Shown here: positions 1 to 64,000 of the stretch, piece by piece
Layout of the letters: each line of letters begins with the position of its first letter
Position numbering within the stretch: position 1 is the stretch's first letter
Assembly: GCA_029262455.1 (NCBI GenBank)
Contig: JAJCZJ010000020.1
Coordinates: 325,078 to 389,077, forward strand
DNA from: Deltaproteobacteria bacterium
GTDB taxonomy: Bacteria; Desulfobacterota; Binatia; HRBIN30; CADEER01
Length of the DNA stretch: 64,000 nucleotides
Direction of reading: 5' to 3'
The notes under the pieces: generated by a model
Database searches by the model: none
What the model was told of the DNA's origin: nothing
What the model saw: the letters and a program-made list of their open reading frames with translations, nothing else
Made by a program: the position numbers and the translations under genes

Positions 1-3000
1 GTCAGATTCCAGAGTGAGAAACGTGACTGTGTCGCGCCCGACTCGATACGGGACTCGCGGATCACATGCCTCAAAGCGGCAAGGTACGATGGCCTGGCCA
101 CTTGGGACAACCTGGCGGGCCTCAAGGTCATACACGTACAGGACGTCGTCCTCGACGTCTCCGTCATCGTTTAGAGGCTTTCCGCCCTGAGAGGCCTCGC
201 TGACTCGATAAGCGAGCAAGGTGGGTGCACAACGATCTTCGTCTCCGCAGTCAGCCTCGGAAGCGCAGGGGCAGCCCGTCGCCCAACAGAACTTTGGACC
301 GAAGACGAAATCCTCGACTGCGAATCCCCCGCCAATGCTCAAGGGGGCATCGCGTTCCGCGTCATAGAGCTGCAGAACCCGATCCTCGACGTCATCGTCC
401 CCATTCAGGTCTTCAGAGCTGGTCTCGGACCGCTCTTCGGCGATGAACGCAACGAACGGCCCCGACGCTTCAATCACGTCGGCTCTCATTTCGACATTGA
501 CCCACGACTCCGGCGCAAGCATCGCCTCGACACCGTGAACACGAACAAAACCATCGCCATCGATCACAGCGATCCACTCAGAAGACATGGATACGTCGGT
601 CGCGATCAATTCCAAACTGACGTCCTCGCCGCCGACAAATCGATGCACCACACCACCATTGAAACTCCCGGTTGCCTCCAAATTCGCCACCGACCCAGCA
701 GGTCCTTCGGGAACCAGATAGCTCGCTCCGCCATTCGCCACCGACACAATCCCAGCAGGACCCAGGATCCGAGTCTCATGGTTACCCGTATCCACTACGT
801 AGAGAACCGTGTCGTTGAAGTCTCCATCCCCCGAATGGTCTACATCACTGCCCTGGATCTGATCACAGCCATGCACAAACACCTGAACAGACTCGTCGCC
901 GTCCGGGCCTAAAACCGCCTGCACTTTAGATTCGAAGACGACAAAATCGCCATCTGCGGAAATCGTCGGAGTAATATGATCAGTCGATCCCAGCACATCG
1001 GCGAACGAAAAAGAGCTGGTCTTGCTAACGAGGGCTGTCATGCCGGTCAACGAATCGTGAATGAACACACCGCCGACGCCTGGGGAATCAGACGGCAGCA
1101 AGGCCGTTGAATTGGTCTCGAAGACTACGAATCGACCATCAGCAGAAATCGACGGCCGATCACTCAATCCGCTCGCTTGCTCACCGCCGGAACCAACAGA
1201 CACACGGCGCGTTACGCCCTCCCCCCGATCTCGAACGAAAACGTCGAAGTCGTTGTTCGTGTCCCCGGCAACGTGCAAAGACCCGTGATCTGCGAACGCA
1301 ACAAATCGCCCATCGCGAGATAGGACGGGAAAGATCCCGCCCGTCGGAACCCGCCGGCCTGACGGGTCAAGCGTTAATCTCTCGTTGGCAGCCGTCCGAT
1401 CATTGAACTCACCGTCGCCATCCGGGTCCCTTTCACGCACATAGAGGGCAAGCCCATTACCAGAGTTTGGACCGCTAGTATCGTTGGGGGTCATGAGCTC
1501 ATCAACAGCCTGAAACACCGCCACCTTCCCGTCTGCCGAGAGTGCGGGTGGGCGAACCGCGGATCTTGTCACCTCGAAGTTCTGGTCCCGGTTGAGGATC
1601 TCACTCGCATCGACATCGTAGTTCCAAACACGCGCATTTTTGAGCGTGCCAAACGCTACAGACCGACCATCGCTCGAAACAAACGAAAGCCCATCAGACA
1701 CGCGGGTACTACCAAATTGCTCTCCGTTTTCATCGACGCTGACCAGCTCCGTATAGACAGAGTCGGGCTCGTCGAATATTCCATCGCCGTCAAAATCTCG
1801 GTCATGAAGAAAGACGTCCCAGCCACACGCGCCCTCACGCGTGTCCCAGTCGACAGAGCACTCGTTCCGGCAGTCCTCGTCAAGACAGAGAGCTACACAC
1901 TTTTCGAAAACTTGACAAGAATTCTCCGCACAGTTGACATCGCCGACAGCGAGATTCGAAGCGAGGCTTTGAAAGACAACGAACCTCCCGGTTTCGGAGA
2001 GCACCGGATCCACACTGAAACAGTTTGCTGGCTCGCGATTCAACCCTCGATTGATCAAGATATTCGCTACATCGCCTGCTTCATCAAAAGTACCATCGCC
2101 GCCAACGTCACGATCACGGACGAAAACACCGCCCCAAAAAGGCGTCTCAACGTCAGCCGCAATCGCCTCGCTGAGCGAAACGAACGCAACATATCTCCCG
2201 TTCGCCGAAATCGAAGGAAGCCCCGCACCCCCGGTGGGATTGAGATCCGGGTCAGTGCTCACGATATGCACGTCGTCGCTCCGACATGCCGCCCGTTCGC
2301 TCGTGCGTACGAAAACCCGCCCCTCCGATACCACGACGCTTCTGCCGTCTACGATTGGAGCAGCATCGACAGCGATAGACTTCGAGAGGTCCACCGAATT
2401 TCCCCCGATCTCGTAAACACGAAGAATCGAGTCAAACTCATCGCCGTCCTGGTTCTTGTCCCTATTCCCTGGTGCCCCCTGAGCAGGTTCGGATTCGAGA
2501 ATCGCGAGAACACCTCCGTCAGTTGCAAGTGCCGGCAAACGAAATGGCCCCTGGGAGACACGCACCACCGCACGACCGCTTTCAGCCTCCTCGCCCAATG
2601 CCTGCACCTCCCCCGTGCTGCGGTCGAATAGGAGAACAACATCATCGTCGGCGTCCTCATCACCGTTCACATCGCGACCGTCAACTCCCTCATCCAGCAC
2701 AACAACCAAGGCTTCGTCACTCAGTGTCAGCCCATCAATCGCGACCGGAAACCCCGCTGTCATCTGGAAGCCAACACAACGACTCCCCGCGCACTGGGCG
2801 TCACTGGTGCAAGGGGCCCCCGAGGCCACACCGGCCTGACAGATACCCTGCTCGAGTCCTGCCGATCCTGAGGTCGCCAGGTCGCCAGTGTCCTGTTCGA
2901 GCAACCGCCGGACCAGAATCGGCCCAAACCCCAAGTGATAACGCGAGGCGAAGTCAAATATTGGGTCGCACTCGTCGCCAGCACACCCTGGAGCGCGACG

Positions 3001-4053
3001 CAGGATGCGGAGCACGGTGCGCGCCGCGTCGACAGTGCCGAAGACGATCGATGCGTCCGACACGCTGCCGTCGGTCCGAGGGTCGAAAACGGGCGGGAGT
3101 AGAGACCCTTCTGGCGACAAGGACTGCAGGAAGTCATTGCTGGGGATTCGGATCGGCGCTGGGTCATCGGGAAACGCCGGGATCGCCAACGCCCCACTCA
3201 GGAGACGCCCGGCCCGTAACAATGGCGACGGCAATACGCCACTCCAGTCCATCGACAATAGGAGATTCCCTTCAGCGTCGGTTGTCATACGAAGCTGCGA
3301 GGCCCCGGGGGCGCAGGGCGGAACAGGATCAAAGCAAAGAGCCTGGAAGTTATTTTCGGGCGGGAGCGCAGTGAAGGATCCAAAGAGCTCGTGTGGCGAG
3401 TCGTCGCAGCTACCATTCGCGGCAAACAGCGAATCGATACACGCCAATCCCTGCGGCGCGGCGGTACAGTCAGCCGTCGCCGCGGCACAAGGCAAAGGAC
3501 TATTGGCAAGACTGACCACAATGCGTGCTGGACCTGCCAGAGTGAGATCGTCAGTGTCGGTACCCACCAGCTCATCCGTATCTGGGAAGACAAACCGAAG
3601 CTTCTTGTCGCCCTCAAGGCTGATCGACGGCACTGCCGCTCCCGGGTCAATCTCGACGCACGAAGTCCCACCAGTCAGGGCCATACACTGCGCGAGCTGC
3701 GGTCGGAGGGAGCTGCAATCGGTAGCCAACGTAACCGCACTAGGCGGCCCACCTGGCGGGATAAAGAAGACCGTAACAACAAGATCTTCGACCAGATCCC
3801 CAAAGGTCGGCACATCCCCATCACACAATGGGCTCAACGTGACTTCGACAACATCGCCAGGGCCAGCGTGCGGACGATCCAGGCTCCCGACTGAGCCGCG
3901 GAGATTCTTCGACACACCCGGAATCACGTTACACGCCGCACCCGCATCCCGAGGCGCCATCAACAACACAGTCACGATCAGCAACGGAACGAAACAGCGG
4001 TACGAGTCGAGATCGGTACGATTCGTGACGAGACTTGCAGCAAACTGAAACAT
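1..4053 (-). CDS. Large secreted repeat protein, C-terminus cut by the window edge; PD40/TolB-like beta-propeller blades plus Asp-rich DxDGD loops
   Basis: Absent from the ORF track because it has no in-window stop. My reverse translation from ATG 4053 gives MFQFAASLVTNRTDLDSYRCFVPLLIVTVLLMAPRDAGAAC (signal-like) and remains in frame to nt 1 (...KPLNDDGDVEDDVLYVYDLEARQVV...TFLTLESD). Repeats SADGRFVVFES, SRDGRFVAFAD and DPDGDGEFND. All listed minus-strand ORFs here are in another frame. Confidence 0.75.
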   Translation of the reverse strand, partial: MFQFAASLVTNRTDLDSYRCFVPLLIVTVLLMAPRDAGAACNVIPGVSKNLRGSVGSLDRPHAGPGDVVEVTLSPLCDGDVPTFGDLVEDLVVTVFFIPPGGPPSAVTLATDCSSLRPQLAQCMALTGGTSCVEIDPGAAVPSISLEGDKKLRFVFPDTDELVGTDTDDLTLAGPARIVVSLANSPLPCAAATADCTAAPQGLACIDSLFAANGSCDDSPHELFGSFTALPPENNFQALCFDPVPPCAPGASQLRMTTDAEGNLLLSMDWSGVLPSPLLRAGRLLSGALAIPAFPDDPAPIRIPSNDFLQSLSPEGSLLPPVFDPRTDGSVSDASIVFGTVDAARTVLRILRRAPGCAGDECDPIFDFASRYHLGFGPILVRRLLEQDTGDLATSGSAGLEQGICQAGVASGAPCTSDAQCAGSRCVGFQMTAGFPVAIDGLTLSDEALVVVLDEGVDGRDVNGDEDADDDVVLLFDRSTGEVQALGEEAESGRAVVRVSQGPFRLPALATDGGVLAILESEPAQGAPGNRDKNQDGDEFDSILRVYEIGGNSVDLSKSIAVDAAPIVDGRSVVVSEGRVFVRTSERAACRSDDVHIVSTDPDLNPTGGAGLPSISANGRYVAFVSLSEAIAADVETPFWGGVFVRDRDVGGDGTFDEAGDVANILINRGLNREPANCFSVDPVLSETGRFVVFQSLASNLAVGDVNCAENSCQVFEKCVALCLDEDCRNECSVDWDTREGACGWDVFLHDRDFDGDGIFDEPDSVYTELVSVDENGEQFGSTRVSDGLSFVSSDGRSVAFGTLKNARVWNYDVDASEILNRDQNFEVTRSAVRPPALSADGKVAVFQAVDELMTPNDTSGPNSGNGLALYVRERDPDGDGEFNDRTAANERLTLDPSGRRVPTGGIFPVLSRDGRFVAFADHGSLHVAGDTNNDFDVFVRDRGEGVTRRVSVGSGGEQASGLSDRPSISADGRFVVFETNSTALLPSDSPGVGGVFIHDSLTGMTALVSKTSSFSFADVLGSTDHITPTISADGDFVVFESKVQAVLGPDGDESVQVFVHGCDQIQGSDVDHSGDGDFNDTVLYVVDTGNHETRILGPAGIVSVANGGASYLVPEGPAGSVANLEATGSFNGGVVHRFVGGEDVSLELIATDVSMSSEWIAVIDGDGFVRVHGVEAMLAPESWVNVEMRADVIEASGPFVAFIAEERSETSSEDLNGDDDVEDRVLQLYDAERDAPLSIGGGFAVEDFVFGPKFCWATGCPCASEADCGDEDRCAPTLLAYRVSEASQGGKPLNDDGDVEDDVLYVYDLEARQVVPSGQAIVPCRFEACDPRVPYRVGRDTVTFLTLESD

Positions 4054-4393
4054 TCCCACCCCCGTCGTGCGTCTAGTCTAACAGATAGTACTCGTTCTCT
4101 ACTGAGCAATTCCCGCGCCACCCCGAAGACCCGCTTAGCACTAAAGCTCACTTCGACCGGAGTGGGCAAACGTCTTCTCACTCGATCCGCCGACGAGCAG
4201 ATTGCTACCCGGTGCCATCCGCCCGGCATCGCCCAGGCCGAGCTGAGTGAGGGCGGCACGAAACTTGACCTCCCTCCAAGCCATGACTCGACACAGCTTC
4301 GGTTCGATCGAAAAGGCTTACGAAACGATCGGCCCCCGAGAGCTCAATCAGGGAAGGGAACGCTCGGCGAGCGGCCCAAGGAGAGGAGCACCA

Positions 4394-5590
4394 ATGACAA
4401 ATCTTGTTCAAGGACTCGTAAACGATCAGCGATCACGGATAGCCAAAATCGAACATGCCTCGGCGCCGAGGCATCGGACCAACCGGGCCAGCCGGTACGT
4501 CCTAGCCGCGTACGCCGCCCTCGCGATCGGCTTGGCTGGCACTTCCATCGCCTACGCCGAGTGCACAACTCGGATCGAAGGCAACAACTTCATCATTGAG
4601 GGGTGCAACGTTCACGTCCGGGATGGCAGCGGCGGTACCGACTGCGACACTTTGGCCGGCTGCAGCGGTCTCGGCAACATCGTACTCGGCTACAATGAAG
4701 ACACCGGGGACCCAAGCCCCAGAGGCGGCCAGCACAACTTGGTGGTCGGCCCTGACCACAGCTACACGAGCTCGGGAGGCTTGGTTGCCGGCCGGTCGAA
4801 CACTGTGAGTGGTGCAAACTCTTCGGTGTTTGGCGGCGGCGGGAATGTCGCTAGCGGCCTTGCTTCGTCGATCACTGGGGGAGGACTAAACATCGCAAAC
4901 GGCTGGGCCGTCACTGTCGGCGGCGGAATCAGGAATAAAGCCACCGGACCGTTCTCGACAGTTGCCGGCGGGTCCGACAATTGGACCCCCGGTCTCTTCA
5001 GCTCGGCCACGGGAGGCTTCGGAAACACAGCAGCCGGAGACCGGTCAGCAGTCACAGGCGGGTCCGAAAACACCGCGTCAGGATTCGCTTCAAGTGTCGT
5101 CGCTGGAATCGACAACGCAGCCACCGGAGCTGGTGCTTCGGTGGTCGGCGGTCGGACGAACATCGCTAGCGGCAACGGCAGCACGGTCTCGGGCGGCGAG
5201 AACAACACCGCGCAGGGCATCTCTTCCTCTGTGTCCGGTGGTGGCGACTCAGATCCAGCCAACGGGAACATAGCGTCTGGCGACTATGCGTCGGTATCCG
5301 GCGGAGGAAAGAACCAAGCAAGCGGCCCGTACGCTGCCGTCAGCGGCGGCGCAAACAACAATGCTAGCGCGGAACTGTCGAGCATCAACGGCGGCGCCGG
5401 CAACATCGCGAGCGGACAGTCCGCGACGGTCAGCGGTGGCGTTTCGAACGAGGCGTCGGGTTTGGAGTCGGTCATCAGCGGCGGCGTCCAGAATACGGCC
5501 GACGACATCGGTTCGACAGTAAGCGGCGGCGATCAACTGACGACGACGAGCCTCTTCGATCATCAGCCAGCTTGCAGCTGCGGGCCTTGA
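4394..5590 (+). CDS. Secreted or membrane-anchored protein made of 14-15-residue Gly/Ser/Asn repeats (YadA-head / Hep_Hag-like beta-roll), no autotransporter anchor
   Basis: ORF 4247..5590. Start moved to ATG 4394, preceded by GGAGAGGAG. N-terminal hydrophobic segment YVLAAYAALAIGLAGTSIAYA. About 20 repeats of the type S.VSGG..N.A.G.. Confidence 0.7.
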   Translation: MTNLVQGLVNDQRSRIAKIEHASAPRHRTNRASRYVLAAYAALAIGLAGTSIAYAECTTRIEGNNFIIEGCNVHVRDGSGGTDCDTLAGCSGLGNIVLGYNEDTGDPSPRGGQHNLVVGPDHSYTSSGGLVAGRSNTVSGANSSVFGGGGNVASGLASSITGGGLNIANGWAVTVGGGIRNKATGPFSTVAGGSDNWTPGLFSSATGGFGNTAAGDRSAVTGGSENTASGFASSVVAGIDNAATGAGASVVGGRTNIASGNGSTVSGGENNTAQGISSSVSGGGDSDPANGNIASGDYASVSGGGKNQASGPYAAVSGGANNNASAELSSINGGAGNIASGQSATVSGGVSNEASGLESVISGGVQNTADDIGSTVSGGDQLTTTSLFDHQPACSCGP

Positions 5591-5692
5591 TTCGGGCTCC
5601 GTCCACACTCCGAAGCACTGTCTTGCAGCCGTCGAGCCCATTCCGTGGCCAGCAAGTTCAGTACACATCGCGCACCTATCGGGAGGAAGACA

Positions 5693-7879
5693 ATGAAACA
5701 GCGAACAAAACACGTCCGCAAACCCGCGACCTCAAAATCGATGGTGATCATCGTATCGGTCGCACTCTCGTTGTCGCTACACGTCGCGACGGCCGACGCA
5801 GCTGTCTGTAACGCTGCGGATCTCTGCAGCCCAGGTCTGACCCTCTGCACGATCAACGGCACACACGAAATCGGCGACTTCTGCGAGCTCGATTTTCGCG
5901 GTCTGGCCGTTGCCAAGGTCGTACTGAACGGAACGCTGCAATCCGAAATCCCTGGTGGAGGTTTCGACATTCTCTCCAACGAGTTCACCCTGAACGGGAC
6001 GATCGCTGCATCTGGATCGATCGACGACACCGGCGGATCTATTTGGATCAACGCCGCGGGCGATTTCATACTCGCCAGCGGAAGGATCAATGTCTCCGGC
6101 CCGTCAGGCGCCGGAGACATTGACATCACCGCGACCGGGTCTGTCGACCTCCTGTCCGGCAGCGGCGCTGGGTTGCGCGCCGAGGGAACTACGCGAGAGG
6201 CTGACGGCGGAGCCGTCGCGATTGATGCCACGGGCCCCCTGCGCATTCATCGCAAGATCGCTACCTCCGGCGGCAACGACTCGAGCGGCGGCGACATCAA
6301 TCTCCGCGGCGCCACGATTGATATCGACGCTGAGCTCGATGTCCGCGCAAACTCCTCCGGATTGATCGAAGTGCTGGCAACTGGCGACCTGGAGATCGGC
6401 CCTAGCGGTCGCCTGCTGACGAAGGCCGTGCCCTTCGAGGACTCGGCGTCGTCCGCCGGAGATGTCGACCTCTTCTCTTTCGAAGGTAGCATCCTCATCG
6501 ACGGACAGATCGATGTCGACGGCGCCGCCGACACCGACGGCGCCGTCGTTTACCTCGACGCCGAGACCGACCTCACAGTGAACGGCGAGATTTTCGCAAG
6601 AGGAGGCAGCCTCTCAGCGAGTGGCGGTAGTATCGAAGCCTTCGCTAAGGGCGATCTGTCACTCTCCGGAAAGCTGTCGGTCGACGGCAACGGCGGCGAG
6701 AACGACGCCGGAGCCATCTCGATCGATGTCGACGGAGTTGCGCAAGTCACGGGTGAAGTGTCGGCAAACGGCGGTGCTCTATTCGGAAGCGGCGGATACA
6801 TCGACATCTTCGCAGACCAACTAAGCGTTCAGTCGCCAAGTAGTCTCCAAGTCAACGGTGGCGGCGGCGGCGGCTCTATCTTCGCAGAATCCCGCGCCGG
6901 CGACGCGATAGTCGGCGGTACTATGAAAGCAAACGGAACGGGAGGTAGCTTTGCCGGCGACATCGAGGTCCAAGCTCGCTGCCTGGTCGAAATCGGCGGA
7001 ACTGTAGAGGCCAAAGGAGAACCCGACGGTGCGATAACCCTCCAAGGCGAACAGATCTCAATTCTCTCCAACGCCAAGTTGATGGCAGCCTGCGGTCCCG
7101 CCGCTGACTGTATCCTCTTCCGAATCCGCCAAGTTTCTCCGACGAATCCAGACGTTCATCCACAGGCCATGGTCGATCCTCCTCCAACCGTCCAAGAGAT
7201 CCCCACGCTTCCAGCCTGTATCCCGCCAACACCGACACCAACCAGCACGCCGACAGCGACGCCCACCGCGACGCCGACCGCGACCGCAACCCCGACGGCG
7301 ACAGAATTACCCAGCGCAACCGCGACACCGACCCTAAGCACTCTGTGCGATACGGAGCCTAGGGACGATTGCGCCGAAGCGACGAGATCGTCCCTGTTGA
7401 TAAGGACGGACGCCGATCCAGAGCGCCAGAAGCTCATTTGGAAATGGTTGGGCGACGACCCCAACGGTTCTTTTTCGTTCGGCGCTCCCGACTCCATGAC
7501 GCGGTACCAATTCTGTGTGTACGAACAAATCGACCTCTTCGCGGCGCTTGAAATACCTCCCGCAACGACTTGCGGAACGAAACCGTGCTGGAAGCGCCTC
7601 GGGCCTACCTCCGAGCCACGGGGCTTTCGCTACAAAGATACCGATCTATCTTCAGACGGAATTCGCGTCCTACTCCTCAAAGCCAGCCAGGCAGGGACAA
7701 CGAAAGCAAAGGTCCTAGCAAAGGACGAAAACCTTCCATTCCCGTCTGCACTGGCGCTGGCACCTGAGGTCACGGTACAACTCGTCAACGATCTGGCCGC
7801 TAGTCCCTGCTGGTCGACGACGTATCAAGAAGAAGATGTGGTTCGGAACGACGACTCGCAGTTCAAAGCAAAACGTTGA
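5693..7879 (+). CDS. Secreted beta-helix-like repeat protein with a Pro-Thr linker and a Cys-containing C-terminal domain
   Basis: ORF 5645..7879. ATG 5693 follows GGGAGGAAG. Signal-like MKQRTKHVRKPATSKSMVIIVSVALSLSLHVATADA. Repeats GG.I.I.A.GDL.L.G.L.VDG. PT linker PTPTPTSTPTATPTATPTATATPTA at about nt 7223-7337. Confidence 0.75.
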   Translation: MKQRTKHVRKPATSKSMVIIVSVALSLSLHVATADAAVCNAADLCSPGLTLCTINGTHEIGDFCELDFRGLAVAKVVLNGTLQSEIPGGGFDILSNEFTLNGTIAASGSIDDTGGSIWINAAGDFILASGRINVSGPSGAGDIDITATGSVDLLSGSGAGLRAEGTTREADGGAVAIDATGPLRIHRKIATSGGNDSSGGDINLRGATIDIDAELDVRANSSGLIEVLATGDLEIGPSGRLLTKAVPFEDSASSAGDVDLFSFEGSILIDGQIDVDGAADTDGAVVYLDAETDLTVNGEIFARGGSLSASGGSIEAFAKGDLSLSGKLSVDGNGGENDAGAISIDVDGVAQVTGEVSANGGALFGSGGYIDIFADQLSVQSPSSLQVNGGGGGGSIFAESRAGDAIVGGTMKANGTGGSFAGDIEVQARCLVEIGGTVEAKGEPDGAITLQGEQISILSNAKLMAACGPAADCILFRIRQVSPTNPDVHPQAMVDPPPTVQEIPTLPACIPPTPTPTSTPTATPTATPTATATPTATELPSATATPTLSTLCDTEPRDDCAEATRSSLLIRTDADPERQKLIWKWLGDDPNGSFSFGAPDSMTRYQFCVYEQIDLFAALEIPPATTCGTKPCWKRLGPTSEPRGFRYKDTDLSSDGIRVLLLKASQAGTTKAKVLAKDENLPFPSALALAPEVTVQLVNDLAASPCWSTTYQEEDVVRNDDSQFKAKR

Positions 7880-9401
7880 TGCGCGCGGCGGAACCGCCAC
7901 TGGAGCACAGGCCATCTGCCTCCTGGTCGGTTCCGTCGTTGCCTATTCGACGACATTCGCACCCTGGAACGCTTCCGCACTGTCATGGATCGCCCTGACT
8001 CCCCTATTCTGGATCCTACAAAGCCAGACACCGGCCCAAGGCGCTCTCATTGGCCTGGCCTGGGGGACGGGCGCCATTTGGGGTGTCGGCTACTGGGTCC
8101 CTTCAGCCCTCGCGCATTACTACCAGCAGCCTCTGTGGTTCGGTTACCTGTTCGCCATCGGCGCGTCGCTTATCTTCGCGGGATCTTACACCGCTGGGTT
8201 CGCCGCCTGCGCGGCGTACGTCAGCTCGAAGCGATCGGGTTTGGCTAGAATCTTGACGGTCACTTGCCTGTGGGTCGCATGGGAACTAGCGCGAGCGCGT
8301 CTACTGACCGGCGACCCCTGGCTGCTCAGCGGATACGGCATCCTCACCTACAATCATCTGGCACAGACCGCAGACATCGGCGGTGTTTACATGCTTTCGT
8401 TCCTAATCGCACTGGTCAACGCAACCATGGCCGAGGTGATCGCGACCCGACCACTACAAAGAATTGTACCGCTTGCATTGATGACCGCCTGCATTCTGGT
8501 CGTCGCCAATGGTTACGGCTCTTTTCGGCTTCATCAACCTTTCCCATCTGAACCCGAGCTTGCCATCGCGGTCGTCCAGGGAAACAACGACGTCGGTTCC
8601 CAGTGGGAGTCCAAACATTACGGCCAAGGCTTGCGCACCTATCTTCAGCTCAGCACTGACGCTGCCGACAGCAAGCCCCGCTTGCTCGTATGGCCTGAAA
8701 ACGCGGTCACATTCTTTCTTGCGCACGAACCGACTTATCGATCGATAATCGGCAGAACCCTAAGTAGTCTCAACGCGGACCTGATCATCGGGACACCACA
8801 CTTCGAATCGGAAGATCCCGCACGACCGATCTATTTCAATTCAGCTTTCTACCTCTCAAAGAACGGCGAGATTCGCGACCGCTACGACAAAGTGCACCTG
8901 TTGCCCTTCGCAGAATATTTCCCACTCCACGCGATCGGGCTGTTGCGAAGAAACTTCGCGCGCGTCCGGTCGTTCGAAGAGGGGCGGGAGACCCGTCCCC
9001 TCGATACACAGTTCGGCCCAATCGCCACCTTGATCTGTTTCGAGGGCATCTTTCCTGAACTCGCACGCAGTCAGATGAACCAGGGAGCTTCCCTCCTTGT
9101 CAACCTATCAAACGACGCTTGGCTCGGCTCCACCATCGGTGCCGAACAGCACCTCTCGATGGTCGCTCTACGCGCCATCGAGAACCGTACATGGGTCATA
9201 CGCGCAACGACGACCGGCATCTCAGCGATCGTCGCCCCCGACGGACGCGTGGTGGCCCGAACAAACTCCCTCGAGAAAGCCTTGCTCCAGAAAACGGTAA
9301 TCCCGATGCAGATTTCGACTTTCTACAAACGGTGGGGCGATCTGTTCGCTTACGCGTGCTTGACATTCGCCGTCATCGGCACGGCAACTCGCCGCCACTG
9401 A
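7836..9401 (+). CDS. lnt: Apolipoprotein N-acyltransferase
   Basis: Multi-TM N-terminus plus CN-hydrolase motifs VVQGN, LLVWPENAV, FNSAFYL, YDKVHLLPFAEYFP, ICFEGIFPE, NLSNDAW. Start uncertain: 7836 overlaps the upstream stop by 44 nt. Confidence 0.85.
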   Translation: MWFGTTTRSSKQNVDARGGTATGAQAICLLVGSVVAYSTTFAPWNASALSWIALTPLFWILQSQTPAQGALIGLAWGTGAIWGVGYWVPSALAHYYQQPLWFGYLFAIGASLIFAGSYTAGFAACAAYVSSKRSGLARILTVTCLWVAWELARARLLTGDPWLLSGYGILTYNHLAQTADIGGVYMLSFLIALVNATMAEVIATRPLQRIVPLALMTACILVVANGYGSFRLHQPFPSEPELAIAVVQGNNDVGSQWESKHYGQGLRTYLQLSTDAADSKPRLLVWPENAVTFFLAHEPTYRSIIGRTLSSLNADLIIGTPHFESEDPARPIYFNSAFYLSKNGEIRDRYDKVHLLPFAEYFPLHAIGLLRRNFARVRSFEEGRETRPLDTQFGPIATLICFEGIFPELARSQMNQGASLLVNLSNDAWLGSTIGAEQHLSMVALRAIENRTWVIRATTTGISAIVAPDGRVVARTNSLEKALLQKTVIPMQISTFYKRWGDLFAYACLTFAVIGTATRRH

Positions 9402-9587
9402 ACTCGGGCTGTGATCTGGGGAAGCGATAGCGCATTCCGACACCATCTCGGGTACAACTGCCATGTCCAAAGCTACCGACAAGCCTGTATTGAAAACGAA
9501 GCGAGAAATTGTAGGCTCCTGAATGTCTCTGGGCCCGACGCGACTTTTCGCCGAAAACTGCCCAGCACTCTTTAAGGAGCGGTTCTC

Positions 9588-10637
9588 ATGCGCAGCGCCA
9601 AAGACTTCTTCAAACCCCTAGCGATCGGTGCCCCGGAGCCACTTCGCGAAGTTCCGTTCCGGCCTTCGCGCATGATCCATTTTTTCGATCCGAGCAATCC
9701 GAAGATGGCGGCGAAGGTGCCGGACATCGCGAAACGCTGCGATGTCGTCCTCGGCAATCTCGAGGATGCTGTCGCCGCCGACCGCAAGATTGCCGCGCGC
9801 GAGGGGCTGGTCAAGATCGGCCGCGACACCGATTTCGGCAATGCGCAGCTGTGGACACGCATCAACAGCTTGGACTCACCTTGGGCGCTGGACGATCTCA
9901 CCCAACTCATCTCTGAAATTGGCGACAAGTTGGACGTGATCATGATCCCCAAAGTCGAAGGCGATTGGGACATTCACTACGCCGACCGCCTGGTCGCCCA
10001 ACTCGAGGCCCGTGCCGGACTCAAGAAGCCTCTGCTCTTCCATGCAATTCTCGAAACGGCCACCGGCGTCAGCAACGTCGAAGAGATTTGTGGCGCTAGC
10101 CCGCGCATGCAAGGGCTCTCGCTCGGACCGGCTGACCTCGCCGCGTCGCGGCGAATGAAAACGACACGGGTCGGCGGCGGGCACCCAGGATATATCGTCC
10201 GCACCGATCCCGACCCGGCCAACGAAGACGCGCCCCGCCCTACCGCGCAACAAGATCTTTGGCACTACACCTTGGCGCGCATGGTCGACGCCTGTAACGC
10301 ACACGGCATCCTGCCGTACTACGGACCGTTCGGCGACATCAAAGACACCCTCGCTTGCGAGGACCAGTTCCGAAACGCCTTCCTCCTGGGATGTGTCGGG
10401 GCGTGGAGTTTGCACCCGGTTCAGATCGACATCGCCAAGAAAGTCTTCTCTCCCCCCGCCGAGGAAGTGCTGTGGGCCAAGCGGGTCATCGCCGAGATGG
10501 GTGACGGCACCGGCGCCGTCATGATCGACGGCAAGATGCAGGACGACGCCACGTTCAAGCAGTGCGTCGTCATGGTCGACCTGGCCGAAAAGCTCGCCGC
10601 CAACGACGACGATCTCAAGAAGGCTTACGAACTCTAG
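9588..10637 (+). CDS. mcl: L-malyl-CoA/beta-methylmalyl-CoA lyase (HpcH/HpaI aldolase / CitE-like family)
   Basis: Collinear with Chloroflexus/Rhodobacter Mcl as I recall them: [92 protein letters not shown] at 9574-9579. Confidence 0.9.
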
Positions 10638-10644
10638 TCGTCGC

Positions 10645-11640
10645 TCATCTCTGGGCGCCGGCGGCCACGTAGGCGACCGTGTGCCCATCATCGCGGAGAC
10701 TCGCAAAGACATCTTCGAGTCGGTCCCCGCCGCCGCTCAGGTATGTGTCGTAGAACGCAATCATCACCTCTGCGGCGACGTCGAGCAACGGATCCGGTTG
10801 CTCTAAGAAGCGTTCGATCATGTTGACGTGATTGCCGCCAACCATCTCGATGAGGATCTTGGGAGCCTCGAGTGCCGCGTGAAAATCGCGCGAAGCTTGT
10901 GGTGGGATTGGGAAATCGACGTCGCCCTGGAAGGTCAATGTCGGTGGACCAGCCGCGCCGAACGGTTCGCCAAAAAATGGAGCGACGGCGGTCGCGGCGG
11001 GCTCGACGAACACTGTGGCCGCGATCCGGGAATCGGCACAACAAGGCGATCGGGTTGCCGCGATCACAGTCGTTCCGCCGAGAGAGTGCCCCATGGCACC
11101 GACACCGCGGTCGTCGACGCGCTGATACAATGGATCGCCCGGATCGTTGCTCGCCTCGAGTAGCGCGTTGACAACAACCGACAGGTCCTGTGGTTGCTCG
11201 CGAACATCGCCAATGCCGCTATTAAAGCCCCCCGGGGCGTCCTGATTCGTCAGCGGGAAGGCAACGGCGACGGCTATGTAGCCGGCCGCCGCCAGACGTT
11301 GTCCGATCGCATCAAAGCGTTCCGTCCTGCCACCGAAACCGTGAGCGAGCAGGACGAGCCTGCAGCGACTACCGCGGCACGCCGGCCGACTCAGTGGCGT
11401 GGCGGCGTACCAGAGCCGGGTTTCCAGCACCCGATCAATGCGCCCCGCAAAGTCGCCGTTTGGCGGCGTTGCCCGTGTCGAGTCGGTGATCGTGCGTGTT
11501 TCTTCGATCACATCTTCAAGAGCGACGTCGGTCGGAAAACCGCCACCGTCGTCATCCCCACACGAGATTGCGAGCGACGCAGCCGCAACCACGACCACGA
11601 TTTGTTTCGCCATGAGCCGGTCGCTTGCCAGATACCTCAT
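10645..11640 (-). CDS. Lipoprotein alpha/beta-hydrolase (dienelactone hydrolase / PAF-acetylhydrolase / chlorophyllase-like)
   Basis: ORF 10645..11871 trimmed to ATG 11640, which has a GGGAGGA SD upstream. Lipobox-like LAISC. VLLAHGFGG and nucleophile elbow GHSLGG. Confidence 0.75.
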   Translation of the reverse strand: MRYLASDRLMAKQIVVVVAAASLAISCGDDDGGGFPTDVALEDVIEETRTITDSTRATPPNGDFAGRIDRVLETRLWYAATPLSRPACRGSRCRLVLLAHGFGGRTERFDAIGQRLAAAGYIAVAVAFPLTNQDAPGGFNSGIGDVREQPQDLSVVVNALLEASNDPGDPLYQRVDDRGVGAMGHSLGGTTVIAATRSPCCADSRIAATVFVEPAATAVAPFFGEPFGAAGPPTLTFQGDVDFPIPPQASRDFHAALEAPKILIEMVGGNHVNMIERFLEQPDPLLDVAAEVMIAFYDTYLSGGGDRLEDVFASLRDDGHTVAYVAAGAQR

Positions 11641-11741
11641 CGGGCGCAGTCCTCCCTGTAGCCATCGTTGAAGTCGAATGAACAGACCCGTGGATATACT
11701 TCGACGGCTGCGAGCAGTACAGCACCGCGATCCGAACCCGA

Positions 11742-13133
11742 TCACAGTGCAGGCGACGGTCTCGAGACCCACCACAACCGCGCGCTCAACAAGCACGCTG
11801 CCGTGGCGAGACCAGCGAGTAAGCCATACCACACACCCGTAGCACCAATCGGGGTAAAAAGCCCGAGCCAAGCGGAGACGGGAAACCCGACCAACCAGTA
11901 GCTGACGAATGTGATGTACATCGGCAAGCGAACATCTTTCAGCCCACGCAGCGCTTGGTTGGCGGAAACCTGTGTCGCGTCAAAGAGGGCGAAGGTCGCC
12001 GCAATCGGCAGGAACGACGATGCAAGACCGAGCACTGTCGCGTTCAACGGGTCAGCCGCATCGAGGTAGAGTCCCGCGATCCCGGTGGGGACCGTCATCG
12101 CCGGCACCGCTACGAACATGATCGCTCCGATGCAAGACAGGATGGAAACCACCGCTGCGCGGCGCACCCCCGCTGCGTCGCGCGCACCCGCCATGAGTCC
12201 GACGCGCACCCCGCCGGCCATCGACAAGCCCAACGGCATCATGAACGCAAGCGCCGCGACATTGAGCGCAACTTGGTACGCAGCCATTTCGTCGATGCCG
12301 ATGCGTCCCATCAGGAAGACAGCCGCGTTGAACAACATCGCCTCGAAAAACATGGTGAAGCCGATGGGCCAGCTCAGCTGCACCAACTCATCGAGGCTCA
12401 CCCAACAGGGCTTGGAAAAGTTCGAGAAGAGCGCAAAGCGCCGGCTCGCAGATTCCAGATTGATGTAAGCGACGAGAGAGAAGAAGCCAGCGGCGTGCGA
12501 GATCGAGGACGCGATCCCAGCTCCCACGAGTTCGAGCCGGGGAAATCCCCAATTGCCGTAGATGAGCAGCCAATTGAGGAGCGCGTTGAGCAACGTCGAA
12601 ATGACGATAATGACAAGCGGTGCGCGCGTCCGTTCGATCGCAGCAAGAAAATTGCGCAGCGCCACGACTCCGAGAGCAAACGGCAATCCCGCGGCGAGCG
12701 CTAACACGTAGGGCTCGGCCATCGCAGCCGGGAGAGCCGGCTGACCGAGAATCTGGGCGATCTCCTCCGTAAAGAGAAAGGTGATCGACAGGATCGGGAT
12801 ACAGACGCCAATCGTCCACAACCCCATGCGCACCGCTCGTCGCACGCTCGCGGTATCATCTGGATCGGCACCGAGCGCCTGGGAGACCATCGGCGACACG
12901 GCCATCGCCGGACCGAAGCCGAAAAGAAACATCGCGTAAAAAATGACTTGGCCAAGTGACGCGCTCGCCAACGCCTCCGGCCCGAGCCGACCGATCATCA
13001 AGACGTCCACGGTGTTGATGGAGAACTGGACGAGCTGCGTCAGTCCCATCGGGATGCCGATGGCCAGGAGCGCAAGAAATTCGCGCCGCCAGGGGCCCGC
13101 TGGAGTGTTCGATCGGTTCGCTGAAGTCGCCAT
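11742..13133 (-). CDS. MATE family efflux transporter
   Basis: 463 aa, about 12 hydrophobic helices. N-terminus REFLALLAIGIPMGLTQLVQFSINTVDVLMIGRLGPEALAS is typical of NorM/DinF-type MATE. Confidence 0.85.
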   Translation of the reverse strand: MATSANRSNTPAGPWRREFLALLAIGIPMGLTQLVQFSINTVDVLMIGRLGPEALASASLGQVIFYAMFLFGFGPAMAVSPMVSQALGADPDDTASVRRAVRMGLWTIGVCIPILSITFLFTEEIAQILGQPALPAAMAEPYVLALAAGLPFALGVVALRNFLAAIERTRAPLVIIVISTLLNALLNWLLIYGNWGFPRLELVGAGIASSISHAAGFFSLVAYINLESASRRFALFSNFSKPCWVSLDELVQLSWPIGFTMFFEAMLFNAAVFLMGRIGIDEMAAYQVALNVAALAFMMPLGLSMAGGVRVGLMAGARDAAGVRRAAVVSILSCIGAIMFVAVPAMTVPTGIAGLYLDAADPLNATVLGLASSFLPIAATFALFDATQVSANQALRGLKDVRLPMYITFVSYWLVGFPVSAWLGLFTPIGATGVWYGLLAGLATAACLLSARLWWVSRPSPAL

Positions 13134-13445
13134 GATATTCGACCGAAGATGCTACAAGAGGCTAGCTGGCGATAGGGCCTCGATTTCGACGATCGACGAA
13201 CCATCGCGCGCGATCGCGCATGAGACCAGAAGTGGCGGCGAACCACGACGTGTGCAGTCGGCCAGCTTAATCCCAACCTACGTCAACCCAAAATCCTGGC
13301 TCGCTTCCTTGCAAGCCAGGGAACTTCCGAGTCAGATCGTTGGTTCTCCTGTCGGCAATACGCTTTGACGAACCGTCCAAAGAATTGGACGCGGTGCAAT
13401 CTGCCAACGGTCATCAATTCCCACACCAATCAAAGGAGCATACTC

Positions 13446-15086
13446 ATGAAGGCAAGTGACCTATTGGTCCGCGCCCTGGAGAACGAGGGGGTCGAGTACA
13501 TCTTCGGCATTCCCGGCGAAGAGAATCTCGATTTACTCGAATCACTCAGATCCTCAAAAATCCGCTTGATCCTGACACGCCACGAACAGGCAGCTGGATT
13601 CATGGCCGCAACGGTCGGCCGGCTCACCGGCAAGGTCGGCGTGTGTCTATCGACGCTCGGACCAGGCGCGACCAACTTCATGACCGCCGCATCCTACGCT
13701 TTGCTGGCCGGACTGCCGGTCTTGTTCATCACAGGTCAAAAGCCAATCAAGAAGAGCAAACAGGGACGTTTTCAGATCATCGACATCGTGCGGATGATGG
13801 AGCCGGTAACCAAGCTCAGCAAGCAGATCGTCGACGGCAACAACATCCCCTACTTCGTACGCGAAGCCTTCCGCGTCGCCCGACAAGAGAAACCCGGGCC
13901 AATCCATCTGGAACTACCGGAGGATATCGCGGCCGAAGAAGTCGACCGCCATCCGTTTGCAGTGACCGAGCCGACACCGCCGGGAGCGAGTCACTCCGCT
14001 CTCAAACACGCCGCAGAATTGGTCATGCAAGCCAAGCGCCCGCTGCTCTGCGTCGCGGCCGGCGCAAACCGGCAAGACACACGCGCCGCGCTCGAGCAGC
14101 TGATCAACAACACCGGACTATATTTCGTAACCACTCAAATGGGCAAAGGCGCGGTCGACGAACGCCACGACCGTTTTCTCGGCACGACAGCTCTTTCGAG
14201 TGACGACTACGTTCATTGCGCCATTGAGCGTGCGGACCTCATCGTCAACTTCGGTCACGACCTGAGCGAAAAACCGCCGTTCTTCATGAAGGAGGGGGGT
14301 CGAACCGTGATCCACGTGTCCTACTCACCGGCCGAAATGGACGACGTGTACTTCCCGCAACACGAGGTGATCGGCTGCACCGCGGCCAACGCGACATCCC
14401 TGAGCGATCTCATCAAGCCCTCGGAGCATTGGGATCTCGACTACTTCGCAAGGGTCAAAGAGCAGGTCGATACGCACGTACTGCACCACTTCGGCGACGA
14501 ACGCTTTCCGTTCCTGCCACCGCGCGCTGTGCACGAGGTGCGCTCCGCGGTGAAGAGCGACGCCATCCTTTCGCTGGACAACGGTATGTACAAGATCTGG
14601 TTCGCCCGAAACTACCAGGCGCACGCCCCGAACACCGTGCTGCTCGACAATGCCCTGGCGACCATGGGCGCCGGTCTACCGGTCGCGATCGGGGCCAAAC
14701 TTCTCCGGCCCGATCGCCAGGTGATAGCCGTCTGCGGCGATGGCGGCTTTATGATGAACTCACAGGAATTGGAAACCGCGGTCCGACTCGAACTGGATCT
14801 CGTCGTCCTCGTGCTACGCGACGACTCCTACGGAATGATTCGCTGGAAGCAGGAGTCCGTCGGCTTCCCCGACTGGGGGTTGGAGTTCAAGAACCCCGAC
14901 TTCGTTCGCTACGCCGAATGCTACGGCGCCACGGGACACCGCGTGAAAGAAATCGGCGGTCTCGAAGAAACAATGCGCCGGGCGTTGGCCGCGGGCGGAG
15001 TCCATCTGATCGAAGCGCCGATCGACTACTCGGAAGACAATCACGCGCTCGGAGAGGCCCTGCGCGAAAGAACATGTGCAATCTGA
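13446..15086 (+). CDS. Thiamine-diphosphate enzyme, acetolactate synthase large-subunit-like
   Basis: ATG 13446 follows AAAGGAG. GIPGEENLDLL, RHEQAAGFMA, GPGATN, ThDP-binding GDGGFMMNSQELET. Confidence 0.85.
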   Translation: MKASDLLVRALENEGVEYIFGIPGEENLDLLESLRSSKIRLILTRHEQAAGFMAATVGRLTGKVGVCLSTLGPGATNFMTAASYALLAGLPVLFITGQKPIKKSKQGRFQIIDIVRMMEPVTKLSKQIVDGNNIPYFVREAFRVARQEKPGPIHLELPEDIAAEEVDRHPFAVTEPTPPGASHSALKHAAELVMQAKRPLLCVAAGANRQDTRAALEQLINNTGLYFVTTQMGKGAVDERHDRFLGTTALSSDDYVHCAIERADLIVNFGHDLSEKPPFFMKEGGRTVIHVSYSPAEMDDVYFPQHEVIGCTAANATSLSDLIKPSEHWDLDYFARVKEQVDTHVLHHFGDERFPFLPPRAVHEVRSAVKSDAILSLDNGMYKIWFARNYQAHAPNTVLLDNALATMGAGLPVAIGAKLLRPDRQVIAVCGDGGFMMNSQELETAVRLELDLVVLVLRDDSYGMIRWKQESVGFPDWGLEFKNPDFVRYAECYGATGHRVKEIGGLEETMRRALAAGGVHLIEAPIDYSEDNHALGEALRERTCAI

Positions 15087-15096
15087 GGAGATAGGG

Positions 15097-16482
15097 ATGT
15101 CCATCCGAATCGAAGCGGCCTACGACGGAAGCCTGATCGAGGAACTGCCACTGCACACAGAAGCCGAGGCCATCGAGATGATGAGCGCTGCCCACGCCGC
15201 GTACATGGATCGCACTCGGTGGCTGCCGGCCCACCAGCGCATCGCCATTCTCGAGAAAGTAGCCGACGCAATTTCGTCACGCACGGAAGAGTTGGCCCTG
15301 CAGGCAGCCCGAGAAGGAGGCAAGCCGCTGCAAGATTCCCGCGTCGAAGTCGCCCGGGCTGTAGACGGTGTGAAGACCGCGATCGAGACATTGCGGCAAT
15401 TGGGTGGCACAGAAATTCCGATGGGCATCACCCCTTCGTCTGCGGGACGGACTGCGCACACCTACCGCGAGCCACGCGGTGTGGTGCTGGCGATCAGCGC
15501 CTTCAACCACCCCTTCAACCTGATCGTGCACCAAGTCGTCACCGCAGTGGCGGCAGGATGTCCGGTGGTGGTCAAGCCCGCCGCCACCACTCCCTTGTCT
15601 TGCCGATCCCTCGTACGGATCGTGCAAGAAGCGGGACTGCCGACCGATCTGTGCCATTTCGTCTTGTGCGAGCGAGATGTTGCTGAACGCCTTGTGACCG
15701 ATCGGCGAACGGCTTTTCTCACATTCATCGGCTCAGCCCGGGTCGGCTGGAGTCTGCGCTCGAAGTTACCACCCGGGGCGGCATGTGCCCTCGAGCACGG
15801 CGGTGTGGCACCAGCAGTCGTCGATGCTACGGCCGACATCGACGATGCCCTGCCGCTCCTCGTCAAAGGCGGCTTCTACCACGCCGGCCAGGTCTGCGTG
15901 TCGGTCCAGCGCATCTACGTCGACGACACGATCGCAGACGACTTCGTGCAGGGCTTCGAGCAGCAAGTGCGCGACCTGAAGGTCGGCGATCCTACGGATC
16001 CCGGTACCGAGGTCGGCCCGTTGATCCTGCCGCGCGAGGTCGACCGTGTAGACGAGTGGGTCAAGGAAGCTGTCGCCGCGGGCGCCGAACTGCGATGCGG
16101 CGGCGAGAGAGTTTCACCCCACGTCTACGCCCCAACGATTCTCGTCGATCCACCCGACGACGCACGCGTCACAACTTCCGAGATTTTCGGGCCCGTGGTT
16201 TGCGTCTACCGATACAAAGATCTCGACGAGGCGGTGCGGAGGGCCAACGCCCCCGACAGCTACTTCCAGGCGTCGGTCTTTACGCAGCGACTCGATGTCG
16301 CCTTGGATCTGTCCAGGCGCTTGAATGGCATGGCGGTGATGGTCAACGATCACACCGCCTTTCGCGTCGACTGGATGCCGTTCGGCGGGCACCGCCAATC
16401 CGGTCTCGGTCGCGGCGGCATCGGATACACGATCGAAGACATGTCGATCGAGCGCATGGTGGTCTTCCGAACGCCGCATTGA
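15097..16482 (+). CDS. NAD(P)-dependent aldehyde dehydrogenase
   Basis: ATG 15097 follows GAGGAG. VVKPAATTPLS, LEHGGVAP, GQVCVSVQR (catalytic Cys context), EIFGPV. Confidence 0.85.
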   Translation: MSIRIEAAYDGSLIEELPLHTEAEAIEMMSAAHAAYMDRTRWLPAHQRIAILEKVADAISSRTEELALQAAREGGKPLQDSRVEVARAVDGVKTAIETLRQLGGTEIPMGITPSSAGRTAHTYREPRGVVLAISAFNHPFNLIVHQVVTAVAAGCPVVVKPAATTPLSCRSLVRIVQEAGLPTDLCHFVLCERDVAERLVTDRRTAFLTFIGSARVGWSLRSKLPPGAACALEHGGVAPAVVDATADIDDALPLLVKGGFYHAGQVCVSVQRIYVDDTIADDFVQGFEQQVRDLKVGDPTDPGTEVGPLILPREVDRVDEWVKEAVAAGAELRCGGERVSPHVYAPTILVDPPDDARVTTSEIFGPVVCVYRYKDLDEAVRRANAPDSYFQASVFTQRLDVALDLSRRLNGMAVMVNDHTAFRVDWMPFGGHRQSGLGRGGIGYTIEDMSIERMVVFRTPH

Positions 16483-16732
16483 GAAAGCCCGTGTGGCATA
16501 CGCGGTTTGACGAATCGGCAGAATGGGCTAGTTCTTCCACAATGGTTAGACTCCTGCCTCCCACTGCCACAACGATGTTCTCGTCGACCTACCCGGCGGC
16601 TCTTTCGAACGCCGAGGCGACGTCATTGGCGGCGTTCGCCATGCTAGGGGTTTACCGACTCGGAAAGCCAGGCCACTGGGCCTGAGAAACCGCCCGCTCG
16701 GCCTCAACATCTAAGACCACGACAAAGGGCGT

Positions 16733-18856
16733 ATGGTTTCAGAAAACCAAGTCGGTTCGAGTTTGCGCTGGTGGGCCATCGTCGGGCTTGGGATCGCAGG
16801 ATATCTCGCTGCCTTCGCCCTATGGCAGATCTCGGACACCGAGCTGCCGGCAACCGGACCACCGGGACGCGGCGCTGATCTGAAGTCGTACTTCCTTCCC
16901 GGTATGGCTTTCATTCGCCAGTCATTGCTCGACGGCGAGCTGCCGCTTTGGAATCCATACGCACTGGCCGGCTCTCCGTTCATCGCGCTACACCACCCGG
17001 GCGCTCTTTACCCACTGCTCGTCGCCTTCGCTCCCCTGCCCCCACACCTAGCCATCGCTGCGCACGGACTCCTCCACCTCGCACTCGCGGGCATTTTCAC
17101 CGCCGTCTACGCGAGAAAAGTCGGCCTGCAGGCCGGAGCCTGTCTCGCTGCAGGCCTTGCGTACATGGGTTCCGGGCCCTTGATTACGGCCCTGTTCAAC
17201 ACTGCCTACCTGTCGACCTTCGTCTGGCTTCCGGCGATCCTTTGGGCCATCGAGCACCTTTGCGACAGGCCAGGTCGACTTGCAGCGGTGCGAATGGCTG
17301 GCGCGATCGCCCTTTGCTTTCTCGCCGGGCACGTACAGGCCTTTGTCTATTCAGTCCAATTCGCTGCGCTCTATGGAGCCGCCCGGTTGTTCGCCTCACA
17401 ACCGAGACAACGCTGGCTAGCCACCATCGGGTGGAGCTTTGCAGCGGGCCTACTAGCTGTTGGATTAATCGCCATACAGCTACTCCCAACGGCAAGCCAT
17501 GCAGCTTCGGCGGCTCGCAGTTTGGAGGGCCTTGTATACAATCTAGCCCGCTGGTCTCAGCTGCGATGGACGGCACTGCCGGAAATTCTCGCCGGCCAAG
17601 GCCACTACCCGTTCAGTCTGCCGTTCCTTTTCGCCCCTTTGGTCGTCGCAGCGCTGTTGTCGAGCCAGCGCATGGTCGCCGCAACGCTCTTGGCGATCTT
17701 CCTCCTTTGCTTCGACTTCATGACCGGGGGGCATGCCTTTGGTTCCAGATTCTACTACGCCCTCCCCGCTGGAAATCTGTTTCGCTTCCCCACGCGCATG
17801 GACTTTGCCTATCACTTCGCAGCCGCCACACTTATCGGATTCGGGGCGAATTTCTTTATCCTGCAGGCCAAGCGACGGAGTTCCCGATTCGCGCTCATCG
17901 CTAGCATCCTGATTCCTTCGCTCCTGGCGATCGACCTATTCTCGCGCAATCGTCTCCCGTATCACTACGACCTCTGGAGCGACCCGTTCTCAACCAGTGC
18001 CGTAGACAACACGGTCGATCTAGCCGCGACCGCCGGCTACGATCGGATGTTCATTCAGAACCACGCCTGGGTGACCGTACCGCTCAAGTTCGGGACGCTG
18101 CGCGGCGTTTTCGCTCTGCCGGATTACGATCCGATGCCACCTGGCCTCTACACTGAGTTCTTCGAAGTGCCAGGTGCGCTGTGGCACGGCCGACTCGAAG
18201 TCGTCGATCCGTGGCCAGGAAAGCAGAAAAACCGAAACCTGCAGCCGGCCAGCAGGCTCGACCTACTCAGTGTTCGTTACTACGTTGACGCACGGACAAA
18301 CGCTGTCAGAACCGGCCCCAACGGCATGGCTACCGTGGCCAAAGCCCACCGCATTCGCAGAGGCCCCCCCGCGGCTTACAAGCGCGAATCGGCCCTGCCT
18401 CGGACCTACATCGTCAAGGACGTTATCGCAGCGACGTCGGACGATGAAGCCTTGGCGCGAGTCAAAGCGCTCGACTTTGACCCCAGGCAAACCGCTGTTG
18501 TCATCGGCACCGACGCATTTCCATCAACACCGCTGAGCCCTGACGACAGCGCCCGGATCACCGCCTTCAGGCGCAACGATGTCTCGATCGAAGCCTCTTG
18601 CACTTCCGATTGCCTGCTCGTACTCACAGACCTCTACGACCCAGACTGGTCCGTGCACGTCGACGGAGCACCGCGCGAACTCCTGCGCGCCAACTACCTG
18701 GTGCGCGGAGTCCGACTCGAGGCGGGAACCCACAGGGTCGACTTCCACTACCGCGCGCCCGCGTTCTGGACCGGCGCGGCGACCACCTTGATCACCATGA
18801 CCATCGCCATATACCTGGCCGCAAGCGGACGACGGAGGCCCTCTCGTGAGCCCTGA
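16733..18856 (+). CDS. YfhO-like polytopic membrane glycosyltransferase (GT-C-like), paralog 1
   Basis: LKSYFLPGMAFIRQSLLDGELPLWNPYALAGSPF, many TM helices. C-terminal DLYDPDWSVHVDGAPRELLRANYLVRGVRLEAGTHRVDFHYRAP is typical of the YfhO C-terminal domain. Confidence 0.7.
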   Translation: MVSENQVGSSLRWWAIVGLGIAGYLAAFALWQISDTELPATGPPGRGADLKSYFLPGMAFIRQSLLDGELPLWNPYALAGSPFIALHHPGALYPLLVAFAPLPPHLAIAAHGLLHLALAGIFTAVYARKVGLQAGACLAAGLAYMGSGPLITALFNTAYLSTFVWLPAILWAIEHLCDRPGRLAAVRMAGAIALCFLAGHVQAFVYSVQFAALYGAARLFASQPRQRWLATIGWSFAAGLLAVGLIAIQLLPTASHAASAARSLEGLVYNLARWSQLRWTALPEILAGQGHYPFSLPFLFAPLVVAALLSSQRMVAATLLAIFLLCFDFMTGGHAFGSRFYYALPAGNLFRFPTRMDFAYHFAAATLIGFGANFFILQAKRRSSRFALIASILIPSLLAIDLFSRNRLPYHYDLWSDPFSTSAVDNTVDLAATAGYDRMFIQNHAWVTVPLKFGTLRGVFALPDYDPMPPGLYTEFFEVPGALWHGRLEVVDPWPGKQKNRNLQPASRLDLLSVRYYVDARTNAVRTGPNGMATVAKAHRIRRGPPAAYKRESALPRTYIVKDVIAATSDDEALARVKALDFDPRQTAVVIGTDAFPSTPLSPDDSARITAFRRNDVSIEASCTSDCLLVLTDLYDPDWSVHVDGAPRELLRANYLVRGVRLEAGTHRVDFHYRAPAFWTGAATTLITMTIAIYLAASGRRRPSREP

Positions 18857-21008
18857 GAACCCCGACGCGAGTTCAGATGCCGTTCGGAACAACCGCCACG
18901 CAACCTTGCGATGGTGGTTGGTCGTCGGGCTCGGGATCGGGGGATTCCTCGCTGCGTTTATCGTCTTCCGCCTACTCGACCAGAGCCTTCCGCTCACCGG
19001 CCCGCCGGCGAACGGCGCCGACCTAAAGTCCTATTTCATTCCGGCGATGGCGTTCATGCGACAGGCCTTCTTCGACGGCGAGCTGCCCCTGTGGAACCCG
19101 TACCAACTCGCCGGGTCTCCGTTCATTGCGCTCCATGGACCAGGCGCGCTCTACCCGTTGCTCTTCATCTTCACTCCACTACCGCCCCACGTCGCGCTGA
19201 TCGCACACGCCCTGCTCCACTACGTTCTCGCTGGACTGTTCAGCGCGCTGTACGCGCGAAAGATCGGTCTACCAAGTGCCGCATGTCTCGTGGCTGGACT
19301 CGCGTACGTGGGCTCGCCGCCACTCGTCGACGCCGCATTCAACACGGGATACCTGTCGACCTTCGTCTGGCTTCCGGCGATCCTGCTGGCAGTCGAGAGC
19401 ATCTGCGACACGCCCGGGCGTCGGACGGCGGTTCTCCTAGCCGGAGTCCTGGCGCTCTGCTTTTTGGCCGGACACCCCCAGGCGTTCGTTTATTCCGTCT
19501 TCATCGCCGCACCCTACGGCGCCCTGCGCCTGTTGACCTCCCAACCTTCTGCAAAGTGGGTGTCGATTCTCGTCTGGAGTACGACAGCAGGCTTGCTGGC
19601 GGCTGGTCTGATGGCGATACAGATCCTACCGACCGCCAGCCACGCCAACACCGCCGCCAGAAACCTCGACGGTCTCAACTATCATCTCGCACGATGGTCG
19701 GCCCTGCGATGGCATCATCTACCTAGCCTTCTCACCGGCCAAGACGGCCCCCCGCTCGGTCTACCATTTCTCTTCGCGCCCCTAACCATCGCTGCGCTCT
19801 TCTCGCGCCAACGCGTACTCGCGCTGACTCTGCTGTCGATCTTTCTATTGTCCTTCGACTACATGACCGGCGTCAGCGCACTCGGGTCAAAACTCTACTA
19901 TGCCTTGCCTGCGGGGAATCTGTTTCGTCTCCCCCAACGAATGGCATTTGCGTACCACGCGCTTGCCGCTGCATTAATGGCGCTCGGCGTGAGCGCCGTA
20001 ATCTCCGGAGCCAAACGCTGGGGATCTACCCTCGCGATCATCGCGGCAATCACGATCCCGGCGATCCTCGCACTCGATCTCTTCGTCCGTAATCCACTTC
20101 GTTTTCGCTACGACCTCTGGCGCGCCCCCTGGTCGGTCCCCGGAGCCGCAGAAACCTCACCCCTATTGAACGCAGCCGGCTTCGACCGACTTTTCATCCA
20201 GAATCGGGCCAAAGTAACAATACCGCGAAAATTTGGAATGTTGCATCGAGCGTTCATCCTGCCGGACTACGATCCGTTGCTCCCCGGCATCTACCGCCCG
20301 TTCTTTCAGATCCCGCCGAAAGGGCTGTGGCACGGTACCCTCGACATTGTCGATCCGTGGCGCGGCAGACCGCTAAATTCTGTGCGCAAGCCGATTCTGC
20401 AACCCCCAACACGCCTCGATTTACTCAGCGTTCGCTACTACGTGGATGCTCGCCACGGAGCCGCTAGCGACCCGAAAAAACTAGGCCCGGCCTCCCAACT
20501 CGCGGACATCCACGTCGGGCAACACGCTGTCTACAAACGTGAGACGGCAGTGCCCCGCACGTACATCGTGAAGGACATCGTCGGTGTGAATTCGGAGGCA
20601 GATGCCTTGGCGAGAGTGCACGCCCTCGACTTCGACCCTGCTCGGACGGCCATTGTCGTCGGTCCCCCTGCACAATCCTCAGAAACTCCGGCGGCGAACG
20701 AAGGGGCGCGCATCACGTCTTTTCGCCGCAACGACGTTCGCATCGAAGCATCCTGCAATTCGGATTGCCTGCTCGTCCTGACCGACCTGTACGACCCCGA
20801 TTGGTCAGTTCAGGTCGACGGGCAACCTACAACGTTGCTGCGCACCAACTACTTGGTTCGTGGCGTCCGGCTCAACCCTGGAACCCACACCGTAGATTTC
20901 CACTATCGCGCCCCCGCCTTCTGGACCGGTGCTGCGATCACGCTTGCGGCGCTGCTGGTGTCAGGCTACCTCGCCCTGTCCGGAAGAGAACATAAGCGAG
21001 TCGGCTAG
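18846..21008 (+). CDS. YfhO-like polytopic membrane glycosyltransferase, paralog 2
   Basis: GTG start overlaps the upstream stop by 11 nt. Long blocks identical to paralog 1, for example a 34-nt identical DNA stretch at about 17209-17242 and about 19351-19384. Confidence 0.7.
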   Translation: MSPENPDASSDAVRNNRHATLRWWLVVGLGIGGFLAAFIVFRLLDQSLPLTGPPANGADLKSYFIPAMAFMRQAFFDGELPLWNPYQLAGSPFIALHGPGALYPLLFIFTPLPPHVALIAHALLHYVLAGLFSALYARKIGLPSAACLVAGLAYVGSPPLVDAAFNTGYLSTFVWLPAILLAVESICDTPGRRTAVLLAGVLALCFLAGHPQAFVYSVFIAAPYGALRLLTSQPSAKWVSILVWSTTAGLLAAGLMAIQILPTASHANTAARNLDGLNYHLARWSALRWHHLPSLLTGQDGPPLGLPFLFAPLTIAALFSRQRVLALTLLSIFLLSFDYMTGVSALGSKLYYALPAGNLFRLPQRMAFAYHALAAALMALGVSAVISGAKRWGSTLAIIAAITIPAILALDLFVRNPLRFRYDLWRAPWSVPGAAETSPLLNAAGFDRLFIQNRAKVTIPRKFGMLHRAFILPDYDPLLPGIYRPFFQIPPKGLWHGTLDIVDPWRGRPLNSVRKPILQPPTRLDLLSVRYYVDARHGAASDPKKLGPASQLADIHVGQHAVYKRETAVPRTYIVKDIVGVNSEADALARVHALDFDPARTAIVVGPPAQSSETPAANEGARITSFRRNDVRIEASCNSDCLLVLTDLYDPDWSVQVDGQPTTLLRTNYLVRGVRLNPGTHTVDFHYRAPAFWTGAAITLAALLVSGYLALSGREHKRVG

Positions 21009-21114
21009 GCGAAACGACCTTCCGCCGTCCAGCGCAGGATCGGCTCTTGCGAGCCGAACAATCGCCGAGGCCCCCGACGCACGTAACCCCTGGAAGCGTG
21101 AAATCATCCAGACT

Positions 21115-21939
21115 ATGTTATCTCGGATGAGCCAAGGAGCGACATTCCCAACTCCCCCCCTCTCTGTGGTAATACCGGCCTTCGAGGAGTCCAGTCGCAT
21201 CGGCCCTCCACTCGCAAAAATTTGCCAGTATATTGCACAGAACCACCCGGGCACTGAGATCATCATCGTCGACGACGGCAGTCGCGACAGTACCTCGGAA
21301 ACGGTTGAGAAGCTCGCCCCGGATCTGCCATGCCCGGTCACCCTGTTGCGCTATGAGAAAAATCGCGGCAAGGGCTACGCGCTGCGCGTAGGTTTCGCGC
21401 ACAGCAGCGGGCAGCGCGTCCTGTTTACCGATTGCGATCTTTCGACGCCGATCGAGGAACTCGATCGGCTTCTCCCCGCGATCGAGGATGGCGCCGATGT
21501 GGTGATCGGCTCGCGGAAGATGACCGGTGCCGACATCGTCGTTCATCAAAAATGGTACCGCGAGCGGCTCGGCAAAGTCTTTACGTTTCTCGTCAACATC
21601 GCAATCGCCAACGTCAGCGACGCAACGTGCGGTTTCAAGCTCTTCGACGGTGACGTTGGCCGGAAACTCTTCGCACTCGGTCAAATCGACGACTGGAGTT
21701 TCGACGCCGAAATCCTCTTCCTAGCCAGCCGACAGAACCATCGCATCGTCGAGATTCCCGTAACCTGGCGCGATGCCGAGGGCACAAAAGTCCGCCTTGG
21801 CCGCGACGCGCTCGCGGCCCTGACTGGGCTGATGCGCATTCGATGGCTGGCGCTGCGCGGCGTCTATCGGGAGGCTGCTTCTCCGAGCCTGGACTCCTCC
21901 GTCGAAGTCAAGATGCTGCCTGACCGGCTCATATCGTGA
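21115..21939 (+). CDS. GT2 polyprenol-phosphate glycosyltransferase (DPM1/GtrB/CsbB/ALG5-like)
   Basis: ORF 20929..21939 trimmed to ATG 21115. LSVVIPAFEE, IIIVDDGSRDST, NRGKGYAL, FTDCDLSTP, DAEILFLA. Confidence 0.8.
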   Translation: MLSRMSQGATFPTPPLSVVIPAFEESSRIGPPLAKICQYIAQNHPGTEIIIVDDGSRDSTSETVEKLAPDLPCPVTLLRYEKNRGKGYALRVGFAHSSGQRVLFTDCDLSTPIEELDRLLPAIEDGADVVIGSRKMTGADIVVHQKWYRERLGKVFTFLVNIAIANVSDATCGFKLFDGDVGRKLFALGQIDDWSFDAEILFLASRQNHRIVEIPVTWRDAEGTKVRLGRDALAALTGLMRIRWLALRGVYREAASPSLDSSVEVKMLPDRLIS

Positions 21940-24116
21940 GCACAGGTAGTTCCCCGCAACTCGTCAAGCAGACAAACGTCGATTCCTGGCAGTGGTGGAC
22001 ACTCGTAGGGCTGGGGCTCGGCGCCTTCCTCGCGGTATTCATAGCACTTCGGCTCACGGACCCCACATTGCCTCCAAGCGCGCCGCCGGCCCGCGGTTCC
22101 GACCTCAAGTCCTACTTCCTCCCCTCGATGGTGTTCATTCACCAATCACTGATGGATCTCGAGCTGCCACTCTGGAACCCGTTCCAGCTCGCCGGCTCTC
22201 CGTTCATCGCCAGCCATCACCCCGGCGCCCTCTATCCCCTGCTCGTCGTGTTCGCACCGCTACCTCCACATCTGGCGCTCGCCGCCCACGCACTCCTCCA
22301 CTACGCACTCGCCGGTATATTCACTGCCCTATACGCACGAAAAATCGGCGCCCAGGCCGGTGCTTGCCTCGCTGCCGGAGTTGCCTACATGGGTTGCGCA
22401 CCAATGGTGAACGCCGCCTTCAACACCGCCTATCTGTCGACCTTCATCTGGCTGCCGGCGATTCTGCTGGCCATCGAGCACATGTTTCAGAAACCCGGCC
22501 GCCGGGCAGCCGTGATATTGGCCGCCACACTTTCCCTCAGCTTTCTGGCCGCGCATGCGCAGGCATTCGTTTACTCGGTCGAAGTTGGCGCACTCTACGG
22601 AATCGCACGACTGGCCGCGTCGCAGCCAAGAGCGCAATGGCCACGCATCGCGGGTTGGAGTATCGCTGCCGGATTGATCGCCGCGGGGCTGGTCGCGATC
22701 CAGTTGCTTCCCGCAGTCGAACACGCATCCGCCGGCGGGCGCAATCTCGAAGGCGTCAACTACGGTATCGCTCGTTGGCCTGGTCTCTATTGGCAGCAGG
22801 TCCCTCGAATCCTCTCCGGACTCGACCATCGAGGCACAGGTGTCCCCTTCCTTTTCGTCCCCTTAGCCATCGCGGCAATTTTTTCCCGCTGGCGGACACT
22901 TGCCCTCACGTTCCTCGTAATCTTCTTTCTCTGCATCGATTTCATGGCCGGATCCACCGGATTCGGGTCAAAGTTGTACTACGCTCTTCCCGCCGGAAAT
23001 TTGTTTCGCTTTTCAACCCGAATGGGATTCGCATATCAGCTCGTCGCCGCTGTCATCATGGGCCTCGGCACCAGTGCGGTCATCACGCGATCACAACGAT
23101 GGGGCCCAAAAGCAGCAGGCGCCGTCGGCATCGCACTTCCTGCCCTCCTCGCTCTCGATCTCTTCTGGCGCAATCCCCTGCCCTACCGATTCGACCTGTG
23201 GAGCGACCCGTGGGACGTGAGCGCCGTCAACGCCACCGCCGATCTAGCGAAAACCACCGAATACGACAGACTCTTCATTCAGAATCACGCGTGGGTGACC
23301 GTTCCAACGAAAGTCGGGATGCTGCACAGTGCCTTCGTCGTCCCGGACTATGACCCGCTACTGCCGGGGGCTTACAAGCACATGTTCGGGTCTGGTTCGA
23401 AAGTTGTCTGGCAAGGGCGCCTCGATATGGTCGATCCATGGCCTGGCGAGAGAAAGAAAAACCACAAGCCCCCCGTCCTCCAACCACCCACGCGACTCGA
23501 TCTGCTCAGTGTTCGGTACTACGTCGACGCCCGCACAATCGCGAGGCTAGGTCCTACCAAGCTGGGATCCGTTTTAGACGCCAAACAGATCCGCGAGGGA
23601 CCACCGCCGGTCTACGAACGCACGACTGCGTTGCCGCGTACCTACATCGTCAAGAATGTGATTGCCGTCGCGTCCGAGGACGATGCTCTGAAGCACGTGC
23701 ACGAGCTCGCCTTCGACCCGACCGAAACGGCTATCGTCGTCGGGAACACCACCCTAGACACGCAGCCGCTGACTGCAGACGATCAGGCTCACATCACGTC
23801 GTTCCACCGCAACGACGTATCCATCGAAGCATCCTGCACTTCGGAATGTTTGCTCGTCCTAACCGATCTCTTCGATCCCGATTGGACTGTGCATGTAAAC
23901 GACCAGCCGCACGAAATATTGCGCACGAACTATCTGGTACGTGGCGTCCGCTTGGAAGCGGGTACCCATCGCGTCGATTTCCACTACCGCGCGCGAGAGT
24001 TCTGGAAAGGCGCAATCATCACTCTCGCAGCACTCCTGGTTTCGGCGTACCTGCTGGCAACGGGCGACCCGACTCTCCACCGCCCTGCGACCAACACCGC
24101 TCGCAGTACCGGCTGA
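21936..24116 (+). CDS. YfhO-like polytopic membrane glycosyltransferase, paralog 3
   Basis: GTGA start/stop overlap with the GT2 gene. Same conserved N- and C-terminal blocks as paralogs 1 and 2. Confidence 0.7.
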   Translation: MSTGSSPQLVKQTNVDSWQWWTLVGLGLGAFLAVFIALRLTDPTLPPSAPPARGSDLKSYFLPSMVFIHQSLMDLELPLWNPFQLAGSPFIASHHPGALYPLLVVFAPLPPHLALAAHALLHYALAGIFTALYARKIGAQAGACLAAGVAYMGCAPMVNAAFNTAYLSTFIWLPAILLAIEHMFQKPGRRAAVILAATLSLSFLAAHAQAFVYSVEVGALYGIARLAASQPRAQWPRIAGWSIAAGLIAAGLVAIQLLPAVEHASAGGRNLEGVNYGIARWPGLYWQQVPRILSGLDHRGTGVPFLFVPLAIAAIFSRWRTLALTFLVIFFLCIDFMAGSTGFGSKLYYALPAGNLFRFSTRMGFAYQLVAAVIMGLGTSAVITRSQRWGPKAAGAVGIALPALLALDLFWRNPLPYRFDLWSDPWDVSAVNATADLAKTTEYDRLFIQNHAWVTVPTKVGMLHSAFVVPDYDPLLPGAYKHMFGSGSKVVWQGRLDMVDPWPGERKKNHKPPVLQPPTRLDLLSVRYYVDARTIARLGPTKLGSVLDAKQIREGPPPVYERTTALPRTYIVKNVIAVASEDDALKHVHELAFDPTETAIVVGNTTLDTQPLTADDQAHITSFHRNDVSIEASCTSECLLVLTDLFDPDWTVHVNDQPHEILRTNYLVRGVRLEAGTHRVDFHYRAREFWKGAIITLAALLVSAYLLATGDPTLHRPATNTARSTG

Positions 24117-24157
24117 GCATCGGCTCACCCAACAAACCGGCCCCACACGCCAAGCCT

Positions 24158-24916
24158 TCACAGGATCTCCCAGCCTTCACAATAGAGATCCTGCCAATTT
24201 CGAGGGCCTGCCGGTTTGAACCAAGTGCGTGGGGCGACAGTCGGCCCACCGCCAAGCCAAGCCGCCCACCAGCTATAGGTACTGTTCGCAATGACATGGG
24301 CGTGGCACAGCGCCATCGCGCACATGTCGACATGTGCGTCGTTCCCCGAGACGACGACCTGGCTGTCAAAGTGCCGACGACACCAGTCAGGGTCATCAGA
24401 GAAGACAATCGGGCTGTGACCTTCGAACCTTGCCAACGCTTGCCTGTACCACGACAAAGGCAGATTGGAGTGGATCCGGCTCTTATCCGTGTAATCGCCC
24501 CGACGCACGTGAACCGACACACGTGAAGTGCGAACGCCGGCAAGCACCTCCTCTGCCCGTTCCCGCACTTCGTCGGTGAATGTGAAGTTGCTTCGCACAA
24601 TCTCTTCGCAATGCGCGAAATACTTGGGACTCTGGTAGTAACCCAAGAGATCGAAGTCGCGCCGCTCGCTGAGGCCGAACACCTCCCGCGAGAACGAGAA
24701 GCGAGGCTCGCGAAAGCTTTCTACGGGCGGCGGGACAGATTCGTCGAGAACCGAACCGAGGATGAAACCCCGAGCAAGATCGGACGCCGAGATCGGCGCG
24801 CACGGATCGTGGCCGGTAATGATCGATGCACCCAAGACGGCAGCATATTGAAACATCTGGTTTCCCAAACGCCCCTGAATCCCAATAGAGTTATGTCCGA
24901 GTCTCGCCACGTTCAA
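24158..24916 (-). CDS. GT11 alpha-1,2-fucosyltransferase-like
   Basis: GRLGNQMFQYA, VSVHVRRGDY, IANSTYSWWAAWLG. Confidence 0.8.
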   Translation of the reverse strand: MNVARLGHNSIGIQGRLGNQMFQYAAVLGASIITGHDPCAPISASDLARGFILGSVLDESVPPPVESFREPRFSFSREVFGLSERRDFDLLGYYQSPKYFAHCEEIVRSNFTFTDEVRERAEEVLAGVRTSRVSVHVRRGDYTDKSRIHSNLPLSWYRQALARFEGHSPIVFSDDPDWCRRHFDSQVVVSGNDAHVDMCAMALCHAHVIANSTYSWWAAWLGGGPTVAPRTWFKPAGPRNWQDLYCEGWEIL

Positions 24917-24940
24917 CCATGAGTGAATCAGCGCGGGCGG

Positions 24941-27472
24941 TCAAAGTCCGATCACGTGCGTAATGGCGGGAATGGGCTTCGCCAAGGCCGGCAGGCGGAT
25001 CCCAATGTGGACCGTCGCCAACTCGCCTGTCGTTCCGGGAGCGAAACGCGGCTGCACCTCGACACACTTGCCGTTTCGAATCGGACGCGGCGCCGACGCC
25101 GGCTTCTTGCCGTCGAGGAGGAACTTGACGCCGGCCTCCAACATCGCCTGGCCGCACTTCTTCTTCGAACAACACACCGCAACAAATCCCAAGCGCATCT
25201 GCGGCATCGAGAACGTCAGCCAGCCTGCCTGCTGCGAAGCGCGTGTCACCAGCCCCGCGCACGCTGCGGGGTGCCGGCACTCGGGCATGCTGCGTTCGTT
25301 GTCGGGAATGTAGCGCCCGCCCTCCTCCGCCTTCCATCGTGTCCAACCCGCGTCCGAAGTTTGCGCAAGAGCCCGGTGCGGATTCTTCTCAGCCATCGCA
25401 TCGAGGCGCGCGAAGTGCTGTTCTCCAAACGTCGGCACTTCGTAGTTGGTACACCGCGGCGGTTCAGAAACCGCACACCACTCCGCCGGGCAAGCCAGCG
25501 GCTTGGGCAGGACCGAGGCCGACGGCTGACGGGGACGCTTCGGCCAGCGCACAGTCGGATAAGGCTCAGCAGAAACTCGACCCAACGCCAGGAGCAACGC
25601 GTCCGAAAGTTTGTACGCCAGCGCGTCGGCAGTCGTCTGAAACAGAAGCGGACCGGGATGCCAATTGCGGAACACGACGCCCAACGACTGGCGGCGCCGT
25701 TCAGACACGCCCGCTGCCTCCCCCTCCCGCGTCGTCTCGTGAAGCGTGTCACCAACCACACCCCACTCCTTGCCGGGGTAGCCAACGCTCTTGATGCCAC
25801 GCTCCATACAGAGCACATCCGCGCCAAACGGACCGTAGACATCAAGCAACACCTGGTCCTCGGCCGGCAGACGCGAGCAGTCATGCGTATAAAGAATCTG
25901 CGGCACCGGGCTGCGCTCCATCAGCAGCGACCAGCGATAGAATAGCTCGTGGTAGAGCTGGAGATCTTCCGCGGAGCTGCCGGCCTCGAAATAGGTCCAC
26001 GAGTAGTGCGTCATGTCGACGTCGTCGCCCACCAGCGTGCGCAAACACCAAACCTGGTTATCGAACGAGTCGCCGCAATCCCCACCCTGGCCGGTGTTCC
26101 GCACTTCAAACTCGACGCCGGCGGTATTCCAGACCGGAGCCATCAGGCGTTCGAGCTGGAGCTGGTAAGAATCGTAGTGACAGTTGTCGAAACCCGCGGT
26201 CACCGAGCTTCCGATCGTGCCGATGACGAAGCGGTCTCGCCAAACCAGGGCCCGCGCAAGCTTGTCAGCCAAGAAGTCGATTCCTTGCTGGTAGCGGCGG
26301 TCGTTTGGTTGCAAATACCAAGTCTTACGCAACACATCGGGACCACCGTAATAGTCCTCGAGCATCGAGCGCATCTTCTCCACCTCGGCCCGGATTACGG
26401 CATAGCGGGCGCCCTCTGCGTCGGAATCGCCGGCACCGCCTCCTTGTCGCAGCGAGAGTTTCTCGCGAACTGCCGGAACAGCGATCAGCTCCCGCCAAAA
26501 CGCACGCGCAAAGCGCTCGCCACTGTCGCGATTCAGGTGTGAGCCGTCGCTCGTTGCCAAGTCCGCGACGTCGGGCAAAACGACCGGAACCCCGAGAGCA
26601 TCGCCCAAATGAGGAAGATGGCCGGTCTGGGTTTGCGCGTAGGGAGTGAGAGTCACCACCATGAGAGCACCGCGCGATCTCAGTTCACTCTGGAGTTCTC
26701 GCGCTGCCGGCACCACTCGGTCGTAGTTCCGGTCCTCCCGAGTCCAGCCAACCGCATAACTCGCAGCCGGCTCAACTGCGGGTCGCCACCAACCAGTTCG
26801 CGAAGACCGATAGATGACCCATTGCGAAGCGATCTCATCGCCAAACCAATCCAGCTTCGGCACAATGGTGTGAAGCCAACGCTGCAAGCCCCACCGAGCC
26901 CGGGTCTCGATCCATAGCTTGTGGGCCTGCCACCAAGTCAACTGCATCGCCGCGACCGCACGATCCGACACTCGATCGCCGAAGAAGTGCGGCCCGCCGG
27001 CGACGACCACCACCTTCGGTCGCAGATCATGTCGACGGATCAGCTCCAGGGCAAAACCCAGCCCTTCCGAGTGCCCCATGCCGAGAGAAAAGACTCTTGA
27101 CCCCATCACCTCAGCGGCAGGCACTATACCGTCCTCACGCAGACCGAGCGGCATGCGCGAATTACCGATGAAGAGAACATCGGCCCGGCGCGCGTTTGAA
27201 ACCGAGTCTCCGATGTCGTGAAACAGCGCGACATGACTCAGTTCATCACCAACCGAATACGTGAAGAACGCGTCGTCCCCCGGCACCTCGAACGACGGCA
27301 TCCACTGCATCCGGGCCTGGCGCCCATCGGGCAAGGACAACTTCGGTAAGAGCAATGCCGTCAGCACAAAAGAAGAAAGAAAAAGAAGAACCGCGGATGA
27401 ACGCTGATCAACGCTGATGCGCCGCGGGAAGCCACGGCTGACATCGGACGATCTGCGTTCACCTGCGTTCAT
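24941..27472 (-). CDS. Membrane-anchored protein with two SGNH/GDSL-like domains and a Cys-rich C-terminal domain; probable partner of the adjacent MBOAT
   Basis: ORF 24941..27571 trimmed to ATG 27472 to avoid a 74-nt overlap. TM SSAVLLFLSSFVLTALLLP. Domain 1 has FIGNSR ... DGSHLN, domain 2 has IGTIGSSVTAGFDN ... GQGG. Tail is rich in Cys. Confidence 0.65.
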   Translation of the reverse strand: MNAGERRSSDVSRGFPRRISVDQRSSAVLLFLSSFVLTALLLPKLSLPDGRQARMQWMPSFEVPGDDAFFTYSVGDELSHVALFHDIGDSVSNARRADVLFIGNSRMPLGLREDGIVPAAEVMGSRVFSLGMGHSEGLGFALELIRRHDLRPKVVVVAGGPHFFGDRVSDRAVAAMQLTWWQAHKLWIETRARWGLQRWLHTIVPKLDWFGDEIASQWVIYRSSRTGWWRPAVEPAASYAVGWTREDRNYDRVVPAARELQSELRSRGALMVVTLTPYAQTQTGHLPHLGDALGVPVVLPDVADLATSDGSHLNRDSGERFARAFWRELIAVPAVREKLSLRQGGGAGDSDAEGARYAVIRAEVEKMRSMLEDYYGGPDVLRKTWYLQPNDRRYQQGIDFLADKLARALVWRDRFVIGTIGSSVTAGFDNCHYDSYQLQLERLMAPVWNTAGVEFEVRNTGQGGDCGDSFDNQVWCLRTLVGDDVDMTHYSWTYFEAGSSAEDLQLYHELFYRWSLLMERSPVPQILYTHDCSRLPAEDQVLLDVYGPFGADVLCMERGIKSVGYPGKEWGVVGDTLHETTREGEAAGVSERRRQSLGVVFRNWHPGPLLFQTTADALAYKLSDALLLALGRVSAEPYPTVRWPKRPRQPSASVLPKPLACPAEWCAVSEPPRCTNYEVPTFGEQHFARLDAMAEKNPHRALAQTSDAGWTRWKAEEGGRYIPDNERSMPECRHPAACAGLVTRASQQAGWLTFSMPQMRLGFVAVCCSKKKCGQAMLEAGVKFLLDGKKPASAPRPIRNGKCVEVQPRFAPGTTGELATVHIGIRLPALAKPIPAITHVIGL

Positions 27473-27497
27473 CTGCGGTTCAAATCCCTTGCTCGGC

Positions 27498-28907
27498 TCA
27501 AAACTGGAAGTAAATGAACTGCTGTTCCGTCGTGTACAGCGCAAGGACCGCCGCCAACATGGCACCGGCATAGATCGGCATCTCGAAGCGCTTCATTCCG
27601 AGTCCCGAGCTCCGGATCATTGCGGACCGCAAGTGAAGCGCCACGACCGGAGCGACGAAATACCAACCGAGTACTGTCAGATCGTCTAGGGAGCCAAGCC
27701 CACCACCAACCAACGAGACGATCCCCGCCACTGCATTGCCGACAACTCGCGTGCTCTGCGATAGATCCTCGGCGCGGAACAGGCCCATGCTCAGGATCCA
27801 CGTCACTTGCACGACGAGATACCAGCCCATCGAGGCCAGACGTCCCTGAGGTCCGCGCGAGAAACCCAAGGTCCGCTCGATCGCGAGCGCCAGCCCGTGC
27901 AACGCCCCCCACATCACGAAGGTCCAACTCGCACCATGCCAAAGTCCAGCGATCACCATGACCGCTGTGACGTTCACCAACGTGCGAGCTCGTCCGTGCC
28001 GGTTCCCCCCCAACGGGATGTACAGGTAGTCGCGGAACCAACGCGAGAGCGTGATGTGCCAACGACGCCAGAAATCGCTGAAGGTTGCCGCGATGTAGGG
28101 AGCGTCAAAATTGATCGGCAAGCGAAAGCCAAGCTGATAGGCAAGCCCGCGCGCAATGTCGGTATATCCCGCGAAGTCACAGAACAGCTGGCAGGAGAAA
28201 AAGGCGAGCATCGAGAGAGCCAGCAATCCGCCACCGGTTTCCGACGCGGCGCTCTCCCAATGCGTATCGACGACGCGTCCGAGGTTGTCAGCGACGACGA
28301 CCTTGAGAAACAGGCCGCGAACGATCAGGTAGGCGCCTTCGAAGAAGACTCTACCTCTGAAACCACGGTCGCGTTCCAACTGATAGAGAAAATCCCGCGC
28401 TCGAACGATCGGGCCCGCGACGAGCTGCGGAAAGAAGGCGATATAGCAGGCGAGTCGGACAAAGCTTTTCTCAGCCGGGATGTCGCCGCGGTAAACGTCG
28501 ATCGTGTAGCTCATCGACTGAAACGTATAGAACGAGATCCCAATCGGGAGGACAATCTCCGGATCCACAAACTGCCAAAGGCCCGAGGTCGCAATGTTCT
28601 GCGCCACAAAGCCACCGTACTTGAAGTAGCCGAGCAGCCCCAGATTGAGCAGCAGAGAAAGCGAAAGAATGCCCTTGCGCCGTGCCGTAGCCGACCCTGG
28701 CGCAGCGGCAATCACGCGGGCAGCGAAATAGTCGACACACGTGCTGAAGAGAATGAGGGCGAAGTACTTGGGGACGTGCCAGGAATAAAACGCCCAGCTC
28801 AGCAACAAGAGCCCGAAGACGTACGATCGGTTCGATCGGCGCGTCGCACCGCGCAGCGCCAACGCCAAAAAGAACAGGAACAAGAAAGAGACAGAAAGAA
28901 AGCTCAC
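27498..28907 (-). CDS. MBOAT family O-acyltransferase (AlgI/DltB/PatA-like)
   Basis: 469 aa polytopic protein. FWRRWHITLSRWFRDYLYIPLGGNR with the conserved His. Confidence 0.85.
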   Translation of the reverse strand: MSFLSVSFLFLFFLALALRGATRRSNRSYVFGLLLLSWAFYSWHVPKYFALILFSTCVDYFAARVIAAAPGSATARRKGILSLSLLLNLGLLGYFKYGGFVAQNIATSGLWQFVDPEIVLPIGISFYTFQSMSYTIDVYRGDIPAEKSFVRLACYIAFFPQLVAGPIVRARDFLYQLERDRGFRGRVFFEGAYLIVRGLFLKVVVADNLGRVVDTHWESAASETGGGLLALSMLAFFSCQLFCDFAGYTDIARGLAYQLGFRLPINFDAPYIAATFSDFWRRWHITLSRWFRDYLYIPLGGNRHGRARTLVNVTAVMVIAGLWHGASWTFVMWGALHGLALAIERTLGFSRGPQGRLASMGWYLVVQVTWILSMGLFRAEDLSQSTRVVGNAVAGIVSLVGGGLGSLDDLTVLGWYFVAPVVALHLRSAMIRSSGLGMKRFEMPIYAGAMLAAVLALYTTEQQFIYFQF

Positions 28908-29405
28908 GTTTTCGGCGCCGGATTGAAGTGCGAAAACACATAGCGGCCGGAGAGGCAGATGTCAGCGACCGAGGACATCGGGGGTAGTGGGTCACTTTGA
29001 TCCTGAGCTCGGCGCAACCGGAGCGAAGTTGGGAGGGCACGGCACCGCCGAGCCTTTCCGGGGTGGAGTCTTGTCACAGCTACCACCCGCAGGAGCTATG
29101 CGCGGCTCGGCGGCGCCGCGCCCTCCCGGGACCCGGCTGCTCCCGTCCGCTTCGATCAAACCGACCCACCACCGGACATCGAACGCGGTACGCGTATTCT
29201 CCCTCGAAGGCCCGTTCCAAGGCGGCCTCATTCACACCCCGGTCGTAACGCAGCAAGGAGCCGTCTGCATACGCGCGCTGCGCTGTTTCCGGGTCTATGG
29301 AAATGCCACTCCGTTCCGCATTCATTTCCGTCATTTGCAGTTTCCGACACAAACCAATCCGCCCTCTTGCGGAGCCACCCAGGTCGCGCCAGGATCGCAT
29401 CCCTT

Positions 29406-30590
29406 ATGCCGAAAGAAGAGATCGAGGTCGAGGTTCGGGTTCGGCTGCGCGGAGGGCATTCCTACGATCTCACCCTATCATCCAACTCCGCTCTTCTGCG
29501 CGACTTGATCACGACGCTCGGCGGGTCGAGAAACTCGGTCCAGCCCCGACTCTTCCAGCTACCCCTCGACGGCGGCCAAACCTCCGCAACATTCGCCAGC
29601 GATCAGATATCAGCGATCGACACCCGTCCGCCACTCGACTGGAACACCATCACAACTGGTACGGAAGAGCGGTCCGCAAAAAGCCTCGGCGATGGTCCGC
29701 CTCTCGTCCTACGCGGCGCCCGCAACATTACACGCCAGCCATCCTACGAGGCAGCAGAGCGACGAGCGCGGCGGCTGATGGAACCGTTCGTGGCGCATCG
29801 ACAAGCCCGCCGTGCCGCACTGAAGAGCACTTGCGACGAGCTCGGCGGAAACACCTTCGTCGTCTCCCCCTTCAACCAAGGCTTCGTCCCGCTACTGCGC
29901 AACTGGGCCGCATCCTGTGATCGTTCCGGCATCGACTGCCGCGCCAGGACGGTACTGTTTCCGACCGACAACGGCGCCGACACTGCAGCACGCGAGCTCG
30001 GATTCGCAACCCTCTTCGACGGCGTCTCGTTTGACGGTGCCCCGCGCGACGCTATCAAAGTCTACGGGGACGCCCACTTTGCCGATTGTGTCTTCGCCAA
30101 GCTCGGCGCAGCAATCGACATGCTCGCTCTCGGCTACGACATCCTACTCCAGGATATGGATCTCGTCTGGTTCAAAGACCCGCTCCCCGGACTCAAAACT
30201 CGAGCGATGGCCGACGATCTGGACTTACAGTTCATGCGCGACATGAATCCGCGCTTCCAGCCGCTGTACTACAACTCCGGCTTCGTATTTATGCGCAACA
30301 ACGAATTCACCCGCCAAACCTGGAACACCATCTTCGACGCCTTTGCGGCGGTCGTGTTCTACCGCTCCGATCAAACCGTCGTGAACCAGGTCGTCGACTG
30401 CTACAAAGAGCGAGGATTGCGAGCCGCCCGTCTTCCAGATCGCTACGTAGATGGACAACTGCTGATCCGGGCCCAAACAAAACGCCGGCCTCTACCGCCA
30501 GATTCGATCGTGGCTCACGTCAACTGGACCGGAAACCTTGCCGAGAAGATCGCTCGGCTCAAAGCACTCGAACTGTGGTTCATCGACTGA
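29406..30590 (+). CDS. Unassigned N-terminal ~75-aa domain fused to a GT77/PF03407-like nucleotide-diphospho-sugar transferase
   Basis: ORF 29367..30590, ATG 29406. ILLQDMDLVWFKDPLPGL (DxD) and PLYYNSGFVFMRN are typical of Nucleotid_trans/GT77. N-terminus is described in the findings. Confidence 0.65.
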   Translation: MPKEEIEVEVRVRLRGGHSYDLTLSSNSALLRDLITTLGGSRNSVQPRLFQLPLDGGQTSATFASDQISAIDTRPPLDWNTITTGTEERSAKSLGDGPPLVLRGARNITRQPSYEAAERRARRLMEPFVAHRQARRAALKSTCDELGGNTFVVSPFNQGFVPLLRNWAASCDRSGIDCRARTVLFPTDNGADTAARELGFATLFDGVSFDGAPRDAIKVYGDAHFADCVFAKLGAAIDMLALGYDILLQDMDLVWFKDPLPGLKTRAMADDLDLQFMRDMNPRFQPLYYNSGFVFMRNNEFTRQTWNTIFDAFAAVVFYRSDQTVVNQVVDCYKERGLRAARLPDRYVDGQLLIRAQTKRRPLPPDSIVAHVNWTGNLAEKIARLKALELWFID

Positions 30591-30673
30591 TCGATGCAAA
30601 TCACTTGCCGTGTCACAAGTTTTCCCCTTTTAAGCTTGACAGGAAGTCAGCGAACGTCGAGACTGCCTCCCGG

Positions 30674-31942
30674 ATGCCGACATTTGTTGGCGACACCTTA
30701 CCGGAGGCGCTTCGAGCCTTGGACTGCTCAAAATCCATCGAAACTCGTGTCCTGCCGCGCGCAGTGGCCTTCGGTCGCTTGCTTCTCGCTATCGCGGCGG
30801 CACTTGCCGTGGTGACAGCTCCGCATAGGGCGCCGGCAGCCCAGATCAAGTTCACGGGATTTGCCCAAATCAACGGCGCCCCGAGCGGACCGTTCGCAGC
30901 ATTCACAATGAATGAGGTCGTCGATATGACGATCACGATCGACGAGACTACGGCCGATTCGAATGGCGCCGGCGGCGCCGGATCATACAGCGATCCGACC
31001 TCGACCGCATTGTTCGAGGGACAGACCTCCGTGCAGATGGTCACTTTCACCGGCTTCGGCTTCGAACTCCTCGATTCGACGCGACTCGACCCGGCCAACG
31101 GCCTCGTCTCATCGAGCCCGAGCGCGGCGTACGTCGAGGACTGGGACCTGACCAACCTGTCGCCGATTTCGAACGTCGACGACCTTCCGACCATCATTGC
31201 CGAGTTGCCCAATGTGAACATTGGAACCGTCAGCGCCAACTTTTCGATACAACAACTGCCCGCCGGCCCGACCACGCTCTTCCTCGGGCTCAAGCCAACC
31301 GTCACGGTCACCGACTTTTGCGGCAACGGCATCGTCGAGGCCCCGGAAGCGTGTGACGATCCGGTGTGTTGCAACCCGACCTGCACCGCAATCATAGCGA
31401 ACGGAACTGAATGCCGCGCTTCAGCCGGCGTCTGTGATGTGGCCGAGACCTGCAGCAACGGCGCATGCCCCGTCGACGGCTTCGCCTCGATCGGCACCGT
31501 GTGCAACCCGTCATTGGGCGTCTGTGATCCAGAGGAAGTGTGCAGCGGCTCGAGCGCGGAATGCCCGCCGGACACGCTGACTCAGTTCACCTGTGGCACG
31601 ATCTGCGGCGCCCCGGTAGACGAGTGCGACGTTGCCGACATCTGCGTCTCCGGCAACGTCGATTGCCCACCGATGGGGACAATGTGCACACCGACACCGG
31701 TTCCGACTCCGACGCCCACGCCCGTTCCCGAAAATGGGTCCGGGGACGGGGCTTGCAGCGACGGTCTCGACAACGACAACGACAACCTCATCGACTGCGA
31801 CGACCCTGATTGCCTCGACGTCGAGGCATGCGAAACCGTGCACGCACCGACGCTCTCGCCAGGTGGATTGACGATCACCGTGCTCATCCTCGCCCTCATC
31901 GGCTTGTTGGCGATGGGGCGGGCAGTGCTCCGGAAGAACTGA
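30674..31942 (+). CDS. Secreted Cys-rich protein with disintegrin-like motifs, a PT linker, a DxDxD motif and an IPTL-CTERM-like tail
   Basis: Inner part of ORF 30086..31942. Start is ATG 30674 or GTG 30764 (MAFGRLLLAIAAALAVVTA signal). CGNGIVEAPEACDD, three copies of C-x5-CD-x2-E-x-C-x(4,5)-CP-x-D, TPTPVPTPTPTPVP, DGLDNDNDNLIDCDDPDC, APTLSPGGLTITVLILALIGLLAMGRAVLRKN. Confidence 0.7.
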   Translation: MPTFVGDTLPEALRALDCSKSIETRVLPRAVAFGRLLLAIAAALAVVTAPHRAPAAQIKFTGFAQINGAPSGPFAAFTMNEVVDMTITIDETTADSNGAGGAGSYSDPTSTALFEGQTSVQMVTFTGFGFELLDSTRLDPANGLVSSSPSAAYVEDWDLTNLSPISNVDDLPTIIAELPNVNIGTVSANFSIQQLPAGPTTLFLGLKPTVTVTDFCGNGIVEAPEACDDPVCCNPTCTAIIANGTECRASAGVCDVAETCSNGACPVDGFASIGTVCNPSLGVCDPEEVCSGSSAECPPDTLTQFTCGTICGAPVDECDVADICVSGNVDCPPMGTMCTPTPVPTPTPTPVPENGSGDGACSDGLDNDNDNLIDCDDPDCLDVEACETVHAPTLSPGGLTITVLILALIGLLAMGRAVLRKN

Positions 31943-31962
31943 CGGCCGAGGTGCCTGATCAA

Positions 31963-32469
31963 ATGAGCGACTCCAAAAAGACAAGAAAGCAGCTAATCGA
32001 AGAACTCGAACAACTTCGTGGTCAAGTCGCGCAGCGACAGCAGTCGCAGTCGGACAACAGTGCACCGGCGCTTGCCGGCGACGTTTCACGACGCACCGCG
32101 CTAAAGGTCGCCTGGACCGCGCCGGTCATTTTGGCAATCCCTCTCCAGGCCGATCGCTCTGGCGCCCAACCTCCGGTCGGAACGGTGGCCCCGGGCTGTC
32201 CCACCATGACCCCGACCAACGCGGCCCCTCCGACTAGCTCGCCGACCTTGTTCCCAACGACCGCTGAGCCGACGATTTCGCCGACTCAACCAGTCCCGAC
32301 CACCAGGTTGCCAACGTCCAGTCCCACGAACGACCCGACATTGCGTCCGACCACCAGCCCGACGATCCCTGCCCCGACGGCTATGCCGACGGCGAGGCCG
32401 ACCACCAGCCCGACGATCCCTGCTCCGACGCTTTCCCCGACCCCTGGTTTCCCGACGCTTTCCCCGTAA
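31963..32469 (+). CDS. Pro/Thr-rich small protein with a conserved N-terminal helix and an SRRTALK Tat-like motif; candidate substrate/precursor 1
   Basis: Inner part of ORF 31810..32469, ATG 31963 lies 20 nt after the upstream stop. MSDSKKTRKQLIEELEQLRGQV...DVSRRTALKVAWTAPVILAIPL, then about 90 aa with about 26 Pro, mostly as P-T. Paralog of 45413..45892. Confidence 0.7.
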   Translation: MSDSKKTRKQLIEELEQLRGQVAQRQQSQSDNSAPALAGDVSRRTALKVAWTAPVILAIPLQADRSGAQPPVGTVAPGCPTMTPTNAAPPTSSPTLFPTTAEPTISPTQPVPTTRLPTSSPTNDPTLRPTTSPTIPAPTAMPTARPTTSPTIPAPTLSPTPGFPTLSP

Positions 32470-32473
32470 TCAT

Positions 32474-32520
32474 CGGCGGTCAGCCCGCAATTCGGTTGAG
32501 AAACCGCCGTCGCTTTCTTC
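32474..32520 (+). terminator. Weak stem-loop directly after the candidate precursor gene (possible attenuator)
   Basis: CGGCGGT (32474-32480) pairs with ACCGCCG (32503-32509) across a 22-nt loop, followed by TCGCTTTCTTC. Not a canonical intrinsic terminator. Confidence 0.2.
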
Positions 32521-32611
32521 AGAGGACTTTCATCGTCCCCGCCCAATCGTGTCGAACACCATACCGGGCCTCATCCGCGTCAGCGCAAGCACCGTTCCGA
32601 AAAGCTAGCAA

Positions 32612-33976
32612 ATGTCGTCAGGAAACAGCGTAGAAACGCCGCCTACCAACTCTGGAGACTCCCCACGAGCACGGGGTGCGGCGGCTCGGCGGGTACGTCC
32701 GCGGCAGCGGGGCGGGCTCGAGACTTTCGAAGTACACAACGAAATCGTCGTGCTTCCCGGCGAGGGGGACCGCGTTTACGCGCTGAACGAGTCCGGTAAG
32801 GAGATCTTCGGCCTCTGCGACGGTCGCCACACCCTAGAGGCAATGGTCGACCAACTGGCGTCGAGGTACGACGCGCCTGACGTCGCGATCATGGGCGACG
32901 TGTCCGCAGCGATATTCGACCTCCACGGCCTCGGGCTGGTCGATATTCCTCCACCGGCTGACGCAGCTGCATCGATCGAGCCGCAGACCTCGGTCAAGGC
33001 ACGACCCAACGTGCGTTTCGTCTTCGGCATAGAGGACGTGCCCTATTTCCACTGGCAGCTTGCCATCCTCTTCGAGTCGCTCGTCGGCCAATTGCCCGAC
33101 GGTTGGGACGTCACCGTCGTCGTTTGCAACGACGAAGCACCGATTTCCGACGAGCTCATGAAGATCGTTTCCGAGTACGGTGTTCGCATCATGACCGGCA
33201 CCAGTCTCGCCGATCGCCACAGTCTCGACTTCGCCGGCGGCGGTGATCGCTACGTTCCGATGAACCGAGTCGAAGCACTCAGCGTCATTCGGCAAATCGT
33301 CGAACCCGAAGACGTCGTTTGCCTTCTGGACACCGACGTCTTCCTGTACGGCAACCTTCAAGAACAACTCTTCCCGACCGGCAACGCAATGGCCCGCAAC
33401 TGGATCATCTCCGAAGATCGGTACTTCGCGTTCTCGACCAACAACGAACGAGGACTGTCGCTCCCGAAGCTGCTCGAAGCCCTGGGGTGCGAGCAGGAGT
33501 TCAAACCCGGTGGCGTAGCGGTCTTCTTGACGGGAGAGACGATCCAACGCGAGCGCGTCATCCCCGACATTTTCCGTTTCCTTCAGGTTCTGTTCCTGCT
33601 CGGGAAAATCGTCGACGCACCAGCGCACGGCGTTTGGGTCGCCGAAATGGCATGCTTCGCAATGGCCATGTACCCCAACGAAATCGACTACGAGCTTCTC
33701 GACATCCCGCAATTCGCCGTCCAGGAGCAGCATGCTGAAGTCGCCCCCGACGGTTCGTTCTTCCACTACTACACCGACATCAACGACGGCGGGGGATCAA
33801 ATGGTCCGTTTTTCGAATCGCAGTGGCATAAACAGTTATTTCACCAGTCCAACATGCTCCTCGAAGACTTCGACAGCTTCAGAGTGAACGCCAAAGGCCG
33901 CCTCGAGCAGCGCTTCTTCGAAATCGCCGACAAGGCGAGAAAGCGCCTTTACGGCATCGAACGCACGGGCAAGTAG
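32612..33976 (+). CDS. PqqD-like domain fused to a GT95/GT96-like (HPAT / peptidyl-Ser galactosyltransferase-like) glycosyltransferase
   Basis: PqqD-like VYALNESGKEIFGLCDGRHTLEAMVDQLASRYD...AIFDLHGLGLV. GT part: FVFGIEDVPYFHWQLAILFESL, VVCLLDTDVFLYG, VWVAEMACFAMAMY. Confidence 0.6.
   Translation: MSSGNSVETPPTNSGDSPRARGAAARRVRPRQRGGLETFEVHNEIVVLPGEGDRVYALNESGKEIFGLCDGRHTLEAMVDQLASRYDAPDVAIMGDVSAAIFDLHGLGLVDIPPPADAAASIEPQTSVKARPNVRFVFGIEDVPYFHWQLAILFESLVGQLPDGWDVTVVVCNDEAPISDELMKIVSEYGVRIMTGTSLADRHSLDFAGGGDRYVPMNRVEALSVIRQIVEPEDVVCLLDTDVFLYGNLQEQLFPTGNAMARNWIISEDRYFAFSTNNERGLSLPKLLEALGCEQEFKPGGVAVFLTGETIQRERVIPDIFRFLQVLFLLGKIVDAPAHGVWVAEMACFAMAMYPNEIDYELLDIPQFAVQEQHAEVAPDGSFFHYYTDINDGGGSNGPFFESQWHKQLFHQSNMLLEDFDSFRVNAKGRLEQRFFEIADKARKRLYGIERTGK
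32717..32947 (+). other. PqqD-like (RRE-type) domain, copy 1, N-terminal
   Basis: aa 36-112 of ORF 32612; pattern L.LN..g..IW.LCDG..T..EI...L matches PF05402 by eye. Confidence 0.6.
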
Positions 33977-33980
33977 AGCC

Positions 33981-34598
33981 GTGTTGTCAATGTTCGATAC
34001 GCCCGCACACCTCGAGCAGCAGACGCGCGAGCAACAGGCCGCAGCCCGGTACTGCGGGCTCGGCTTCAAAAAGGCCACGCTGCCCTCCGAGGTCTTGCAA
34101 CGGTTGCGCCAACACCTGGAAACGAACAGCCGCCGATTCCGCGCCGAGGAGCCCATCGACTACCTCGTCAACCCGGACCCCGGGAAGATTCCGGCCCTTT
34201 ATTTCGAGGACAAAGAATTCAACGCCACCCTAAGTCGCGAGCTACAAGGATTGCACGAAGAGTGGGCCGGAAGGAGTCTGACCGAGTCCGCCTGCTACGG
34301 CATCCGCGTCTATCAACGCGGCAGCTTTCTCTACAACCACGTCGACCACACCGACACACACATCATCAGCTCTTCGATCTGCGTCGACCACCGCCTCGAC
34401 AAGCCGTGGCCCCTCTACGTCGAGGATATCGACGGCAATCCCCACCAGATCGATCTCGACCCTGGCGACATACTGTTCTACGAGGGAGCCCGCCTGCGAC
34501 ACGGCCGTGCCTATCCACTCGAGGGTGACTACTACGCATCCATTTTCGTCCACTATCGACCCGCAAATCTCTGGTCTTCGCGGCTCGTTGGCACCTAG
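33981..34598 (+). CDS. 2OG-Fe(II) oxygenase, prolyl 4-hydroxylase-like
   Basis: YGIRVYQRGSFLYNHVDHTD (HxD) and distal GDILFYEGARLRHGRAYPLEGDYYASIFVHYRP. Lies 4 nt after the upstream stop. Confidence 0.7.
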   Translation: MLSMFDTPAHLEQQTREQQAAARYCGLGFKKATLPSEVLQRLRQHLETNSRRFRAEEPIDYLVNPDPGKIPALYFEDKEFNATLSRELQGLHEEWAGRSLTESACYGIRVYQRGSFLYNHVDHTDTHIISSSICVDHRLDKPWPLYVEDIDGNPHQIDLDPGDILFYEGARLRHGRAYPLEGDYYASIFVHYRPANLWSSRLVGT

Positions 34599-34640
34599 TC
34601 GCCGATTTCGTTAAGAACACCCGAAAACGCAGTATTACTC

Positions 34641-36644
34641 GTGAGACATCTACTCTATACAAACTACCAGTCCGGTCAGTCGGGTTTGAGCAACGGCATC
34701 ATGTCGATCGAGCTGGGCGTGGTCCTCGCGTTCCTGACGAATCGGTTTCTCCTGCTCGATGGCAACATCTCCCCGCCGGCCAATATCGTGTCGTACGGCG
34801 ATCGAGTCGACAACAGCCAGCCGAGCCGCGTCACCGACCTGATCGACCTACCGGTCGCCTGGAGTGAGCCAGGAAGCGTCGACGTGTCCAAGTTGCCGTT
34901 CCTCGAATTGAGCGACGACCATCTGGGGAGTGCCGCGTTCTATGTCCCCGGCACCGTCGACATCCGATCCGCCGACGCGGAAGCGTTCGCCAACGGCAGG
35001 ACAGTGTGGCTCAACGCTGGCGGCTCGCTCGACGAGATCCCGGTGCTGCGAGTGTCCGAGGATCACAGCAAAGACAATCTTCGATACAATCTCAACTACT
35101 ACTCGTACTTCTTCTACCTCGACGACGAAACGCGTCGCTCCGTCTACCGCATGCTCGAGCGGATGCAACCAAAGCAGGACCTAGGGGAGCTGGCGAAGCG
35201 CGTCGCCGGCGATCTCGGAGCATTCAACGCGGTGCACTTGCGACGCGGTGACTTCAAGGTGACCTATGGAGTCACCACCCTCGACCGTCAACCTTGGGAA
35301 GCAATCGAGGCGCTCGAGCATCACTTCAAACGCGACGACACTCTGGTCTTCGTGACCGACGAGCGCGACGACCCGTTCTTCGACGAGATCAAGAAGGTCT
35401 ATACGCATCACGTATTCATCGATCACCACATCCTCGACGACTACGAGAAGGACTTCGCCGCATTGCAGCACCGCGACAGCATCGCCTTGGCCTATCTTTC
35501 CCAGCTCGTGGCGGCCGAATCCGCCGACTTCATTGGCACCATGACCAGCACGTTCACCGCCATCATCCAGCGCTACCGCGGCAATCGCGGCAAGGCCGAG
35601 AGTTTCAAGTACCTTTGGAACGAGCTCCCGGACGACGGCGATCGTCTCGAACGCGGCCGTCATCCGGTTAGTGAGTGCGTCCCGATGGACCGCGGCATGA
35701 TGGTCGAAGAGTCGTCGGGTCCGTACTCATGGAATCGCTACAACAAGAGGATCGCCGCCAACTGGATGCGCGAATGGCCCGAAAGTTTTCTGACCCAAGA
35801 GAGCCTCGAAACCGGCAAATTGACGACCGGGGCCAGCCCCGTTGCCCGCCCCATCGTTCTGGTTCGTCCCGAAAGGACGAAAGTCGAGGTCGCGTTCGAC
35901 GGCTTGAGCATCATTCTAAACTCGCAAGTGCCTCGCGTTGCGACCAAGCTGAGCGAAGCCTTCGAATCACGCCAAGCTGCGAGTCCAGCGAACGTCATCG
36001 GGGAGTTCGAGGTTGCTGAAGAAGACGGCGACTTCCGTCTTCTGCAACGCGGCCAGGAAATCGCCACCGCAGCAAGCTACGAGGAGTTGGCGCGCACGTT
36101 AAAACTCCGCATGGTGCCGATCTTTGTCGGTGCGCGCCGCCGGCACGTGTGGCTGGAAGCTTTTTCCTTCCGTAGAGCAGGCCATGCGCTGGTTCTCGCC
36201 GGCGACATGGGTCCTCCATCGGACTGGCTGCCGGACGCCATGTGCTCGAACGGCTGGGAGCTGCTGTGGGACGAGATCGTCCCGATCCGCCTGGAAGACT
36301 GTACCGTCACACCGTTCGGCCGCACGACCTGGCCGAAGGGCGCAGCCCTGCGCATCGACCGTACGCCCTGTCGCGTCAGCGGCCTGATCGTCACCAGCCG
36401 ACAAGTCCAGCGCCGCGACACCTTGACCGTCTTGTCCCCAGCCACCGGGGTGGCGGAGTTGATCGGCCGCTGCGTCGACTTCCGCACCGACCGCAAGCGG
36501 GCGGTAGAACGCCTGTGCAAGCTGGTCGAGAAACGAACCGTAGGCAGACTGTCCTTCAGCCGCGCCGAGACCGCTGTCGATCTCCTCACGCGCCCCTTCC
36601 TCGACGCGGAGCGTGAGTCCGCCCACGGTACAAAGTCTGCATGA
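34641..36644 (+). CDS. O-fucosyltransferase-like (PF10250-type) GT domain fused to an HprK-related-kinase-like domain with a degenerate P-loop
   Basis: GLSNGIMSIELGVVLAFLTNRFLLL, FNAVHLRRGDF, ADFIGTMTSTFTAIIQRYRG. C-terminal half: VEVAFDGLSIILNS...HVWLEAFSFRRAGHALVLAGDMGPPSDWLPDAMCSNGWELLWDEIVPI. Confidence 0.55.
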   Translation: MRHLLYTNYQSGQSGLSNGIMSIELGVVLAFLTNRFLLLDGNISPPANIVSYGDRVDNSQPSRVTDLIDLPVAWSEPGSVDVSKLPFLELSDDHLGSAAFYVPGTVDIRSADAEAFANGRTVWLNAGGSLDEIPVLRVSEDHSKDNLRYNLNYYSYFFYLDDETRRSVYRMLERMQPKQDLGELAKRVAGDLGAFNAVHLRRGDFKVTYGVTTLDRQPWEAIEALEHHFKRDDTLVFVTDERDDPFFDEIKKVYTHHVFIDHHILDDYEKDFAALQHRDSIALAYLSQLVAAESADFIGTMTSTFTAIIQRYRGNRGKAESFKYLWNELPDDGDRLERGRHPVSECVPMDRGMMVEESSGPYSWNRYNKRIAANWMREWPESFLTQESLETGKLTTGASPVARPIVLVRPERTKVEVAFDGLSIILNSQVPRVATKLSEAFESRQAASPANVIGEFEVAEEDGDFRLLQRGQEIATAASYEELARTLKLRMVPIFVGARRRHVWLEAFSFRRAGHALVLAGDMGPPSDWLPDAMCSNGWELLWDEIVPIRLEDCTVTPFGRTTWPKGAALRIDRTPCRVSGLIVTSRQVQRRDTLTVLSPATGVAELIGRCVDFRTDRKRAVERLCKLVEKRTVGRLSFSRAETAVDLLTRPFLDAERESAHGTKSA

Positions 36645-37630
36645 CAGACCAAGCAACCGCACCGCGCCAGATCGACATCCGCATCTCCACCATCGGCGGG
36701 CACGAGTATCGGTTGAATCTCCGCGAAGACGCCGTCCATTTGCGCGACCTCTTTACTCGATTCGTCAACCGACCGGCGACTGGGGCTGTCCGAGCTCCTG
36801 AATTCATCCAACTGCCCCTCGACGGAGGCAACGCTTCCTGCACGATCGCCGTCGATCAGATTGTGTCGATCGTCACCACGCCACCAGTCGTCATCGAAGT
36901 GCAACAACCCGCCGTCGAGCCAAACGTAATTCCAGATGTGCCGGCAGTGGTCGCGCCACCCCAGATCCGGCGCGCACACTACACGGTGATCGACGACTTT
37001 CTCACCGTCGATGAGCACCGAGACATGCTGGCGTTGGCATTGAGCGAGAAGGACAGCTTCGAACCCGGTACGGTGCAGGGTGAACCGAGTCCACACCGAC
37101 GAAACAGCGTCATCATGAACTTCGCAGACTCGGCGCACGGAACACTGCTGACAAGTCGTCTGCTCGTTTGGTTTCCATTGATCGCAAAGGCGCTGAAGGA
37201 ACCACTGTTTCCGCTCAAGACGGTCGAGTCGCAACTGACCGCCGCCAACGACGGAGACTACTATAAGCCTCACCTCGATACCGACGGGAAGACCCCCGAT
37301 TTCCGGGTCATCGCGTGCGTCTACTATTTCTTCCGCGAGCCAAAAGGGTTCACGGGCGGCGACCTACGCCTCTATGATTCCATCGAAACAGGTGGCGAAA
37401 TCTGTCAGGCGGATTCCTTCCAAGACATTCGGCCGGCAAGCAATCGCTTGGTCGCATTCACCTGCGAGACCTTCCACGAGCTGCTCGCGACTCGCTGCCC
37501 GTCCAAGGATATCGAAGACAGTCGTTTTGCGGTGACCGCGTGGTTTCACCGCAGCGGCGCACCGGACCCCGACGCCAAGTTCGGTTGGGGACATTATCGT
37601 TGCGGCGAAGTTCCGGAGGCACTGCGGTGA
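36641..37630 (+). CDS. Unassigned N-terminal ~80-aa domain fused to a 2OG-Fe(II) oxygenase (PF13640-like)
   Basis: ATGA overlap with the upstream stop. YYKPHLDTDG (HxD), GGDLRLYD, NRLVAFTCETFHEL, RFAVTAWFH. Confidence 0.7.
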   Translation: MTDQATAPRQIDIRISTIGGHEYRLNLREDAVHLRDLFTRFVNRPATGAVRAPEFIQLPLDGGNASCTIAVDQIVSIVTTPPVVIEVQQPAVEPNVIPDVPAVVAPPQIRRAHYTVIDDFLTVDEHRDMLALALSEKDSFEPGTVQGEPSPHRRNSVIMNFADSAHGTLLTSRLLVWFPLIAKALKEPLFPLKTVESQLTAANDGDYYKPHLDTDGKTPDFRVIACVYYFFREPKGFTGGDLRLYDSIETGGEICQADSFQDIRPASNRLVAFTCETFHELLATRCPSKDIEDSRFAVTAWFHRSGAPDPDAKFGWGHYRCGEVPEALR

Positions 37631-37802
37631 GCAACGCGAGGGCTCGCTGCTCGAGACCACCGATCCTCGCGCTTTCGACCAAAGGTAGCGAAGGCGCGCC
37701 CCCCGCCGCACCGGGTACTGTCATCAGCAGCCGGCGAGTCAGCCACCTCGCTTTCGCAGGCTTGACCGAAGCCCCCGGGATCAGAGGCAGAGTGCGTTTG
37801 TC

Positions 37803-38930
37803 ATGATCTTCACGGTTTTCGTCGCACCGGTCGAACCAACGCAACAGTGGCGTGCCGATCTCCTCGAATACTCATGGCGACGCATCAAGCAGAGCGGCGA
37901 ACTGATCCGGCTGGCGCCAACCGCCCCCGGACGCGCACCAGGTAGCAGAGGGAGAGTCGGGAGAACCGTCAAAACGTTCGACTGGAACCCCCACCCGTAC
38001 ACCCAGGACGTGTACGCCGGCTATCAGACAACCGCCGGCGTACTCGAGTGGTTGTTCAACGAGCCGGCCGAAGGAACAGTCCTTTTGCTGGATTCGAGCT
38101 GCATCCTACGCCACCCGGTTACAGCAGAGGTCGAACCAGGCCACGTGCGCGGGTCGTCGTGGCCGGAGATCCCACTTGGCACGGACGGCCCATTCGGCCT
38201 GCATGATGATCTGAAGTTTCTCGAATCCTATTGCGTCAACCGCAAGCTCCCCCTCGCTCCCGTGCGGATGCCGATTTTGATCCACACGGCGGACCTGCGA
38301 AAAATCGCGGCGCGCTGGCTCGAGCTTACGGCGTTGATTCGATCCCATGCCGTAGGCGTTCACGGAAAATACCTTCATGCAGATCGCGTCGCCTACACCG
38401 TCGCCGCCGCCGAATACCGCATCCTCCACACCCTTGACGACCTCGGCACTACGACGTCGGATACCGGCAAAGACGTTCCGATCGTCGACTACAGCACACC
38501 GATCAAGTCCAAACAGGGAGAGATCGTCTGGGACCGAAAGGTCTATCGACCATGGGAGGCAGTCTACACCGAAAATGCGCGCGCAGGCGCAGGCAGAGAC
38601 GTACTCGGGATCCTGAACGAGATGGTGACGCGCCGCGAATCGGGAGCCGAGCTTGCGGCAACACGTCCACAGCGGTGCTACGGGGTGCGGGAAGCACGAA
38701 TTCTCGACGACATTCATCTCGAAGTACCTGGGTGTGCCGACTTGATGTCGCTGAATCAATCCGCGGCTGCCATCTGGGAGCTGTGCAACGGCGAGAACAC
38801 ACTCGCCGAGATCGTCAGCGAGCTCGAGAGACAATTCGACGCGTCACGCGAAACCCTCATGACATCCGTCGAATCGACGGCGAGGGATTTGGAAAGCTCA
38901 GGTGCCATCGAGCTGGAGGAGCTGTTCTGA
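37803..38930 (+). CDS. GT95/GT96-like glycosyltransferase fused to a C-terminal PqqD-like domain
   Basis: IFTVFVAPVEPTQQWRADLLEYSWRRIKQSGELIRL, AGVLEWLFNEPAEGTVLLLDSSCILRHPV, ILIHTADLRKIAARWLELT, ADRVAYTVAAAEYRILH. C-terminus: LMSLNQSAAAIWELCNGENTLAEIVSELERQFD. Confidence 0.6.
   Translation: MIFTVFVAPVEPTQQWRADLLEYSWRRIKQSGELIRLAPTAPGRAPGSRGRVGRTVKTFDWNPHPYTQDVYAGYQTTAGVLEWLFNEPAEGTVLLLDSSCILRHPVTAEVEPGHVRGSSWPEIPLGTDGPFGLHDDLKFLESYCVNRKLPLAPVRMPILIHTADLRKIAARWLELTALIRSHAVGVHGKYLHADRVAYTVAAAEYRILHTLDDLGTTTSDTGKDVPIVDYSTPIKSKQGEIVWDRKVYRPWEAVYTENARAGAGRDVLGILNEMVTRRESGAELAATRPQRCYGVREARILDDIHLEVPGCADLMSLNQSAAAIWELCNGENTLAEIVSELERQFDASRETLMTSVESTARDLESSGAIELEELF
38679..38927 (+). other. PqqD-like domain, copy 2, C-terminal
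   Basis: Last ~82 aa of ORF 37803..38930. Confidence 0.6.
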
Positions 38931-40156
38931 TGGCATCCAAAGCAAAACCAAGCGCCAAAAAGTCCGTGCCGACCACAAAAACAAAGCACGCAGCAAAACG
39001 TGCCAAAGCCTCGGCCAAGAAAACAGCCAAAGCGCCGCCCGGAAAAGCCACGACAGCACGGGCGAAGAAGACCACCAAGACTCCGGCCTCCAAGAGCCCC
39101 AAAACCCGGACCCAAAGGACCCGGGCCCAAAAGCCCCGGGCCCGCAAAGCCGCGCTCAAAGTATCGCAAACGGTGTCGCCCAAAGGATCGCAAACGACTT
39201 CGAAGACGGAGCGAACGACCCCATCGCCTCGCGCAAAGTCGCGGCAGGCCACAAAACAACCCCAGATCTTCGTGTCGATCGCCTCCTACCGCGACCAGTT
39301 TCTTCACTTCACCATCGAGTCGGTGCTCAAACAGGCGACGTACCCAGAACGGTTGACCTTCGGCCTCTGCTGGCAAGCCGACGACACCGAGCAACTCGAT
39401 CAATACCTGCACGATCCGCGTTTCCGCATTCGCAAGTACCCGTACTACGCGAGCCTCGGCTACGGTTGGGCAAGAGCCGAGATCCAAAAACTATACGCCG
39501 GCGAAGAGTACCATCTACTGATCGATTCTCACACGTATCTCGCCAAGGGGTGGGACGAGAATCTGATCGCGCAACTCGAGAGCAAGCCGGGCGAGAAGCC
39601 GCTACTGACGACCAGCTCACCCCCTTTCACCTTCGACAATGACGGCAACGTCGTAATCCCGTGGCAAGGGACCGAACACGACGGCGTGCCGCTGATGAAG
39701 TGCGCACGAATCCAACCGGCAGGGTGGGTCGACATCCAGATGTCCAATGAGCGCAAGTCCACCAAACATCAAACCACCGGATTGGTGTGCTGTAACTTTG
39801 TCTTCACGCACGGGGCTTGGATCCGCGAAGTGCCCGAGGATCCGGCGATGATCAACGCCGGCCACGAGTCAGCCCTTTCGGTTCGTACCTTCACCCACGG
39901 ATACGACATCTACCTGCCCGACGAAATTCAAATCTGGCACCTCGACTACAACAACTACCCGAACGGTGAGCGCAACAAGGTATGGGAAGCAAAGTCCGAC
40001 AGTTGGCAGTCTGAGGGCACCGAGATCATGCTGCGGCGGCTGCAAGCGCTGTTCTACAACCGCGGCGACCGCGCCTCGCTCGGCCGCTACGGACTCGGTC
40101 GATCCCGCACCGTAGCCGACTGGGCGGAGATCACCGGACTCGACCTCAGTGACTGA
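38930..40156 (+). CDS. Lys/Ala/Thr/Pro-rich basic N-terminal extension (~111 aa) fused to a GT60 Gnt1-like (PF11397) glycosyltransferase
   Basis: Inner part of ORF 38552..40156. ATGA overlap with the upstream stop, GGAGGAG SD at 38915-38921. MASKAKPSAKKSVPTTKTKHAAKRAKASAKK..., then QIFVSIASYRDQFL, LLIDSHTY. Confidence 0.65.
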   Translation: MASKAKPSAKKSVPTTKTKHAAKRAKASAKKTAKAPPGKATTARAKKTTKTPASKSPKTRTQRTRAQKPRARKAALKVSQTVSPKGSQTTSKTERTTPSPRAKSRQATKQPQIFVSIASYRDQFLHFTIESVLKQATYPERLTFGLCWQADDTEQLDQYLHDPRFRIRKYPYYASLGYGWARAEIQKLYAGEEYHLLIDSHTYLAKGWDENLIAQLESKPGEKPLLTTSSPPFTFDNDGNVVIPWQGTEHDGVPLMKCARIQPAGWVDIQMSNERKSTKHQTTGLVCCNFVFTHGAWIREVPEDPAMINAGHESALSVRTFTHGYDIYLPDEIQIWHLDYNNYPNGERNKVWEAKSDSWQSEGTEIMLRRLQALFYNRGDRASLGRYGLGRSRTVADWAEITGLDLSD

Positions 40157-41942
40157 CGTCGACTCCGCACTACTGCCAATTCCCCAACCCGAGTGGCGTG
40201 CTTCTTTATCCGGCGACGGCGCGGCAGTTGATGTCCTGATTTTAAGCAAGGACCGCGCCTGCCAACTCGACGGACTGCTGCGCACGATGCGCGCGTTCCT
40301 GACCATCCCACACCGGAAATACGTACTGTACAAGACGTCTAATTTGGCGTTCGAGCGCGGCTACGACATGCTCCGCCGGTGGAATCCCGAGGTCGAGTTC
40401 ATCGACGAGGCGCAAACGTTTCGACAATGCTACCTCGACCTCGTGGCAAGGATCGCCGCCGGGCCTGGTCGCTACTGGATGCCGGTGATGGACGACATGA
40501 TCTTCACTCGCACGTTCACCGCACAGCCACTCATCGACCTCCTCGACACAGACGAGGACGTGCTGGCGATCTCTCTGCGCCTCGGCGAGAACATTACCTA
40601 TTGCTACACCCGAAACGCTCCAACCACACCTCCGGACTTCAGCAACGGACACCGTTGGGAATGGAGAACAGCCAGCCCAGGCTACTGGAACTATCCAATG
40701 TCCGTCGACGCCAACATCTACCGCACGGCGGAAATGGCCGAATACATCCCGACCCTCCAATTCGGCAAGGCTGAAGTCATCGAGGCACGCATGGCCGGGG
40801 TGCCCTTGAACCGCCCCCATATGCTGTGTGAACCGACCCCCAGCGTACTCAATCTCGCGATCAACCGCGTTCAACACACCTTCAAGAATCGGCACGGCAC
40901 AATCACGCCAGAAGCCCTGAACGGCGCTTTCCTCGCGGGTTTCGCGATGGATGTGCGCCCGTTGCTGGGTCGAACCTTCAACGCCTGTCACGTCGAGGTC
41001 GAGCTGTCCTTGGTCCCCGATGCGCGCGAGCGCCCCGGCGCAACGCCCCTCTCTTCGACCGGCTGGAAACCACAGCGAAACGGCGCCGTCGTCGTGACCG
41101 AGAGCCATGCTGTCGTGACGCTCAAGAGGAACGGAACGAAGCTCAAACTCAATCAGAGCGCCGAAGAGATCTGGAAACTGTGCGACGGAACACGAACGCC
41201 CGAGGACATCCAAAACGAGCTCGCGCAACATTTTGACGCAACCCCGCGCCAGCTTCACAGCGGCGTACGAAGCGCCCTGGCGAATTTCATCAATCACGGC
41301 CTTCTCCGTCAGGAACGCCCGGAAGGCGCATACCGCCGCATCGACCTGCGCCAGATTCCCTGCTTCGTGATCAATTGCGAAGCCGATGCTGAGAAGGACA
41401 CGTTGATGAAGCGTCAGCTCGCTGAGCTCGGGATACCGTACGAACGTGTACCCGGGATCGCCGCAAGCCCGGATTGGGTCGGCGTCGCGCTGTCGCACCT
41501 CAAAGTGCTTCGCCTGACCCGCTCGACGACACCCTTCCTGGTGCTCGAGGACGATTGCTTGTTCAACGACCGCTTCCAACCAGTGTGGCAAGTACCGGTC
41601 GAGGCCGACGCCCTGTATCTCGGCGTTTCCGAGTTCGGCCTCGAGACCCCCGGTCACTTCAGCTGGGGCCGCCGGCGCAAGAACCAATGGAGACCCTACG
41701 ACCGGTCCTTCCTCCGCATTTTCAACATGCTCGCACGCCATGCGGTCGTGTACCTTTCCAACGACTACTGCGAGCAAGTCATCCAATCGCAAATCGAAGC
41801 ACTGACGAATCGAAGTTTGCCGTACCCTGGGGACATCGGCTGCGCGATGCTGCAAGCATCGCACGTCGTCCTGACCCCGAACGAACCGATCTGCCGGCAA
41901 ACCGGTCGTGACTCGACCGTGCGTCCGTTGCCGGAGCTCTGA
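40149..41942 (+). CDS. Three-domain protein: GT-A-like domain, central PqqD-like domain, GT25-like domain
   Basis: VDVLILSKDRACQLDGLLRTM; central KLKLNQSAEEIWKLCDGTRTPEDIQNELAQHFD; C-terminal IPCFVINCEADAEKDTLMKRQLAELGIPYERVPGI...FLVLEDDC. Confidence 0.6.
   Translation: MTDVDSALLPIPQPEWRASLSGDGAAVDVLILSKDRACQLDGLLRTMRAFLTIPHRKYVLYKTSNLAFERGYDMLRRWNPEVEFIDEAQTFRQCYLDLVARIAAGPGRYWMPVMDDMIFTRTFTAQPLIDLLDTDEDVLAISLRLGENITYCYTRNAPTTPPDFSNGHRWEWRTASPGYWNYPMSVDANIYRTAEMAEYIPTLQFGKAEVIEARMAGVPLNRPHMLCEPTPSVLNLAINRVQHTFKNRHGTITPEALNGAFLAGFAMDVRPLLGRTFNACHVEVELSLVPDARERPGATPLSSTGWKPQRNGAVVVTESHAVVTLKRNGTKLKLNQSAEEIWKLCDGTRTPEDIQNELAQHFDATPRQLHSGVRSALANFINHGLLRQERPEGAYRRIDLRQIPCFVINCEADAEKDTLMKRQLAELGIPYERVPGIAASPDWVGVALSHLKVLRLTRSTTPFLVLEDDCLFNDRFQPVWQVPVEADALYLGVSEFGLETPGHFSWGRRRKNQWRPYDRSFLRIFNMLARHAVVYLSNDYCEQVIQSQIEALTNRSLPYPGDIGCAMLQASHVVLTPNEPICRQTGRDSTVRPLPEL
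41079..41315 (+). other. PqqD-like domain, copy 3, internal
   Basis: aa 311-389 of ORF 40149..41942. Confidence 0.6.
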
Positions 41943-41977
41943 TCGAACGAGCCGTTCCTCCAAGCCGGATCCATACA

Positions 41978-44900
41978 GTGAAAAAGGGCACAATCCACGA
42001 TCTCTTCTCCCGCACCGCTTGCGTCGTGTCCGACAGGCACCGATTCATCTATTTGACGGCGCAAAACGCCACGTCTTCCCTGAAGGCCGAGCTGTCGAAC
42101 GAGCACTGCGGCGGCGTTGTCCTCGCCCGCGCACAGGTGGCTGATAAACTCTGGAACCAATACTTTACGTTCGCCTTCCTGCGCGACCCGCTGACGCGCT
42201 TTCTCTCCGCCTATCAGGAAGTGTCTCTGCACATGGAGCGTGACAAACTCGAACCGCGCCCTTTCGGCCGGATGCCCGACGGCCTCGATCGCTTTCAGGC
42301 ATTTCTCGCGGACGTCGAGCAGAACGGTCCGTGGAACGAGCACATTGCACTCCAGCTAGCCTTCGTCGAGCGCCGAAGAATCGACTTTTGGGGGCTCGTC
42401 GAAACGCTGCAAGACGACTTCCAACAAATCTACACCCGGCTGGGATTGGGGACCTGTCCCGTTCTGCCAAAACGCCGCTCTCGCAGCGGCCGTGAGGAAA
42501 AGGACGGCATCTCGCGCTTCGCCTTCCATCCGGAGGACCTCGATGCGACGACAATTGAGCGCATCTACGACCTCTACCGTGAGGACGTCTTGCTGATTCG
42601 AGCGGTTCGCCCCGACGCACCTGAAATGCAGCCGCACTCAACCCGTGCCGCACCGCCCCCCGGAATGGTGCAGGTGGCGATCGCCCTGGCCAACGGCGGC
42701 GAATACTCCCTCGAACTTCCGCCCGGCCAACCAGAGCTGGGCGCTCTGCAAGCTGTGGTATCACCACAACAATCCGATGGACGTTTTCTCGGCCCGCAAG
42801 TTCTGCAGGTTCCACTGCGTGGTGGCAATTCCGCGCTGACGTTTTCCACGCAGCACCTCGTTCGTCTCGAGCTACGCCCCCCCGACGCCCGAGAACTGCG
42901 CCGAATCGAGGCGCCGGCCACCGGCACGGGCAACTCCGGAGTGAATCTAATAAACGTCGGGAACAAGCGGCCGCCAACCGAGGACCCATCGAGCAATATC
43001 GACGAGGCGCATCTCGGTGGCTACATTCGTGCGGCCAATACACCGATTCTCCACAGCGCCGCAGGCCCACACGGGGACCGGGGAACCTGGAATCCGCTGC
43101 TGTGGCGTTGGGCAATCGAAGATCTCGACGTGCGATCAGTGATCGATATCGGATGCGGCGAGGGACACGCCGCCGGATTTTTCTCCGACGGCGGGTGTGA
43201 AGTGCTCGCGCTCGATGGCAGCCTTCAAGCGCGCTATTCCAGCGTTGTTCCAGATCGCCACGTCGTACACGACTTCGTCGAGGGACCTTTCGTCCCAGAG
43301 AAAAGCTTCGACATGGCCTGGACCTGCGAGTTCGTCGAACACGTCGAGGCGCGTTTTCTCCACAATTTCCTGGCTACGATCGCATCGAGCCGCAAGTACG
43401 TGATGATGACGTTCGCCAGCCCGACACAAACAGGCTGGCATCACGTCAATTGCCAAGAACAGGGTTACTGGGTCGATCAGTTGGGACGCCTCGGGTTTCG
43501 CCTGGACGACGATCTAACCGAGAGAGGCCGAGCCTTGGCTCACTCTCATTTTCGCGAACGTGGCCTGGTCTTCGTCCGGCACCATCGAAAAGGCGAGTCA
43601 TCGAAGTCCACAGAACCGTCGCTGCGCGCGACTGCCGAGAGTCACTGTCTCGACCCGCTGCCGGTCCAATCCATGCAGGTCGCACAGCGCGAGAGCGATG
43701 CCTTCTACCTGTTTGTCGACATCTTCGTGCATCCGACCGCACCGAGAATCGTGGCGATCTCACCACCCTATGGCGAAGACTGGAATCCTAACGTTGTCGG
43801 CATCGACTACGATGCCGTCGACCTTGTATTCGGTGACATACGCGTCCGCGGCCGCTGCCTGCGGCACCGTCTCGACTCCTGGGAGCCTTGCATGCTTCTC
43901 GAGTTCGAGGACGAAGACCTAACAGAGCGCATTCGGGCCAACGACGAGATCAACGTCACGATCGAGGCCGGCTCGCATTCGTCGTCCTTCGTCCTGACGA
44001 CCCGCCCAGCGCCAGCCTACGATGTCGCAATGAGCCTCGTCGTACGCAACGAAAACCGCTGGATCCGCACGTTTCTCGACTACTACCTCGACTGCGTCAA
44101 AGCCGACCACGTCTTCATCTACGACAACGGAACGTCGGAACAAGACCAGCTGCTTTCCATTCTTCACCCGTACCGAGAGCGCGGGCAAGTGACGTACATC
44201 CCGTGGGATTTTCGCTGGCGCAACCGCATCGACCGCAAGATGATCGGCCAACCGACACAGGAGGCTCACTCCCTTGCAAGATTCGCAAACACCGGGTGGA
44301 TCGGCTTTCTCGACATCGACGAGTTCCTGCGCTTGCCGCACAGCACCCTGCCACAATTTCTCGCTCGCTTCGCGTCCGCGGAGGTCGACGGACTCTCGTT
44401 CGGTATCCGGTGGTTTTCTTACGAGGGCCCGCTTGCACTCGATGAGATTACGAGTGTGCCACTGCAATTCCTCCACTCGCGCCGCAATGAGCTCGGCCGA
44501 AAACGGCAGAAGTTCTTCGTCAAAGGCGGCGGCTCGAAGTTTCTTCGCTTGCATTGGCTCGAAGACGGAGGTCGCGAACTGCCCATCGACGACACCGAGA
44601 TCTACTTTCACCACTACGATCAACGTCCCGGCCGTTTCGAAGAAGGAAAGCAAATCGGAGGAGCGCGCGACGAATACATGCTGCGCTTCGCCGACCAGCT
44701 CTCGCGCCCCGAGCGGCACAGAGCCCCTCTAACCGAGAGAGGATGGATCACCCACATCAACTCTTCGATCGAACGCGCCGAACGCGACACCTCCAAACTC
44801 ACCCCGGAAGTCCTCGCCGTCGACGGCATGTGCGGGCGCTACACCCGTCACTTCTACAACAACCTCTGCAGCTTCGGAGGATGCCGCTACCTCGAGATCG

Positions 44901-45385
44901 GCAGCTATCACGGGGCCAGCACCTGCGCGGCAATCTTCGGCAACGACGTATCCGCCGTGTGCATCGACAATTGGACACAGTTTCACGGCAAGCGAAGCCG
45001 CTTCGAGGATGCCCTACGACGCTTCCGAGGAGATCGCTCGGTCCGAGTCATCGAGCAAAACTGCTTCGAAGTAGACGCCTCAAGCCTCGGCCCATTCGAC
45101 ATCTATCTCTACGATGGCGACCACAGCCAGCAGAACCAGTACCGAGCCTTGCAGCACTTCGTTCAGACGCTGGCCAAGCTCGCCGTAGTCGTCATCGACG
45201 ACTGGAATCGTCGGCATATCCGTCGGGGGACACAGGACGCGATTCGGGACCTCGAACTCGATGTAATCTTCGACCGAGAGATCCTACTGCCAACCGACCA
45301 GACGGCGGATGAAAACCGTGACGCTGGAGCGCGAACTTGGTGGAACGGACTCTACATCATGCTCGTTCGCAGTAGAACGCAGTAG
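41978..45385 (+). CDS. 1135-aa five-module enzyme: sulfotransferase, shared ~75-aa domain, class I SAM-MTase, GT92/Glyco_tranf_2_4-like, second SAM-MTase (Methyltransf_24-like)
   Basis: FTFAFLRDPLTRFLSAY; MVQVAIALANGGEYSLELPP...LQVPLRGGNSALTF; VIDIGCGEGHAAGF; SLVVRNENRWIRTFLDYYL...FIYDNGTS...FLDIDEFL; YLEIGSYHGAST...IYLYDGDHS...VVIDDWN. GTG start has a weak SD. Confidence 0.65.
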   Translation: MKKGTIHDLFSRTACVVSDRHRFIYLTAQNATSSLKAELSNEHCGGVVLARAQVADKLWNQYFTFAFLRDPLTRFLSAYQEVSLHMERDKLEPRPFGRMPDGLDRFQAFLADVEQNGPWNEHIALQLAFVERRRIDFWGLVETLQDDFQQIYTRLGLGTCPVLPKRRSRSGREEKDGISRFAFHPEDLDATTIERIYDLYREDVLLIRAVRPDAPEMQPHSTRAAPPPGMVQVAIALANGGEYSLELPPGQPELGALQAVVSPQQSDGRFLGPQVLQVPLRGGNSALTFSTQHLVRLELRPPDARELRRIEAPATGTGNSGVNLINVGNKRPPTEDPSSNIDEAHLGGYIRAANTPILHSAAGPHGDRGTWNPLLWRWAIEDLDVRSVIDIGCGEGHAAGFFSDGGCEVLALDGSLQARYSSVVPDRHVVHDFVEGPFVPEKSFDMAWTCEFVEHVEARFLHNFLATIASSRKYVMMTFASPTQTGWHHVNCQEQGYWVDQLGRLGFRLDDDLTERGRALAHSHFRERGLVFVRHHRKGESSKSTEPSLRATAESHCLDPLPVQSMQVAQRESDAFYLFVDIFVHPTAPRIVAISPPYGEDWNPNVVGIDYDAVDLVFGDIRVRGRCLRHRLDSWEPCMLLEFEDEDLTERIRANDEINVTIEAGSHSSSFVLTTRPAPAYDVAMSLVVRNENRWIRTFLDYYLDCVKADHVFIYDNGTSEQDQLLSILHPYRERGQVTYIPWDFRWRNRIDRKMIGQPTQEAHSLARFANTGWIGFLDIDEFLRLPHSTLPQFLARFASAEVDGLSFGIRWFSYEGPLALDEITSVPLQFLHSRRNELGRKRQKFFVKGGGSKFLRLHWLEDGGRELPIDDTEIYFHHYDQRPGRFEEGKQIGGARDEYMLRFADQLSRPERHRAPLTERGWITHINSSIERAERDTSKLTPEVLAVDGMCGRYTRHFYNNLCSFGGCRYLEIGSYHGASTCAAIFGNDVSAVCIDNWTQFHGKRSRFEDALRRFRGDRSVRVIEQNCFEVDASSLGPFDIYLYDGDHSQQNQYRALQHFVQTLAKLAVVVIDDWNRRHIRRGTQDAIRDLELDVIFDREILLPTDQTADENRDAGARTWWNGLYIMLVRSRTQ

Positions 45386-45412
45386 AAACGCCGCAAATAT
45401 CGAAACCGGGAA

Positions 45413-45892
45413 TTACTCCTCGCCCTTGGTTTCTTTTCCCACGGGAGCCGGTCGGCCCTCGTCGTCATCCGAAGCAATGAGCTTTTTAGCACCGAAGCCA
45501 AAGAGCGCCGCTGCGGCCACAGCCGCGGCGCCGCCTGAAACCACAGGCGCATCGACTGCTGCCTGAAAGGCGGTCGGAACCGCCGTACTGGGAAGGCCCG
45601 GATCGAGGACCGTCGGGACCTGCGTCGGTGCGGCAGTAGGATTGAGGCAAAGTGACGGCGAATTGGTACATTGCGTCGTCCCAGCTTCGACAGGCGCGAC
45701 GAATCCAAGATCAGACGAGACCGGTACCGATAAGATCACCGGCGTTACCCAGGCAATCTTGAGCGCCGAGCGCCTTGAAATATCGTCGGAAAAAGTCGGC
45801 CGCGCCGCCTTCCCGTCCGTCACCAGCTCGCCCCGCAGCCGCTCGATCTCCTCGAGAAGCTCCTTTTTCGTCTTCGTTCCGTCACCCGCCAT
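45413..45892 (-). CDS. Pro/Thr-rich small protein, paralog of 31963..32469, with a C-terminal hydrophobic anchor and acidic tail; candidate substrate/precursor 2
   Basis: ORF 45413..45997 trimmed to ATG 45892, which has a GGAGAGGG SD upstream. MAGDGTKTKKELLEEIERLRGEL...DISRRSALKIAWVTPVILSVPV, P/T/S/A-rich middle, GGAAAVAAAALFGFGAKKLIASDDDEG. Confidence 0.65.
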   Translation of the reverse strand: MAGDGTKTKKELLEEIERLRGELVTDGKAARPTFSDDISRRSALKIAWVTPVILSVPVSSDLGFVAPVEAGTTQCTNSPSLCLNPTAAPTQVPTVLDPGLPSTAVPTAFQAAVDAPVVSGGAAAVAAAALFGFGAKKLIASDDDEGRPAPVGKETKGEE

Positions 45893-46048
45893 TATAGACC
45901 CTCTCCAATGCTGCCGCTGCCATAGCAAGAATCCGACCCAAATCCCAGGCCTGCGACATCGATTTCCTGGATTCGCGGTGAGACACCCCCTGCGCACTCG
46001 TAGCAGCGGCTCGGCAGCCTATCCCGATCAAGTGGGAGAATGGGCGTG

Positions 46049-46744
46049 TCATCCCACCCCGCAGACCTCCCGACCCGTGGCTTCACGATAGTAGGACACA
46101 TCCTCGGCGCAAATGCGCAAAGCCAGTTCTCGCGTCTCCCCATCATAGAAAAGCTCCGGAACCGGCATCCCGTGCCGGCGAAGCCAGCCCGGGGAACGAT
46201 CTGTCGCGCGCTCTCGAATCGTCACGTCCTGCGGCGAAGGATTCTCGTGCAGGACCGGCGCGGAAACCGAAACTCTCTCGTTTAAGCTCGCCAGCCCCCG
46301 CGAGAGATCTTCCACCGCAACGACTTCGTCGAAGTCTATCTGATGCGTGTTTCGGACCTGCGGCACCAAATGGTGCTGGGGTTCGATCCCGCGGGTCTGA
46401 ACATGCTGCAAGGTGTAGAGGAACTTGCGAAAGCTCTTGTCCCGCAGCGAGAGCTTCCGGTCATCGTCGGCAAAGCACCACAACGTTTCATCGCGCACGA
46501 CCCACAAGGTGTAGAACCCGACGAGTCGGCGAAGCGGATCGCGCACAAAGAAGACCTTCCAATAGTCACGACAGCGGTCGATGTCGCCGTGCCAAATCAG
46601 GAAAGCGTCAAGGTCTTCGACCGGTTGCTTCGTCTTCTCCTCAATCGCTGCCTTGCACCACGATCGGATGCTGTTCGAACCACACTTGGGACTATAGACG
46701 GCAAGTACTTCGAGTGGATCCGCGGCTAGGAAGAAGTGGGCCAT
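46049..46744 (-). CDS. Sulfotransferase (Sulfotransfer_2-like)
   Basis: MAHFFLAADPLEVLAVYSPKCGSNSIRSW (5'-PSB-like), KVFFVRDPLRRLVGFY (3'-PB-like). The frame stays open upstream through the heptamer repeat to GTG 46900, so an N-terminal HESPVTS-repeat extension cannot be excluded. Confidence 0.65.
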   Translation of the reverse strand: MAHFFLAADPLEVLAVYSPKCGSNSIRSWCKAAIEEKTKQPVEDLDAFLIWHGDIDRCRDYWKVFFVRDPLRRLVGFYTLWVVRDETLWCFADDDRKLSLRDKSFRKFLYTLQHVQTRGIEPQHHLVPQVRNTHQIDFDEVVAVEDLSRGLASLNERVSVSAPVLHENPSPQDVTIRERATDRSPGWLRRHGMPVPELFYDGETRELALRICAEDVSYYREATGREVCGVG

Positions 46745-46759
46745 GGGGATTCTATGTGT

Positions 46760-46878
46760 GTGATTGGTGACTGGTGATTCGTGACTGGTGACTGGTGATT
46801 CGTGACTGGTGACTGGTGATTCGTGACTGGTGACTGGTGATTCGTGACTGGTGACTGGTGACTGGTGACTGGTGATTG
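46760..46878. repeat. 17 tandem heptamers GTGAYTS, with a 21-bp super-repeat GTGACTGGTGACTGGTGATTC
   Basis: Counted by hand from the sequence: 119 bp = 17 x 7, lying between the GT60-like stop (46893) and the sulfotransferase ATG (46744). Confidence 0.9.
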
Positions 46879-46892
46879 GTTGGGCAAAAGTT

Positions 46893-47900
46893 CTACACAC
46901 CGGCGCCGGCCTGGTACTCTTCGAAAGTGACGCAGCTCTCCCAGTCGGACGGCGACCGGATTGTCACTGGGTCGGGGTTCGCGCCACTAAACGCATCCGG
47001 ATGCGCGCGTTTGGCTCGGAAGTCAAAGCCCGAAAAAATCTCGTAGTCCCGCAAGGTCCGCACCCGACCGAAACCGTACGGTCCGGGCAGCGGTGATTCA
47101 TAGCTCGAGAGCAGCTGTTCCAAACGGGCAAACGCCTCGCGGTTGCGGCGCTCGACGACGTCTTCCCCCTGCTCCCAATGGCGCCGCGGCGGCCCGTCGT
47201 TGTGCTGCATGTGCCATGCCACGACTTCCGTTGGAAGAAAGAAGTCGTACCCCCAGGTGTACGAACGAATGGTCACATTCAGCTCTTCGCCCCAATAGTA
47301 TTGTCCGGGATCCTGCGGCACCTCGACATTCCAGATGCCGCGCGAGAACGCGAAGTTGCCGTTGACAAACCGTGTACGCCCCGGCTTCTTGACGTTGGGG
47401 GCTCCAAAGTCGAACCACGGCGCCCAATGGTCCGACGCGCTCCAGCCGCTCACCTTGGTCGTCGGCACACCCATTTCAGTACGACGCTGCGGCACACCAT
47501 CCTCGTCGTACCAGAATAGGGGAGCATTCATGCTGAGAACGGGTTTCTCACTGGGGAGAGCCTCCAGCATCTCGATCAGCCGCGCGTCCCAGTCGGGCTC
47601 GAGCTTCATATGGGAATCGATCTGCAGAGTGTAGGGTTCACCTCGCCACAGAGACTGCGCAATATTACGCGCCCAGGGGCCGCCCTGGCTTGCCGCAATC
47701 GTCGTATCCACAAACCGAAACCGCGGATCTCGGCGAAAATCCTCCAACGGCACCGGCGCTTTTGGGTCACGCTGCCAGCAAATTCCGAAACGCAGCGAAT
47801 CTGGAGCACTTGCCGTTTCGATCGCGTCACGCAAGGTGCGCGGCAACTCGGGGTCCGTGTACGACGCGATCGCGACGAAGATCTGAGGGTGGGAAGCCAC
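46893..47900 (-). CDS. GT60 Gnt1-like (PF11397) glycosyltransferase, paralog of 38930..40156 without the basic extension
   Basis: MASHPQIFVAIASYTDPEL, LQIDSHMKL, and the C-terminal GFGRVRTLRDYEIFSGFD parallels GLGRSRTVADWAEITGLD. Confidence 0.65.
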   Translation of the reverse strand: MASHPQIFVAIASYTDPELPRTLRDAIETASAPDSLRFGICWQRDPKAPVPLEDFRRDPRFRFVDTTIAASQGGPWARNIAQSLWRGEPYTLQIDSHMKLEPDWDARLIEMLEALPSEKPVLSMNAPLFWYDEDGVPQRRTEMGVPTTKVSGWSASDHWAPWFDFGAPNVKKPGRTRFVNGNFAFSRGIWNVEVPQDPGQYYWGEELNVTIRSYTWGYDFFLPTEVVAWHMQHNDGPPRRHWEQGEDVVERRNREAFARLEQLLSSYESPLPGPYGFGRVRTLRDYEIFSGFDFRAKRAHPDAFSGANPDPVTIRSPSDWESCVTFEEYQAGAGV

Positions 47901-48115
47901 GATTCATACTCTTGCCGAAGCCAAGGTCGCACCGCAAGTGACAGAGACACCCGTCTATAGCCGCTCCACCGCTTGAATCTTGGTCGAGGACTCGGGATTC
48001 CAAACAACCTCCTCATGGCTCCAAGATCGGGATCTTCGCAGACAATCGACCCGCAAGGTTGCCCGAGCCACTGCGAGCGCGGCCGCAAACCCACCCGATC
48101 CACTCGACCCCCGGA

Positions 48116-49114
48116 TCAGACCTTGTGGGCGAGCCCCTTTTCCCGCGCCGTGTACTGATCGAAGATCCAGGCGTAGGTTTTCTCGATACCGTCGCGCAAT
48201 GAAGTAGACGGAGCCCAACCGAGCTTCTCAATGATCATCGTGTTGTCGCTGCTCCGCCCGTCGACACCCTTCGGAGCATCCAGTTTATAGGTTCGCTCGA
48301 GCCGAATTCCGGCAATCTCTTCGACGACATCGACCAGATCATTGATGGACACTGTCTCACTTGAGCCGAGATTGATCGGGTCCGAGACACTGCTCTCCAT
48401 CAGCCGACGAATTCCCTCGATGCAGTCATCGATGTACGTAAACGAGCGACCCTGGTTTCCATCGCCCCAGATTTCAATGCGATGATCGCCGCGGACTTTT
48501 GCTTCGATCACCTTTCGACAGATCGCCGCGGGTGCCTTCTCGCGACCACCGTCCCAGGTCCCATGAGGCCCATACACATTGTGGAAGCGAGCCACTCGCG
48601 TCCGCATCCCAAAGTCCTCCATGAAATGGCGGCACATACGCTCGGAGAACAGCTTCTCCCACCCGTACCCATCTTCCGGCATCGCCGGGTACACGTCGTC
48701 CTCTTTCAAGGGAGTGACATCATAGCCACGTTGCTTGTCCGCCCTGTATACGCATGCCGACGACGCGTAGAAAAAGCTCTCGGTGCCGCACACATTCGCA
48801 GCTTCCAACAGATGGGTATTGATCAAGACGTTGAGCATGCACAGAGCCTTGTTGCTCTCGATGAAGCCCATGCCGCCCATATCACAGGCCATCTGGTACA
48901 CGACTCCGACCCCCTCGCAGACATCCATGCACGGACTCCGCAACCGCAGATCCAGCTGCCGATTGTCGACGTCGTCGAAGCACTGGTACCACTCTTCGAT
49001 CGGTTTGAGATCGACCGCGCGTAGGTTGGGCTCACCACGCTGGCGCAAGTCGGCAACAATCTGCCCCCCGATAAACCCGCCCGCGCCTGTGACTAGAACA
49101 GTAGAAGCAACCAT
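48116..49114 (-). CDS. GDP-mannose 3,5-epimerase-like extended SDR
   Basis: VTGAGGFIGG, ACDMGGMGFI, FFYASSACVY, RFHNVYGPHGTWDGGREKAPAAICRK, EIWGDGNQGRSFTYIDDC, GVDGRSSDNTMIIEKLGWAP. Collinear with plant GME as I recall it. Confidence 0.8.
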   Translation of the reverse strand: MVASTVLVTGAGGFIGGQIVADLRQRGEPNLRAVDLKPIEEWYQCFDDVDNRQLDLRLRSPCMDVCEGVGVVYQMACDMGGMGFIESNKALCMLNVLINTHLLEAANVCGTESFFYASSACVYRADKQRGYDVTPLKEDDVYPAMPEDGYGWEKLFSERMCRHFMEDFGMRTRVARFHNVYGPHGTWDGGREKAPAAICRKVIEAKVRGDHRIEIWGDGNQGRSFTYIDDCIEGIRRLMESSVSDPINLGSSETVSINDLVDVVEEIAGIRLERTYKLDAPKGVDGRSSDNTMIIEKLGWAPSTSLRDGIEKTYAWIFDQYTAREKGLAHKV

Positions 49115-49228
49115 GGTCAGTCTGTATTTGCCTCTAACAGCTCACGTTGCAAGGATCAGCCGGGAACAATCGATGCATTCACTTCCTCATGCTTCGCCCG
49201 AAAGAGTAGACTCGAAGGTCAGGCAACA

Positions 49229-51316
49229 ATGACTGAGAAATCGCCCTGGCATGACGCTCTGAAGCTGGCGGCGTCAGGAAGTCGCAACGGAGTAGCGGCC
49301 ATCGTAGACGAGGCGCTCGCGGCTTCTGCTGTCAGCTCGAAGTACGAAACTATAGCTGCGAGAATCTTCCTTCTCGCCGCAGACTTCCCAAAGGCCGTCG
49401 CAGCTTGGGAACGTGCTCGACAAAAGGCGCAGACGGACGAAGACACTCGTGAGGTGAACATCGTGCGCGCGCTCGTTTCAGGGATGCTCGGAGACTTCGC
49501 GACCTCTCTGGACACCTACCACCAAGTCGTCAACGAGGGTTCCGACATCGCAACAATCCTCGCCGCAATCGAGGTCGCAGTGCGCGCCGAAGCCTGGGAA
49601 AAAATCCAACGTTGGCAACCGATCCTGGAAAAGCACGCGTCAGCAAAGCTCGAGCACAACCTGCGCCTCGCCGATCAGCTTCGACTCGCTGGCCGAGTCG
49701 ACGATGCTCGAGCGCTCATCCTCAGAGCCGTCGCGGCATCGACAGATCCGAAGGTCGCCAGGCCAGCGGCCGCACAACTTCTGATCGTCTGCGGCGCCTA
49801 CGACGAAGCGAGGCAGCTGTTCGAAGCACAGATCTCAGCAGGCGTAGCCTGTGCTTCGTCTCATGCGGGCATGTCTACCCTTCAGCTGTGGCACGGAGAC
49901 GTGGGCACCGCGTTGCAGGCCGCAGCAAACGCCTGCCGAATCAATCCGGAACTGAAGACAACGCGAAAAGTTGAGGCCATTGGGAAACTTCTCGACGGGG
50001 AGCACGCAGCGGCCATCGAGGCTTTGGACTCTTTGGTGAACTCCGGCGAAGCAAACGATGCTGAAACTCATGCATGGCGCGCTGAAGCGCTTGTGAGACA
50101 GGGCAAACACGATCTCGCAATGGCTGCCGCGCGCAACGCTGGAGATCTCAGTCCAGATCACGCCACTTTCATCGCGGTGCGCGTCATCGAAGCGCTCACG
50201 GCAGTACGCAGCGGGCGACGACCAACGGGAGACGGCACACTCGTCCGTGCCGTTGAGGTGCTCTGCGGTGCGCGCGACGCGTCTCTGCTACGAAAAACAA
50301 TGCGGCGCGTCGCGGCCGGTCCCTGGATGGGTCCGGACAGAGTATTGGCAGCTGGGACACGGTGGCTCCGCCGCATCGGGATCCCTGTCGCCGAAATCGC
50401 CACACCGGCGGAGGTCGAATCCATTTTGGAACGAAGTCTGGAGGCCATGGGTGGAAATCGTAGCCCCTTTCATCCGACACGAGTGGAGGGTGGAAAGCTC
50501 AAGCCGCTGCGCGTCGAAGCGCCGCCGCGCACACTCGTGAGAGATGCCCAACACGCGGTTCGGTTCGGCGGCTACGAGACCGCGCGCCGACGGCTCGACC
50601 TATTGATCGAGCGTTACCCTGGCTGGCCGCAGCCTTGGTACTACCGCGCCGAGATCTTGATGTGGCTCGGTCGCTACGACGAAGCTCGGGAAGACCTGGA
50701 GATCGCCCTGTCCCGGAAGCACAGTGATCCGGAAATCGAACACGGATACTGGCACCACATCGGCCTCGCCGGCGTGCATCTCATGCAAGGGAGACCCGAG
50801 ATCGCGCTGCGAACCATTGATCGCGTGCGGCGCCGTATGATCGGATCTCCGGCCCAACCGTACTACGCCTGGCGCGGCGAGATCCTTCGAGCCTTGGGAC
50901 GAAGCGAAGAAGCAAGGGATGCGCTGCAGGAGGTTTGCCCACCTGGCGGTCGCCGTCTCGGTTCGTGGCTTACGTTGGCAATGGTCTGCCACGATCTCGG
51001 AGAAACTCAGCGAACCAGGCAGATCCTCGTGCAAGCGGCGGAGAGCGCACCATCCTTGATGCTCGACCTTGCGCGGTCACCACAAGTCGCCCGATCTCTC
51101 AATCGGCTACAAGGTCAATCCGGCTGCGACACACTGTCGGACCGGGAGGTTCTCGAACTCCTAGCTCGAATGACAAAAGCTCTGCGCGGCAATCGCAGTG
51201 CCTCTTGTGTCACCTTTGTCGACTCCGATGGGAGTCTCCGTGCGATCCCACCGAACGGCTTCTACGAAAACGTCGCCCGACACATCGAGATTGATGGCAT
51301 TCGCGCCAAGTTGTAG
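49229..51316 (+). CDS. TPR-like all-helical repeat protein, function unknown
   Basis: 695 aa, Ala/Leu/Arg-rich helical repeats (for example YYRAEILMWLGRYDEAREDLEIAL). Divergent from the epimerase gene. Confidence 0.6.
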   Translation: MTEKSPWHDALKLAASGSRNGVAAIVDEALAASAVSSKYETIAARIFLLAADFPKAVAAWERARQKAQTDEDTREVNIVRALVSGMLGDFATSLDTYHQVVNEGSDIATILAAIEVAVRAEAWEKIQRWQPILEKHASAKLEHNLRLADQLRLAGRVDDARALILRAVAASTDPKVARPAAAQLLIVCGAYDEARQLFEAQISAGVACASSHAGMSTLQLWHGDVGTALQAAANACRINPELKTTRKVEAIGKLLDGEHAAAIEALDSLVNSGEANDAETHAWRAEALVRQGKHDLAMAAARNAGDLSPDHATFIAVRVIEALTAVRSGRRPTGDGTLVRAVEVLCGARDASLLRKTMRRVAAGPWMGPDRVLAAGTRWLRRIGIPVAEIATPAEVESILERSLEAMGGNRSPFHPTRVEGGKLKPLRVEAPPRTLVRDAQHAVRFGGYETARRRLDLLIERYPGWPQPWYYRAEILMWLGRYDEAREDLEIALSRKHSDPEIEHGYWHHIGLAGVHLMQGRPEIALRTIDRVRRRMIGSPAQPYYAWRGEILRALGRSEEARDALQEVCPPGGRRLGSWLTLAMVCHDLGETQRTRQILVQAAESAPSLMLDLARSPQVARSLNRLQGQSGCDTLSDREVLELLARMTKALRGNRSASCVTFVDSDGSLRAIPPNGFYENVARHIEIDGIRAKL

Positions 51317-51498
51317 TGCCCGCTCAAATCCTCCGATACCAGCCGACTGCTACGGAGCAAAGCAAGTAGTGCGCTTGGCCCGTTTTGCGAGACAGGAGCC
51401 TGCTATTCGGGGGCCGGGGGTGGATACGGCTGGGTGCGCCGAACTCGTGGGCATCACCGGGTGGGCGCTCGCACCGTCGGCCTGCTATCGTGTCGGTC

Positions 51499-52260
51499 AT
51501 GAACGAGAACCTCTCGAAAAATCCACACCTGGCAGCGCTCCTCGTAGCCATGCTCGCGACGACCTCCGCCCTAGCCGAACCGCCGCCAGCCTATTTGAGC
51601 GCGGCAGTTGCCAATCCCGATCGCAACGCCGCCGACCGTGCCAGGGATGAGAATCGCAATCCCGCTGAAGTGCTTGCGTTCTTCGGGATCGAACCAGGCA
51701 TGACGGTGGTCGACCTCATGGCGGGTCGGGGCTACTACTCGGACCTGCTGTGTCGCGCTGTCGGCGACACAGGCAAAGTCTTCGTACATAACAATCGCTT
51801 CGTGCTAGAGCGCTTCGCCGAGAAAGCCGTCGCCGAGCTGGTTGCAAAGCCCGAGTTCGCTCATTGCAAGAGGTTGGATCGCGAGCTGGACAATCTCGGC
51901 CTTGGCGACGGGACCCTCGACGCTGCCGTCATGGTGTTGTTCTACCACGACACCTATTGGCAGAAGACTGATCGGACAAAGATGAACGCGGGCATCCTTC
52001 GAGCGCTGAAACCAGGCGGCGTTTTTGGAGTCGTCGACCACCACGCTGAGCCGGGCTCCAAAGACCGCGATGTGAGCACACTACATCGAGTCGAGGCCAC
52101 CATCGTGAAGCGTGAAATCATCGACGCCGGATTCGTTCTCGAAGCGGAGAGCGAGCTACTCCGCCATCCCGACGATGATCGCACGCTCAACGTCTTCAAG
52201 CCGGAGATACGCGGCAAAACAGACCGCTTTATCTACCGCTTCCGCAAGCCGACCGAGTAG
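51499..52260 (+). CDS. Secreted class I SAM-dependent methyltransferase-like protein
   Basis: ORF 51385..52260 trimmed to ATG 51499. Signal LAALLVAMLATTSALA. VVDLMAGRGYYS, LKPGGVFGVVDH. Confidence 0.65.
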   Translation: MNENLSKNPHLAALLVAMLATTSALAEPPPAYLSAAVANPDRNAADRARDENRNPAEVLAFFGIEPGMTVVDLMAGRGYYSDLLCRAVGDTGKVFVHNNRFVLERFAEKAVAELVAKPEFAHCKRLDRELDNLGLGDGTLDAAVMVLFYHDTYWQKTDRTKMNAGILRALKPGGVFGVVDHHAEPGSKDRDVSTLHRVEATIVKREIIDAGFVLEAESELLRHPDDDRTLNVFKPEIRGKTDRFIYRFRKPTE

Positions 52261-52266
52261 CACGAC

Positions 52267-53163
52267 ATGACTTCCAGTGACACGAACGGCAAGCGGGTCC
52301 TCGTCGCCGGGGCAACAGGTTACCTCGGCAAGTTTGCAGTCCAGCAGTTCAAGCGGCGCGGATACTGGGTTCGAGCTCTAACCCGCAGCGAGGAGCGACT
52401 GCGACGCGGCGGCCCGTTCACGGCTCCCGCCATCGCACCAGAAGACTGCGACGAAATCTTTGTGGGTGAGGCTACAAAACCGGAGACGCTCGCAGGCCTG
52501 CTGGACGGAATCGACATTGTCTTCTCGTCGATTGGGATCTCGCGCCAACGCGACGGCCTGACCTTCGAGCAGGTCGACTATCAGGCCAACCGCAATCTGA
52601 TCGACCTTTGCTCAGGGACGTCGGTCGAAAACTTCGTCTATGTCTCCATGCTCGGGGCAGAGCAGATTTCCAACCTTGCCATCACCATCGCGCACGAACG
52701 GGTCGTCGAAACATTGCGCACCTCTGGTCTCGAATACACCATTGTCCGGCCCTCCGGGTACTTCTCCGATATGGGAGTACTGCTGGATATGGCAAAGCGT
52801 GGTCGGGCGTTGTTGGTCGGCAGCGGGAACAACCGCTTTACCCCTATCCACGGTCGCGACCTCGCCGATGTTTGCGTCGACGCGGCCGCCGGAAGTGATC
52901 GAGAGGTCGAAGCCGGCGGCCCTGAGACGATGACCCAACGCGAAGCCGCCGCGCTGGCATTCGACGTTGCGGGCAAGCCGGTGAAGATGACCGTCATACC
53001 CCTGTGGCTGGCCAAAGGATTGGCCCGAACCATCGGGCTGCTCAACACACAGTTCGGCGATCTCGCAGAGTTCATCGTCACCGCCGGTGAAGTCGACGCC
53101 GTCGCTCCAACACGCGGCAGAACCACCCTGCGCAGCTACTTCGAGAGCTTGAACGATAGTTGA
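52267..53163 (+). CDS. NAD(P)-binding NmrA/atypical SDR family protein
   Basis: VLVAGATGYLGKFAVQQFKRRGYWVRALTRS Rossmann motif. Confidence 0.75.
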   Translation: MTSSDTNGKRVLVAGATGYLGKFAVQQFKRRGYWVRALTRSEERLRRGGPFTAPAIAPEDCDEIFVGEATKPETLAGLLDGIDIVFSSIGISRQRDGLTFEQVDYQANRNLIDLCSGTSVENFVYVSMLGAEQISNLAITIAHERVVETLRTSGLEYTIVRPSGYFSDMGVLLDMAKRGRALLVGSGNNRFTPIHGRDLADVCVDAAAGSDREVEAGGPETMTQREAAALAFDVAGKPVKMTVIPLWLAKGLARTIGLLNTQFGDLAEFIVTAGEVDAVAPTRGRTTLRSYFESLNDS

Positions 53164-53226
53164 GGACGCCGGCACAACGAGGTGCCAACGCGCCGACATT
53201 GCTCAGCACCCCGCAACGGCCTGCGG

Positions 53227-54837
53227 CTAGTGGTCCCGAGCTTTCCCAGCCGAACCCGGTCGCCCTTGGGCAAACCAGGCGTGCTCGGGACGAGCGAGGA
53301 TCTCTGCAATCAGCGTATCGATCGCCGACGCCGCCACACCCTCACCGCGCGCTGCCGCATGCTCGGCGATCTCACGCGCTTGCGGCAGTAGCTCCTGATA
53401 AAATCGTTCCGCAACCTCGTACATCCCGTGCCACTGAGTGTAGTCCGGCGCCATCATCGCCGCACCCATGCGCGCGCGACGGCCTTCGTGGTGCCAGAGG
53501 TAGAACCAGGTCCATTCGATCTCCTCATCAAAGGGAGTCGCCGTGATCAGATCGTTCGTCTTGAGCGCCTTCATGATCGACTGACCTGGCGCTGCAAACT
53601 TCTCGTTGTAGAGAGTCACGAGATCGTCATACTGCCGGTAAAACCCGCTCGTGTGGTCGTCCGTGTGGCAGTGCGAGCAAACTTCGCGCATCCGTCCGCG
53701 CTTATCGGCGGCGCTATCGGTCACCAGCTCACGCCGCTTCTGTGGGTCGAGCTCACGTACAATCGCCCCATCTTTATCGGTGTCCATCTGCAGACTCAGA
53801 GGCGGTCGGTTGTTCCAAGAGATCCGCTCGCGCGGATCATGCGTGATCTTGCCACCGTTTCGTGAGTGTCCAGACATGTGGCAGGTAGCGCAGGTCGGTG
53901 CCTGCGCGTAGTCGCGGCCGAGCACCCAGCTGTCGCCGTCCAGGTCCATGTCTTCGCGCAGGTCGCGGTAGGCGACACCGTGCTTCGACTCCTCATAGAT
54001 CTCCTTTTGCGGATGGTCGGGTCCGAGGTGGCATTTGCCGCAATTCTCCGGCTGTCGCGCACGTCGCGGCGAAAAATCGTGACGGCTGTGGCAGGCGGAA
54101 CACGAGCCGCGTGATCCGTCGAGGTTCAACCGGCCAATTCCCGTATTCGGCCAAGTCCCGGTGTCGAGGAGCGGACGGCCATTGTCGTCGCGCAGCACGC
54201 GAGCAACCGCGTCGAGGTCCGTTGGCTTGCCGTCAACGCCAGGCTTCAAGTCCACAAACGTGATCGACTCCCCGGTGGTCGCTCGCAGTGCGACCTTGCT
54301 CCCGTGGCATTGCTGGCAGCCAGAGAGGGCTGCGGCCATACCGTCGACTTCATCTCCTCGCGCAATTGCTTCGGGCGAATGTGGTGAAAAAGCCACGCGA
54401 GAGCCCTCGACCGTCTCGGCGAGAAAGTTGTCCAACGAGGCAAGGATGTTGCCGGCCGCAGCGTGATGACTCCGCTCGAACTCGTCGGCCACCTGCGGGT
54501 GACATCCCGCACAATCGCGCGGCGTTACGATCGTCGCTATGTCTGCGCCGTAATGGGAGAACGCATCCGCCTCATCGCGTTCGGCTCGGTGACAGTCTAG
54601 GCAGGCGACACCGACCTCCGCGTGCTTGCTGCTGCGCCAGTGCGTCACGATGCCGGGATGTGCTTGACTGTGGCAGGCTACACAGCCCTCGCTACTCGAA
54701 GCCACCGAAATGATCGGCTCGCGCATCCCACCCTCTACTTCGCGTCGTACGATCTCCATGCGTTGCACGAAGAACAGAGAACCGACGAAGATCAGGGCCG
54801 CTGCGATCAGCACCAGTCGTTTGGCGTTCAAATCCAT
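53227..54837 (-). CDS. Membrane-anchored octaheme cytochrome c, hydroxylamine-oxidoreductase (HAO) family-like
   Basis: Eight CxxCH motifs: CVACH, CLDCH, CAGCH, CQQCH, CSACH, CGKCH, CATCH, CSHCH. N-terminal TM LVLIAAALIFVGSLFFV. HAO-like WRSSKHAEVGVACLDCH, PTCATCHM, LWHHEGRRARMGAAMMAPDYTQWHG. Confidence 0.65.
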   Translation of the reverse strand: MDLNAKRLVLIAAALIFVGSLFFVQRMEIVRREVEGGMREPIISVASSSEGCVACHSQAHPGIVTHWRSSKHAEVGVACLDCHRAERDEADAFSHYGADIATIVTPRDCAGCHPQVADEFERSHHAAAGNILASLDNFLAETVEGSRVAFSPHSPEAIARGDEVDGMAAALSGCQQCHGSKVALRATTGESITFVDLKPGVDGKPTDLDAVARVLRDDNGRPLLDTGTWPNTGIGRLNLDGSRGSCSACHSRHDFSPRRARQPENCGKCHLGPDHPQKEIYEESKHGVAYRDLREDMDLDGDSWVLGRDYAQAPTCATCHMSGHSRNGGKITHDPRERISWNNRPPLSLQMDTDKDGAIVRELDPQKRRELVTDSAADKRGRMREVCSHCHTDDHTSGFYRQYDDLVTLYNEKFAAPGQSIMKALKTNDLITATPFDEEIEWTWFYLWHHEGRRARMGAAMMAPDYTQWHGMYEVAERFYQELLPQAREIAEHAAARGEGVAASAIDTLIAEILARPEHAWFAQGRPGSAGKARDH

Positions 54838-54859
54838 GGAATCCCCCGTGGTCTTCGCC

Positions 54860-55906
54860 TCAGTGGGCGACGGCCGCCTCCCAAATCATGAGAACCGAGA
54901 TCAGGACAACGGCCAACAGACCAATCCAAACACTCGCTTCGGAAAATCTCGTTTTTCGACGAATCAAGTCGTCGATAAAAGGCCAACAGAACATCGTGAA
55001 GACCACGAAGCCCATGCTGAGAATGGCCACGGTTCCGGAAAAAAGTTTCAGCCAACGAAACGCCACATAGAAGAACCACTCGGGTTTGATCACTTCGGGA
55101 GTCGTCAACGGATCGGCCAAAGGACCCATCGTGGCCGGGAACACAGTCGCCAACGCGCTCAGGAGAACCATCAACGACAGTCCGATGGTCAGCTCCATAT
55201 AGACGTGATCGGGGAACAGATTGAACGTTCCACCTCCGTCCGGCTCCTCCTCGAACGAGAGCTCGCTGACACCCTGCAACCGGACGATCGCGATGTGCAC
55301 AACGATCAACAGAGTCAGAATGATCGGCAACACCGCTCCGTGAAGGACAAAGAAGCGCGCCAGGGTATGGCTATTGTACGAATCGCCTCCGAGCAGCATG
55401 CGCTTGACGGTCGACCCGATCAGGGGAACGCCATCGGCGATGTTGGCGCCGACCGTCGCCCCCCAGTAGCTCAGCTGCTCATAGACGAGGCTGTAGCCGG
55501 TGAAGGCAATCGTCAGAGTGCAGACGAGCATCGACATACCGATCATCCAGTTGATCTCGCGCGGCTTGCGATAAGCCCCGGAAAAAAACACCCGCATCTG
55601 ATGGAGCACGATCGCGGCGATCATGAAGGTTGCGCCCCACTTGTGCACGCTCCGGACGTACCAACCAAATGGGACTTCGTCGGTGACATAGGCCACCGAC
55701 TGGTACGCGCGCGACGGCGACGGTTCGTAGTAAAAGGCGAGCAACAACCCCGTCACGATCTGAATCGCGTAGAGGTACGCCGGCGTACCTCCGAGGGCGA
55801 ACCACCATCGCTTCATGTGATTCGGCACCGGCTCGTTGGTGAGCCAACGTAAATCCTCACCGCTCACATCGAGTCGTTCCCCGAACCAATGGCGCACCGA
55901 CATCAT
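54860..55906 (-). CDS. Cytochrome b of a Rieske/cyt b complex (b6 plus subunit IV-like fusion)
   Basis: WFALGGTPAYLYAIQIVTGLLLAFYY, VRSVHKWGATFMIAAIVLHQMRVFFSGAY, YWGATVGANI, RFFVLHGAVLP. Confidence 0.85.
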   Translation of the reverse strand: MMSVRHWFGERLDVSGEDLRWLTNEPVPNHMKRWWFALGGTPAYLYAIQIVTGLLLAFYYEPSPSRAYQSVAYVTDEVPFGWYVRSVHKWGATFMIAAIVLHQMRVFFSGAYRKPREINWMIGMSMLVCTLTIAFTGYSLVYEQLSYWGATVGANIADGVPLIGSTVKRMLLGGDSYNSHTLARFFVLHGAVLPIILTLLIVVHIAIVRLQGVSELSFEEEPDGGGTFNLFPDHVYMELTIGLSLMVLLSALATVFPATMGPLADPLTTPEVIKPEWFFYVAFRWLKLFSGTVAILSMGFVVFTMFCWPFIDDLIRRKTRFSEASVWIGLLAVVLISVLMIWEAAVAH

Positions 55907-55915
55907 GCTCTGCCC

Positions 55916-56455
55916 CTAGGTCCGAAGCGCGCCCGTAGTGGACGGGATCAAGTCGGCTTCCGCCAACTCGATGAAAAGAAGGTTTCCTTCGACCTTTAGA
56001 TTGTACGGGATCAGATCGAGCCCCTGCTCCCCTGGCGGGCCACCCGTACCCTTGCCGGTCGAATCAAACACACCATTGTGACAGGGACAGAAATAGCGTT
56101 GGTCCCTACTCTGCCAATGAACCTTGCACCCGAGATGCGGGCAGACGTCCGAAAGCGCAGTGAATGTCACCGCGTCGACGTCATCGGCCTGGCGCGCAAT
56201 CACGACAGTCGCGCCGCTCGGTGTCGTATACTGAATCGTGCCCTCGACTCCCAGCCGGTCCAAGTCGCCGACATAGAGCCATTGCCCGAGGTTGCGCTGC
56301 GGCGGATAGAGGAACCTCGCGGCCAGTGAGGCAAACCCACCATAGGCCGTGACTAGGCTGACGAACAAACCACCCGACAAGAGCCTGGCAAAAAAGGCGC
56401 GACGCGGCGGTTGCTCCGGAATCTTCTTCCCCGATGACTCCTGCAGTATTGCCAT
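55916..56455 (-). CDS. Rieske [2Fe-2S] protein
   Basis: CPHLGCKVHW ... CPCHNGVF. N-terminal PRRAFFARLL followed by a TM segment. Confidence 0.85.
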   Translation of the reverse strand: MAILQESSGKKIPEQPPRRAFFARLLSGGLFVSLVTAYGGFASLAARFLYPPQRNLGQWLYVGDLDRLGVEGTIQYTTPSGATVVIARQADDVDAVTFTALSDVCPHLGCKVHWQSRDQRYFCPCHNGVFDSTGKGTGGPPGEQGLDLIPYNLKVEGNLLFIELAEADLIPSTTGALRT

Positions 56456-56458
56456 GAC

Positions 56459-56908
56459 CTATGCGACAGCCGACGACGCGTTTGCCAGACGCTGTCCAAG
56501 AAAACGCAGGCAATCGGTTTCGCTAACCAGGCCCACGATCTCGTCCCCCGCCGCACCGCCGACGACAGGCAAACAACCGATGCGCTTCTCCAACATCGTC
56601 GCGACAGCATGCCGAAGCGGCGTCGTCTCGCGCGCGGTTTCGACATGCCTGGTCATCACGTGGCGAACTTCAATCTTTGAAAGCCATTCACGTTGTGGCC
56701 CCGGCTCGAACTCAAGCACTGACGAGATCGCAGCGCGGAATAAATCTCGCTGCGAAAGGATTCCGGCAAGGCGGTTGTTGACCACTACAGGCATATGGCG
56801 GATTCGGCCAAGCCGCATGATGTCATCGGCCAGATCGAGGGCGTCATCCACCTTTAGAGTGACGACCTCGCCCTGCATGATGTCTCTCAGAATCGGTTCA
56901 TCAGACAT
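56459..56908 (-). CDS. CBS-domain pair protein
   Basis: ILRDIMQGEVVTLKVDD...IRHMPVV...LAGILSQRDL and a second CBS repeat. Lies 4 nt upstream of the Rieske gene. Confidence 0.75.
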   Translation of the reverse strand: MSDEPILRDIMQGEVVTLKVDDALDLADDIMRLGRIRHMPVVVNNRLAGILSQRDLFRAAISSVLEFEPGPQREWLSKIEVRHVMTRHVETARETTPLRHAVATMLEKRIGCLPVVGGAAGDEIVGLVSETDCLRFLGQRLANASSAVA

Positions 56909-57393
56909 GACAGTGACATCAGCAATTGTCGTACCGTCATTCCGCTGGTCCGTACGAACAGCGAACGAGAACAGGGATTCTCAAAATCACTGCTGGCAGC
57001 CGCTGGGTTTCTCACGTATGGGAAACCTGAATTCCAAATTCTCTGACCTGCGCGGTGGGTGGTACGACAAATCTAGTAGGGTCAGTGCGAGTCGTGCGCC
57101 GGCATCGAGGCAAAGGTATTTCGCCAAGTCGATCAAGCTTCTCTACGCCGCTTACTTCGGCGCGCTGAACACCTATTCAGCAGCAGCGCTCCAGTCGATC
57201 CAGAAGAAGGTGCCGATCTACGTACCCGACTTGGCGTTCGGCGTGCTAGGCGTCAGCCCTACCGAAGTAGCCCGACGCACTCGTCCGCGCAGGTGAACAA
57301 CCCGTCCGACGAATAACGTCGGCCGATGCCGCCCTCAGATCGTTGGTAACATTTTCTTGCTGCAATCCAGCAATCCTGGTCTACTTCGAACTG

Positions 57394-58962
57394 ATGAAAC
57401 AGACTCACCTCGTATTCCTCGCGCTGGGCCTCAGCACCCTATGCACGCACCCGATCGCGGCGCAGATCGAACCCATTGGCAACAGTATTCAAGTCGGTAC
57501 CAACGACGGCACCAACCAATTTCTGCCAACGGTCGCCGCGGCGCCGAACGGCAACTTTGTGGTTGCTTGGAGTCGTGCATTTGACTTCCCATTCATGGGG
57601 CAGATGATCCCGGTGCGCCAGCTACAAGCGCGCGCCTTCGACAGCGCCGGAGCGCCAGTGGGCTTCGAATTCAACATTCGTTCGGGGTACCAAACCGCGT
57701 TCATTCCAGACGCCACCGCGATCGATGGCGGATTCGTTGTGGCTTGGGAAAAACAGTTTGACTACGGCGTCCACGCGATAAAGCTCGACGCGTCGGGAAG
57801 CGCGCCCACCGGAGCGGAGTTTCTCGTCGACTCCACGGTTGTTTACAACAACCCGCCCGGCGAACCCGGCGACACCCTCAACCCGGAACAACCTGTCGTC
57901 GCTGCGACTGCCAACGGCGGTTTCGTCGTCGTGTGGTCCCGCGTCTACCTCGAGTGGCCCCCCACTGGAATCAGAGAGGGGCGTGGTGTGCACGGACGTC
58001 TCTATGACAGCAACGGCACGCCGGGTTCGAAGTTTCAGGTAAACACCACCCAACCAATGGAACACGCAGCCGCGGGACGCGACGTCGCCTCGGATCCCTC
58101 TGGAAACTTCGTTGCCGTCTGGGACTTTGAGAACGACGACGCAATCTTCGGGCAACGGTTTAACTCGAACGGGACACCGGTCGGCACCGAATTCTCAGTG
58201 AGCGGTCCGCCGGACACTCGCACCGACCCATCGACCTGCATGCACTCTGACTCCAGCTTCGTCGTCGAGTGGACGGCAACGGACGGCTCGGGGAACCCAC
58301 GCATTCAAGCCCAACGCTTCGACAGCGGTGGCACTTCCCAAGGCACAGATTTTCGAGTCAGCTTACCTTCGGCGACCTCAGCGCAGTACGGAGAGATTGT
58401 TTGCACCGGCGATGGCGGCTTCACCATTGCCTGGGACGAGCCCAGCGGCTTCTTCGGCCGTCGTTACGACGCCGCGGGCGATCCAGTCGGGACACGGGTA
58501 TCGTTACATGCGTCCGGACAGTCGCTTGACTCGCGTCCGCGCCTCGCGGCGCAGACGTTTCCCAATCTACTGATGGTGCATGACAGCAGCGCTATTACCG
58601 CTCAGCGAATGCGGGCGTCAGGAGAGGGATTCCCGGTCGACAGCTTCAAATGCTACAAGGCTATCGACCGAGAGGCGCCGCCGTTTCAGTCGCTGAGTGT
58701 AACGCTGGCGGACCAGTTCGCCATCAACGACGGCACTTTCAAGGTCGTCAAACCGCGCCTCCTCTGCAACCCCGTGGCAGTGGACAGCGAGGGGATTAAC
58801 CGACCTGACGAACACCAGGTTTGCTATAAGATCCGCGGACCAAGAATAGACCGCGACGAGAGACCCCTCATCTCCGTGAGCAGCGACTTCGGGGTTTCGC
58901 AGCTGGAGATCGTCAGACCATTGTACTTGTGCATACCTTCTCTCAAGACGGTACTTCCCTAG
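57394..58962 (+). CDS. Secreted beta-propeller-like repeat protein with a 4-Cys C-terminal domain
   Basis: ORF 57343..58962 trimmed to ATG 57394. Signal MKQTHLVFLALGLSTLCTHPIAAQ. Repeats G.EF.V......P.VA....G.FVV.W....QRF...G. Tail: FKCYKA...LLCNP...QVCYKI...LYLCIP. Confidence 0.7.
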   Translation: MKQTHLVFLALGLSTLCTHPIAAQIEPIGNSIQVGTNDGTNQFLPTVAAAPNGNFVVAWSRAFDFPFMGQMIPVRQLQARAFDSAGAPVGFEFNIRSGYQTAFIPDATAIDGGFVVAWEKQFDYGVHAIKLDASGSAPTGAEFLVDSTVVYNNPPGEPGDTLNPEQPVVAATANGGFVVVWSRVYLEWPPTGIREGRGVHGRLYDSNGTPGSKFQVNTTQPMEHAAAGRDVASDPSGNFVAVWDFENDDAIFGQRFNSNGTPVGTEFSVSGPPDTRTDPSTCMHSDSSFVVEWTATDGSGNPRIQAQRFDSGGTSQGTDFRVSLPSATSAQYGEIVCTGDGGFTIAWDEPSGFFGRRYDAAGDPVGTRVSLHASGQSLDSRPRLAAQTFPNLLMVHDSSAITAQRMRASGEGFPVDSFKCYKAIDREAPPFQSLSVTLADQFAINDGTFKVVKPRLLCNPVAVDSEGINRPDEHQVCYKIRGPRIDRDERPLISVSSDFGVSQLEIVRPLYLCIPSLKTVLP

Positions 58963-59031
58963 CGCGAACTCAAGGACGCCAATGCGGCGGCACAGACGGC
59001 ACCACCCGTCGCGGAGGCAATCAACTAAGCT

Positions 59032-60456
59032 ATGGGCGACGAGATCAATCAGCGCTACTACGACGCCGATGACTTCAGCGACTTTCGACACAATCTCGAT
59101 GAGGAAACAGCGCTACTCGGCAATCTCTTTCAACAAGACGACTTCAGCAAGCGCGGAGACATGGCAGGCTTCGAGCTCGAAGCCTGGCTGATCGACGACC
59201 AGGGGGATCCATTCCCGGACAACGAAAGTTACCTGAAGGCCCTCGACAACCCACTCGTCGTTCCCGAGCTCGCTAGGTTCAACGTCGAATTGAACGGAAG
59301 CCCGACTGCCCTCACTGGCCGGGTGTTTTCACGCTTGCAAGATGAACTCGATGCAACCTGGCGATCCTGCCGCAAAGCAGCGGACCGATTGAAGTGTCAC
59401 CTCCTGACAATCGGTATCCTGCCGACCGTCAAGGAAGCCATGTTGTCGGACGAGTACATGTCGCACATGGTCCGCTATCAGACGTTGAATGATCGGGTCA
59501 TGGCGCTGCGCGACGGAAAGCCGCTCGAGCTCAACATCGAAGGCACGCCCAACCTCCTCGCGACACATTCCGACGTCATGCTCGAGGCCGCCGCCACGTC
59601 GTTTCAGGTCCACCTGCAATGCCTGCCCGACCGGGCGGTGCGCGACTTCAACGCGTCGCTGATCGCGTCTGCACCGATGGTCGCCGTCTCGGCGAATTCA
59701 CCCTTTCTGTTCGGACACGCGCTCTGGGACGAAACCCGCATCCCGCTATTTGAACAGGCAGTTGACCTCGGCGAGCGATTCCCGTCCAGAGTCAGTTTCG
59801 GCAAGAGCTATGTAAACGAGTCGCTCTTCGAAATCTTCGAAGAGAACCAGCGCGAGCATCCGATCCTGATTCCGGCGGTCCAGGAGCAACCGGCGAACCA
59901 ATTCGCTCACGTGCGCTTCCACAATGGGACACTGTGGCGTTGGAATCGCCCCTTGATCGGCTTCGATTTCGACGGCCAGGTGCATCTGCGGATCGAACAC
60001 CGGGTCATTCCAGCCGGCCCCACGATCAAGGATTGTATCGCCAATTGCGCCTTCTACTTTGGTTTGGTGCGCGGCTGGGGCCTGGACAAGGAGCCACTGG
60101 AGAACCACATCCCCTTCGAAGTCGCGCGCGACAACTTCTACAACGCCGCCCGATACGGTTTGGGCGCTCGGGTCCGATGGTCGCGCGATGGCACCGAGAG
60201 TGAAGTCTCGATTCGATCCCTGATCATCGACGAACTATTGCCAATCGCTCGCGCCGGCCTTCAGTCGAGATCAATTCCGGACTCGGAGATCGACGACTAC
60301 CTGGGAGTGATCGCAGCGCGCGCCGAATCGTCACAGAACGGCGCGGCCTGGCAACGGCGTTGGATCGAAGAGAACGGTCCAGACTTCAACGGTCTGGTCC
60401 TCGCATACCGCGAACAACAGAACCGGGGTTGCCCGGTTCACGAATGGACGCTTTAA
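59032..60456 (+). CDS. Glutamate-cysteine ligase family 2 (carboxylate-amine ligase)-like protein
   Basis: GFELEAWLID, RFNVELNGSP, ATSFQVHLQ, VSANSPFLFG. Confidence 0.65.
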   Translation: MGDEINQRYYDADDFSDFRHNLDEETALLGNLFQQDDFSKRGDMAGFELEAWLIDDQGDPFPDNESYLKALDNPLVVPELARFNVELNGSPTALTGRVFSRLQDELDATWRSCRKAADRLKCHLLTIGILPTVKEAMLSDEYMSHMVRYQTLNDRVMALRDGKPLELNIEGTPNLLATHSDVMLEAAATSFQVHLQCLPDRAVRDFNASLIASAPMVAVSANSPFLFGHALWDETRIPLFEQAVDLGERFPSRVSFGKSYVNESLFEIFEENQREHPILIPAVQEQPANQFAHVRFHNGTLWRWNRPLIGFDFDGQVHLRIEHRVIPAGPTIKDCIANCAFYFGLVRGWGLDKEPLENHIPFEVARDNFYNAARYGLGARVRWSRDGTESEVSIRSLIIDELLPIARAGLQSRSIPDSEIDDYLGVIAARAESSQNGAAWQRRWIEENGPDFNGLVLAYREQQNRGCPVHEWTL

Positions 60457-60465
60457 GTCCGTCTC

Positions 60466-61461
60466 GTGCAAGAGCTTACAACCCTCCCGAAGCACCTACT
60501 GGAATGCCCTGCGACCGAGCTCAAGGCGCTGCTGGGTGGACCAACTCTGCTGCACTTGCAGGGAGAGAAAGAGCCGGCGCTCTTCGTCTCACTGCTCCTC
60601 CACGGTAACGAGGTGAGCGGATGGGACGGCCTTCGCCGCCTGCTGGCGGCGAATCCGGACTTGCCGCGGTCGATGTCGATTTTCATTGGAAACATAGACG
60701 CCGCGGAGCAACGCGTCCGCACACTGCCGAATCAGCAAGACTTCAACCGAATCTGGCGCGGTGCGACCGGCCCAGAAGGACAGATGGCGGCATCCGCCCT
60801 CCGGTCGATGACCGCGCGCAAGCTCTTTGCCGCCGTAGACTTGCACAACAATACTGGACGCAACCCCCACTACAGCGTGCTCACTGACCTGAGCGCCAGC
60901 AACTTCGGGCTGGCGTACCTGTTCTCAAACAATGCCGTCTACATCCGAGAGCCCGACACGGTGTTGACCAGCGTGCTCTCCGAACACTGTCCAGCAATCG
61001 CGCTGGAACTCGGCCCGGTCGGCGATCCGAGATGCGCCGAACGCTCGTACGACTACCTCACAAGACTTCTCCAACTCGAAGAGGTGCCCACGGCAACCCC
61101 CGACAACTTCAACCTCTTCCGTACCGTCGTACGCGTACACATCCCCGAGGGCATCGAGTTCTCGTTCGCTGACACCCCCACAGACAGCGGCGAGCTCGTA
61201 CTCACCGCGGGCATCGAGAGCATCAACTTCCACGAGATGCCCGCCGGCACGAGCTTCGGCCTCACCAACCGGCCCCTGAACGAGTCCCTCCGGGCCCTCG
61301 ACGTGGTTCACGACGATGTTACCGACCGGTACTTTCAGGTGACGGACAACGAGATCCGCACAAGAAAAAGTATCGTACCCGCCATGTACACCACCGACCC
61401 TCAGGTCATTCGGCAGGACTGCTTGTGCTACTTCATGGAACGAATCACCGGGCTTGTTTGA
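60466..61461 (+). CDS. Succinylglutamate desuccinylase/aspartoacylase (AstE/AspA, M14-like) family protein
   Basis: PALFVSLLLHGNEVSGW (HxxE zinc motif), DLHNNTG. Confidence 0.65.
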   Translation: MQELTTLPKHLLECPATELKALLGGPTLLHLQGEKEPALFVSLLLHGNEVSGWDGLRRLLAANPDLPRSMSIFIGNIDAAEQRVRTLPNQQDFNRIWRGATGPEGQMAASALRSMTARKLFAAVDLHNNTGRNPHYSVLTDLSASNFGLAYLFSNNAVYIREPDTVLTSVLSEHCPAIALELGPVGDPRCAERSYDYLTRLLQLEEVPTATPDNFNLFRTVVRVHIPEGIEFSFADTPTDSGELVLTAGIESINFHEMPAGTSFGLTNRPLNESLRALDVVHDDVTDRYFQVTDNEIRTRKSIVPAMYTTDPQVIRQDCLCYFMERITGLV

Positions 61462-61541
61462 CGGATCAGAGCCAACCGTCTTCATGACGACACGGGATGG
61501 AATGGCGTTCAACTGGTTGAACGCCAGCCGTTGGCCGTGGC

Positions 61542-62876
61542 CTAACGAATCGGTTGGAAATCGAGATTCGGGAGCTCACGTATTGCCGGCCGCAGCAGCA
61601 GCTCCTGCATCAGGGTTCGCCGATGCAGGCAACGGATCAACTCTGCATCGCGACTGCGGTCATCTTCCCAGACGAAACGCTCGAGTTCCGAGTCGGCCTC
61701 AGCCCAATCGCCGACGGATTTTCCAACGAGAACCGACACCAGCGCGAGATCTTCCTTGTCGGCAGCATCGCCCCAGAGGTCGACGGAGCGCGCCGCCTGC
61801 GCCATACGCAGCGCGGTTCCGAACTCATAGTCGGTCCTTTCGCGCTCGAGGGTTTTCACGAGCAGCTCGAACATTCCCGCGTGCCGCGATTCGGCCGCCT
61901 CGGGCAGCGCCACGGAATCGAGCTCAACTCCCTCGACACCGGCAATCGTCTCGATCGCCATGCGCCCAAACACCAGATACCAACTGAGGTACTGCGGAAG
62001 ATTCAGTCCGGCGAAAGGCTTGGCACACACTGCGGCCACCGCCATCGGCGTGTTCAACGAGAATCGCGCCGAGTGGTAGGCAATGACGCCGAGATCGATC
62101 TCTTCTCCGGTAATCTCTGCGTACTTGCGATACGCCCGTGCGATATCCCCGAGTGGTTCCGAAACATCGCGACCACGAAAAGCAGCCAGGTCGCCGAGCG
62201 GATCGCCGAGATGCGATAATTCAAAATCGAGAACAGCCGTCACCTTTCCGTCGTCGAAGAGAAACTGCGCCGCGTCCCCGGTTACGAACGTCGTCCGACT
62301 GCGATGCATCGGCACATTGCGCTTGAGCCAAAGCAAAGCAAACTCGATCAGCGGCTCCGGTCTCTGCTTGCCCTGTCGATAGCCCTTTTCCCAGACCGGC
62401 AAGTCGTCGAGCCCGATCTGCCGTGCCCCCTCGGGGCGTTGCAGACCGATCGCGTCGAACGCCGCCAGATCGATCGAGTGCATGCGTGCCAAGATAGCGA
62501 CGTACTCGTCCATCACCGCGCAACGCTCCGCTTCGTCCTGAGCGGTTGCCAGGTTCGCCCGACCGGGGGCACAGGCCATGACGATACCGCGAGGATCTTC
62601 GCAGAAACCGTAGAGCCGAGGCACAGGAATCCCGTGGTCTTCGAGAACCCGCATCACCTCGTACTCATGCCGGATGTCGTATGTCCCCTGCCCCATCTCA
62701 CGGTCGCCACGGTAGTAGACTCGCACGACCTCACCGTCGCATTCGACCTCGAGAAACCACGCCGGACGCCAGCGCGGTTGGCGTTCGACGCGAAGCGCCC
62801 GACCGCCAACCATGCGGCCAACTTCCGCGAACACGCGCTGCCAGCGATCCTCCTTTACTTGCTCGACTGGGATCAT
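61542..62876 (-). CDS. Phosphotransferase (APH/choline-kinase-like) family protein
   Basis: ORF 61542..62990 trimmed to ATG 62876, which has a CAGGAGGGG SD. FVTGDAAQFLFDDGKVTAVLDFELSHLGDPLGDLA. Confidence 0.7.
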   Translation of the reverse strand: MIPVEQVKEDRWQRVFAEVGRMVGGRALRVERQPRWRPAWFLEVECDGEVVRVYYRGDREMGQGTYDIRHEYEVMRVLEDHGIPVPRLYGFCEDPRGIVMACAPGRANLATAQDEAERCAVMDEYVAILARMHSIDLAAFDAIGLQRPEGARQIGLDDLPVWEKGYRQGKQRPEPLIEFALLWLKRNVPMHRSRTTFVTGDAAQFLFDDGKVTAVLDFELSHLGDPLGDLAAFRGRDVSEPLGDIARAYRKYAEITGEEIDLGVIAYHSARFSLNTPMAVAAVCAKPFAGLNLPQYLSWYLVFGRMAIETIAGVEGVELDSVALPEAAESRHAGMFELLVKTLERERTDYEFGTALRMAQAARSVDLWGDAADKEDLALVSVLVGKSVGDWAEADSELERFVWEDDRSRDAELIRCLHRRTLMQELLLRPAIRELPNLDFQPIR

Positions 62877-63096
62877 ACCCCTCCTGGGTTGCAAGGTCCG
62901 ACTCTGAGTTGGCTCGACGCACCGCACAATGCAAGCGAGCAAGCGATGACAAGCGAAGAAACCCAGATATCGGTTCACTGGGCGCTCCAAATCTGGGTCG
63001 ACGCCGAAAGGTTGCGTCCTTACCTGGGGAGGCGTTATTGTCCGAAAGCGTGTCGCATTTTTGACCGCGAGCTAGGCAACCAAGGGGGGACATCGC

Positions 63097-64000
63097 ATGA
63101 AGACTCGGACCAGGAGTTTTGTGTTTGCGTTAGCTGCGTCGATCGTGATCGCCAGCGGAAGCGCCAGCGCCAATACCGTTACACAAAACACATCGTGGAC
63201 GATTGACCGCAGCGGCACCGGCACAACCTACCGCGTCGTCGCCTACGGCGATTCAATCTACGCTGGGTACTACGGCTCGATCTCGAGGGTAGCCCGGCGA
63301 GCCGCACCCTGGATCGAGGGCGAATACCTCTCGGCACATTGGAACGCCGACATCGAAGTCATCCGCCGCACGAAGTCAGGAGCTGTCGCCTCCGACATTT
63401 ATCAAAACAAAATCGTCGCGGAAGATTCCCACATGCAAAGCGCGAACACCCGCGTCGTCACGTTCGAGATGTGCGGTAACGACGGCCTGCAAGCGCGGTC
63501 GGACTTCGCCGGCCAGTCGGGAACCTGCAACTACGCCCCGTTGGACAATGCGTTGGCGAACTGCACGACCTACCAAGAGCTAGCGATGCAGTACATCAAT
63601 GCCAACGCCCATGCCAACACCGAACTCAAGATCGTCGCCAACCTTTACTATCCGGGTTACGACGCCGACAACGGCTTGGCGAACTGCAACGATCCAACGA
63701 CCGGCCAGCCACCGAGCAGGCAAGACATCATGATGCCGTATCTCGTGCGCATGAACTGGCGGGCCTGCAACTTCGCCAACACTTACGGCTTCGAGTGCGC
63801 CGACAGTTTCGCGGAGTACATGGGCGCCGACTACGACACCAACGGCGACAGCCTGATCGACTCGGACGCGCTGCGCTACGTGCAAGGCGAGAGTGAAGCG
63901 GACTACGTGACCCGGCTGACACAAACTCTGCGCTCAACGGTGCGTGACGCCAGCTTCCACTTCGTAAACAACACGACTAGCTTCGACTACATCCAGTCGG
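63097..64000 (+). CDS. Secreted SGNH/GDSL hydrolase, 3' end cut by the window edge
   Basis: Not in the track (no stop). My translation from ATG 63097 (AAGGGGGGA SD) gives MKTRTRSFVFALAASIVIASGSASA...RVVAYGDSIYAGYYG...VTFEMCGNDG... Confidence 0.75.
   Translation, partial: MKTRTRSFVFALAASIVIASGSASANTVTQNTSWTIDRSGTGTTYRVVAYGDSIYAGYYGSISRVARRAAPWIEGEYLSAHWNADIEVIRRTKSGAVASDIYQNKIVAEDSHMQSANTRVVTFEMCGNDGLQARSDFAGQSGTCNYAPLDNALANCTTYQELAMQYINANAHANTELKIVANLYYPGYDADNGLANCNDPTTGQPPSRQDIMMPYLVRMNWRACNFANTYGFECADSFAEYMGADYDTNGDSLIDSDALRYVQGESEADYVTRLTQTLRSTVRDASFHFVNNTTSFDYIQS

What the first reader, a model, noticed from the sequence alone, without database searches (positions are those of the whole stretch)
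45413..45892. Candidate substrate 2: paralog with a membrane anchor, terminating the convergent operon
SEEN: MAGDGTKTKKELLEEIERLRGEL...DISRRSALKIAWVTPVILSVPV aligns residue-for-residue with the N-terminal part of 31963-32469. The middle is P/T/S/A-rich (NPTAAPTQVPTVLDPGLPSTAVPTA). The end differs: a hydrophobic GGAAAVAAAALFGFGA, then KKL, then an acidic tail DDDEGRPAPVGKETKGEE. Its stop lies 27 nt from the stop of the 1135-aa enzyme gene on the opposite strand. INFERENCE: one soluble and one membrane-anchored substrate share the same leader, which argues that the conserved N-terminal 60 aa is a functional recognition and export module rather than chance.
Basis: partly seen in the sequence, partly recalled or inferred. 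Interest (0 to 1): 0.75.

Follow-up and report, generated by a model that had tools for sequence, protein, structure and literature searches.

The report
Anchored precursor of a bacterial glycoprotein
This small gene encodes a membrane-anchored, proline/threonine-rich protein whose conserved 60-residue leader looks like both an export signal and a docking tag for neighbouring sugar-adding enzymes, marking an undescribed, widespread bacterial system that seems to make mucin-like glycoproteins.

Summary
Window 45413-45892 (-) is a real 159-aa gene. It is a paralog of 31963-32469 (BLASTP E=2e-21; the leader alone gives E~5e-16). It has a conserved C-terminal hydrophobic anchor and an acidic tail.

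The leader defines an unannotated family: 74 representatives in 1.84 billion proteins, with no Pfam or NCBIfam model. Its layout is a heptad helix (KTKxELLxELExLRxxL), a variable linker, [ST]RRxxL, WVAPVILSxP and usually AxA. This matches a twin-arginine-type signal peptide with an unusually long N-region. xxPT tetrapeptide repeats follow.

In about 50 loci from Myxococcota, Binatia, Gammaproteobacteria and others, the precursor lies in one conserved cassette. The cassette holds two GT60 (Skp1 GlcNAc-transferase-like) enzymes, a prolyl-4-hydroxylase-like oxygenase and three PqqD/RRE-domain proteins, often with sulfo- and methyltransferases. One RRE protein models as a lasso-type RRE fused to a GT8-like glycosyltransferase.

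Most loci carry one precursor. The anchored type is one of four C-terminal classes, and the two-precursor layout is seen only in the window's clade.

Best reading, by inference only: a leader-guided, cytoplasmically hydroxylated and glycosylated, Tat-exported, tail-anchored mucin-like glycoprotein. No paper describing it was found.

The parts
45413..45892 (-). sub2: class-B (membrane-anchored) precursor gene, 159 aa plus stop
   Evidence: ORF and translation. Identical product in public assemblies. Leader HMM E=3e-20. Ortholog in L001 at 46-49% identity.
45899..45906 (-). Shine-Dalgarno-like GGAGAGGG, 6 nt upstream of the ATG
   Evidence: Read directly from the sequence.
45818..45877 (-). Leader helix, residues 6-25 (TKTKKELLEEIERLRGELVT), with heptad hydrophobics L12/I16/L19/L23
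   Evidence: AF2 helix 9-25 with pLDDT about 92. L12 and E15 invariant; K7, L19 nearly invariant.
45782..45817 (-). Variable linker, residues 26-37
   Evidence: Variable in length and sequence across the family.
45758..45778 (-). Twin-arginine motif S39-R-R-S-A-L-K45
   Evidence: RR in 86/88 members; -1 is T or S in 81; +4 is L in 73.
45719..45757 (-). Conserved hydrophobic core I46-V58 (IAWVTPVILSVPV). It is the h-region of the signal and a candidate RRE recognition strand.
   Evidence: W48 and P51 invariant; V52, L54, P57 nearly so. Kyte-Doolittle 2.1 over 11 aa. The same motif sits next to a discrete PqqD protein in an unrelated cluster, L029.
45683..45718 (-). c-region S59-A70 with a candidate signal-peptidase site V68-E-A70 / G71
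   Evidence: An AxA lies within 8-34 aa after the Trp in 67/88 members. The site in sub2 is inferred.
45545..45682 (-). Predicted mature exported domain G71-P116. It is P/T/S/A-rich with xxPT units (NPT, APT, VPT, VPT), two Cys, and the conserved PTAF motif.
   Evidence: P85, P89, P93, P106, P116 nearly invariant. PT spacing of 4 in 333 of the successive PT pairs counted among 599 PT dipeptides family-wide. Disordered in the AF2 model.
45488..45544 (-). C-terminal Gly/Ala-rich hydrophobic anchor V117-A135
   Evidence: 19 residues, Kyte-Doolittle 1.79. Conserved as [VI]P[AG]L[SG]xxG plus 15-22 hydrophobic residues in 23 class-B sequences.
45416..45487 (-). Basic stop-transfer (KK) and acidic tail K136-E159, predicted cytoplasmic
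   Evidence: 2-5 K/R in the first six residues after the anchor, then a 13-34 aa S/D/E/G-rich tail, in all class-B members.
31963..32469 (+). sub1: class-D paralogous precursor (168 aa) in the canonical slot upstream of the RRE-glycosyltransferase
   Evidence: Orthologs P0017/L032-L034 at 52% identity. It lacks their C-terminal ...AFPAAAP..ETALFSFDD motif.
32612..33976 (+). RRE (PqqD fold) fused to a GT8-like GT-A glycosyltransferase
33981..34598 (+). 205-aa conserved cassette protein with an HxD...H motif (possible 2OG oxygenase)
   Evidence: Conserved in all cassettes. No Pfam, NCBIfam or PDB hit. The motif was read by eye.
34641..36644 (+). 667-aa enzyme with weak O-FucT-like and HprK-related-kinase-like regions
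   Evidence: Pfam O-FucT E=1.3e-5, below the gathering score. TIGR04352 E=1.3e-6 for aa 500-570, below cutoff. Conserved in the cassettes.
36641..37630 (+). Prolyl-4-hydroxylase-like 2OG-Fe(II) oxygenase with an ~80-aa N-terminal domain of unknown function
   Evidence: Pfam 2OG-FeII_Oxy_3 E=3.9e-15. PDB 6t8m, prolyl 4-hydroxylase, E=4.2e-5. N-terminal domain alignment A7.
37803..38930 (+). 375-aa protein with a C-terminal PqqD/RRE domain
   Evidence: Pfam PqqD E=1.9e-13. Conserved in the cassettes.
38930..40156 (+). GT60 (PF11397) glycosyltransferase with a basic K/A/T-rich N-terminal tail. Its start overlaps the upstream stop codon.
   Evidence: Pfam GlcNAc E=5e-44. Start position.
40149..41942 (+). 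597-aa protein with an internal PqqD/RRE domain and a weak GT25-like region
   Evidence: Pfam PqqD E=3.6e-11; GT25 E=0.0038, below cutoff.
41978..45385 (+). 1135-aa sulfotransferase / methyltransferase / GT92 / methyltransferase fusion, convergent with sub2
   Evidence: Pfam. The same convergent arrangement occurs in L002.
46049..46900 (-). Sulfotransferase directly upstream of sub2 in the same operon
   Evidence: Pfam Sulfotransfer_2 E=4.6e-8. The order sulfotransferase then precursor also occurs in L002, L010, L024 and L069.
46893..47900 (-). GT60 (PF11397) glycosyltransferase, the gene that most often precedes the precursor in other genomes
   Evidence: Pfam E=1.1e-43. 64-70% identical orthologs lie upstream of the precursor in most loci.
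48116..49114 (-). NAD-dependent sugar-nucleotide epimerase/dehydratase, first gene of the minus-strand operon
   Evidence: Pfam Epimerase E=4.4e-37. Recurs in the cassettes.

Best explanation
Sub2 is the precursor of a small mucin-like or proteoglycan-like membrane glycoprotein. It is made by a conserved, previously undescribed cassette.

**The leader (residues 1-70) has two proposed jobs.**
- Docking tag. A heptad helix, plus the very conserved RR...WVxPVIL segment, are read in the cytoplasm by the PqqD/RRE domains fused to three tailoring enzymes. A second shared ~80-aa domain on other enzymes may also take part.
- Export signal. It is a twin-arginine-type signal peptide ([ST]RRxxL, moderately hydrophobic core, AxA).

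**Proposed sequence of events.**
1. While the leader is held, soluble cytoplasmic enzymes modify the xxPT-rich core. These are a prolyl-4-hydroxylase-like oxygenase, two GT60 enzymes, a GT8-like RRE-glycosyltransferase and further glycosyl-, sulfo- and methyltransferases.
2. Modification probably starts with Hyp- or Thr-linked GlcNAc, which is then extended.
3. The modified protein is exported, most likely by Tat, and the leader is removed after V68-E-A70.
4. The Gly/Ala-rich C-terminal helix (V117-A135) stays in the inner membrane. KK and the acidic tail stay in the cytoplasm. The result is a type-I, tail-anchored glycoprotein.

**Shown versus inferred.**
- Shown: gene reality, paralogy, family, motif conservation, synteny, the RRE and GT-A folds by model, and the absence of signal peptides on the enzymes.
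- Inferred: leader-RRE binding, the chemistry of the modifications, the Tat route, cleavage, topology and biological role.
For: **Gene and paralogy.** Real, conserved gene and paralogy.

**Family.**
- 74 representatives at E<=1e-3 in an exhaustive profile search; nearly all are 100-230 aa with the leader at the N-terminus.
- RR in 86/88, T/S at -1 in 81, L at +4 in 73.
- Median uncharged run after RR is 23 aa; AxA present in 67/88.
- AF2 gives a confident helix at 9-25, a short helix at 40-47 and a disordered remainder.

**Synteny.**
- The precursor sits between GT60 and the RRE-glycosyltransferase in 20 of 24 genome loci.
- In 3 more loci the contig ends at the precursor, but GT60 is present.
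- Cassette genes were found wherever the metagenome contigs extended far enough beyond the precursor (L076, a weak leader match, is the exception).

**RRE evidence.**
- Three Pfam PqqD hits above the gathering score.
- A profile hit to the lasso RRE TbiB1, E=1.2e-4.

**Cytoplasmic location and export route.**
- No signal peptide or clear transmembrane segment on the tailoring enzymes.
- No ABC transporter or leader peptidase inside the one cassette scanned in full with Pfam (L020).

**Anchor.** Anchor, basic cluster and acidic tail are conserved in 23 class-B sequences.

**Dual use of the h-region.**
- The RR..WxAPVxL motif recurs next to a discrete PqqD protein in a different cluster, L029. 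This fits the h-region being read by RREs.
- Precedent for such dual use: Tat signal peptides bound by NapD and TorD (PMC3712460, PMC3316669).
Against: - No experiment exists for any step.
- The RR motif lies 40-60 residues from the N-terminus, outside the range of typical Tat signals. Neither TIGR01409 nor the Pfam TAT_signal model was reported at E<=1.
- The h-region is far more conserved than an ordinary signal peptide. It may therefore be only a recognition strand or a true transmembrane segment.
- The residue after RR is usually acidic, and +3 is A/V rather than F.
- Sub2 has few PT units and its cleavage site (VEA) is only a guess.
- The AF2 model did not predict the anchor as a helix (pLDDT about 50).
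- Proteins glycosylated in the cytoplasm with small glycans, such as HMW1 and AIDA-I-type autotransporters, are known to pass through Sec. Tat is therefore not required by logic alone.
- Three YfhO-like GT-C membrane proteins lie nearby in the window. They could glycosylate outside the cytoplasm, although they are absent from other loci.
- Which residue is modified (Pro, Thr or Ser) is unknown.
Confidence: 0.6

Rival explanations
1. Hairpin membrane protein, not a cleaved Tat substrate. The RR plus WVTPVILSVPV segment is an uncleaved signal-anchor inserted by Sec/YidC. The N-terminal helix stays in the cytoplasm and permanently recruits the RRE-bearing enzymes to the membrane. The PT-rich loop is periplasmic and is glycosylated there, for example by GT-C enzymes using lipid-linked sugars built by the soluble glycosyltransferases.
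For: - The h-region is conserved at the residue level, which is unusual for cleavable signals.
- RR lies 40-60 aa from the N-terminus.
- Curated Tat models do not hit.
- Three YfhO-like GT-C proteins lie 21-29 kb upstream in the window.
- A positive-inside distribution fits an N-in/C-in hairpin.
Against: - The hydrophobic core is only about 13 residues and holds two conserved prolines, so it is short for a stable transmembrane helix.
- AxA follows it in 67/88 members.
- The YfhO genes are not in any other locus.
- The cassette has no flippase or initiating phosphoglycosyl transferase in L020.
- A prolyl hydroxylase and RRE-fused glycosyltransferases imply direct action on the polypeptide in the cytoplasm.
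Confidence: 0.2
2. Conventional RiPP. The leader serves only for RRE recognition, a protease removes it, and a small modified glycopeptide is released as a secreted natural product. The resemblance to an export signal is incidental.
For: - Short ORF beside RRE-containing enzymes with a conserved leader and a variable core.
- RRE-glycosyltransferase fusions have been flagged as candidate new RiPP clusters (PMC7470986, PMC12710340).
- L029 pairs the same motif with a discrete PqqD protein and an ABC transporter.
Against: - Cores are 90-280 aa of repetitive, disordered sequence, far larger than typical RiPP cores.
- A conserved transmembrane anchor with a cytoplasmic tail makes no sense for a released peptide.
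- No leader peptidase or dedicated transporter in the cassette.
- The near-invariant [ST]RR plus hydrophobic core plus AxA pattern is hard to explain without export.
Confidence: 0.08
3. Not a substrate at all. It is instead a small membrane scaffold or regulator (anti-sigma-like or chaperone-like) that organises or controls the glycosylation enzymes. The PT-rich region is only a spacer.
For: - Sub2 has only about five PT units.
- The coiled-coil-like N-terminal helix resembles dimerisation helices at the N-termini of sensor proteins (P0075 matched the helix part only).
- The acidic cytoplasmic tail could be an interaction module.
Against: - In most genomes the leader-bearing protein is the only small ORF in the cassette. 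It carries long xxPT arrays, up to about 300 aa, typical of a modification target.
- Several C-terminal classes share one leader, which fits interchangeable cargo rather than a fixed regulator.
- No sigma factor or regulator is conserved in the cassette.
Confidence: 0.05

Closest known systems
Tat signal peptides that are also bound by dedicated cytoplasmic chaperones (NapA/NapD, TorA/TorD, DmsA/DmsD 'Tat proofreading')
   Same: - [ST]RRxxL motif, a moderately hydrophobic core and AxA.
- In those systems the signal peptide, including its hydrophobic core, is bound in the cytoplasm by a maturation factor until the cargo is finished (PMC3712460, PMC3316669).
- That matches the proposed dual use here.
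   Different: - The binding modules here are PqqD/RRE domains fused to tailoring enzymes, not REMP chaperones.
- The cargo is a disordered repeat protein to be glycosylated, not a cofactor enzyme.
- The n-region is 40-60 aa and carries a conserved heptad helix.
- Curated Tat models do not detect it.
RiPP biosynthesis guided by RiPP recognition elements (lasso peptide B1 proteins TbiB1/TfuB1, PqqD)
   Same: - Conserved leader with a variable core.
- Several enzymes in one cluster each carry an RRE.
   Different: - The core is a 90-280 aa repetitive protein, not a short peptide.
- The chemistry is hydroxylation, glycosylation, sulfation and methylation.
- No leader protease or exporter is present.
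- The leader resembles a general export signal.
- RRE-glycosyltransferase fusions have only been listed bioinformatically (PMC7470986, PMC12710340).
Cytoplasmic Skp1 hydroxyproline glycosylation pathway of Dictyostelium and Toxoplasma (PhyA, Gnt1/GT60, PgtA, AgtA/GT77, Gat1/GT8)
   Same: - The same enzyme families occur together and are predicted cytoplasmic.
- P4H-like oxygenase: best PDB hit is a prolyl 4-hydroxylase.
- GT60 twice.
- GT77-like and GT11 fucosyltransferase genes nearby.
- GT60 also includes the T. cruzi mucin Thr alpha-GlcNAc transferase (PMC6939170).
   Different: - The substrate is not Skp1 but a leader-bearing PT-repeat protein destined for export.
- Enzymes are targeted by RRE domains.
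- Sulfo- and methyltransferases are added.
- The modified residue and the glycan are unknown.
Eukaryotic mucin-like and proteoglycan core proteins with a membrane anchor (classical arabinogalactan proteins, syndecans). This is an analogy only.
   Same: Signal peptide, Pro/Ala/Ser/Thr-rich disordered glycosylation domain, C-terminal hydrophobic anchor with small-residue motifs, a short charged cytoplasmic tail, and sulfotransferases in the pathway.
   Different: - No homology.
- Modification is predicted before export, in the cytoplasm.
- The context is a bacterial inner membrane.
PEP-CTERM / IPTL-CTERM exosortase sorting signals
   Same: The class-B C-terminus has the same three-part style: short motif ([VI]P[AG]L[SG]), Gly/Ala-rich hydrophobic helix, basic cluster.
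   Different: - The PEP motif is absent.
- A 13-34 aa acidic tail follows the basic cluster, so the signal is not at the extreme C-terminus.
- No NCBIfam sorting-domain hit.
- No exosortase in the cassette.

Membership tests
Twin-arginine (Tat) signal peptide | [ST]-R-R-x-hydrophobic-L-K motif at the boundary of the n- and h-regions | tested here: met
   Sub2 has S39-R-R-S-A-L-K45. Family-wide: RR in 86/88, T/S at -1 in 81, A/V at +3, L at +4 in 73.
Twin-arginine (Tat) signal peptide | Uncharged, moderately hydrophobic h-region of about 12-20 residues followed by an AxA peptidase site | tested here: met
   Median uncharged run is 23 aa. AxA lies within 8-34 aa after the Trp in 67/88. Sub2 has IAWVTPVILSVPV, then VEA.
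Twin-arginine (Tat) signal peptide | Motif close to the N-terminus (RR within about the first 35 residues) and detection by curated Tat models | tested here: not met
   RR is at residues 40-41 in sub2 and at 40-60 in relatives. No TIGR01409 or Pfam TAT_signal hit at E<=1.
Twin-arginine (Tat) signal peptide | Export depends on TatABC and is blocked by RR-to-KK | not testable with these tools
   Requires genetics or biochemistry.
RiPP precursor recognised by RRE domains | Small precursor gene clustered with enzymes that carry a PqqD-like RRE | tested here: met
   [not shown]
RiPP precursor recognised by RRE domains | Conserved leader, hypervariable core | tested here: met
   Leader dN/dS is about 0.16-0.21 while the middle is saturated. 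Alignment A5 is conserved only in the leader and the PT positions.
RiPP precursor recognised by RRE domains | Physical binding of the leader to the RRE | not testable with these tools
   No complex prediction or binding assay was available.
RiPP precursor recognised by RRE domains | Dedicated leader protease and/or exporter in the cluster; small peptide product | tested here: not met
   None in the window cassette or in the fully scanned L020 cassette. Cores are 90-280 aa.
Skp1-type hydroxyproline O-glycosylation | Cytoplasmic prolyl 4-hydroxylase together with a GT60 GlcNAc transferase | tested here: met
   2OG-FeII_Oxy_3 E=3.9e-15 and PDB prolyl 4-hydroxylase 6t8m E=4.2e-5. PF11397 at E=5e-44 and 1.1e-43. 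No signal peptides on the enzymes.
Skp1-type hydroxyproline O-glycosylation | Substrate is Skp1; Hyp-GlcNAc linkage demonstrated | tested here: not met
   The co-clustered small ORF is a PT-repeat protein with no Pfam family, so no Skp1 domain. The linkage chemistry cannot be tested here.
PEP-CTERM/exosortase sorting signal (class-B C-terminus) | PEP motif, transmembrane helix and basic cluster at the extreme C-terminus | tested here: not met
   The motif is [VI]P[AG]L[SG], not PEP. A 13-34 aa acidic tail follows. No NCBIfam hit.
Tat-dependent C-tail-anchored inner-membrane proteins (HybO/HyaA/FdnH type; topology class, not homology) | N-terminal twin-arginine signal plus a single C-terminal transmembrane helix with a cytoplasmic C-terminus | tested here: inconclusive
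   The sequence pattern fits: RR signal, 19-aa hydrophobic stretch, KK, acidic tail. The AF2 model gives no helix there. No topology predictor or experiment was available.

The most novel reading that the evidence does not exclude
**Reading.** The cassette is a bacterial hydroxyproline/threonine O-glycoprotein ('bacterial mucin or proteoglycan') pathway.
- A twin-arginine signal peptide doubles as a RiPP-type leader.
- RRE domains on the tailoring enzymes hold the export signal until the PT-repeat core has been hydroxylated, glycosylated, sulfated and methylated in the cytoplasm.
- Tat then exports the finished glycoprotein.
- Interchangeable C-terminal modules decide whether the product is tail-anchored (class B, sub2) or released (the other three classes).

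**Evolutionary corollary.** The shared enzyme set is P4H, GT60, a GT8/Gat1-like enzyme, and in this window also GT77-like and fucosyltransferase genes. The cassette would be the prokaryotic counterpart, and possibly the source, of the protist Skp1 glycosylation toolkit.
Probability: 0.3. Interest if true: 0.9.

Novelty: new variant of a known kind. Interest (0 to 1): 0.78.

Why it matters
- **A new use for RRE recognition.** If the reading is right, RRE-based leader recognition, so far tied to small peptide natural products, would be shown to build full-length secreted or membrane glycoproteins.
- **Quality control of export.** It would give a second, enzyme-borne form of Tat signal-peptide 'proofreading'.
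- **Reach.** It would reveal a widespread mucin- or proteoglycan-like component of Gram-negative envelopes. The lineages include Myxococcota, Binatia, marine Halieaceae, Lysobacterales, Acidobacteriota and Nitrotoga.
- **Evolution.** It would provide a bacterial relative of the eukaryotic Skp1 hydroxyproline glycosylation enzymes.
- **Testability.** Two cultured strains carry the cassette: Luminiphilus syltensis NOR5-1B and Elongatibacter sediminis CH-27. The hypothesis can therefore be tested directly.
- **Engineering.** The leader could become a portable tag for programmable cytoplasmic glycosylation followed by export.

Tried and rejected
- **Family libraries.** Pfam and NCBIfam scans of sub2 and sub1 gave only sub-threshold noise.
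- **Word-indexed homology search.** A search with sub2 found only itself and one ortholog. The exhaustive profile search was needed to see the family.
- **Sub1-type copy in L001.** None was found in the 20.8 kb held. There is only a short PT-rich stretch next to a Y1 transposase.
- **Truncated sub1 C-terminus.** The in-frame sequence after the sub1 stop looked by eye like a remnant of the class-D C-terminus. A shuffle test gave p of about 0.1-0.26, so the idea is not supported.
- **Lipoprotein idea.** The Cys residues near the mature N-termini were considered as a lipobox and rejected. The contexts (TTQC, APGC) do not fit.
- **PEP-CTERM membership.** Rejected for the anchor.
- **YfhO, TPR and Cys-rich genes as core components.** Rejected. 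None was found by tblastn in the other loci tested. A Cys-rich disintegrin-like gene does recur, by precomputed Pfam, next to the class-D precursor in L034, and an unannotated 805-aa gene holds that position in L032/L033.
- **PDB sequence searches.** No hits for GT60_335, the 205-aa protein or the shared 80-aa domain.
- **Structure prediction.** It was repeated with database homologs.
- **Terminators.** The scan found nothing in the 27-nt convergent gap.
- **Literature.** Eight searches found no description of this system.
- **Source organism.** It could not be identified. The genome scan did not return the source contig.
Full report
**1. The observation**

- The ATG at 45892 lies 6 nt after GGAGAGGG.
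- A longer GTG-initiated reading (45997) is excluded. All relatives start with M-[SA]-[DG]-x-x-K-T-K, and public gene calls give the same 159-aa product.
- The stop codon of the convergent 1135-aa gene ends at 45385 and the sub2 stop occupies 45413-45415, so the gap is 27 nt.
- BLASTP against 31963-32469 ('sub1') gives 39% identity over 112 residues, E=2e-21, with composition-based statistics.
- The first 62 residues alone, which are not low-complexity, give E~5e-16 against the six-frame translated window. No third copy exists.
- Nei-Gojobori estimates give leader dN/dS of about 0.16 against the ortholog in L001 and about 0.21 against sub1, while the middle region is saturated. dS is near saturation, so these values are rough.

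**2. The leader defines a real, unannotated family**

Neither protein hits any Pfam or NCBIfam model. A word-indexed search found only sub2 itself and one ortholog, P0002.

An exhaustive profile search with the three leaders against 1.84 billion representatives found 74 proteins at E<=1e-3, of which 21 were at E<=1e-10. Almost all are 100-230 aa with the match at the N-terminus.

The consensus runs as follows:
- M-S-D-x-x-K-T-K-x-[EQ]-L-[LI]-x-E-[LI]-E-x-L-R-x-x-L, with hydrophobic residues at heptad spacing 12/16/19/23;
- a 15-25 residue variable acidic/Gly/Ser linker;
- [ST]-R-R-[ED]-[AV]-L-x-x-W-V-A-P-V-I-L-S-[VI]-P;
- usually an A-x-A about 10-25 residues later;
- then arrays of xxPT. The gap between successive PT dipeptides is 4 in 333 cases, the commonest spacing by far, among 599 PT dipeptides.

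Among 88 non-redundant members:
- RR is present in 86;
- the preceding residue is T or S in 81;
- +4 is Leu in 73;
- AxA is present in 67.

An AF2 model of sub2 built with the family alignment gives a confident helix at 9-25 (pLDDT about 92) and a short helix at 40-47. The rest is disordered.

**3. C-terminal classes**

The family splits by C-terminus.
- **Class A** ends ...PTAFPTAAPxVIPVELSEFEI[SD]. It occurs in Halieaceae, Luminiphilus, Elongatibacter and Lysobacterales.
- **Class B**, the sub2 type, has four parts:
  - the motif [VI]P[AG]L[SG]xxG;
  - a 15-22 residue Gly/Ala-rich hydrophobic stretch (Kyte-Doolittle 1.3-2.1);
  - 2-5 Lys/Arg within six residues after it;
  - a 13-34 residue S/D/E/G-rich acidic tail.
  
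  It occurs in Binatia and other lineages; 23 sequences were aligned.
- **Class C** ends ...AGRCIxAPT...PTLGMxxAPDSRP..GFVALGSARA. It occurs in Myxococcota.
- **Class D**, the sub1 type, has GTVxPGCPTM after the signal and ends ...AFPAAAPxPRxETALFSFDD. It is seen in P0017 and in L032-L034.

The membrane anchor is therefore a conserved alternative module, not a peculiarity of this window. Window sub1 stops just before the class-D terminal motif. A possible remnant after its stop codon is not statistically supported.

**4. Genomic context**

| Genes, in order | Coordinates (strand) | Evidence |
|---|---|---|
| sub1 | 31963-32469 (+) | |
| PqqD-domain enzyme | 32612-33976 (+) | |
| 205-aa protein | 33981-34598 (+) | no Pfam family found |
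| O-FucT-like / kinase-like enzyme | 34641-36644 (+) | |
| 2OG-Fe(II) oxygenase | 36641-37630 (+) | |
| 375-aa protein, C-terminal PqqD | 37803-38930 (+) | |
| GT60 | 38930-40156 (+) | |
| PqqD + GT25-like enzyme | 40149-41942 (+) | |
| 1135-aa sulfotransferase/methyltransferase/GT92/methyltransferase fusion | 41978-45385 (+) | |
| epimerase, GT60, sulfotransferase, sub2 | 48116-49114, 46893-47900, 46049-46900, 45413-45892 (-) | |

- **Genome scan.** Scanning one genome per species with the leader pattern gave 26 loci, including the cultured Luminiphilus syltensis NOR5-1B and Elongatibacter sediminis CH-27.
- **Metagenome scan.** It gave 41 more loci.
- **Cassette order.** tblastn with the window's enzymes shows one conserved cassette: GT60, optionally a sulfotransferase, the precursor, the RRE enzyme, the 205-aa protein, the O-FucT-like enzyme, the P4H-like oxygenase, the x-PqqD protein and a second GT60. 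A PqqD-GT25 enzyme and sulfo-/methyltransferases may follow.
- **Genome loci.** Of 24 with the full leader, 20 have the RRE enzyme in the locus, almost always directly after the precursor. Three more end at the precursor but have GT60 upstream. One, L023, is an orphan next to tig-clpP-clpX-lon.
- **Metagenome loci.** They repeat the pattern wherever flanks exist.
- **Family size.** The RRE-enzyme family has at least 182 sequence clusters, named only 'PqqD family protein' or hypothetical. They include Acidobacteriota and Ca. Nitrotoga.

**5. One precursor or two**

Most loci have a single precursor. Class-B precursors occupy the canonical slot in L037-40, L042, L050 and L054.

The window's clade is different.
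- In L032/L033 and L034 (70-74% identical RRE enzyme), a class-D precursor lies in the canonical slot. In L034 it follows a Cys-rich disintegrin-like gene, as in the window. In L032/L033 an unannotated 805-aa gene holds that position.
- Class-B genes of this clade lie after GT60, with or without the sulfotransferase, and converge on another gene. These are L001, L002 and L036. In L001 that gene is the PqqD-GT25 gene that ends the main operon. In L002 it is the C-terminus of the 1135-aa enzyme. In L036 it is a cut, unidentified gene.

The window therefore looks like the ancestral unit split in two. Sub2 keeps the link 'GT60, sulfotransferase, precursor'. Sub1 keeps the link 'precursor, RRE enzyme'.

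L001 has no sub1-type gene in the sequence held, only a PT-rich scrap beside a transposase. Whether L032-L034 also carry a class-B copy could not be checked.

**6. What the enzymes are**

- **Pfam.** The three PqqD hits exceed Pfam's gathering score.
- **Profile search.** A profile of the RRE enzyme hits the lasso-peptide RRE TbiB1 (E=1.2e-4) and PqqD in the PDB.
- **Model.** Its AF2 model (pLDDT 85) has a beta3-alpha3 N-terminal domain.
- **Oxygenase.** The best PDB match of the 329-aa oxygenase is a prolyl 4-hydroxylase (6t8m, E=4.2e-5).
- **GT60.** PF11397 (GT60) is the family of the Skp1 Hyp-GlcNAc transferase and of the T. cruzi mucin Thr-GlcNAc transferase (PMC6939170).
- **Location.** None of the tailoring enzymes has a signal peptide or a convincing transmembrane segment. 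Their cofactors (NDP-sugars, PAPS, SAM, 2-oxoglutarate) are cytoplasmic; this last point is established knowledge.
- **Export genes.** The fully scanned cassette of L. syltensis contains no ABC exporter or leader peptidase.

**7. Mechanism proposed**

1. The leader docks the precursor onto the RRE-bearing enzymes in the cytoplasm.
2. The xxPT core is hydroxylated and O-glycosylated, then further decorated.
3. The twin-arginine signal directs export, probably through Tat. Tat accepts bulky, pre-modified cargo.
4. Signal peptidase cuts after AxA (VEA70 in sub2).
5. In class B the Gly/Ala-rich helix remains in the inner membrane with the acidic tail in the cytoplasm.

The residue-level conservation of the h-region (W48, P51, V52, L54, P57) is unusual for a signal peptide. 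It is best explained by a second constraint, namely binding by the RREs.

Two points support this.
- The same RR..WxAPVxL motif, without the N-terminal helix, precedes a discrete PqqD protein in an unrelated Rhodothermales cluster, L029.
- Tat signal peptides are known to be bound, hydrophobic core included, by dedicated cytoplasmic maturation factors (PMC3712460, PMC3316669).

All of these steps are inferred. Points against the Tat reading:
- RR lies 40-60 residues from the N-terminus.
- Curated Tat models do not fire.
- The anchor is not helical in the AF2 model.
- Small cytoplasmic glycans are known to pass through Sec.

**8. Comparison with known systems, and novelty**

The system works like a hybrid of three things:
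- RRE-guided RiPP maturation;
- Tat signal-peptide proofreading;
- the cytoplasmic Skp1 hydroxyproline-glycosylation pathway.

The product is architecturally analogous to anchored mucins, arabinogalactan proteins or syndecans. It fails membership tests for a classical RiPP (no protease or exporter, large core), for canonical Tat signals (position, model detection), for Skp1 glycosylation (different substrate) and for PEP-CTERM signals.

RRE-glycosyltransferase fusions have been noted only as unassigned clusters (PMC7470986, PMC12710340). Eight full-text searches found no description of this leader family or cassette.

I classify it as a new variant of known kinds. Its components are familiar, but the combination and the substrate class appear to be undescribed.

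**9. Verdict**

- The interpretation (shared recognition-and-export leader; one anchored and one non-anchored substrate) is supported in silico. Three refinements apply: sub2 belongs to its own GT60-sulfotransferase operon; the anchored form is one of four C-terminal classes; the two-precursor layout is clade-specific.
- Confidence in the full mechanistic model is about 0.6. Confidence that sub2 is a substrate of the neighbouring enzymes is higher, about 0.85.
- Interest is 0.78.

Noticed in passing
window 36641-36955 (+), 29403-29696 (+), 42650-42967 (+); also L020:14389-14700 and the P4H N-termini of all cassettes: An ~80-aa domain (IxVRLxLxGG...LxLxEDAxEL..LF...FxQLPLDGG....F...QLVSIxTRPP) sits at the N-terminus of the P4H-like oxygenase in every cassette. 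In this window it is also in the GT77-like enzyme and inside the 1135-aa fusion. It has no Pfam or PDB match and could be a second substrate-docking module alongside the RREs.
   Followed up: partly
window 16733-18856, 18846-21008, 21936-24116 (+): Three paralogous YfhO-like (GT-C fold) membrane proteins lie just upstream of the cluster. They were not found within 10 kb of the precursor in other loci, so they are probably not core, but they could add extracytoplasmic sugars in this organism.
   Followed up: partly
window 46760-46880 (-): A 21-nt tandem repeat (5.8 copies, 96% matches) encodes HESPVTS heptads at the 5' end of the sulfotransferase ORF. The true start may be the internal ATG at 46744, which would put the repeat between GT60 and the sulfotransferase.
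   Followed up: partly
window 30674-31942 (+): A Cys-rich, disintegrin-like secreted protein ends ...HAPTLSPGGLTITVLILALIGLLAMGRAVLRKN, a sorting-signal-like tail. A disintegrin-like gene recurs immediately upstream of the class-D precursor in L034. In L032/L033 an unannotated 805-aa gene holds that position.
   Followed up: partly
window 32467-32560 (+): Sub1 ends about 22 residues before the conserved C-terminal motif of its orthologs (AFPAAAP..ETALFSFDD). In-frame sequence after two stops (SSAVSPQFG*ETAVAFFRG) looks like a remnant by eye but is not significant by shuffling (p about 0.1-0.26).
   Followed up: yes
L029:9881-11546 (Rhodothermales MAG JAWLHQ010000008.1): A different small protein carries VTRRAILKAGWVAPVVLAVPL but no N-terminal helix, with a Gly/Ser/Lys/Asp/Tyr-rich core. 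It is followed by a discrete 102-aa PqqD protein and a P-loop kinase-like protein, with an ABC transporter on the opposite strand about 1.7 kb further on. This is a second cluster type using the same RR-W-x-A-P-V motif.
   Followed up: partly
window 34641-36644 (+), residues 500-570: The O-FucT-like 667-aa enzyme has a weak match to HprK-related kinase A (TIGR04352, E=1.3e-6, far below cutoff). This hints at a fused kinase domain and possible phosphorylation of the substrate.
   Followed up: no
window 38930-39230 (+): The second GT60 enzyme starts with about 100 residues of Lys/Ala/Thr-rich basic low-complexity sequence. Its ATG overlaps the stop of the upstream PqqD gene (TGATG), which suggests translational coupling.
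   Followed up: no
L011:9471-10333; L048; L049:8687-9549: Tandem duplicated class-C precursor genes, two leader-bearing ORFs side by side, occur in a Myxococcales MAG and in related metagenome contigs. Multiple precursors per locus have therefore arisen more than once.
   Followed up: no
P0018 (450 aa, metagenome protein): A sulfotransferase domain similar to the N-terminus of the 1135-aa enzyme is called as one ORF with a class-A-like precursor (internal MSDERKSKKELLEEL...). This is either a natural fusion or a missed stop or start.
   Followed up: no
L001:7979-10058 and 19826-20693: In the closest relative's contig the epimerase and GT60 genes upstream of the class-B precursor appear frameshifted, which could reflect sequencing errors or decay. 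A Y1 (IS200-like) transposase sits where a sub1-type gene would be expected.
   Followed up: partly
L020:18545-20137 (-): A gingipain-like Peptidase_C25 gene abuts the end of the Luminiphilus syltensis cassette on the opposite strand. Its relevance is unknown.
   Followed up: no

Follow-up and report, generated by a model that had tools for sequence, protein, structure and literature searches.

The STRR heptamers of cyanobacteria belong among the heptanucleotide long simple-sequence repeats (SSRs). As the survey of Mrazek et al. (2007) is summarized in PMC4679880, heptanucleotides are the commonest class of long SSRs with units of 5–11 nt. TAACTGA heptamers occur in intergenic regions of marine Beggiatoaceae and of some Cyanobacteria and Bacteroidetes (MacGregor, 2015; PMC4679880), where a translational role is suspected but unproven, and intergenic heptamer arrays have been described near start codons that are missing in close relatives with the same gene neighbourhood (PMC4679880). 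In the 50 bp ahead of ORFs, G-rich heptamers are found preferentially on the non-coding strand (Rehm et al., 2015; PMC4692102), and the GGGNATC heptamer repeats are mostly transcribed (PMC4692102). In Haemophilus influenzae, the 7-bp repeat (ATCTTTC)n is located in the transcribed 5' UTR of hmw1A and hmw2A, and acts through a long hairpin of about 10 repeats and a G-rich region, which is cut by RNase III (PMC12721329, PMC8262952).

The array described here lies in a 64-kb stretch of DNA (the window), which is the basis for what is said of the array in its source genome. Homologues of the acetolactate synthase of the source organism reach 82% identity at best, and those with a named source, at 66–70%, are spread over Acidobacteria, Planctomycetota, Deltaproteobacteria, Nitrospirae and Bacteroidia and so point to no single phylum. 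As had been predicted originally, the array is flanked by a glycosyltransferase gene and a sulfotransferase gene, and both identities were borne out by Pfam. The features of the junction, in the direction of the genes, are the following.

46893 to 47900, minus strand: GlcNAc glycosyltransferase gene, 335 aa (PF11397, Pfam E 1e-43), with the stop codon TAG at 46895–46893
46879 to 46892, minus strand: unique 14-nt 5' part of the spacer, AACTTTTGCCCAAC, read from the sequence
46760 to 46878, minus strand: heptanucleotide tandem array of 17 units, read from the sequence and by Tandem Repeats Finder
46745 to 46759, minus strand: 15-nt 3' part of the spacer, ACACATAGAATCCCC, read from the sequence
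46742 to 46744, minus strand: ATG at which the sulfotransferase starts; its N-terminus, MAHFF..., is conserved across the family by homologue alignment
46049 to 46744, minus strand: sulfotransferase gene, 231 aa (PF03567 Sulfotransfer_2, Pfam E 5e-8)

The array is 119 nt long and consists of 17 in-register, head-to-tail heptamers, which read GTGAYTS on the plus strand, with GTGATTG first, GTGACTG and GTGATTC units next and GTGATTG last. On the sense strand it reads CAATCAC (CAGTCAC)4 [GAATCAC (CAGTCAC)2]x3 GAATCAC CAGTCAC CAATCAC, a minus-strand unit order of A BBBB C BB C BB C BB C B A with A = CAATCAC, B = CAGTCAC and C = GAATCAC, in which expansion steps of both 7 nt and 21 nt are visible. 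Tandem Repeats Finder reported, at 46760–46880, a period of 7 with 17.3 copies (score 172) and a period of 21 with 5.8 copies (96% matches, score 214), in agreement with the 17 heptamers and the 21-bp super-period of the original prediction; its statement that the array is free of stops also holds, as no stop codon occurs in any minus-strand frame within 46760–46878. A two-unit pattern was matched 17 times in the window, by 16 overlapping matches in the array and one match with one mismatch at 22136, against 0.47 expected, a number equalled in 0 of 100 shuffles and far above chance. Tandem Repeats Finder and the pattern scan found only this one array in the window, and single copies of GTGACTG show no enrichment beyond it, at 4 compared with an expectation of about 8 in the whole window. 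With a unit within the range of 1–11 nt that defines long SSRs, head to tail without spacers and longer than chance, the array is most likely a heptanucleotide microsatellite, a kind already known in bacteria. Its unit number of 17 comes from a single assembly. A Logan contig of independent origin (L001, from run SRR15505514), which matches the transferase with 100% identity, reproduces the left junction and the initial four units before ending inside the array. No second assembly of the right junction was obtained, since exact-sequence look-ups of the sulfotransferase (as 231 aa, as 283 aa and as the NCBI-sourced protein P0001) gave no contig. A scan of metagenome contigs for the junction of array and ATG gave no match.

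The CAGTCAC/GAATCAC unit is presumably not among the named STRR1–3 units. As far as the class of Mrazek et al. (2007) is described in PMC4679880, the array shares with heptanucleotide long SSRs the perfect or near-perfect head-to-tail 7-nt units, the non-coding location, the occurrence above chance, the sporadic distribution and, presumably, a birth by slippage; however, genomes rich in long SSRs carry many arrays, compared with one in 64 kb here, and a position at an operon junction is unusual. The TAACTGA arrays likewise lie a few to tens of nucleotides upstream of start codons that lack Shine–Dalgarno sequences, and for the long arrays of Aequorivita and Gramella the intergenic regions of close relatives are shorter and repeat-free in the same gene neighbourhood, which is the pattern found here. 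The two differ in that the sense strand of those arrays reads TAACTGA, with its stop codons, and that of the present array a stop-free unit of the complement type, and in that TAACTGA forms genome-wide sets (2–6 copies at 169 loci) rather than one long array; compared by eye with the sequence in PMC4679880, GTGACTG differs at two of seven positions from ATAACTG, the best register of TAACTGA, and in this register the two units occupy opposite strands as seen from the downstream gene. The GGGNATC repeats of Xanthomonas and Nostoc (PMC4692102) are also heptamer SSRs, over-represented between co-oriented ORFs and with the G-rich strand preferentially as the non-coding strand, but they form G-quadruplexes from G3–4 tracts with a preference for four units, whereas the present array has GG only and 17 units. 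The hmw repeat, like the array, is a heptanucleotide SSR between an upstream sequence and a start codon; the array ends 15 nt upstream of ATG 46744, and operon synteny together with the lack of a terminator or promoter suggests that it is transcribed. The graded control of expression by the hmw repeat, with no switch of frame, is the most that the anatomy of the array could support, although the hmw hairpin lies in a 5' UTR behind a dedicated promoter, and the array is intercistronic with an RNA predicted to be unstructured.

The whole intercistronic spacer is 148 nt long. Consensus scans of it found no promoter-like or terminator-like sites, Rfam gave no match in the array and, in the rest of the region, no more than three hits at the level of chance (E above 4), and the 14-nt 5' flank has no further copies in the window above chance. 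Its sole start-type codon is TTG 46887–46885, 5 nt past the transferase stop. The 3' part includes an in-phase degenerate unit, GAATCCC (46752–46746, 6/7 match), and is similar to the 7–8-nt spacers of relatives (ATTCCAC, TTCCCCGA). The 20 nt ahead of ATG 46744 (CAATCACACACATAGAATCCCC) contain no GGAG, GAGG or AGGA, in line with the lack of an obvious Shine–Dalgarno sequence observed originally. As a separate observation, an insert of 141 nt is bounded by TAGAA at both ends (46895–46891 and 46754–46750). The two copies may be a duplicated target site, if the insert came from a mobile element, or may stem from a seed in which the stop and adjoining spacer were duplicated.

A comparison with related genomes had been proposed with the original prediction, and four syntenic lineages were examined. 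In these (L002/L003, L004, L006 and L009–L011), the PF11397 gene is followed by the sulfotransferase gene, and the distance from transferase stop to sulfotransferase ATG is only 7, 8, 24 or 46 nt, with no repeat. The transferase is 75–78% identical to those of the syntenic relatives, with the C-termini aligned within a few residues and the stop TAG at the orthologous position. No heptamer run was found upstream of sulfotransferase homologues at 11 metagenome loci, nine of them new, and the protein collection, in which the 90% protein cluster has one member, yielded no near-identical strain. From these sequence comparisons, the array appears to be a lineage-specific expansion inside the intercistronic spacer.

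The start of the sulfotransferase is conserved at the downstream edge of the spacer. Fifteen of 17 aligned homologues start at MAH(Y/F)F, which corresponds to ATG 46744, M53 and A54 are nearly invariant in this alignment, and none of the 17 has a repeat-encoded extension; the DNA of 11 further loci likewise opens with ATGGC.CACT.CTTC or a closely similar sequence, two of these loci having GTG as the start.

The RNA of this region folds poorly. For the sense RNA of 46930–46700, the MFE is −24.8 compared with −36.4 ± 3.6 in shuffles (z = +3.17), all 200 shuffles fold at least as well, the native centroid is almost unpaired and the predicted mean unpaired probability of the array in its context is 0.63. 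As single-stranded DNA, the array has an MFE of 0 and −3.7 kcal/mol on the two strands, the value of −3.7 kcal/mol for the G-rich strand coming from a model that scores hairpins only and not quadruplexes. A hairpin, cruciform or hmw-like structure was rejected on the basis of the RNA and single-stranded DNA folding, and a G-quadruplex was rejected in view of the absence of G3 tracts, the G-rich strand GGTGACT/GGTGATT having GG only. The region around the start codon (−20 to +15) has a predicted unpaired probability of 0.76, compared with 0.49 and 0.48 when the array or the whole insert is deleted and with 0.34–0.58 in four relatives. Composition-matched shuffled arrays gave 0.65 ± 0.085, and seven of 100 reached the native value; in this model the gain in accessibility is largely an effect of composition. 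The mRNA strand of the array is C/A-rich and G-poor, and the two highest C/G ratios of all 78-nt windows on both strands of the 64 kb are those of its sense strand (3.88 and 3.67, with a 99.9th percentile of 3.0). The 148-nt spacer contains 36 YC dimers. A rut site calls for some 78 nt or more of untranslated RNA that is rich in C, poor in G and unstructured; the array offers such a stretch, presumably untranslated.

We consider it likely, with moderate confidence, that the array is an untranslated long SSR in the spacer of a co-transcribed pair of GlcNAc transferase and sulfotransferase genes, which arose by slippage, left the sulfotransferase start at ATG 46744 and may have made its output tunable. 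Replication slippage in steps of 7 nt and 21 nt would have grown the array inside a short intercistronic spacer in this lineage only. It would be transcribed, judging from the gene order, as a C/A-rich, G-poor and nearly structure-free RNA, an orientation that may be tolerated beside a start codon. An ancestral tight junction of 7–46 nt with coupling by termination and reinitiation would have been replaced by a 148-nt open leader, and the sulfotransferase would be made from the ancestral ATG 46744 via Shine–Dalgarno-independent initiation on the accessible start region, whereas the naked C-rich stretch may let Rho load; the open leader and the Rho-loading site have opposite predicted effects on sulfotransferase output. 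If the array is mutable, changes in unit number would tune the ratio of sulfotransferase to glycosyltransferase without switching the enzyme off, because it would still be made from ATG 46744.

Arrays of the same motif are not confined to this locus. At least 120 loci in many phyla have three or more units, and examples reach 19 units in Sphaerospermopsis and 17 in a Pedobacter MAG; in several phyla they lie just upstream of start codons, and their higher-order periods differ (for example, 14/28 nt at locus L049). In a first count near gene starts, the orientation with CA(G/A)TCAC on the sense strand prevailed by 42:13 (p = 1e-4). However, 16 of the 42 sense cases may be gene-internal, because the frame of the downstream gene stays open for at least 30 codons upstream of the array, and Pfam domains on both sides prove a real gene for one of these 16 open cases and for four other arrays. 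With the 16 left out, the strict count is 26:13 (p = 0.053), and the bias towards the sense orientation next to gene starts is a trend only. Separately, the heptamer was observed in its stop-free orientation not only upstream of starts but also inside proteins, DnaE and PurL among them, as linkers inserted in frame.

Compatible with the array being a non-coding SSR, and not exclusive of it, is the possible but unlikely explanation that it is a contingency element comparable to that of hmw1A/hmw2A: a selected hypermutable element in an untranslated leader, the unit number of which grades sulfotransferase expression such that the population varies in surface-glycan sulfation. Seventeen heptamer units are long for a bacterial SSR, the order of units displays expansions by both steps, and the array is directly upstream of a glycan- or protein-modifying enzyme within a large glycosylation cluster, a type of gene that is under contingency loci in pathogens. 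Elsewhere, 7-nt indels separate the heptamer arrays of close Cyanothece strains (PMC4679880), and hmw expression varies in inverse proportion to the number of repeats (PMC12721329). However, neither the protein cluster nor the metagenome junction scan provided a closely related strain, the long hairpin of repeat and G-rich region required by the hmw mechanism is absent, none of the 200 shuffles folding less well than the native RNA, and the 64 kb, which come from an uncultured environmental bacterium, hold no second array.

It is doubtful that the array is translated as an N-terminal extension of the sulfotransferase. The reading in question begins upstream of the transferase stop.

46898 to 46900, minus strand: GTG opening the 283-aa long reading MCRTFAQPITSHQ, and start of the NCBI-sourced protein P0001

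Coupled by the 8-nt overlap, translation from this GTG would give the sulfotransferase a total length of 283 aa, of which 52 residues would form a (T-S-H-Q/E-S-P-V)n tail with peptides such as SPVTSHESPVTSH; the Ser/Thr/Pro-rich tail might be a glycosylation substrate, and a change of one unit would break the frame, amounting to translational phase variation. The reading frame itself is as first described: it is in phase with the enzyme and open back to GTG 46900–46898, which overlaps the transferase stop TAG 46895–46893 by 8 nt, and ...TSHQSPVTSHESPVTS... precedes MAHFF at ATG 46744. This start is the one taken by P0001, the frame is kept by the 21-nt super-period, and some translation through the array is possible because other bacteria translate short arrays of the same heptamer, which join domains in frame in their DnaE, PurL, a GltD-like protein, a hybrid kinase and TamB. 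Against this, the downstream Met is the start in 15 of 17 homologues, none of which is extended in such a way, and the 7–46-nt gaps of the relatives leave no room for an extension. GC3 in the extension frame is 0.44, compared with 0.71 and 0.72 in the two flanking genes, the extension has no Pfam domain and, by eye, no hydrophobic signal-like stretch (MCRTFAQPI...), and an in-frame relation is expected by chance in one of three cases. Of the two readings offered by the original prediction, the intergenic spacer therefore stands as to location, supported by the conserved start and the repeat-free junctions of the relatives, whereas the translated extension, which no homologue has and whose GC3 is low, lacks support, and GTG 46900 is probably a mis-called start. 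The expected flip of frame with each unit is correct in that the unit of 7 nt is not a multiple of three, and GTG 46900 shares the frame of the enzyme only when the unit number n is 17 ± 3k; however, a change of one unit cannot inactivate the enzyme, because ATG 46744, downstream of the array and independent of it, is usable in every repeat-number state, the two other frames being closed by stops 7 nt upstream and 16 nt downstream of it. The repeat is thus not within the reading frame that appears to be used, loss of frame would not turn the enzyme off, and a classic ON/OFF frame switch does not fit the anatomy of the array, which would allow a graded effect on expression at most.

A bolder form of the contingency explanation, which we regard as quite improbable, takes the array as a selected hypermutable intercistronic element, C-rich and free of structure, of a free-living environmental bacterium, in which the unit number sets the amount of sulfotransferase per glycosyltransferase, either via Rho loading and ribosome access or by switching of ribosomes among three frames, each of which ends at the sulfotransferase start. 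In a more extreme version, an S/P/T-rich peptide might be made that is an acceptor for the neighbouring GlcNAc transferase.

Very unlikely is a role of the array as a conduit for ribosomes, for which a second reading would be used.

46726 to 46887, minus strand: mechanical 53-codon ORF in the second frame, from TTG 46887 to TAG 46728–46726, by ORF reading

This ORF passes through the array, ends 16 nt beyond the sulfotransferase ATG and is possibly a relay uORF. Ribosomes reinitiating at TTG 46887 or GTG 46900 would translate across the array to the sulfotransferase start, keeping the coupling over 148 nt and shielding the C-rich RNA from Rho, and would reach this start at any unit number because the array is open in all three frames: one ends by in-frame fusion, one at the stop 16 nt past ATG 46744, and the third is closed by TAG 46754–46752 in the 3' part of the spacer, 7 nt ahead of the ATG. 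Start-type codons are present 5 nt past the transferase stop and overlapping it, and stop codons are depleted in the spacer (1, compared with 4.4 in composition-matched shuffles; P = 0.04). The absence of stops, however, follows automatically from the sequence of the unit, and there is no Shine–Dalgarno sequence. Depletion of start codons was rejected as a feature of the spacer, as it is no greater than composition gives (1, compared with 1.6). There is also no conservation to compare, because the array is in no other lineage.

That the heptamer recruits a sequence-specific RNA- or DNA-binding regulator, as has been proposed for the TAACTGA repeats of marine Beggiatoaceae (PMC4679880), is highly improbable. 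The motif is regularly spaced, with GAATCAC every 21 bp, or two helical turns, and in several phyla start codons are closely preceded by arrays of this motif. However, the window has one array and no enrichment of single GTGACTG copies, there are no palindromes, arrays elsewhere have other higher-order periods, and the sporadic occurrence of the motif across phyla argues for independent slippage over a shared regulator.

An array created, collapsed or mis-sized by short-read assembly is scarcely credible: although the repeat breaks k-mer assemblies, as the end of the Logan contig after four units indicates, and its 119 nt are near short-read length, this contig matches the left junction and first units exactly, the internal variant units are ordered, the unique flanks correctly join two syntenic genes, and assembly would not make a repeat that is missing from the reads.

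In conclusion, the main value of these findings as things stand is corrective and descriptive. In the public 283-aa protein model P0001, a stop-free microsatellite was probably taken for coding sequence, which puts its start 52 codons too far upstream. The locus exemplifies, cleanly and in nature, the expansion of a heptamer SSR at a tight operon junction that can be compared with those of four syntenic relatives lacking the repeat, and the survey of arrays of the same motif contributes a minor finding of general interest about the tolerance of such repeats. If the array is length-variable and acts on sulfotransferase output, contingency-type regulation would be extended to an uncultured environmental bacterium, and control would be exerted from an intercistronic position rather than from a promoter or coding one. 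If it is a selected control element, a microsatellite inside an operon would generate population-level variation in the sulfation of a eukaryote-like glycan.

The array at 46760–46878 comprises exactly 17 heptamers, all in register, whose + strand units are GTGATTG, GTGACTG and GTGATTC. Tandem Repeats Finder reports a period of 7 with 17.3 copies and a higher-order period of 21 nt with 5.8 copies and 96% match, so that the head-to-tail heptamers and the 21-nt super-period of the original prediction are borne out; a two-unit pattern has 17 matches in the window versus 0.47 expected, a count reached by none of the shuffles. On the gene strand (minus), the unit order is CAATCAC, (CAGTCAC)4, [GAATCAC (CAGTCAC)2] x3, GAATCAC, CAGTCAC, CAATCAC, which shows that the array expanded in 7-nt as well as 21-nt steps. 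As was also claimed, the minus strand contains no stop inside the array in any frame, the sulfotransferase frame can be followed without a stop as far back as GTG 46900, with an 8-nt overlap with the upstream gene (stop TAG 46895–46893), and ATG 46744 is not preceded by a Shine–Dalgarno-like sequence.

Genes flanking the array and members of the large eukaryote-like glycosylation-type cluster in which both lie
46893–47900, minus strand: PF11397 GlcNAc glycosyltransferase (Pfam, E 1e-43), upstream of the array
46049–46744, minus strand: PF03567 Sulfotransfer_2 protein (Pfam), downstream of the array
32612–49114: extent of the cluster, with the following members
three PqqD-domain proteins
two PF11397 GlcNAc transferases (a second one besides the array-flanking gene)
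a 2OG-Fe(II) oxygenase
an O-FucT-like protein, below the Pfam cut-off
a 1135-aa fusion, Sulfotransfer_2 + methyltransferase + GT92 + methyltransferase
a second sulfotransferase
an NAD epimerase

We take the pair of 2OG-Fe(II) oxygenase and GT60-type transferase to recall hydroxyproline glycosylation pathways. Metagenome contigs L002–L011 carry a syntenic version of the cluster that includes GT61, GT10 and FUT8-like genes. The ORF at 38552–40156, in which the second PF11397 domain begins at residue 284, shares ~380 nt with the PqqD-domain ORF before it (37803–38930) and probably starts in reality at ATG 38930 or further downstream. The other higher-scoring tandem repeats of the window, both coding and of low complexity, lie at 7224–7304 (12/24-nt period), as an in-frame Thr/Pro/Ala-rich linker (...TPTPTSTPTATPTATPTATATPTAT...) of ORF 5645–7879, and at 39096–39143 (15-nt period), as an in-frame Lys/Arg/Thr-rich stretch of ORF 38552–40156.

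Four other lineages (L002/L003, L004, L006 and L009–L011) share the gene pair in synteny; their transferases are 75–78% identical and end at the orthologous position. The gap between their stop and the sulfotransferase ATG is 7, 8, 24 or 46 nt, and comparison of repeat number among relatives, as proposed with the original prediction, revealed no repeat in these four junctions and no run of similar heptamers upstream of the conserved start at 11 homologue-bearing metagenome loci, of which nine are new. Since these loci are repeat-free, the array is, as judged from the sequences compared, a recent, lineage-specific insertion into a tight operon junction, which was probably translationally coupled in its ancestral form. 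The last 7 nt before ATG 46744, AATCCCC preceded by TAG, resemble the stop-plus-spacer of the relatives (TGA ATTCCAC ATG and TGA TTCCCCGA ATG), and GAATCCC at 46752–46746 is an in-phase copy of the GAATCAC unit (6/7 match); the spacer itself may thus have provided the seed of the array. Compared with the syntenic loci, the junction has a segment of 141 additional nt, bounded at either end by the pentamer TAGAA (46891–46895 and 46750–46754). This pair may reflect a target-site duplication, or else a stop-plus-spacer that was duplicated and gave rise to the repeat. Within the window, the array flank was found only once.

Heptanucleotides are the most abundant class among prokaryotic long SSRs of 5–11 nt, with polymerase slippage as a possible cause (Mrazek 2007, as summarised in PMC4679880). 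Directly upstream of SD-less start codons, MacGregor reported intergenic heptamer arrays of the unit TAACTGA; for some long arrays close relatives share the gene neighbourhood with shorter intergenic regions and no repeats, and close Cyanothece strains differ by indels in 7-nt steps (PMC4679880). The array studied here is similarly missing from the shorter junctions of its syntenic relatives. The G-rich heptamers of Rehm et al. lie mainly between co-oriented ORFs, with the G-rich strand non-coding and ≤50 bp upstream of ORFs (PMC4692102); here too, the G-rich strand is the non-coding strand.

The intercistronic spacer of 148 nt consists of 14 unique nt, the 119-nt array and 15 nt. Frame 1 (GTG 46900) runs on into the enzyme, frame 2 (TTG 46887) is a 53-codon ORF with its stop at 46728–46726, 16 nt beyond ATG 46744, and frame 3 ends 7 nt ahead of this ATG. 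ATG 46744 is intact at every unit number, and read-through ribosomes would end beside it in all frames; a change of one unit therefore gives no OFF state, and the classic frame-shift switch originally proposed is inapplicable. Start-type codons number one (TTG 46887) on the sense strand of the spacer (C 58, A 50, T 23, G 17) and 23 on the antisense strand; stops number one (TAG 46754–46752) and 17, respectively. No promoter-like or terminator-like consensus was found in the spacer by consensus scan, and no family by Rfam search.

The sense RNA over the junction is predicted to fold significantly more weakly than its shuffles, at −24.8 kcal/mol versus −36.4 ± 3.6 kcal/mol (z +3.17), with 200 of 200 shuffles folding at least equally well, and no hairpins are predicted in single DNA strands of the array on either strand. 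For the sulfotransferase start region, the predicted probability of being unpaired is 0.76 in the native mRNA and falls in silico to 0.49 without the array and 0.48 without the whole insert; four relatives lie at 0.34–0.58. Shuffled arrays of matched composition yield 0.65 ± 0.085, and the accessibility effect is therefore mostly compositional. The 7-bp repeat of H. influenzae hmw is a transcribed 5′-UTR rheostat that acts via a long hairpin cleaved by RNase III (PMC12721329), unlike the present array, in which such a long hairpin is absent. A selected rheostat is compatible with a non-coding expansion, but we consider it unlikely.

Searching 5.8 billion proteins yielded 24 sulfotransferase homologues; 15 of the 17 aligned have MAH(Y/F)F, or something close to it, as their exact N-terminus, and the alignment is near-invariant at positions M53 and A54 of the long reading. 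P0011, P0017 and P0018, the other homologues that extend upstream of the MAH Met, do so with unrelated sequences, and the repeat peptide occurs in none of them. GC3 is 0.44 in the 52-codon extension versus 0.71 in the sulfotransferase and 0.72 in the transferase gene, and a Pfam search found no domain in the extension. Because of these N-termini, the extension GC3 and the lack of a Pfam domain, ATG 46744 is the most probable start, and the ancestral one. The 283-aa form is seen only in P0001, the database protein of the source genome, whose N-terminal part (46745–46900) takes in the translated microsatellite; its start at GTG 46900 is probably a mis-call caused by the stop-free repeat, as homologue N-termini point to a protein of 231 aa from ATG 46744. 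Of the two readings in the original prediction, the intercistronic position thus holds, whereas a translated N-terminal extension is not favoured by the homologue starts and GC3, and appears improbable even though heptamer arrays elsewhere are genuinely read as in-frame inter-domain insertions.

A scan for three GTGAYTS units, with one genome per species, found at least 120 loci (~17 expected by chance from a uniform-base estimate). The matches listed come from Cyanobacteria, Xanthomonadales and other Proteobacteria, Bacteroidota, Planctomycetota, Acidobacteriota, Verrucomicrobiota and others, and mostly have 3–4 units. The longest among them, each located past a gene end and not ahead of a start, are 19 GTGATTG units in Sphaerospermopsis kisseleviana (L071 44–176) and, in a Pedobacter MAG (L103 357–475), 17 perfect CAGTCAC units with a terminator-like GC hairpin behind them. 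Several CA(G/A)TCAC-sense arrays closely precede an ATG, for example in a Chlorobium MAG (6 nt), Dolichospermum (9 nt) and a betaproteobacterial MAG (3 nt), again among the matches listed. Within 50 nt of gene starts, a crude ORF-based survey of these matches counted 42 arrays in this sense versus 13 in the opposite one, 16 of the 42 being possibly intragenic (strict count 26 versus 13, p = 0.053); beside stops their orientation bias is not clear (17 versus 24). Short arrays of 3–5 units, situated between or within Pfam domains, are translated in frame (...SPITNHQSPITNH...) in DnaE, PurL, a GltD-like oxidoreductase, a hybrid histidine kinase and TamB (L044 3831–3858, L085 2804–2831, L109 1619–1639, L023 1161–1181 and L083 933–967). 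Together, the upstream arrays and in-frame linkers indicate that the stop-free orientation is tolerated in leaders as in protein linkers. Inverted pairs of heptamer arrays occur at L090 2496–2597 (GTGATT[CG] x6, ~30 nt, then CAATCAC x4) and in L045, L056, L059 and L088, mostly from Xanthomonadales-type genomes plus a betaproteobacterial and a Saprospiraceae MAG; such a pair could fold into an extended hairpin or be the signature of a small mobile element, and no comparable pair is present in the window.

The unit count of 17 comes from a single assembly. L001, a contig of an independent Logan assembly (run SRR15505514), is 100% identical throughout the upstream transferase gene and contains the left array junction and the first four units (L001 3859–3900 = window 46892–46851), ending within the array because k-mer assemblies break at repeats; the unit number from any short-read assembly therefore calls for caution. 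An assembly artefact as the source of the array, a relay uORF and a binding-site array each retain a small share of the probability.

We consider it probable that a non-coding heptanucleotide SSR expanded inside an operon junction, converting a coupled junction into an open leader while translation of the enzyme continues to start at the ancestral ATG. The array would be tolerated because its transcribed strand is structure-free and nearly without start and stop codons. The top two C/G 78-nt windows of the 64 kb on both strands fall on the array sense strand (3.88 and 3.67; 99.9th percentile 3.0), with 36 YC dimers; a high C/G ratio and many YC dimers are textbook features of Rho loading. Rho loading at the array is a possibility, and length-dependent tuning by the array may likewise be possible.

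Follow-up and report, generated by a model that had tools for sequence, protein, structure and literature searches.

Gene content and layout of the locus

The window (the whole 64,000-nucleotide stretch of DNA that was analysed) contains a gene island of roughly 20-25 kb, whose boundary gene encodes a GDP-mannose 3,5-epimerase (GME, or GM35E) homologue (Table 1). The island combines P/T-rich small proteins, a prolyl-hydroxylase-like oxygenase, two GT60-like glycosyltransferases (GTs), PqqD-domain proteins, sulfotransferases and fucosyltransferase-like enzymes with an HxRRGD motif; it is conserved, and its apparent function is to attach sugars and sulfate to proteins rich in proline and threonine.

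Table 1. Features of the island and of its flank, in order of position in the window; L numbers denote related loci.
Feature	Coordinates	Strand	Evidence or remark
GT11 (alpha-1,2-fucosyltransferase family)	24158..24916	-	Pfam 99.7 bits, above cut-off; HVRRGD at residue 136
876-aa protein	24941..27571	-	57% identical homologue beside the L090 cluster
MBOAT	27498..28907	-	
GT77-like GT (PF03407)	29367..30590	+	opens the plus-strand operon
Small protein A, 168 aa	31963..32469	+	paralogue of small protein B
PqqD-domain protein, 454 aa	32612..33976	+	Pfam
Conserved core protein, 205 aa	33981..34598	+	counterparts in L089 and L090 (55-65% identity)
Core fucosyltransferase-like protein, 667 aa	34641..36644	+	HLRRGD at residue 199; O-FucT 25.5 bits
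2OG-Fe(II) oxygenase, prolyl 4-hydroxylase type	36641..37630	+	PF13640, E = 3.9e-15
PqqD-domain protein, 375 aa	37803..38930	+	Pfam
PF11397 GT60-like GT, copy B	38930..40156	+	Pfam
PqqD-domain protein, 597 aa	40149..41942	+	Pfam
1135-aa multidomain protein (Sulfotransfer_2, methyltransferase, GT92, methyltransferase)	41978..45385	+	closes the plus-strand core operon
Small protein B, 159 aa from M36	45413..45892	-	homologues in L083, L085, L088
Sulfotransfer_2-family sulfotransferase	46049..46744	-	Pfam PF03567, E = 4.6e-08
Heptanucleotide tandem repeat GTGACTG x17 (21-nt period x5.8)	46760..46880	.	between GT60-like copy A and the sulfotransferase start
PF11397 'GlcNAc' GT (GT60-like), copy A	46893..47900	-	Pfam, E = 1.1e-43; 215 nt downstream of GME
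GME/GM35E, 332 aa	48116..49114	-	sequence, residues, AlphaFold/Foldseek

The boundary gene is the first of a minus-strand run (GME, GT60-like copy A, the sulfotransferase and small protein B) that extends from 49114 down to 45413 and meets the end of the last plus-strand gene at 45385, leaving a gap of 27 nt between the multidomain gene and small protein B. This is the geometry that an earlier, sequence-only reading of this DNA had described when it placed the gene at the head of a convergent operon. The convergent layout recurs in L091 and L092, and likewise in L085 up to the end of its sequence, and is thus repeated in three of the four relatives that carry GME. A promoter and terminator scan of positions 45200..49400 gave nothing usable, with no sigma-70-like promoter and no terminator in the gap between GME and copy A, and Rfam had no match anywhere in the window.

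Several genes of the run have orthologues in the same surroundings. Those of GT60-like copy A are 64-80% identical and lie beside the same cluster in L083, L085, L086, L088, L089 and L090, and those of the sulfotransferase are 41-55% identical in L086, L088 and L090. For copy A, 403 homologues were recovered altogether. The sulfotransferase probably starts at the ATG at 46744; the longest ORF begins with GTG at 46900, and the orthologues do not begin to align until residue 53 of that long form. The small proteins A and B are candidate glycosylation substrates: B has an N-terminal helix, KTKKELLEEIERLRG, followed by SRRSALKIAWVTPVILSVP and a P/T-containing tail, and A shares this helix and carries a SRRTALKVAWTAPVILAIP segment and a PT-repeat tail (27% P, 24% T).

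On the plus strand, the GT77-like protein has orthologues of 47-55% identity in L090 and, close to GME, in L086 and L088. The sole PDB match of the oxygenase was a prolyl 4-hydroxylase (6t8m, E = 4.2e-05), and the 205-aa core protein had no Pfam match. GT60-like copy B, whose longest ORF begins at 38552, has a probable ATG at 38930 that gives it a K/A/T-rich N-terminal extension. Beyond the operon, a further minus-strand run consists of the MBOAT gene, the 876-aa protein and, last, GT11. None of GT60-like copy A, GT11 and the O-FucT-like protein had a match when searched by sequence against the PDB. In the literature on PF11397/GT60 together with PqqD, prolyl hydroxylase or sulfotransferase, we found no description of such an island; it is apparently undescribed and a more novel lead than GME itself.

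The boundary gene and its assignment to GME

The ORF occupies exactly the interval at which a GME gene had been proposed, on the minus strand, starts with ATG and includes the stop codon in its end coordinate. Four of the five motifs that had been cited in support of that proposal are literal in the translation, namely DMGGMGFI (residues 78-85, preceded by 'AC' in the window and by 'AA' in plants), FFYASSACVY (114-123), RFHNVYGPHGTWDGGREKAPAAICRK (176-201) and WGDGNQGRSFTYIDDC (216-231). The fifth is there with another spacing: it reads GVDGRSSDNTMIIEKLGWAP, with five residues from SDN to KLGWAP where four had been given, a trivial miscount.

Judged from the sequence scores, the resemblance to GME is far beyond chance. 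With phmmer against the PDB, residues 6-326 matched the GME chains 8sg0 (E = 1.8e-93, 317 bits) and 2c59 (E = 3e-92, 313 bits), and the next family for this single sequence was GDP-L-fucose synthase (E = 1.2e-26, 97 bits). A profile built from 30 orthologues gave 360 bits to GME against 114 bits to the next family, UDP-glucuronate 4-epimerase. Identity is 47% over 316 aa both to Arabidopsis GME (AtGME) and to 8sg0. The generic Pfam family Epimerase matched as well (E = 4.4e-37), as did GDP_Man_Dehyd. No NCBIfam model was passed, the best being GDP-L-fucose synthase (Fcl), which scored 113 bits where its cut-off asks for 500, so that no curated threshold stands behind the GME name. NCBIfam itself seemingly holds no GME model.

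The eight residues that define GM35E according to a review of these enzymes (PMC8787198) are all present in the window protein and are invariant across 86 aligned sequences. They comprise the triad S119/Y150/K154 ([ST]xnYx3K; S143, Y174 and K178 in AtGME), the acid-base pair C121/K193 (C145/K217), the Cys-acidifying R287 (R306), and R223 and N179, the equivalents of the diphosphate-binding R243 and N203. GDP-fucose synthase uses a His as catalytic base and a Lys to acidify the Cys, whereas GM35E uses Lys and Arg for these roles (PMC8787198), and Lys193 and Arg287 occupy these positions in the window protein. The glycine motif for NAD+, GAGGFIG, lies at residues 10-16.

The AlphaFold model of the protein (pLDDT 83, pTM 0.85) gave GME chains as the best 14 PDB matches in Foldseek (TM 0.83-0.88, E 6e-33 to 1e-30), with other SDRs at E about 1e-22. 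The GAGGFIG motif, the Pfam Epimerase match and these TM values to GME crystal structures are those of an extended SDR with a Rossmann fold, the NDP-sugar-active (CEP1) group in which GM35E is placed. The sequence-only reading had allowed that the enzyme might instead group with another epimerase or dehydratase; by bit scores and by Foldseek matches it groups with GME and not with one of those. Sequence scores, catalytic residues and predicted fold thus all agree with the proposed assignment and indicate that the window protein is a GME/GM35E orthologue.

From what is known of the Arabidopsis and Methylacidiphilum enzymes, the conserved residues suggest how the reaction would proceed. NAD+ would be bound at GAGGFIG and C4 of GDP-alpha-D-mannose oxidised via Y150, K154 and S119; C5 and C3 would then be epimerised by the C121/K193 pair, the pKa of the Cys being lowered by R287, and C4 would be reduced again as the closing step. 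GM35E products include GDP-L-Gul besides GDP-L-Gal (PMC8787198), L-Gal being the major one at equilibrium (15% versus 5% L-Gul).

A bacterial rather than a plant-type enzyme

The label 'plant-type' that the gene had received does not fit: identity is 64-81% to bacterial orthologues as opposed to 47% to the plant enzymes, and in our tree the window sequence nests inside a large bacterial clade, apart from plant sequences. Nor did the argument from bacterial rarity hold, considering that orthologues occur in at least 596 species genomes from many phyla. A bacterial GME was already characterised in 2019: MfGM35E of Methylacidiphilum fumariolicum SolV (UniProt I0K0X9), the first of its kind and about 50% identical to AtGME (PMC6678494). 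The window gene is an ordinary bacterial member of a known family. In source records, its orthologues are commonly labelled just 'nucleoside-diphosphate-sugar epimerase'.

The plant enzymes (Arabidopsis 2C59, 2C54, 2C5A and 2C5E; Myrciaria dubia 8SG0 and 8SKB) share with the window protein the extended-SDR fold and the eight residues. They differ in length (377 aa versus 332 aa), since the window protein lacks the plant N-terminal (~25 aa) and C-terminal (~30 aa) extensions, and in the glycine motif, which is GxxGxxG in the window and GxxGxxA in Arabidopsis GME. MfGM35E, compared here by its published description (PMC6678494), is a bacterial short form like the window protein and has the same catalytic Ser/Tyr/Lys, Cys/Lys and Arg. 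Its gene adjoins a glycosyltransferase and a methyltransferase gene (PMC6678494), a context that has been read as LPS-related, whereas the window gene borders an island of GT60-like, P4H-like, PqqD and sulfotransferase genes.

Linkage of GME to the island in related genomes

GME relatives of 75-78% identity lie beside orthologues of island genes in four cases (L083, L085, L086/L091 and L088/L092), and three others of 77-81% identity (L082, L084 and L087) lie in other contexts without the island. Among the best 80 GTDB orthologue loci no island gene recurs, apart from generic GT2 similarity of 28-31% in four of them and one weak multidomain match in L080. Conversely, the island core is found in L089 and L090 without GME within 10 kb on either side of the reference GT. 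The link between GME and the island is therefore not universal.

In L089, from Luminiphilus, a UDP-xylose synthase gene is present instead of GME. We had considered this SDR (L089:4948-5913) as a GDP-fucose synthase that replaces GME, and rejected this, as it is a UDP-glucuronate decarboxylase with 431 bits to human UXS1; an exchange between L-Fuc and L-Gal thereby loses the support that a GDP-fucose synthase would have given. Also rejected was a protein of ~700 aa with GT10 and GT61 domains, encoded beside GME in L085, L086 and L088, as a counterpart of the fucosyltransferase-like protein at 34641: it had no tblastn match in the window and a BLASTP E of 3.

Candidate users of the GME product

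The sequence-only reading had proposed that GDP-L-Gal is used by the fucosyltransferase-like GTs at 34641 and 24158. The HxRRGD motif is a mark of fucosyltransferases and both proteins carry it, as HLRRGD and HVRRGD, respectively; the HLRRGD of the 34641 protein is kept in its L089 and L090 orthologues (48-59% identity). GME is the sole nucleotide-sugar gene that Pfam found in the 64-kb window, and several fucosyltransferases accept GDP-L-Gal (PMC8787198). The motif in both GTs, the single nucleotide-sugar gene and the known tolerance of fucosyltransferases argue in favour of GDP-L-galactose use by these enzymes, which is plausible. Against it speak the Pfam O-FucT score of the 34641 protein, which at 25.5 bits is under the gathering threshold of 31.5, the occurrence of its conserved core without a nearby GME gene in L089 and L090, and the distance of 24 kb between GT11 and GME. 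GDP-fucose genes may also lie elsewhere in the genome and serve the fucosyltransferase-like GTs.

Taking the gene together with its surroundings, we consider it likely that this bacterial GME at the boundary of a glycosylation island supplies an L-hexose, probably L-Gal, for the O-glycans of the island. One of the island transferases would add the sugar to O-glycans on P/T-rich proteins, the leading candidates being the two HxRRGD proteins, and the transfer would pull the unfavourable GME equilibrium forward.

A different product of the same enzyme might be the one that matters, GDP-L-gulose or another minor epimer, in which case the user would be a GT that is not fucosyltransferase-like (GT60-like, GT77-like or the GT92 domain). 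The GT60-like GT is indeed the nearest one downstream of GME, an adjacency repeated in L083, GME and GT77 are found together in L086 and in L088, GM35E does yield GDP-L-Gul, and BlmG-type homologues have been proposed as suppliers of L-gulose. Nevertheless, known GT60 enzymes use UDP-GlcNAc (PMC8724618), L-gulosyl specificity is known for no island GT and L-Gal dominates at equilibrium, which makes this alternative unlikely.

We also find it improbable that GME provides sugar in general for an exopolysaccharide or LPS whose synthesis is encoded at another place in the genome, and that it borders the island by chance, with no functional tie: the boundary linkage holds in the window and in four independent metagenomic or MAG relatives, despite rearrangement of the order of the GME and GT60-like genes. 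What speaks for such a role is that the neighbours of 64-70% identical orthologues in 77 genomes are mostly polysaccharide genes (GT4, ~18/137; WecG/GT26, 15; GT2, 6; GMD, 4; exosortase and Wzy), that the three close relatives L082, L084 and L087 have no island context, and that GME sits at the extreme edge of the island, followed by the 215-nt gap. Finally, another extended SDR activity (GDP-L-fucose synthase, UDP-sugar 4-epimerase or UDP-glucuronate decarboxylase), to which the generic Pfam matches, the sub-cut-off NCBIfam match and the common label of the orthologues could point, is extremely improbable and already close to refuted at the sequence level, since GME is ahead of every other solved family by about 220-250 bits, the base is Lys193 and not His, the Cys acidifier is Arg287 and not Lys, and UDP-sugar 4-epimerases lack the Cys/Lys pair.

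Comparison with known pathways

The setting of the window GME departs from that of the plant enzymes: its neighbours form a glycosylation island, and genes for ascorbate synthesis are absent from the window. We dropped an L-galactose pathway of the ascorbate type from consideration, since no Pfam match in the window points to an enzyme of that pathway. GDP-L-fucose synthase (GMER/Fcl/WcaG) is, like the window GME, an extended SDR with a GDP-hexose substrate and a catalytic Cys that serves 3,5-epimerisation, but it requires the 4-keto-6-deoxy substrate made by GMD, and the window contains no GMD gene. BlmG (Q9FB21) and the A201A-pathway GME are bacterial homologues that give L-gulose or L-galactose to a dedicated glycosyltransferase of their cluster. 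Those clusters lead to small-molecule antibiotics, whereas the likely acceptors in the window are ribosomally made P/T-rich proteins, and the window, unlike them, has no NRPS, PKS or nucleoside genes.

For the island rather than for GME, a close comparison is with protist GT60 pathways, such as mucin-type O-GlcNAc initiation in Dictyostelium and T. cruzi and the glycosylation of Skp1 hydroxyproline. They have in common with the island a P4H-type 2OG oxygenase, GT60-like, GT77-like and fucosyltransferase-like enzymes, and Pro/Thr-rich acceptors. The island differs in being bacterial, in its additional PqqD-type peptide-binding domains, sulfotransferases, methyltransferases and GME, and in that its activities are predicted only.

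We put forward a broader scheme as a tentative possibility: GME would be the dedicated sugar supplier of a bacterial glycosylation pathway that reaches from Gammaproteobacteria (Luminiphilus syltensis) to uncultured lineages, with L-galactose replacing L-fucose in the clade of the window. Small secreted or membrane-anchored proteins that begin with a conserved helix and end in a tail of Pro/Thr repeats would be recognised by the PqqD-type domains, their prolines hydroxylated by the P4H-like oxygenase and the proteins O-glycosylated by the GT60-like transferases, after which further enzymes would extend, sulfate and methylate the glycan. In the window's clade, the HxRRGD fucosyltransferase-like enzymes would add L-galactose and not L-fucose. 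If true, bacteria would possess an equivalent of the mucin-, extensin- or Skp1-type glycosylation of eukaryotes.

In itself, the GME is one more sequence in a widespread family, with modest value as a possible L-sugar biocatalyst. Its context outweighs the gene, as GME is repeatedly attached to an island of eukaryote-like glycosylation enzymes, PqqD domains and P/T-repeat proteins. If L-Gal enters the glycans of the island, this would provide a concrete biological use of bacterial GDP-L-Gal, an example from nature of GME paired with a fucosyltransferase-like enzyme, and a route into a possible bacterial O-glycosylation of the mucin or hydroxyproline type. For experimental work there is a cultured organism with the core cluster, Luminiphilus syltensis NOR5-1B.

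Identity of the epimerase

The ATG-started ORF of 332 aa found in the ORF listing of the window (48116..49114, minus strand) had been read from sequence motifs as a GDP-mannose 3,5-epimerase (GME, or GM35E) gene. Four of the five motifs occur literally in its translation, while the fifth (GVDGRSSDNTMIIEKLGWAP) is present with one extra spacer residue. A phmmer search of all PDB chains matched residues 6-326 to the plant GDP-mannose 3,5-epimerases 8sg0 and 2c59 (E = 1.8e-93 and 3e-92; 317 and 313 bits), with GDP-L-fucose synthase as the runner-up family (1.2e-26, 97 bits), and this gap was larger with a profile of 30 orthologues (360 bits for GME versus 114 bits for the next family). By BLASTP, the protein is 47% identical to the crystallised plant enzymes over 316 residues. 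The resemblance goes beyond a chance likeness of short motifs.

GM35E enzymes are defined, in AtGME numbering, by the triad S143/Y174/K178, the couple C145/K217, R306, R243 and N203, and GDP-fucose synthase differs by a His for the base Lys K217 and a Lys for the Cys-acidifying R306 (PMC8787198). At the aligned positions, the window GME has S119, Y150, K154, C121, K193, R287, R223 and N179, all eight of which are invariant across 86 sequences (besides the query, 83 orthologues from bacteria and 2 plant enzymes). Its NAD motif is GAGGFIG. When an AlphaFold2 model (30-sequence alignment as input; pLDDT 83, pTM 0.85) was compared with the PDB using Foldseek, the top 14 matches were GME chains only (TM 0.83-0.88, E 6e-33 to 1e-30), followed by other SDR epimerases and decarboxylases at ~1e-22. 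Pfam matches were limited to two generic families, Epimerase and GDP_Man_Dehyd, and no NCBIfam model was passed, the best being Fcl (113 bits, cut-off 500). PDB scores, diagnostic residues and predicted fold thus all indicate GME rather than another SDR, and the sequence-only reading had named the gene correctly; as judged from sequence and model, the GM35E catalytic apparatus is complete. By homology, the enzyme would oxidise the sugar at C4 with NAD+, epimerise C5 and C3 via Cys121/Lys193, and re-reduce the intermediate to give GDP-L-Gal together with GDP-L-Gul.

Distribution of bacterial GMEs

The labels "plant-type" and rare in bacteria did not hold. In a neighbour-joining tree, the query fell within a bacterial group, and the midpoint root separated this group from the two plant sequences. 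Characterisation of a GME from bacteria, MfGM35E, dates from 2019 (PMC6678494), and other bacterial cases are BlmG and the A201A pathway. Unlike plant GMEs, the bacterial ones are shorter, without the N- and C-terminal extensions. Scanning one genome per GTDB species gave at least 596 confirmed relatives from many phyla, the best 80 of which are 64-70% identical to the window GME and come from Planctomycetota, Verrucomicrobiota, Acidobacteriota, Myxococcota, Alphaproteobacteria, Actinomycetota, Gemmatimonadota and Chloroflexota. Many further relatives (67-81% identity) were found in a large protein collection, some already carrying the JGI label GDP-D-mannose 3',5'-epimerase. The gene is one more member of a known and widespread family, and the conserved island at whose edge it lies is the more novel lead.

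Gene layout of the island

The island spans 29367..49114, and the divergent run at 24158..28907 probably also belongs to it. As had been proposed, GME heads a convergent run: GME, GT60-like copy A, a sulfotransferase and a small protein converge on a plus-strand operon, the two ends lying 27 nt apart, and this geometry is repeated in two relatives (L091 and L092). Among the long ORFs of the 64-kb window, Pfam scans recognised no nucleotide-sugar enzyme other than GME, and no GMD, Fcl or ManC was found.

Features of the island in the window, and GT10+GT61 fusions near GME in related loci
Feature	Position	Strand	Remarks
MBOAT, 876-aa protein, GT11	28907->24158	-	run divergent from GT77 gene
GT77-like GT	29367	+	first in plus-strand operon
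Cys-rich ORF	30086..31942	+	618 aa; sub-threshold Disintegrin match in C-terminal part (32.8 vs 35.1 bits)
Small protein A	31963..32469	+	P/T-rich
PqqD protein	32612	+	Pfam
205-aa protein	between 32612 and 34641	+	unknown
O-FucT-like protein	34641	+	667 aa; sub-threshold O-FucT
P4H-type 2OG oxygenase	36641	+	sole PDB match a prolyl 4-hydroxylase
PqqD protein	37803	+	Pfam
GT60-like GT, copy B	38930..40156	+	second GT60-like
PqqD protein	40149	+	Pfam
Sulfotransferase-methyltransferase-GT92-methyltransferase fusion	41978..45385	+	1135 aa; last in plus-strand operon
Small protein B	45892->45413	-	last of minus-strand run
Sulfotransfer_2 enzyme	46744 (probable start)->46049	-	Pfam
PF11397 "GlcNAc" (GT60-like) transferase, copy A	47900->46893	-	Pfam
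GME	49114->48116	-	first of minus-strand run; 215-nt gap after
GT10+GT61 fusion	L085:9034-11133	-	28.4 bits (cut-off 23.9)
GT10+GT61 fusion	L086:11375-13498	-	24.3 bits (cut-off 23.9)
GT10+GT61 fusion	L088:12190-14268	-	28.9 bits (cut-off 23.9)

Because the Cys-rich ORF and the GT77-like ORF share ~500 nt, the former probably starts further downstream. The longest ORF of GT60-like copy B (38552..40156) overlaps the preceding PqqD gene; its probable start, ATG 38930, leaves a ~110-aa K/A/T-rich N-terminal extension that the 300-306-aa orthologues do not have. A heptanucleotide tandem repeat (46760..46880; GTGACTG x17.3, 21-nt period x5.8, 96% matches) lies between GT60-like copy A and the probable true sulfotransferase start; it would be in frame in the long GTG-started ORF, and it may cause phase variation by strand slippage. 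Immediately upstream of the island, 16733..24116 (+) encodes three consecutive YfhO-family membrane proteins (707, 720 and 726 aa), the last two separated by a GT2 gene.

Conservation of the island

In 77 of the GTDB loci, the ORFs closest to GME on either side were called, and 137 of these ORFs were scanned against Pfam. GT4-type (~18), WecG/TagA (GT26; 15), GT2 (6) and GDP-mannose 4,6-dehydratase (4) were commonest, and exosortase, Wzy and ABC-2 transporters were also found: these surroundings are polysaccharide clusters. No fucosyltransferase family was among their 25 most frequent neighbour families. None of the best 80 of the at least 596 loci shared the island neighbours, the sole non-GME matches being generic GT2 similarity (28-31%, four loci) and one weak match (L080). 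Three other close relatives (L082, L084 and L087) also have GME in contexts unrelated to the island. In the near-identical loci L084 (10001-10999) and L087 (8001-8999), the GME is 77% identical and lies divergently beside genes for an FMO-like monooxygenase, a 2OG-FeII_Oxy_3 protein, a GT2 enzyme and an ABC transporter, a different context in which an oxygenase is again present.

In four loci (L083, L085, L086 and L088; GME 75-78% identical), island orthologues lie next to GME: GT60-like copies A (75-79%) and B (83%), sulfotransferase (55%), GT77 (55%), multidomain protein (59-70%) and PqqD 40149 (44-60%), together with the small protein. In L091 and L092, which extend L086 and L088, the run from GME through GT60-A, sulfotransferase and small protein converges on a run of multidomain, PqqD, GT60-B, PqqD, 2OG oxygenase and O-FucT-like genes; GME is the outermost island gene, with unrelated genes beyond. 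The island content, largely collinear between loci, comprises a P/T-repeat small protein, three PqqD proteins, the 205-aa protein, a ~670-aa fucosyltransferase-like protein with HxRRGD, a 2OG oxygenase of the P4H type, two GT60-like (PF11397) GTs, sulfotransferases and a fusion of methyltransferase, GT92 and methyltransferase domains. We found no description of this cluster type in the literature searched. In L083 (11079-20997), island genes are in many frame-shifted pieces and a ~2-kb RVT_1 (reverse transcriptase) segment splits the multidomain gene, so that the copy has either decayed and taken up a retroelement or been affected by indel errors in long reads.

The island was also found in several MAGs, and its collinear core, with 34-71% identity per gene, in two further genomes: Luminiphilus syltensis NOR5-1B (L089) and one of 12 Mb (L090). 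In these two, the 10 kb on each side of the reference GT contain no GME, and the L. syltensis core instead has a UDP-glucuronate decarboxylase (UDP-xylose synthase; L089:4948-5913, 431 bits to human UXS1). It thus seems that the core is conserved and that the gene supplying the sugar is its variable, swappable accessory, GME being the accessory in the window's clade. Since the linkage is conserved there, the GME product would be passed to an island transferase.

Possible use of the product by fucosyltransferase-like GTs

HxRRGD is a fucosyltransferase mark. The GT11 (99.7 bits, above the Pfam threshold) has HVRRGD; the 34641 protein (O-FucT 25.5 bits, below the threshold of 31.5) has HLRRGD inside the matched region, kept in its L089 and L090 orthologues. 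The sequence-only reading proposed that these two GTs could use GDP-L-Gal from GME. Fucosyltransferases are documented to accept GDP-L-Gal as donor, and in the mur1 mutant of Arabidopsis L-Gal takes the place of L-Fuc (PMC8787198). A ~700-aa fusion of N-terminal GT10 (fucosyltransferase) and C-terminal GT61 lies near GME in L085, L086 and L088, with no homologue in the window, and a faintly O-FucT-like protein immediately adjoins GME in L086 and L088. In a cyanophage, genes annotated as GMD, Fcl and GME accompany three for fucosyltransferases (PMC9602691). Donor acceptance, these neighbours and the cyanophage favour the pairing, making GDP-L-Gal use by the HxRRGD GTs plausible. Against the pairing with GME, both GTs could be served by GDP-fucose from genes elsewhere in the genome, and the 34641 family belongs to the core even without GME nearby.

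Small P/T-rich proteins as candidate substrates

Small proteins A and B are paralogues and align with small proteins of L085, L088, L089 and L090, sharing an N-terminal helix (KTKKELLEELExLR), a segment (I/V)(S/T)RRxALKxAWVAPVILSVP and a PT-rich repeat tail (in A, Pro makes up 27% and Thr 24%). Their genes accompany the P4H-like oxygenase, the GT60-like enzymes and three PqqD-domain proteins. RiPP recognition elements have the PqqD fold. In protists, the GT60 family initiates mucin-type O-glycosylation and Skp1 hydroxyproline glycosylation (PMC8724618). From these neighbours we infer that the small proteins are probable substrates of the island enzymes. More speculatively, the transferase receiving the GME product might be one of the HxRRGD fucosyltransferase-like proteins, and its acceptor a glycan on the P/T-repeat proteins. 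The SRRxALKxAWxxPVIL segment of A and B looks like a twin-arginine signal or membrane anchor.
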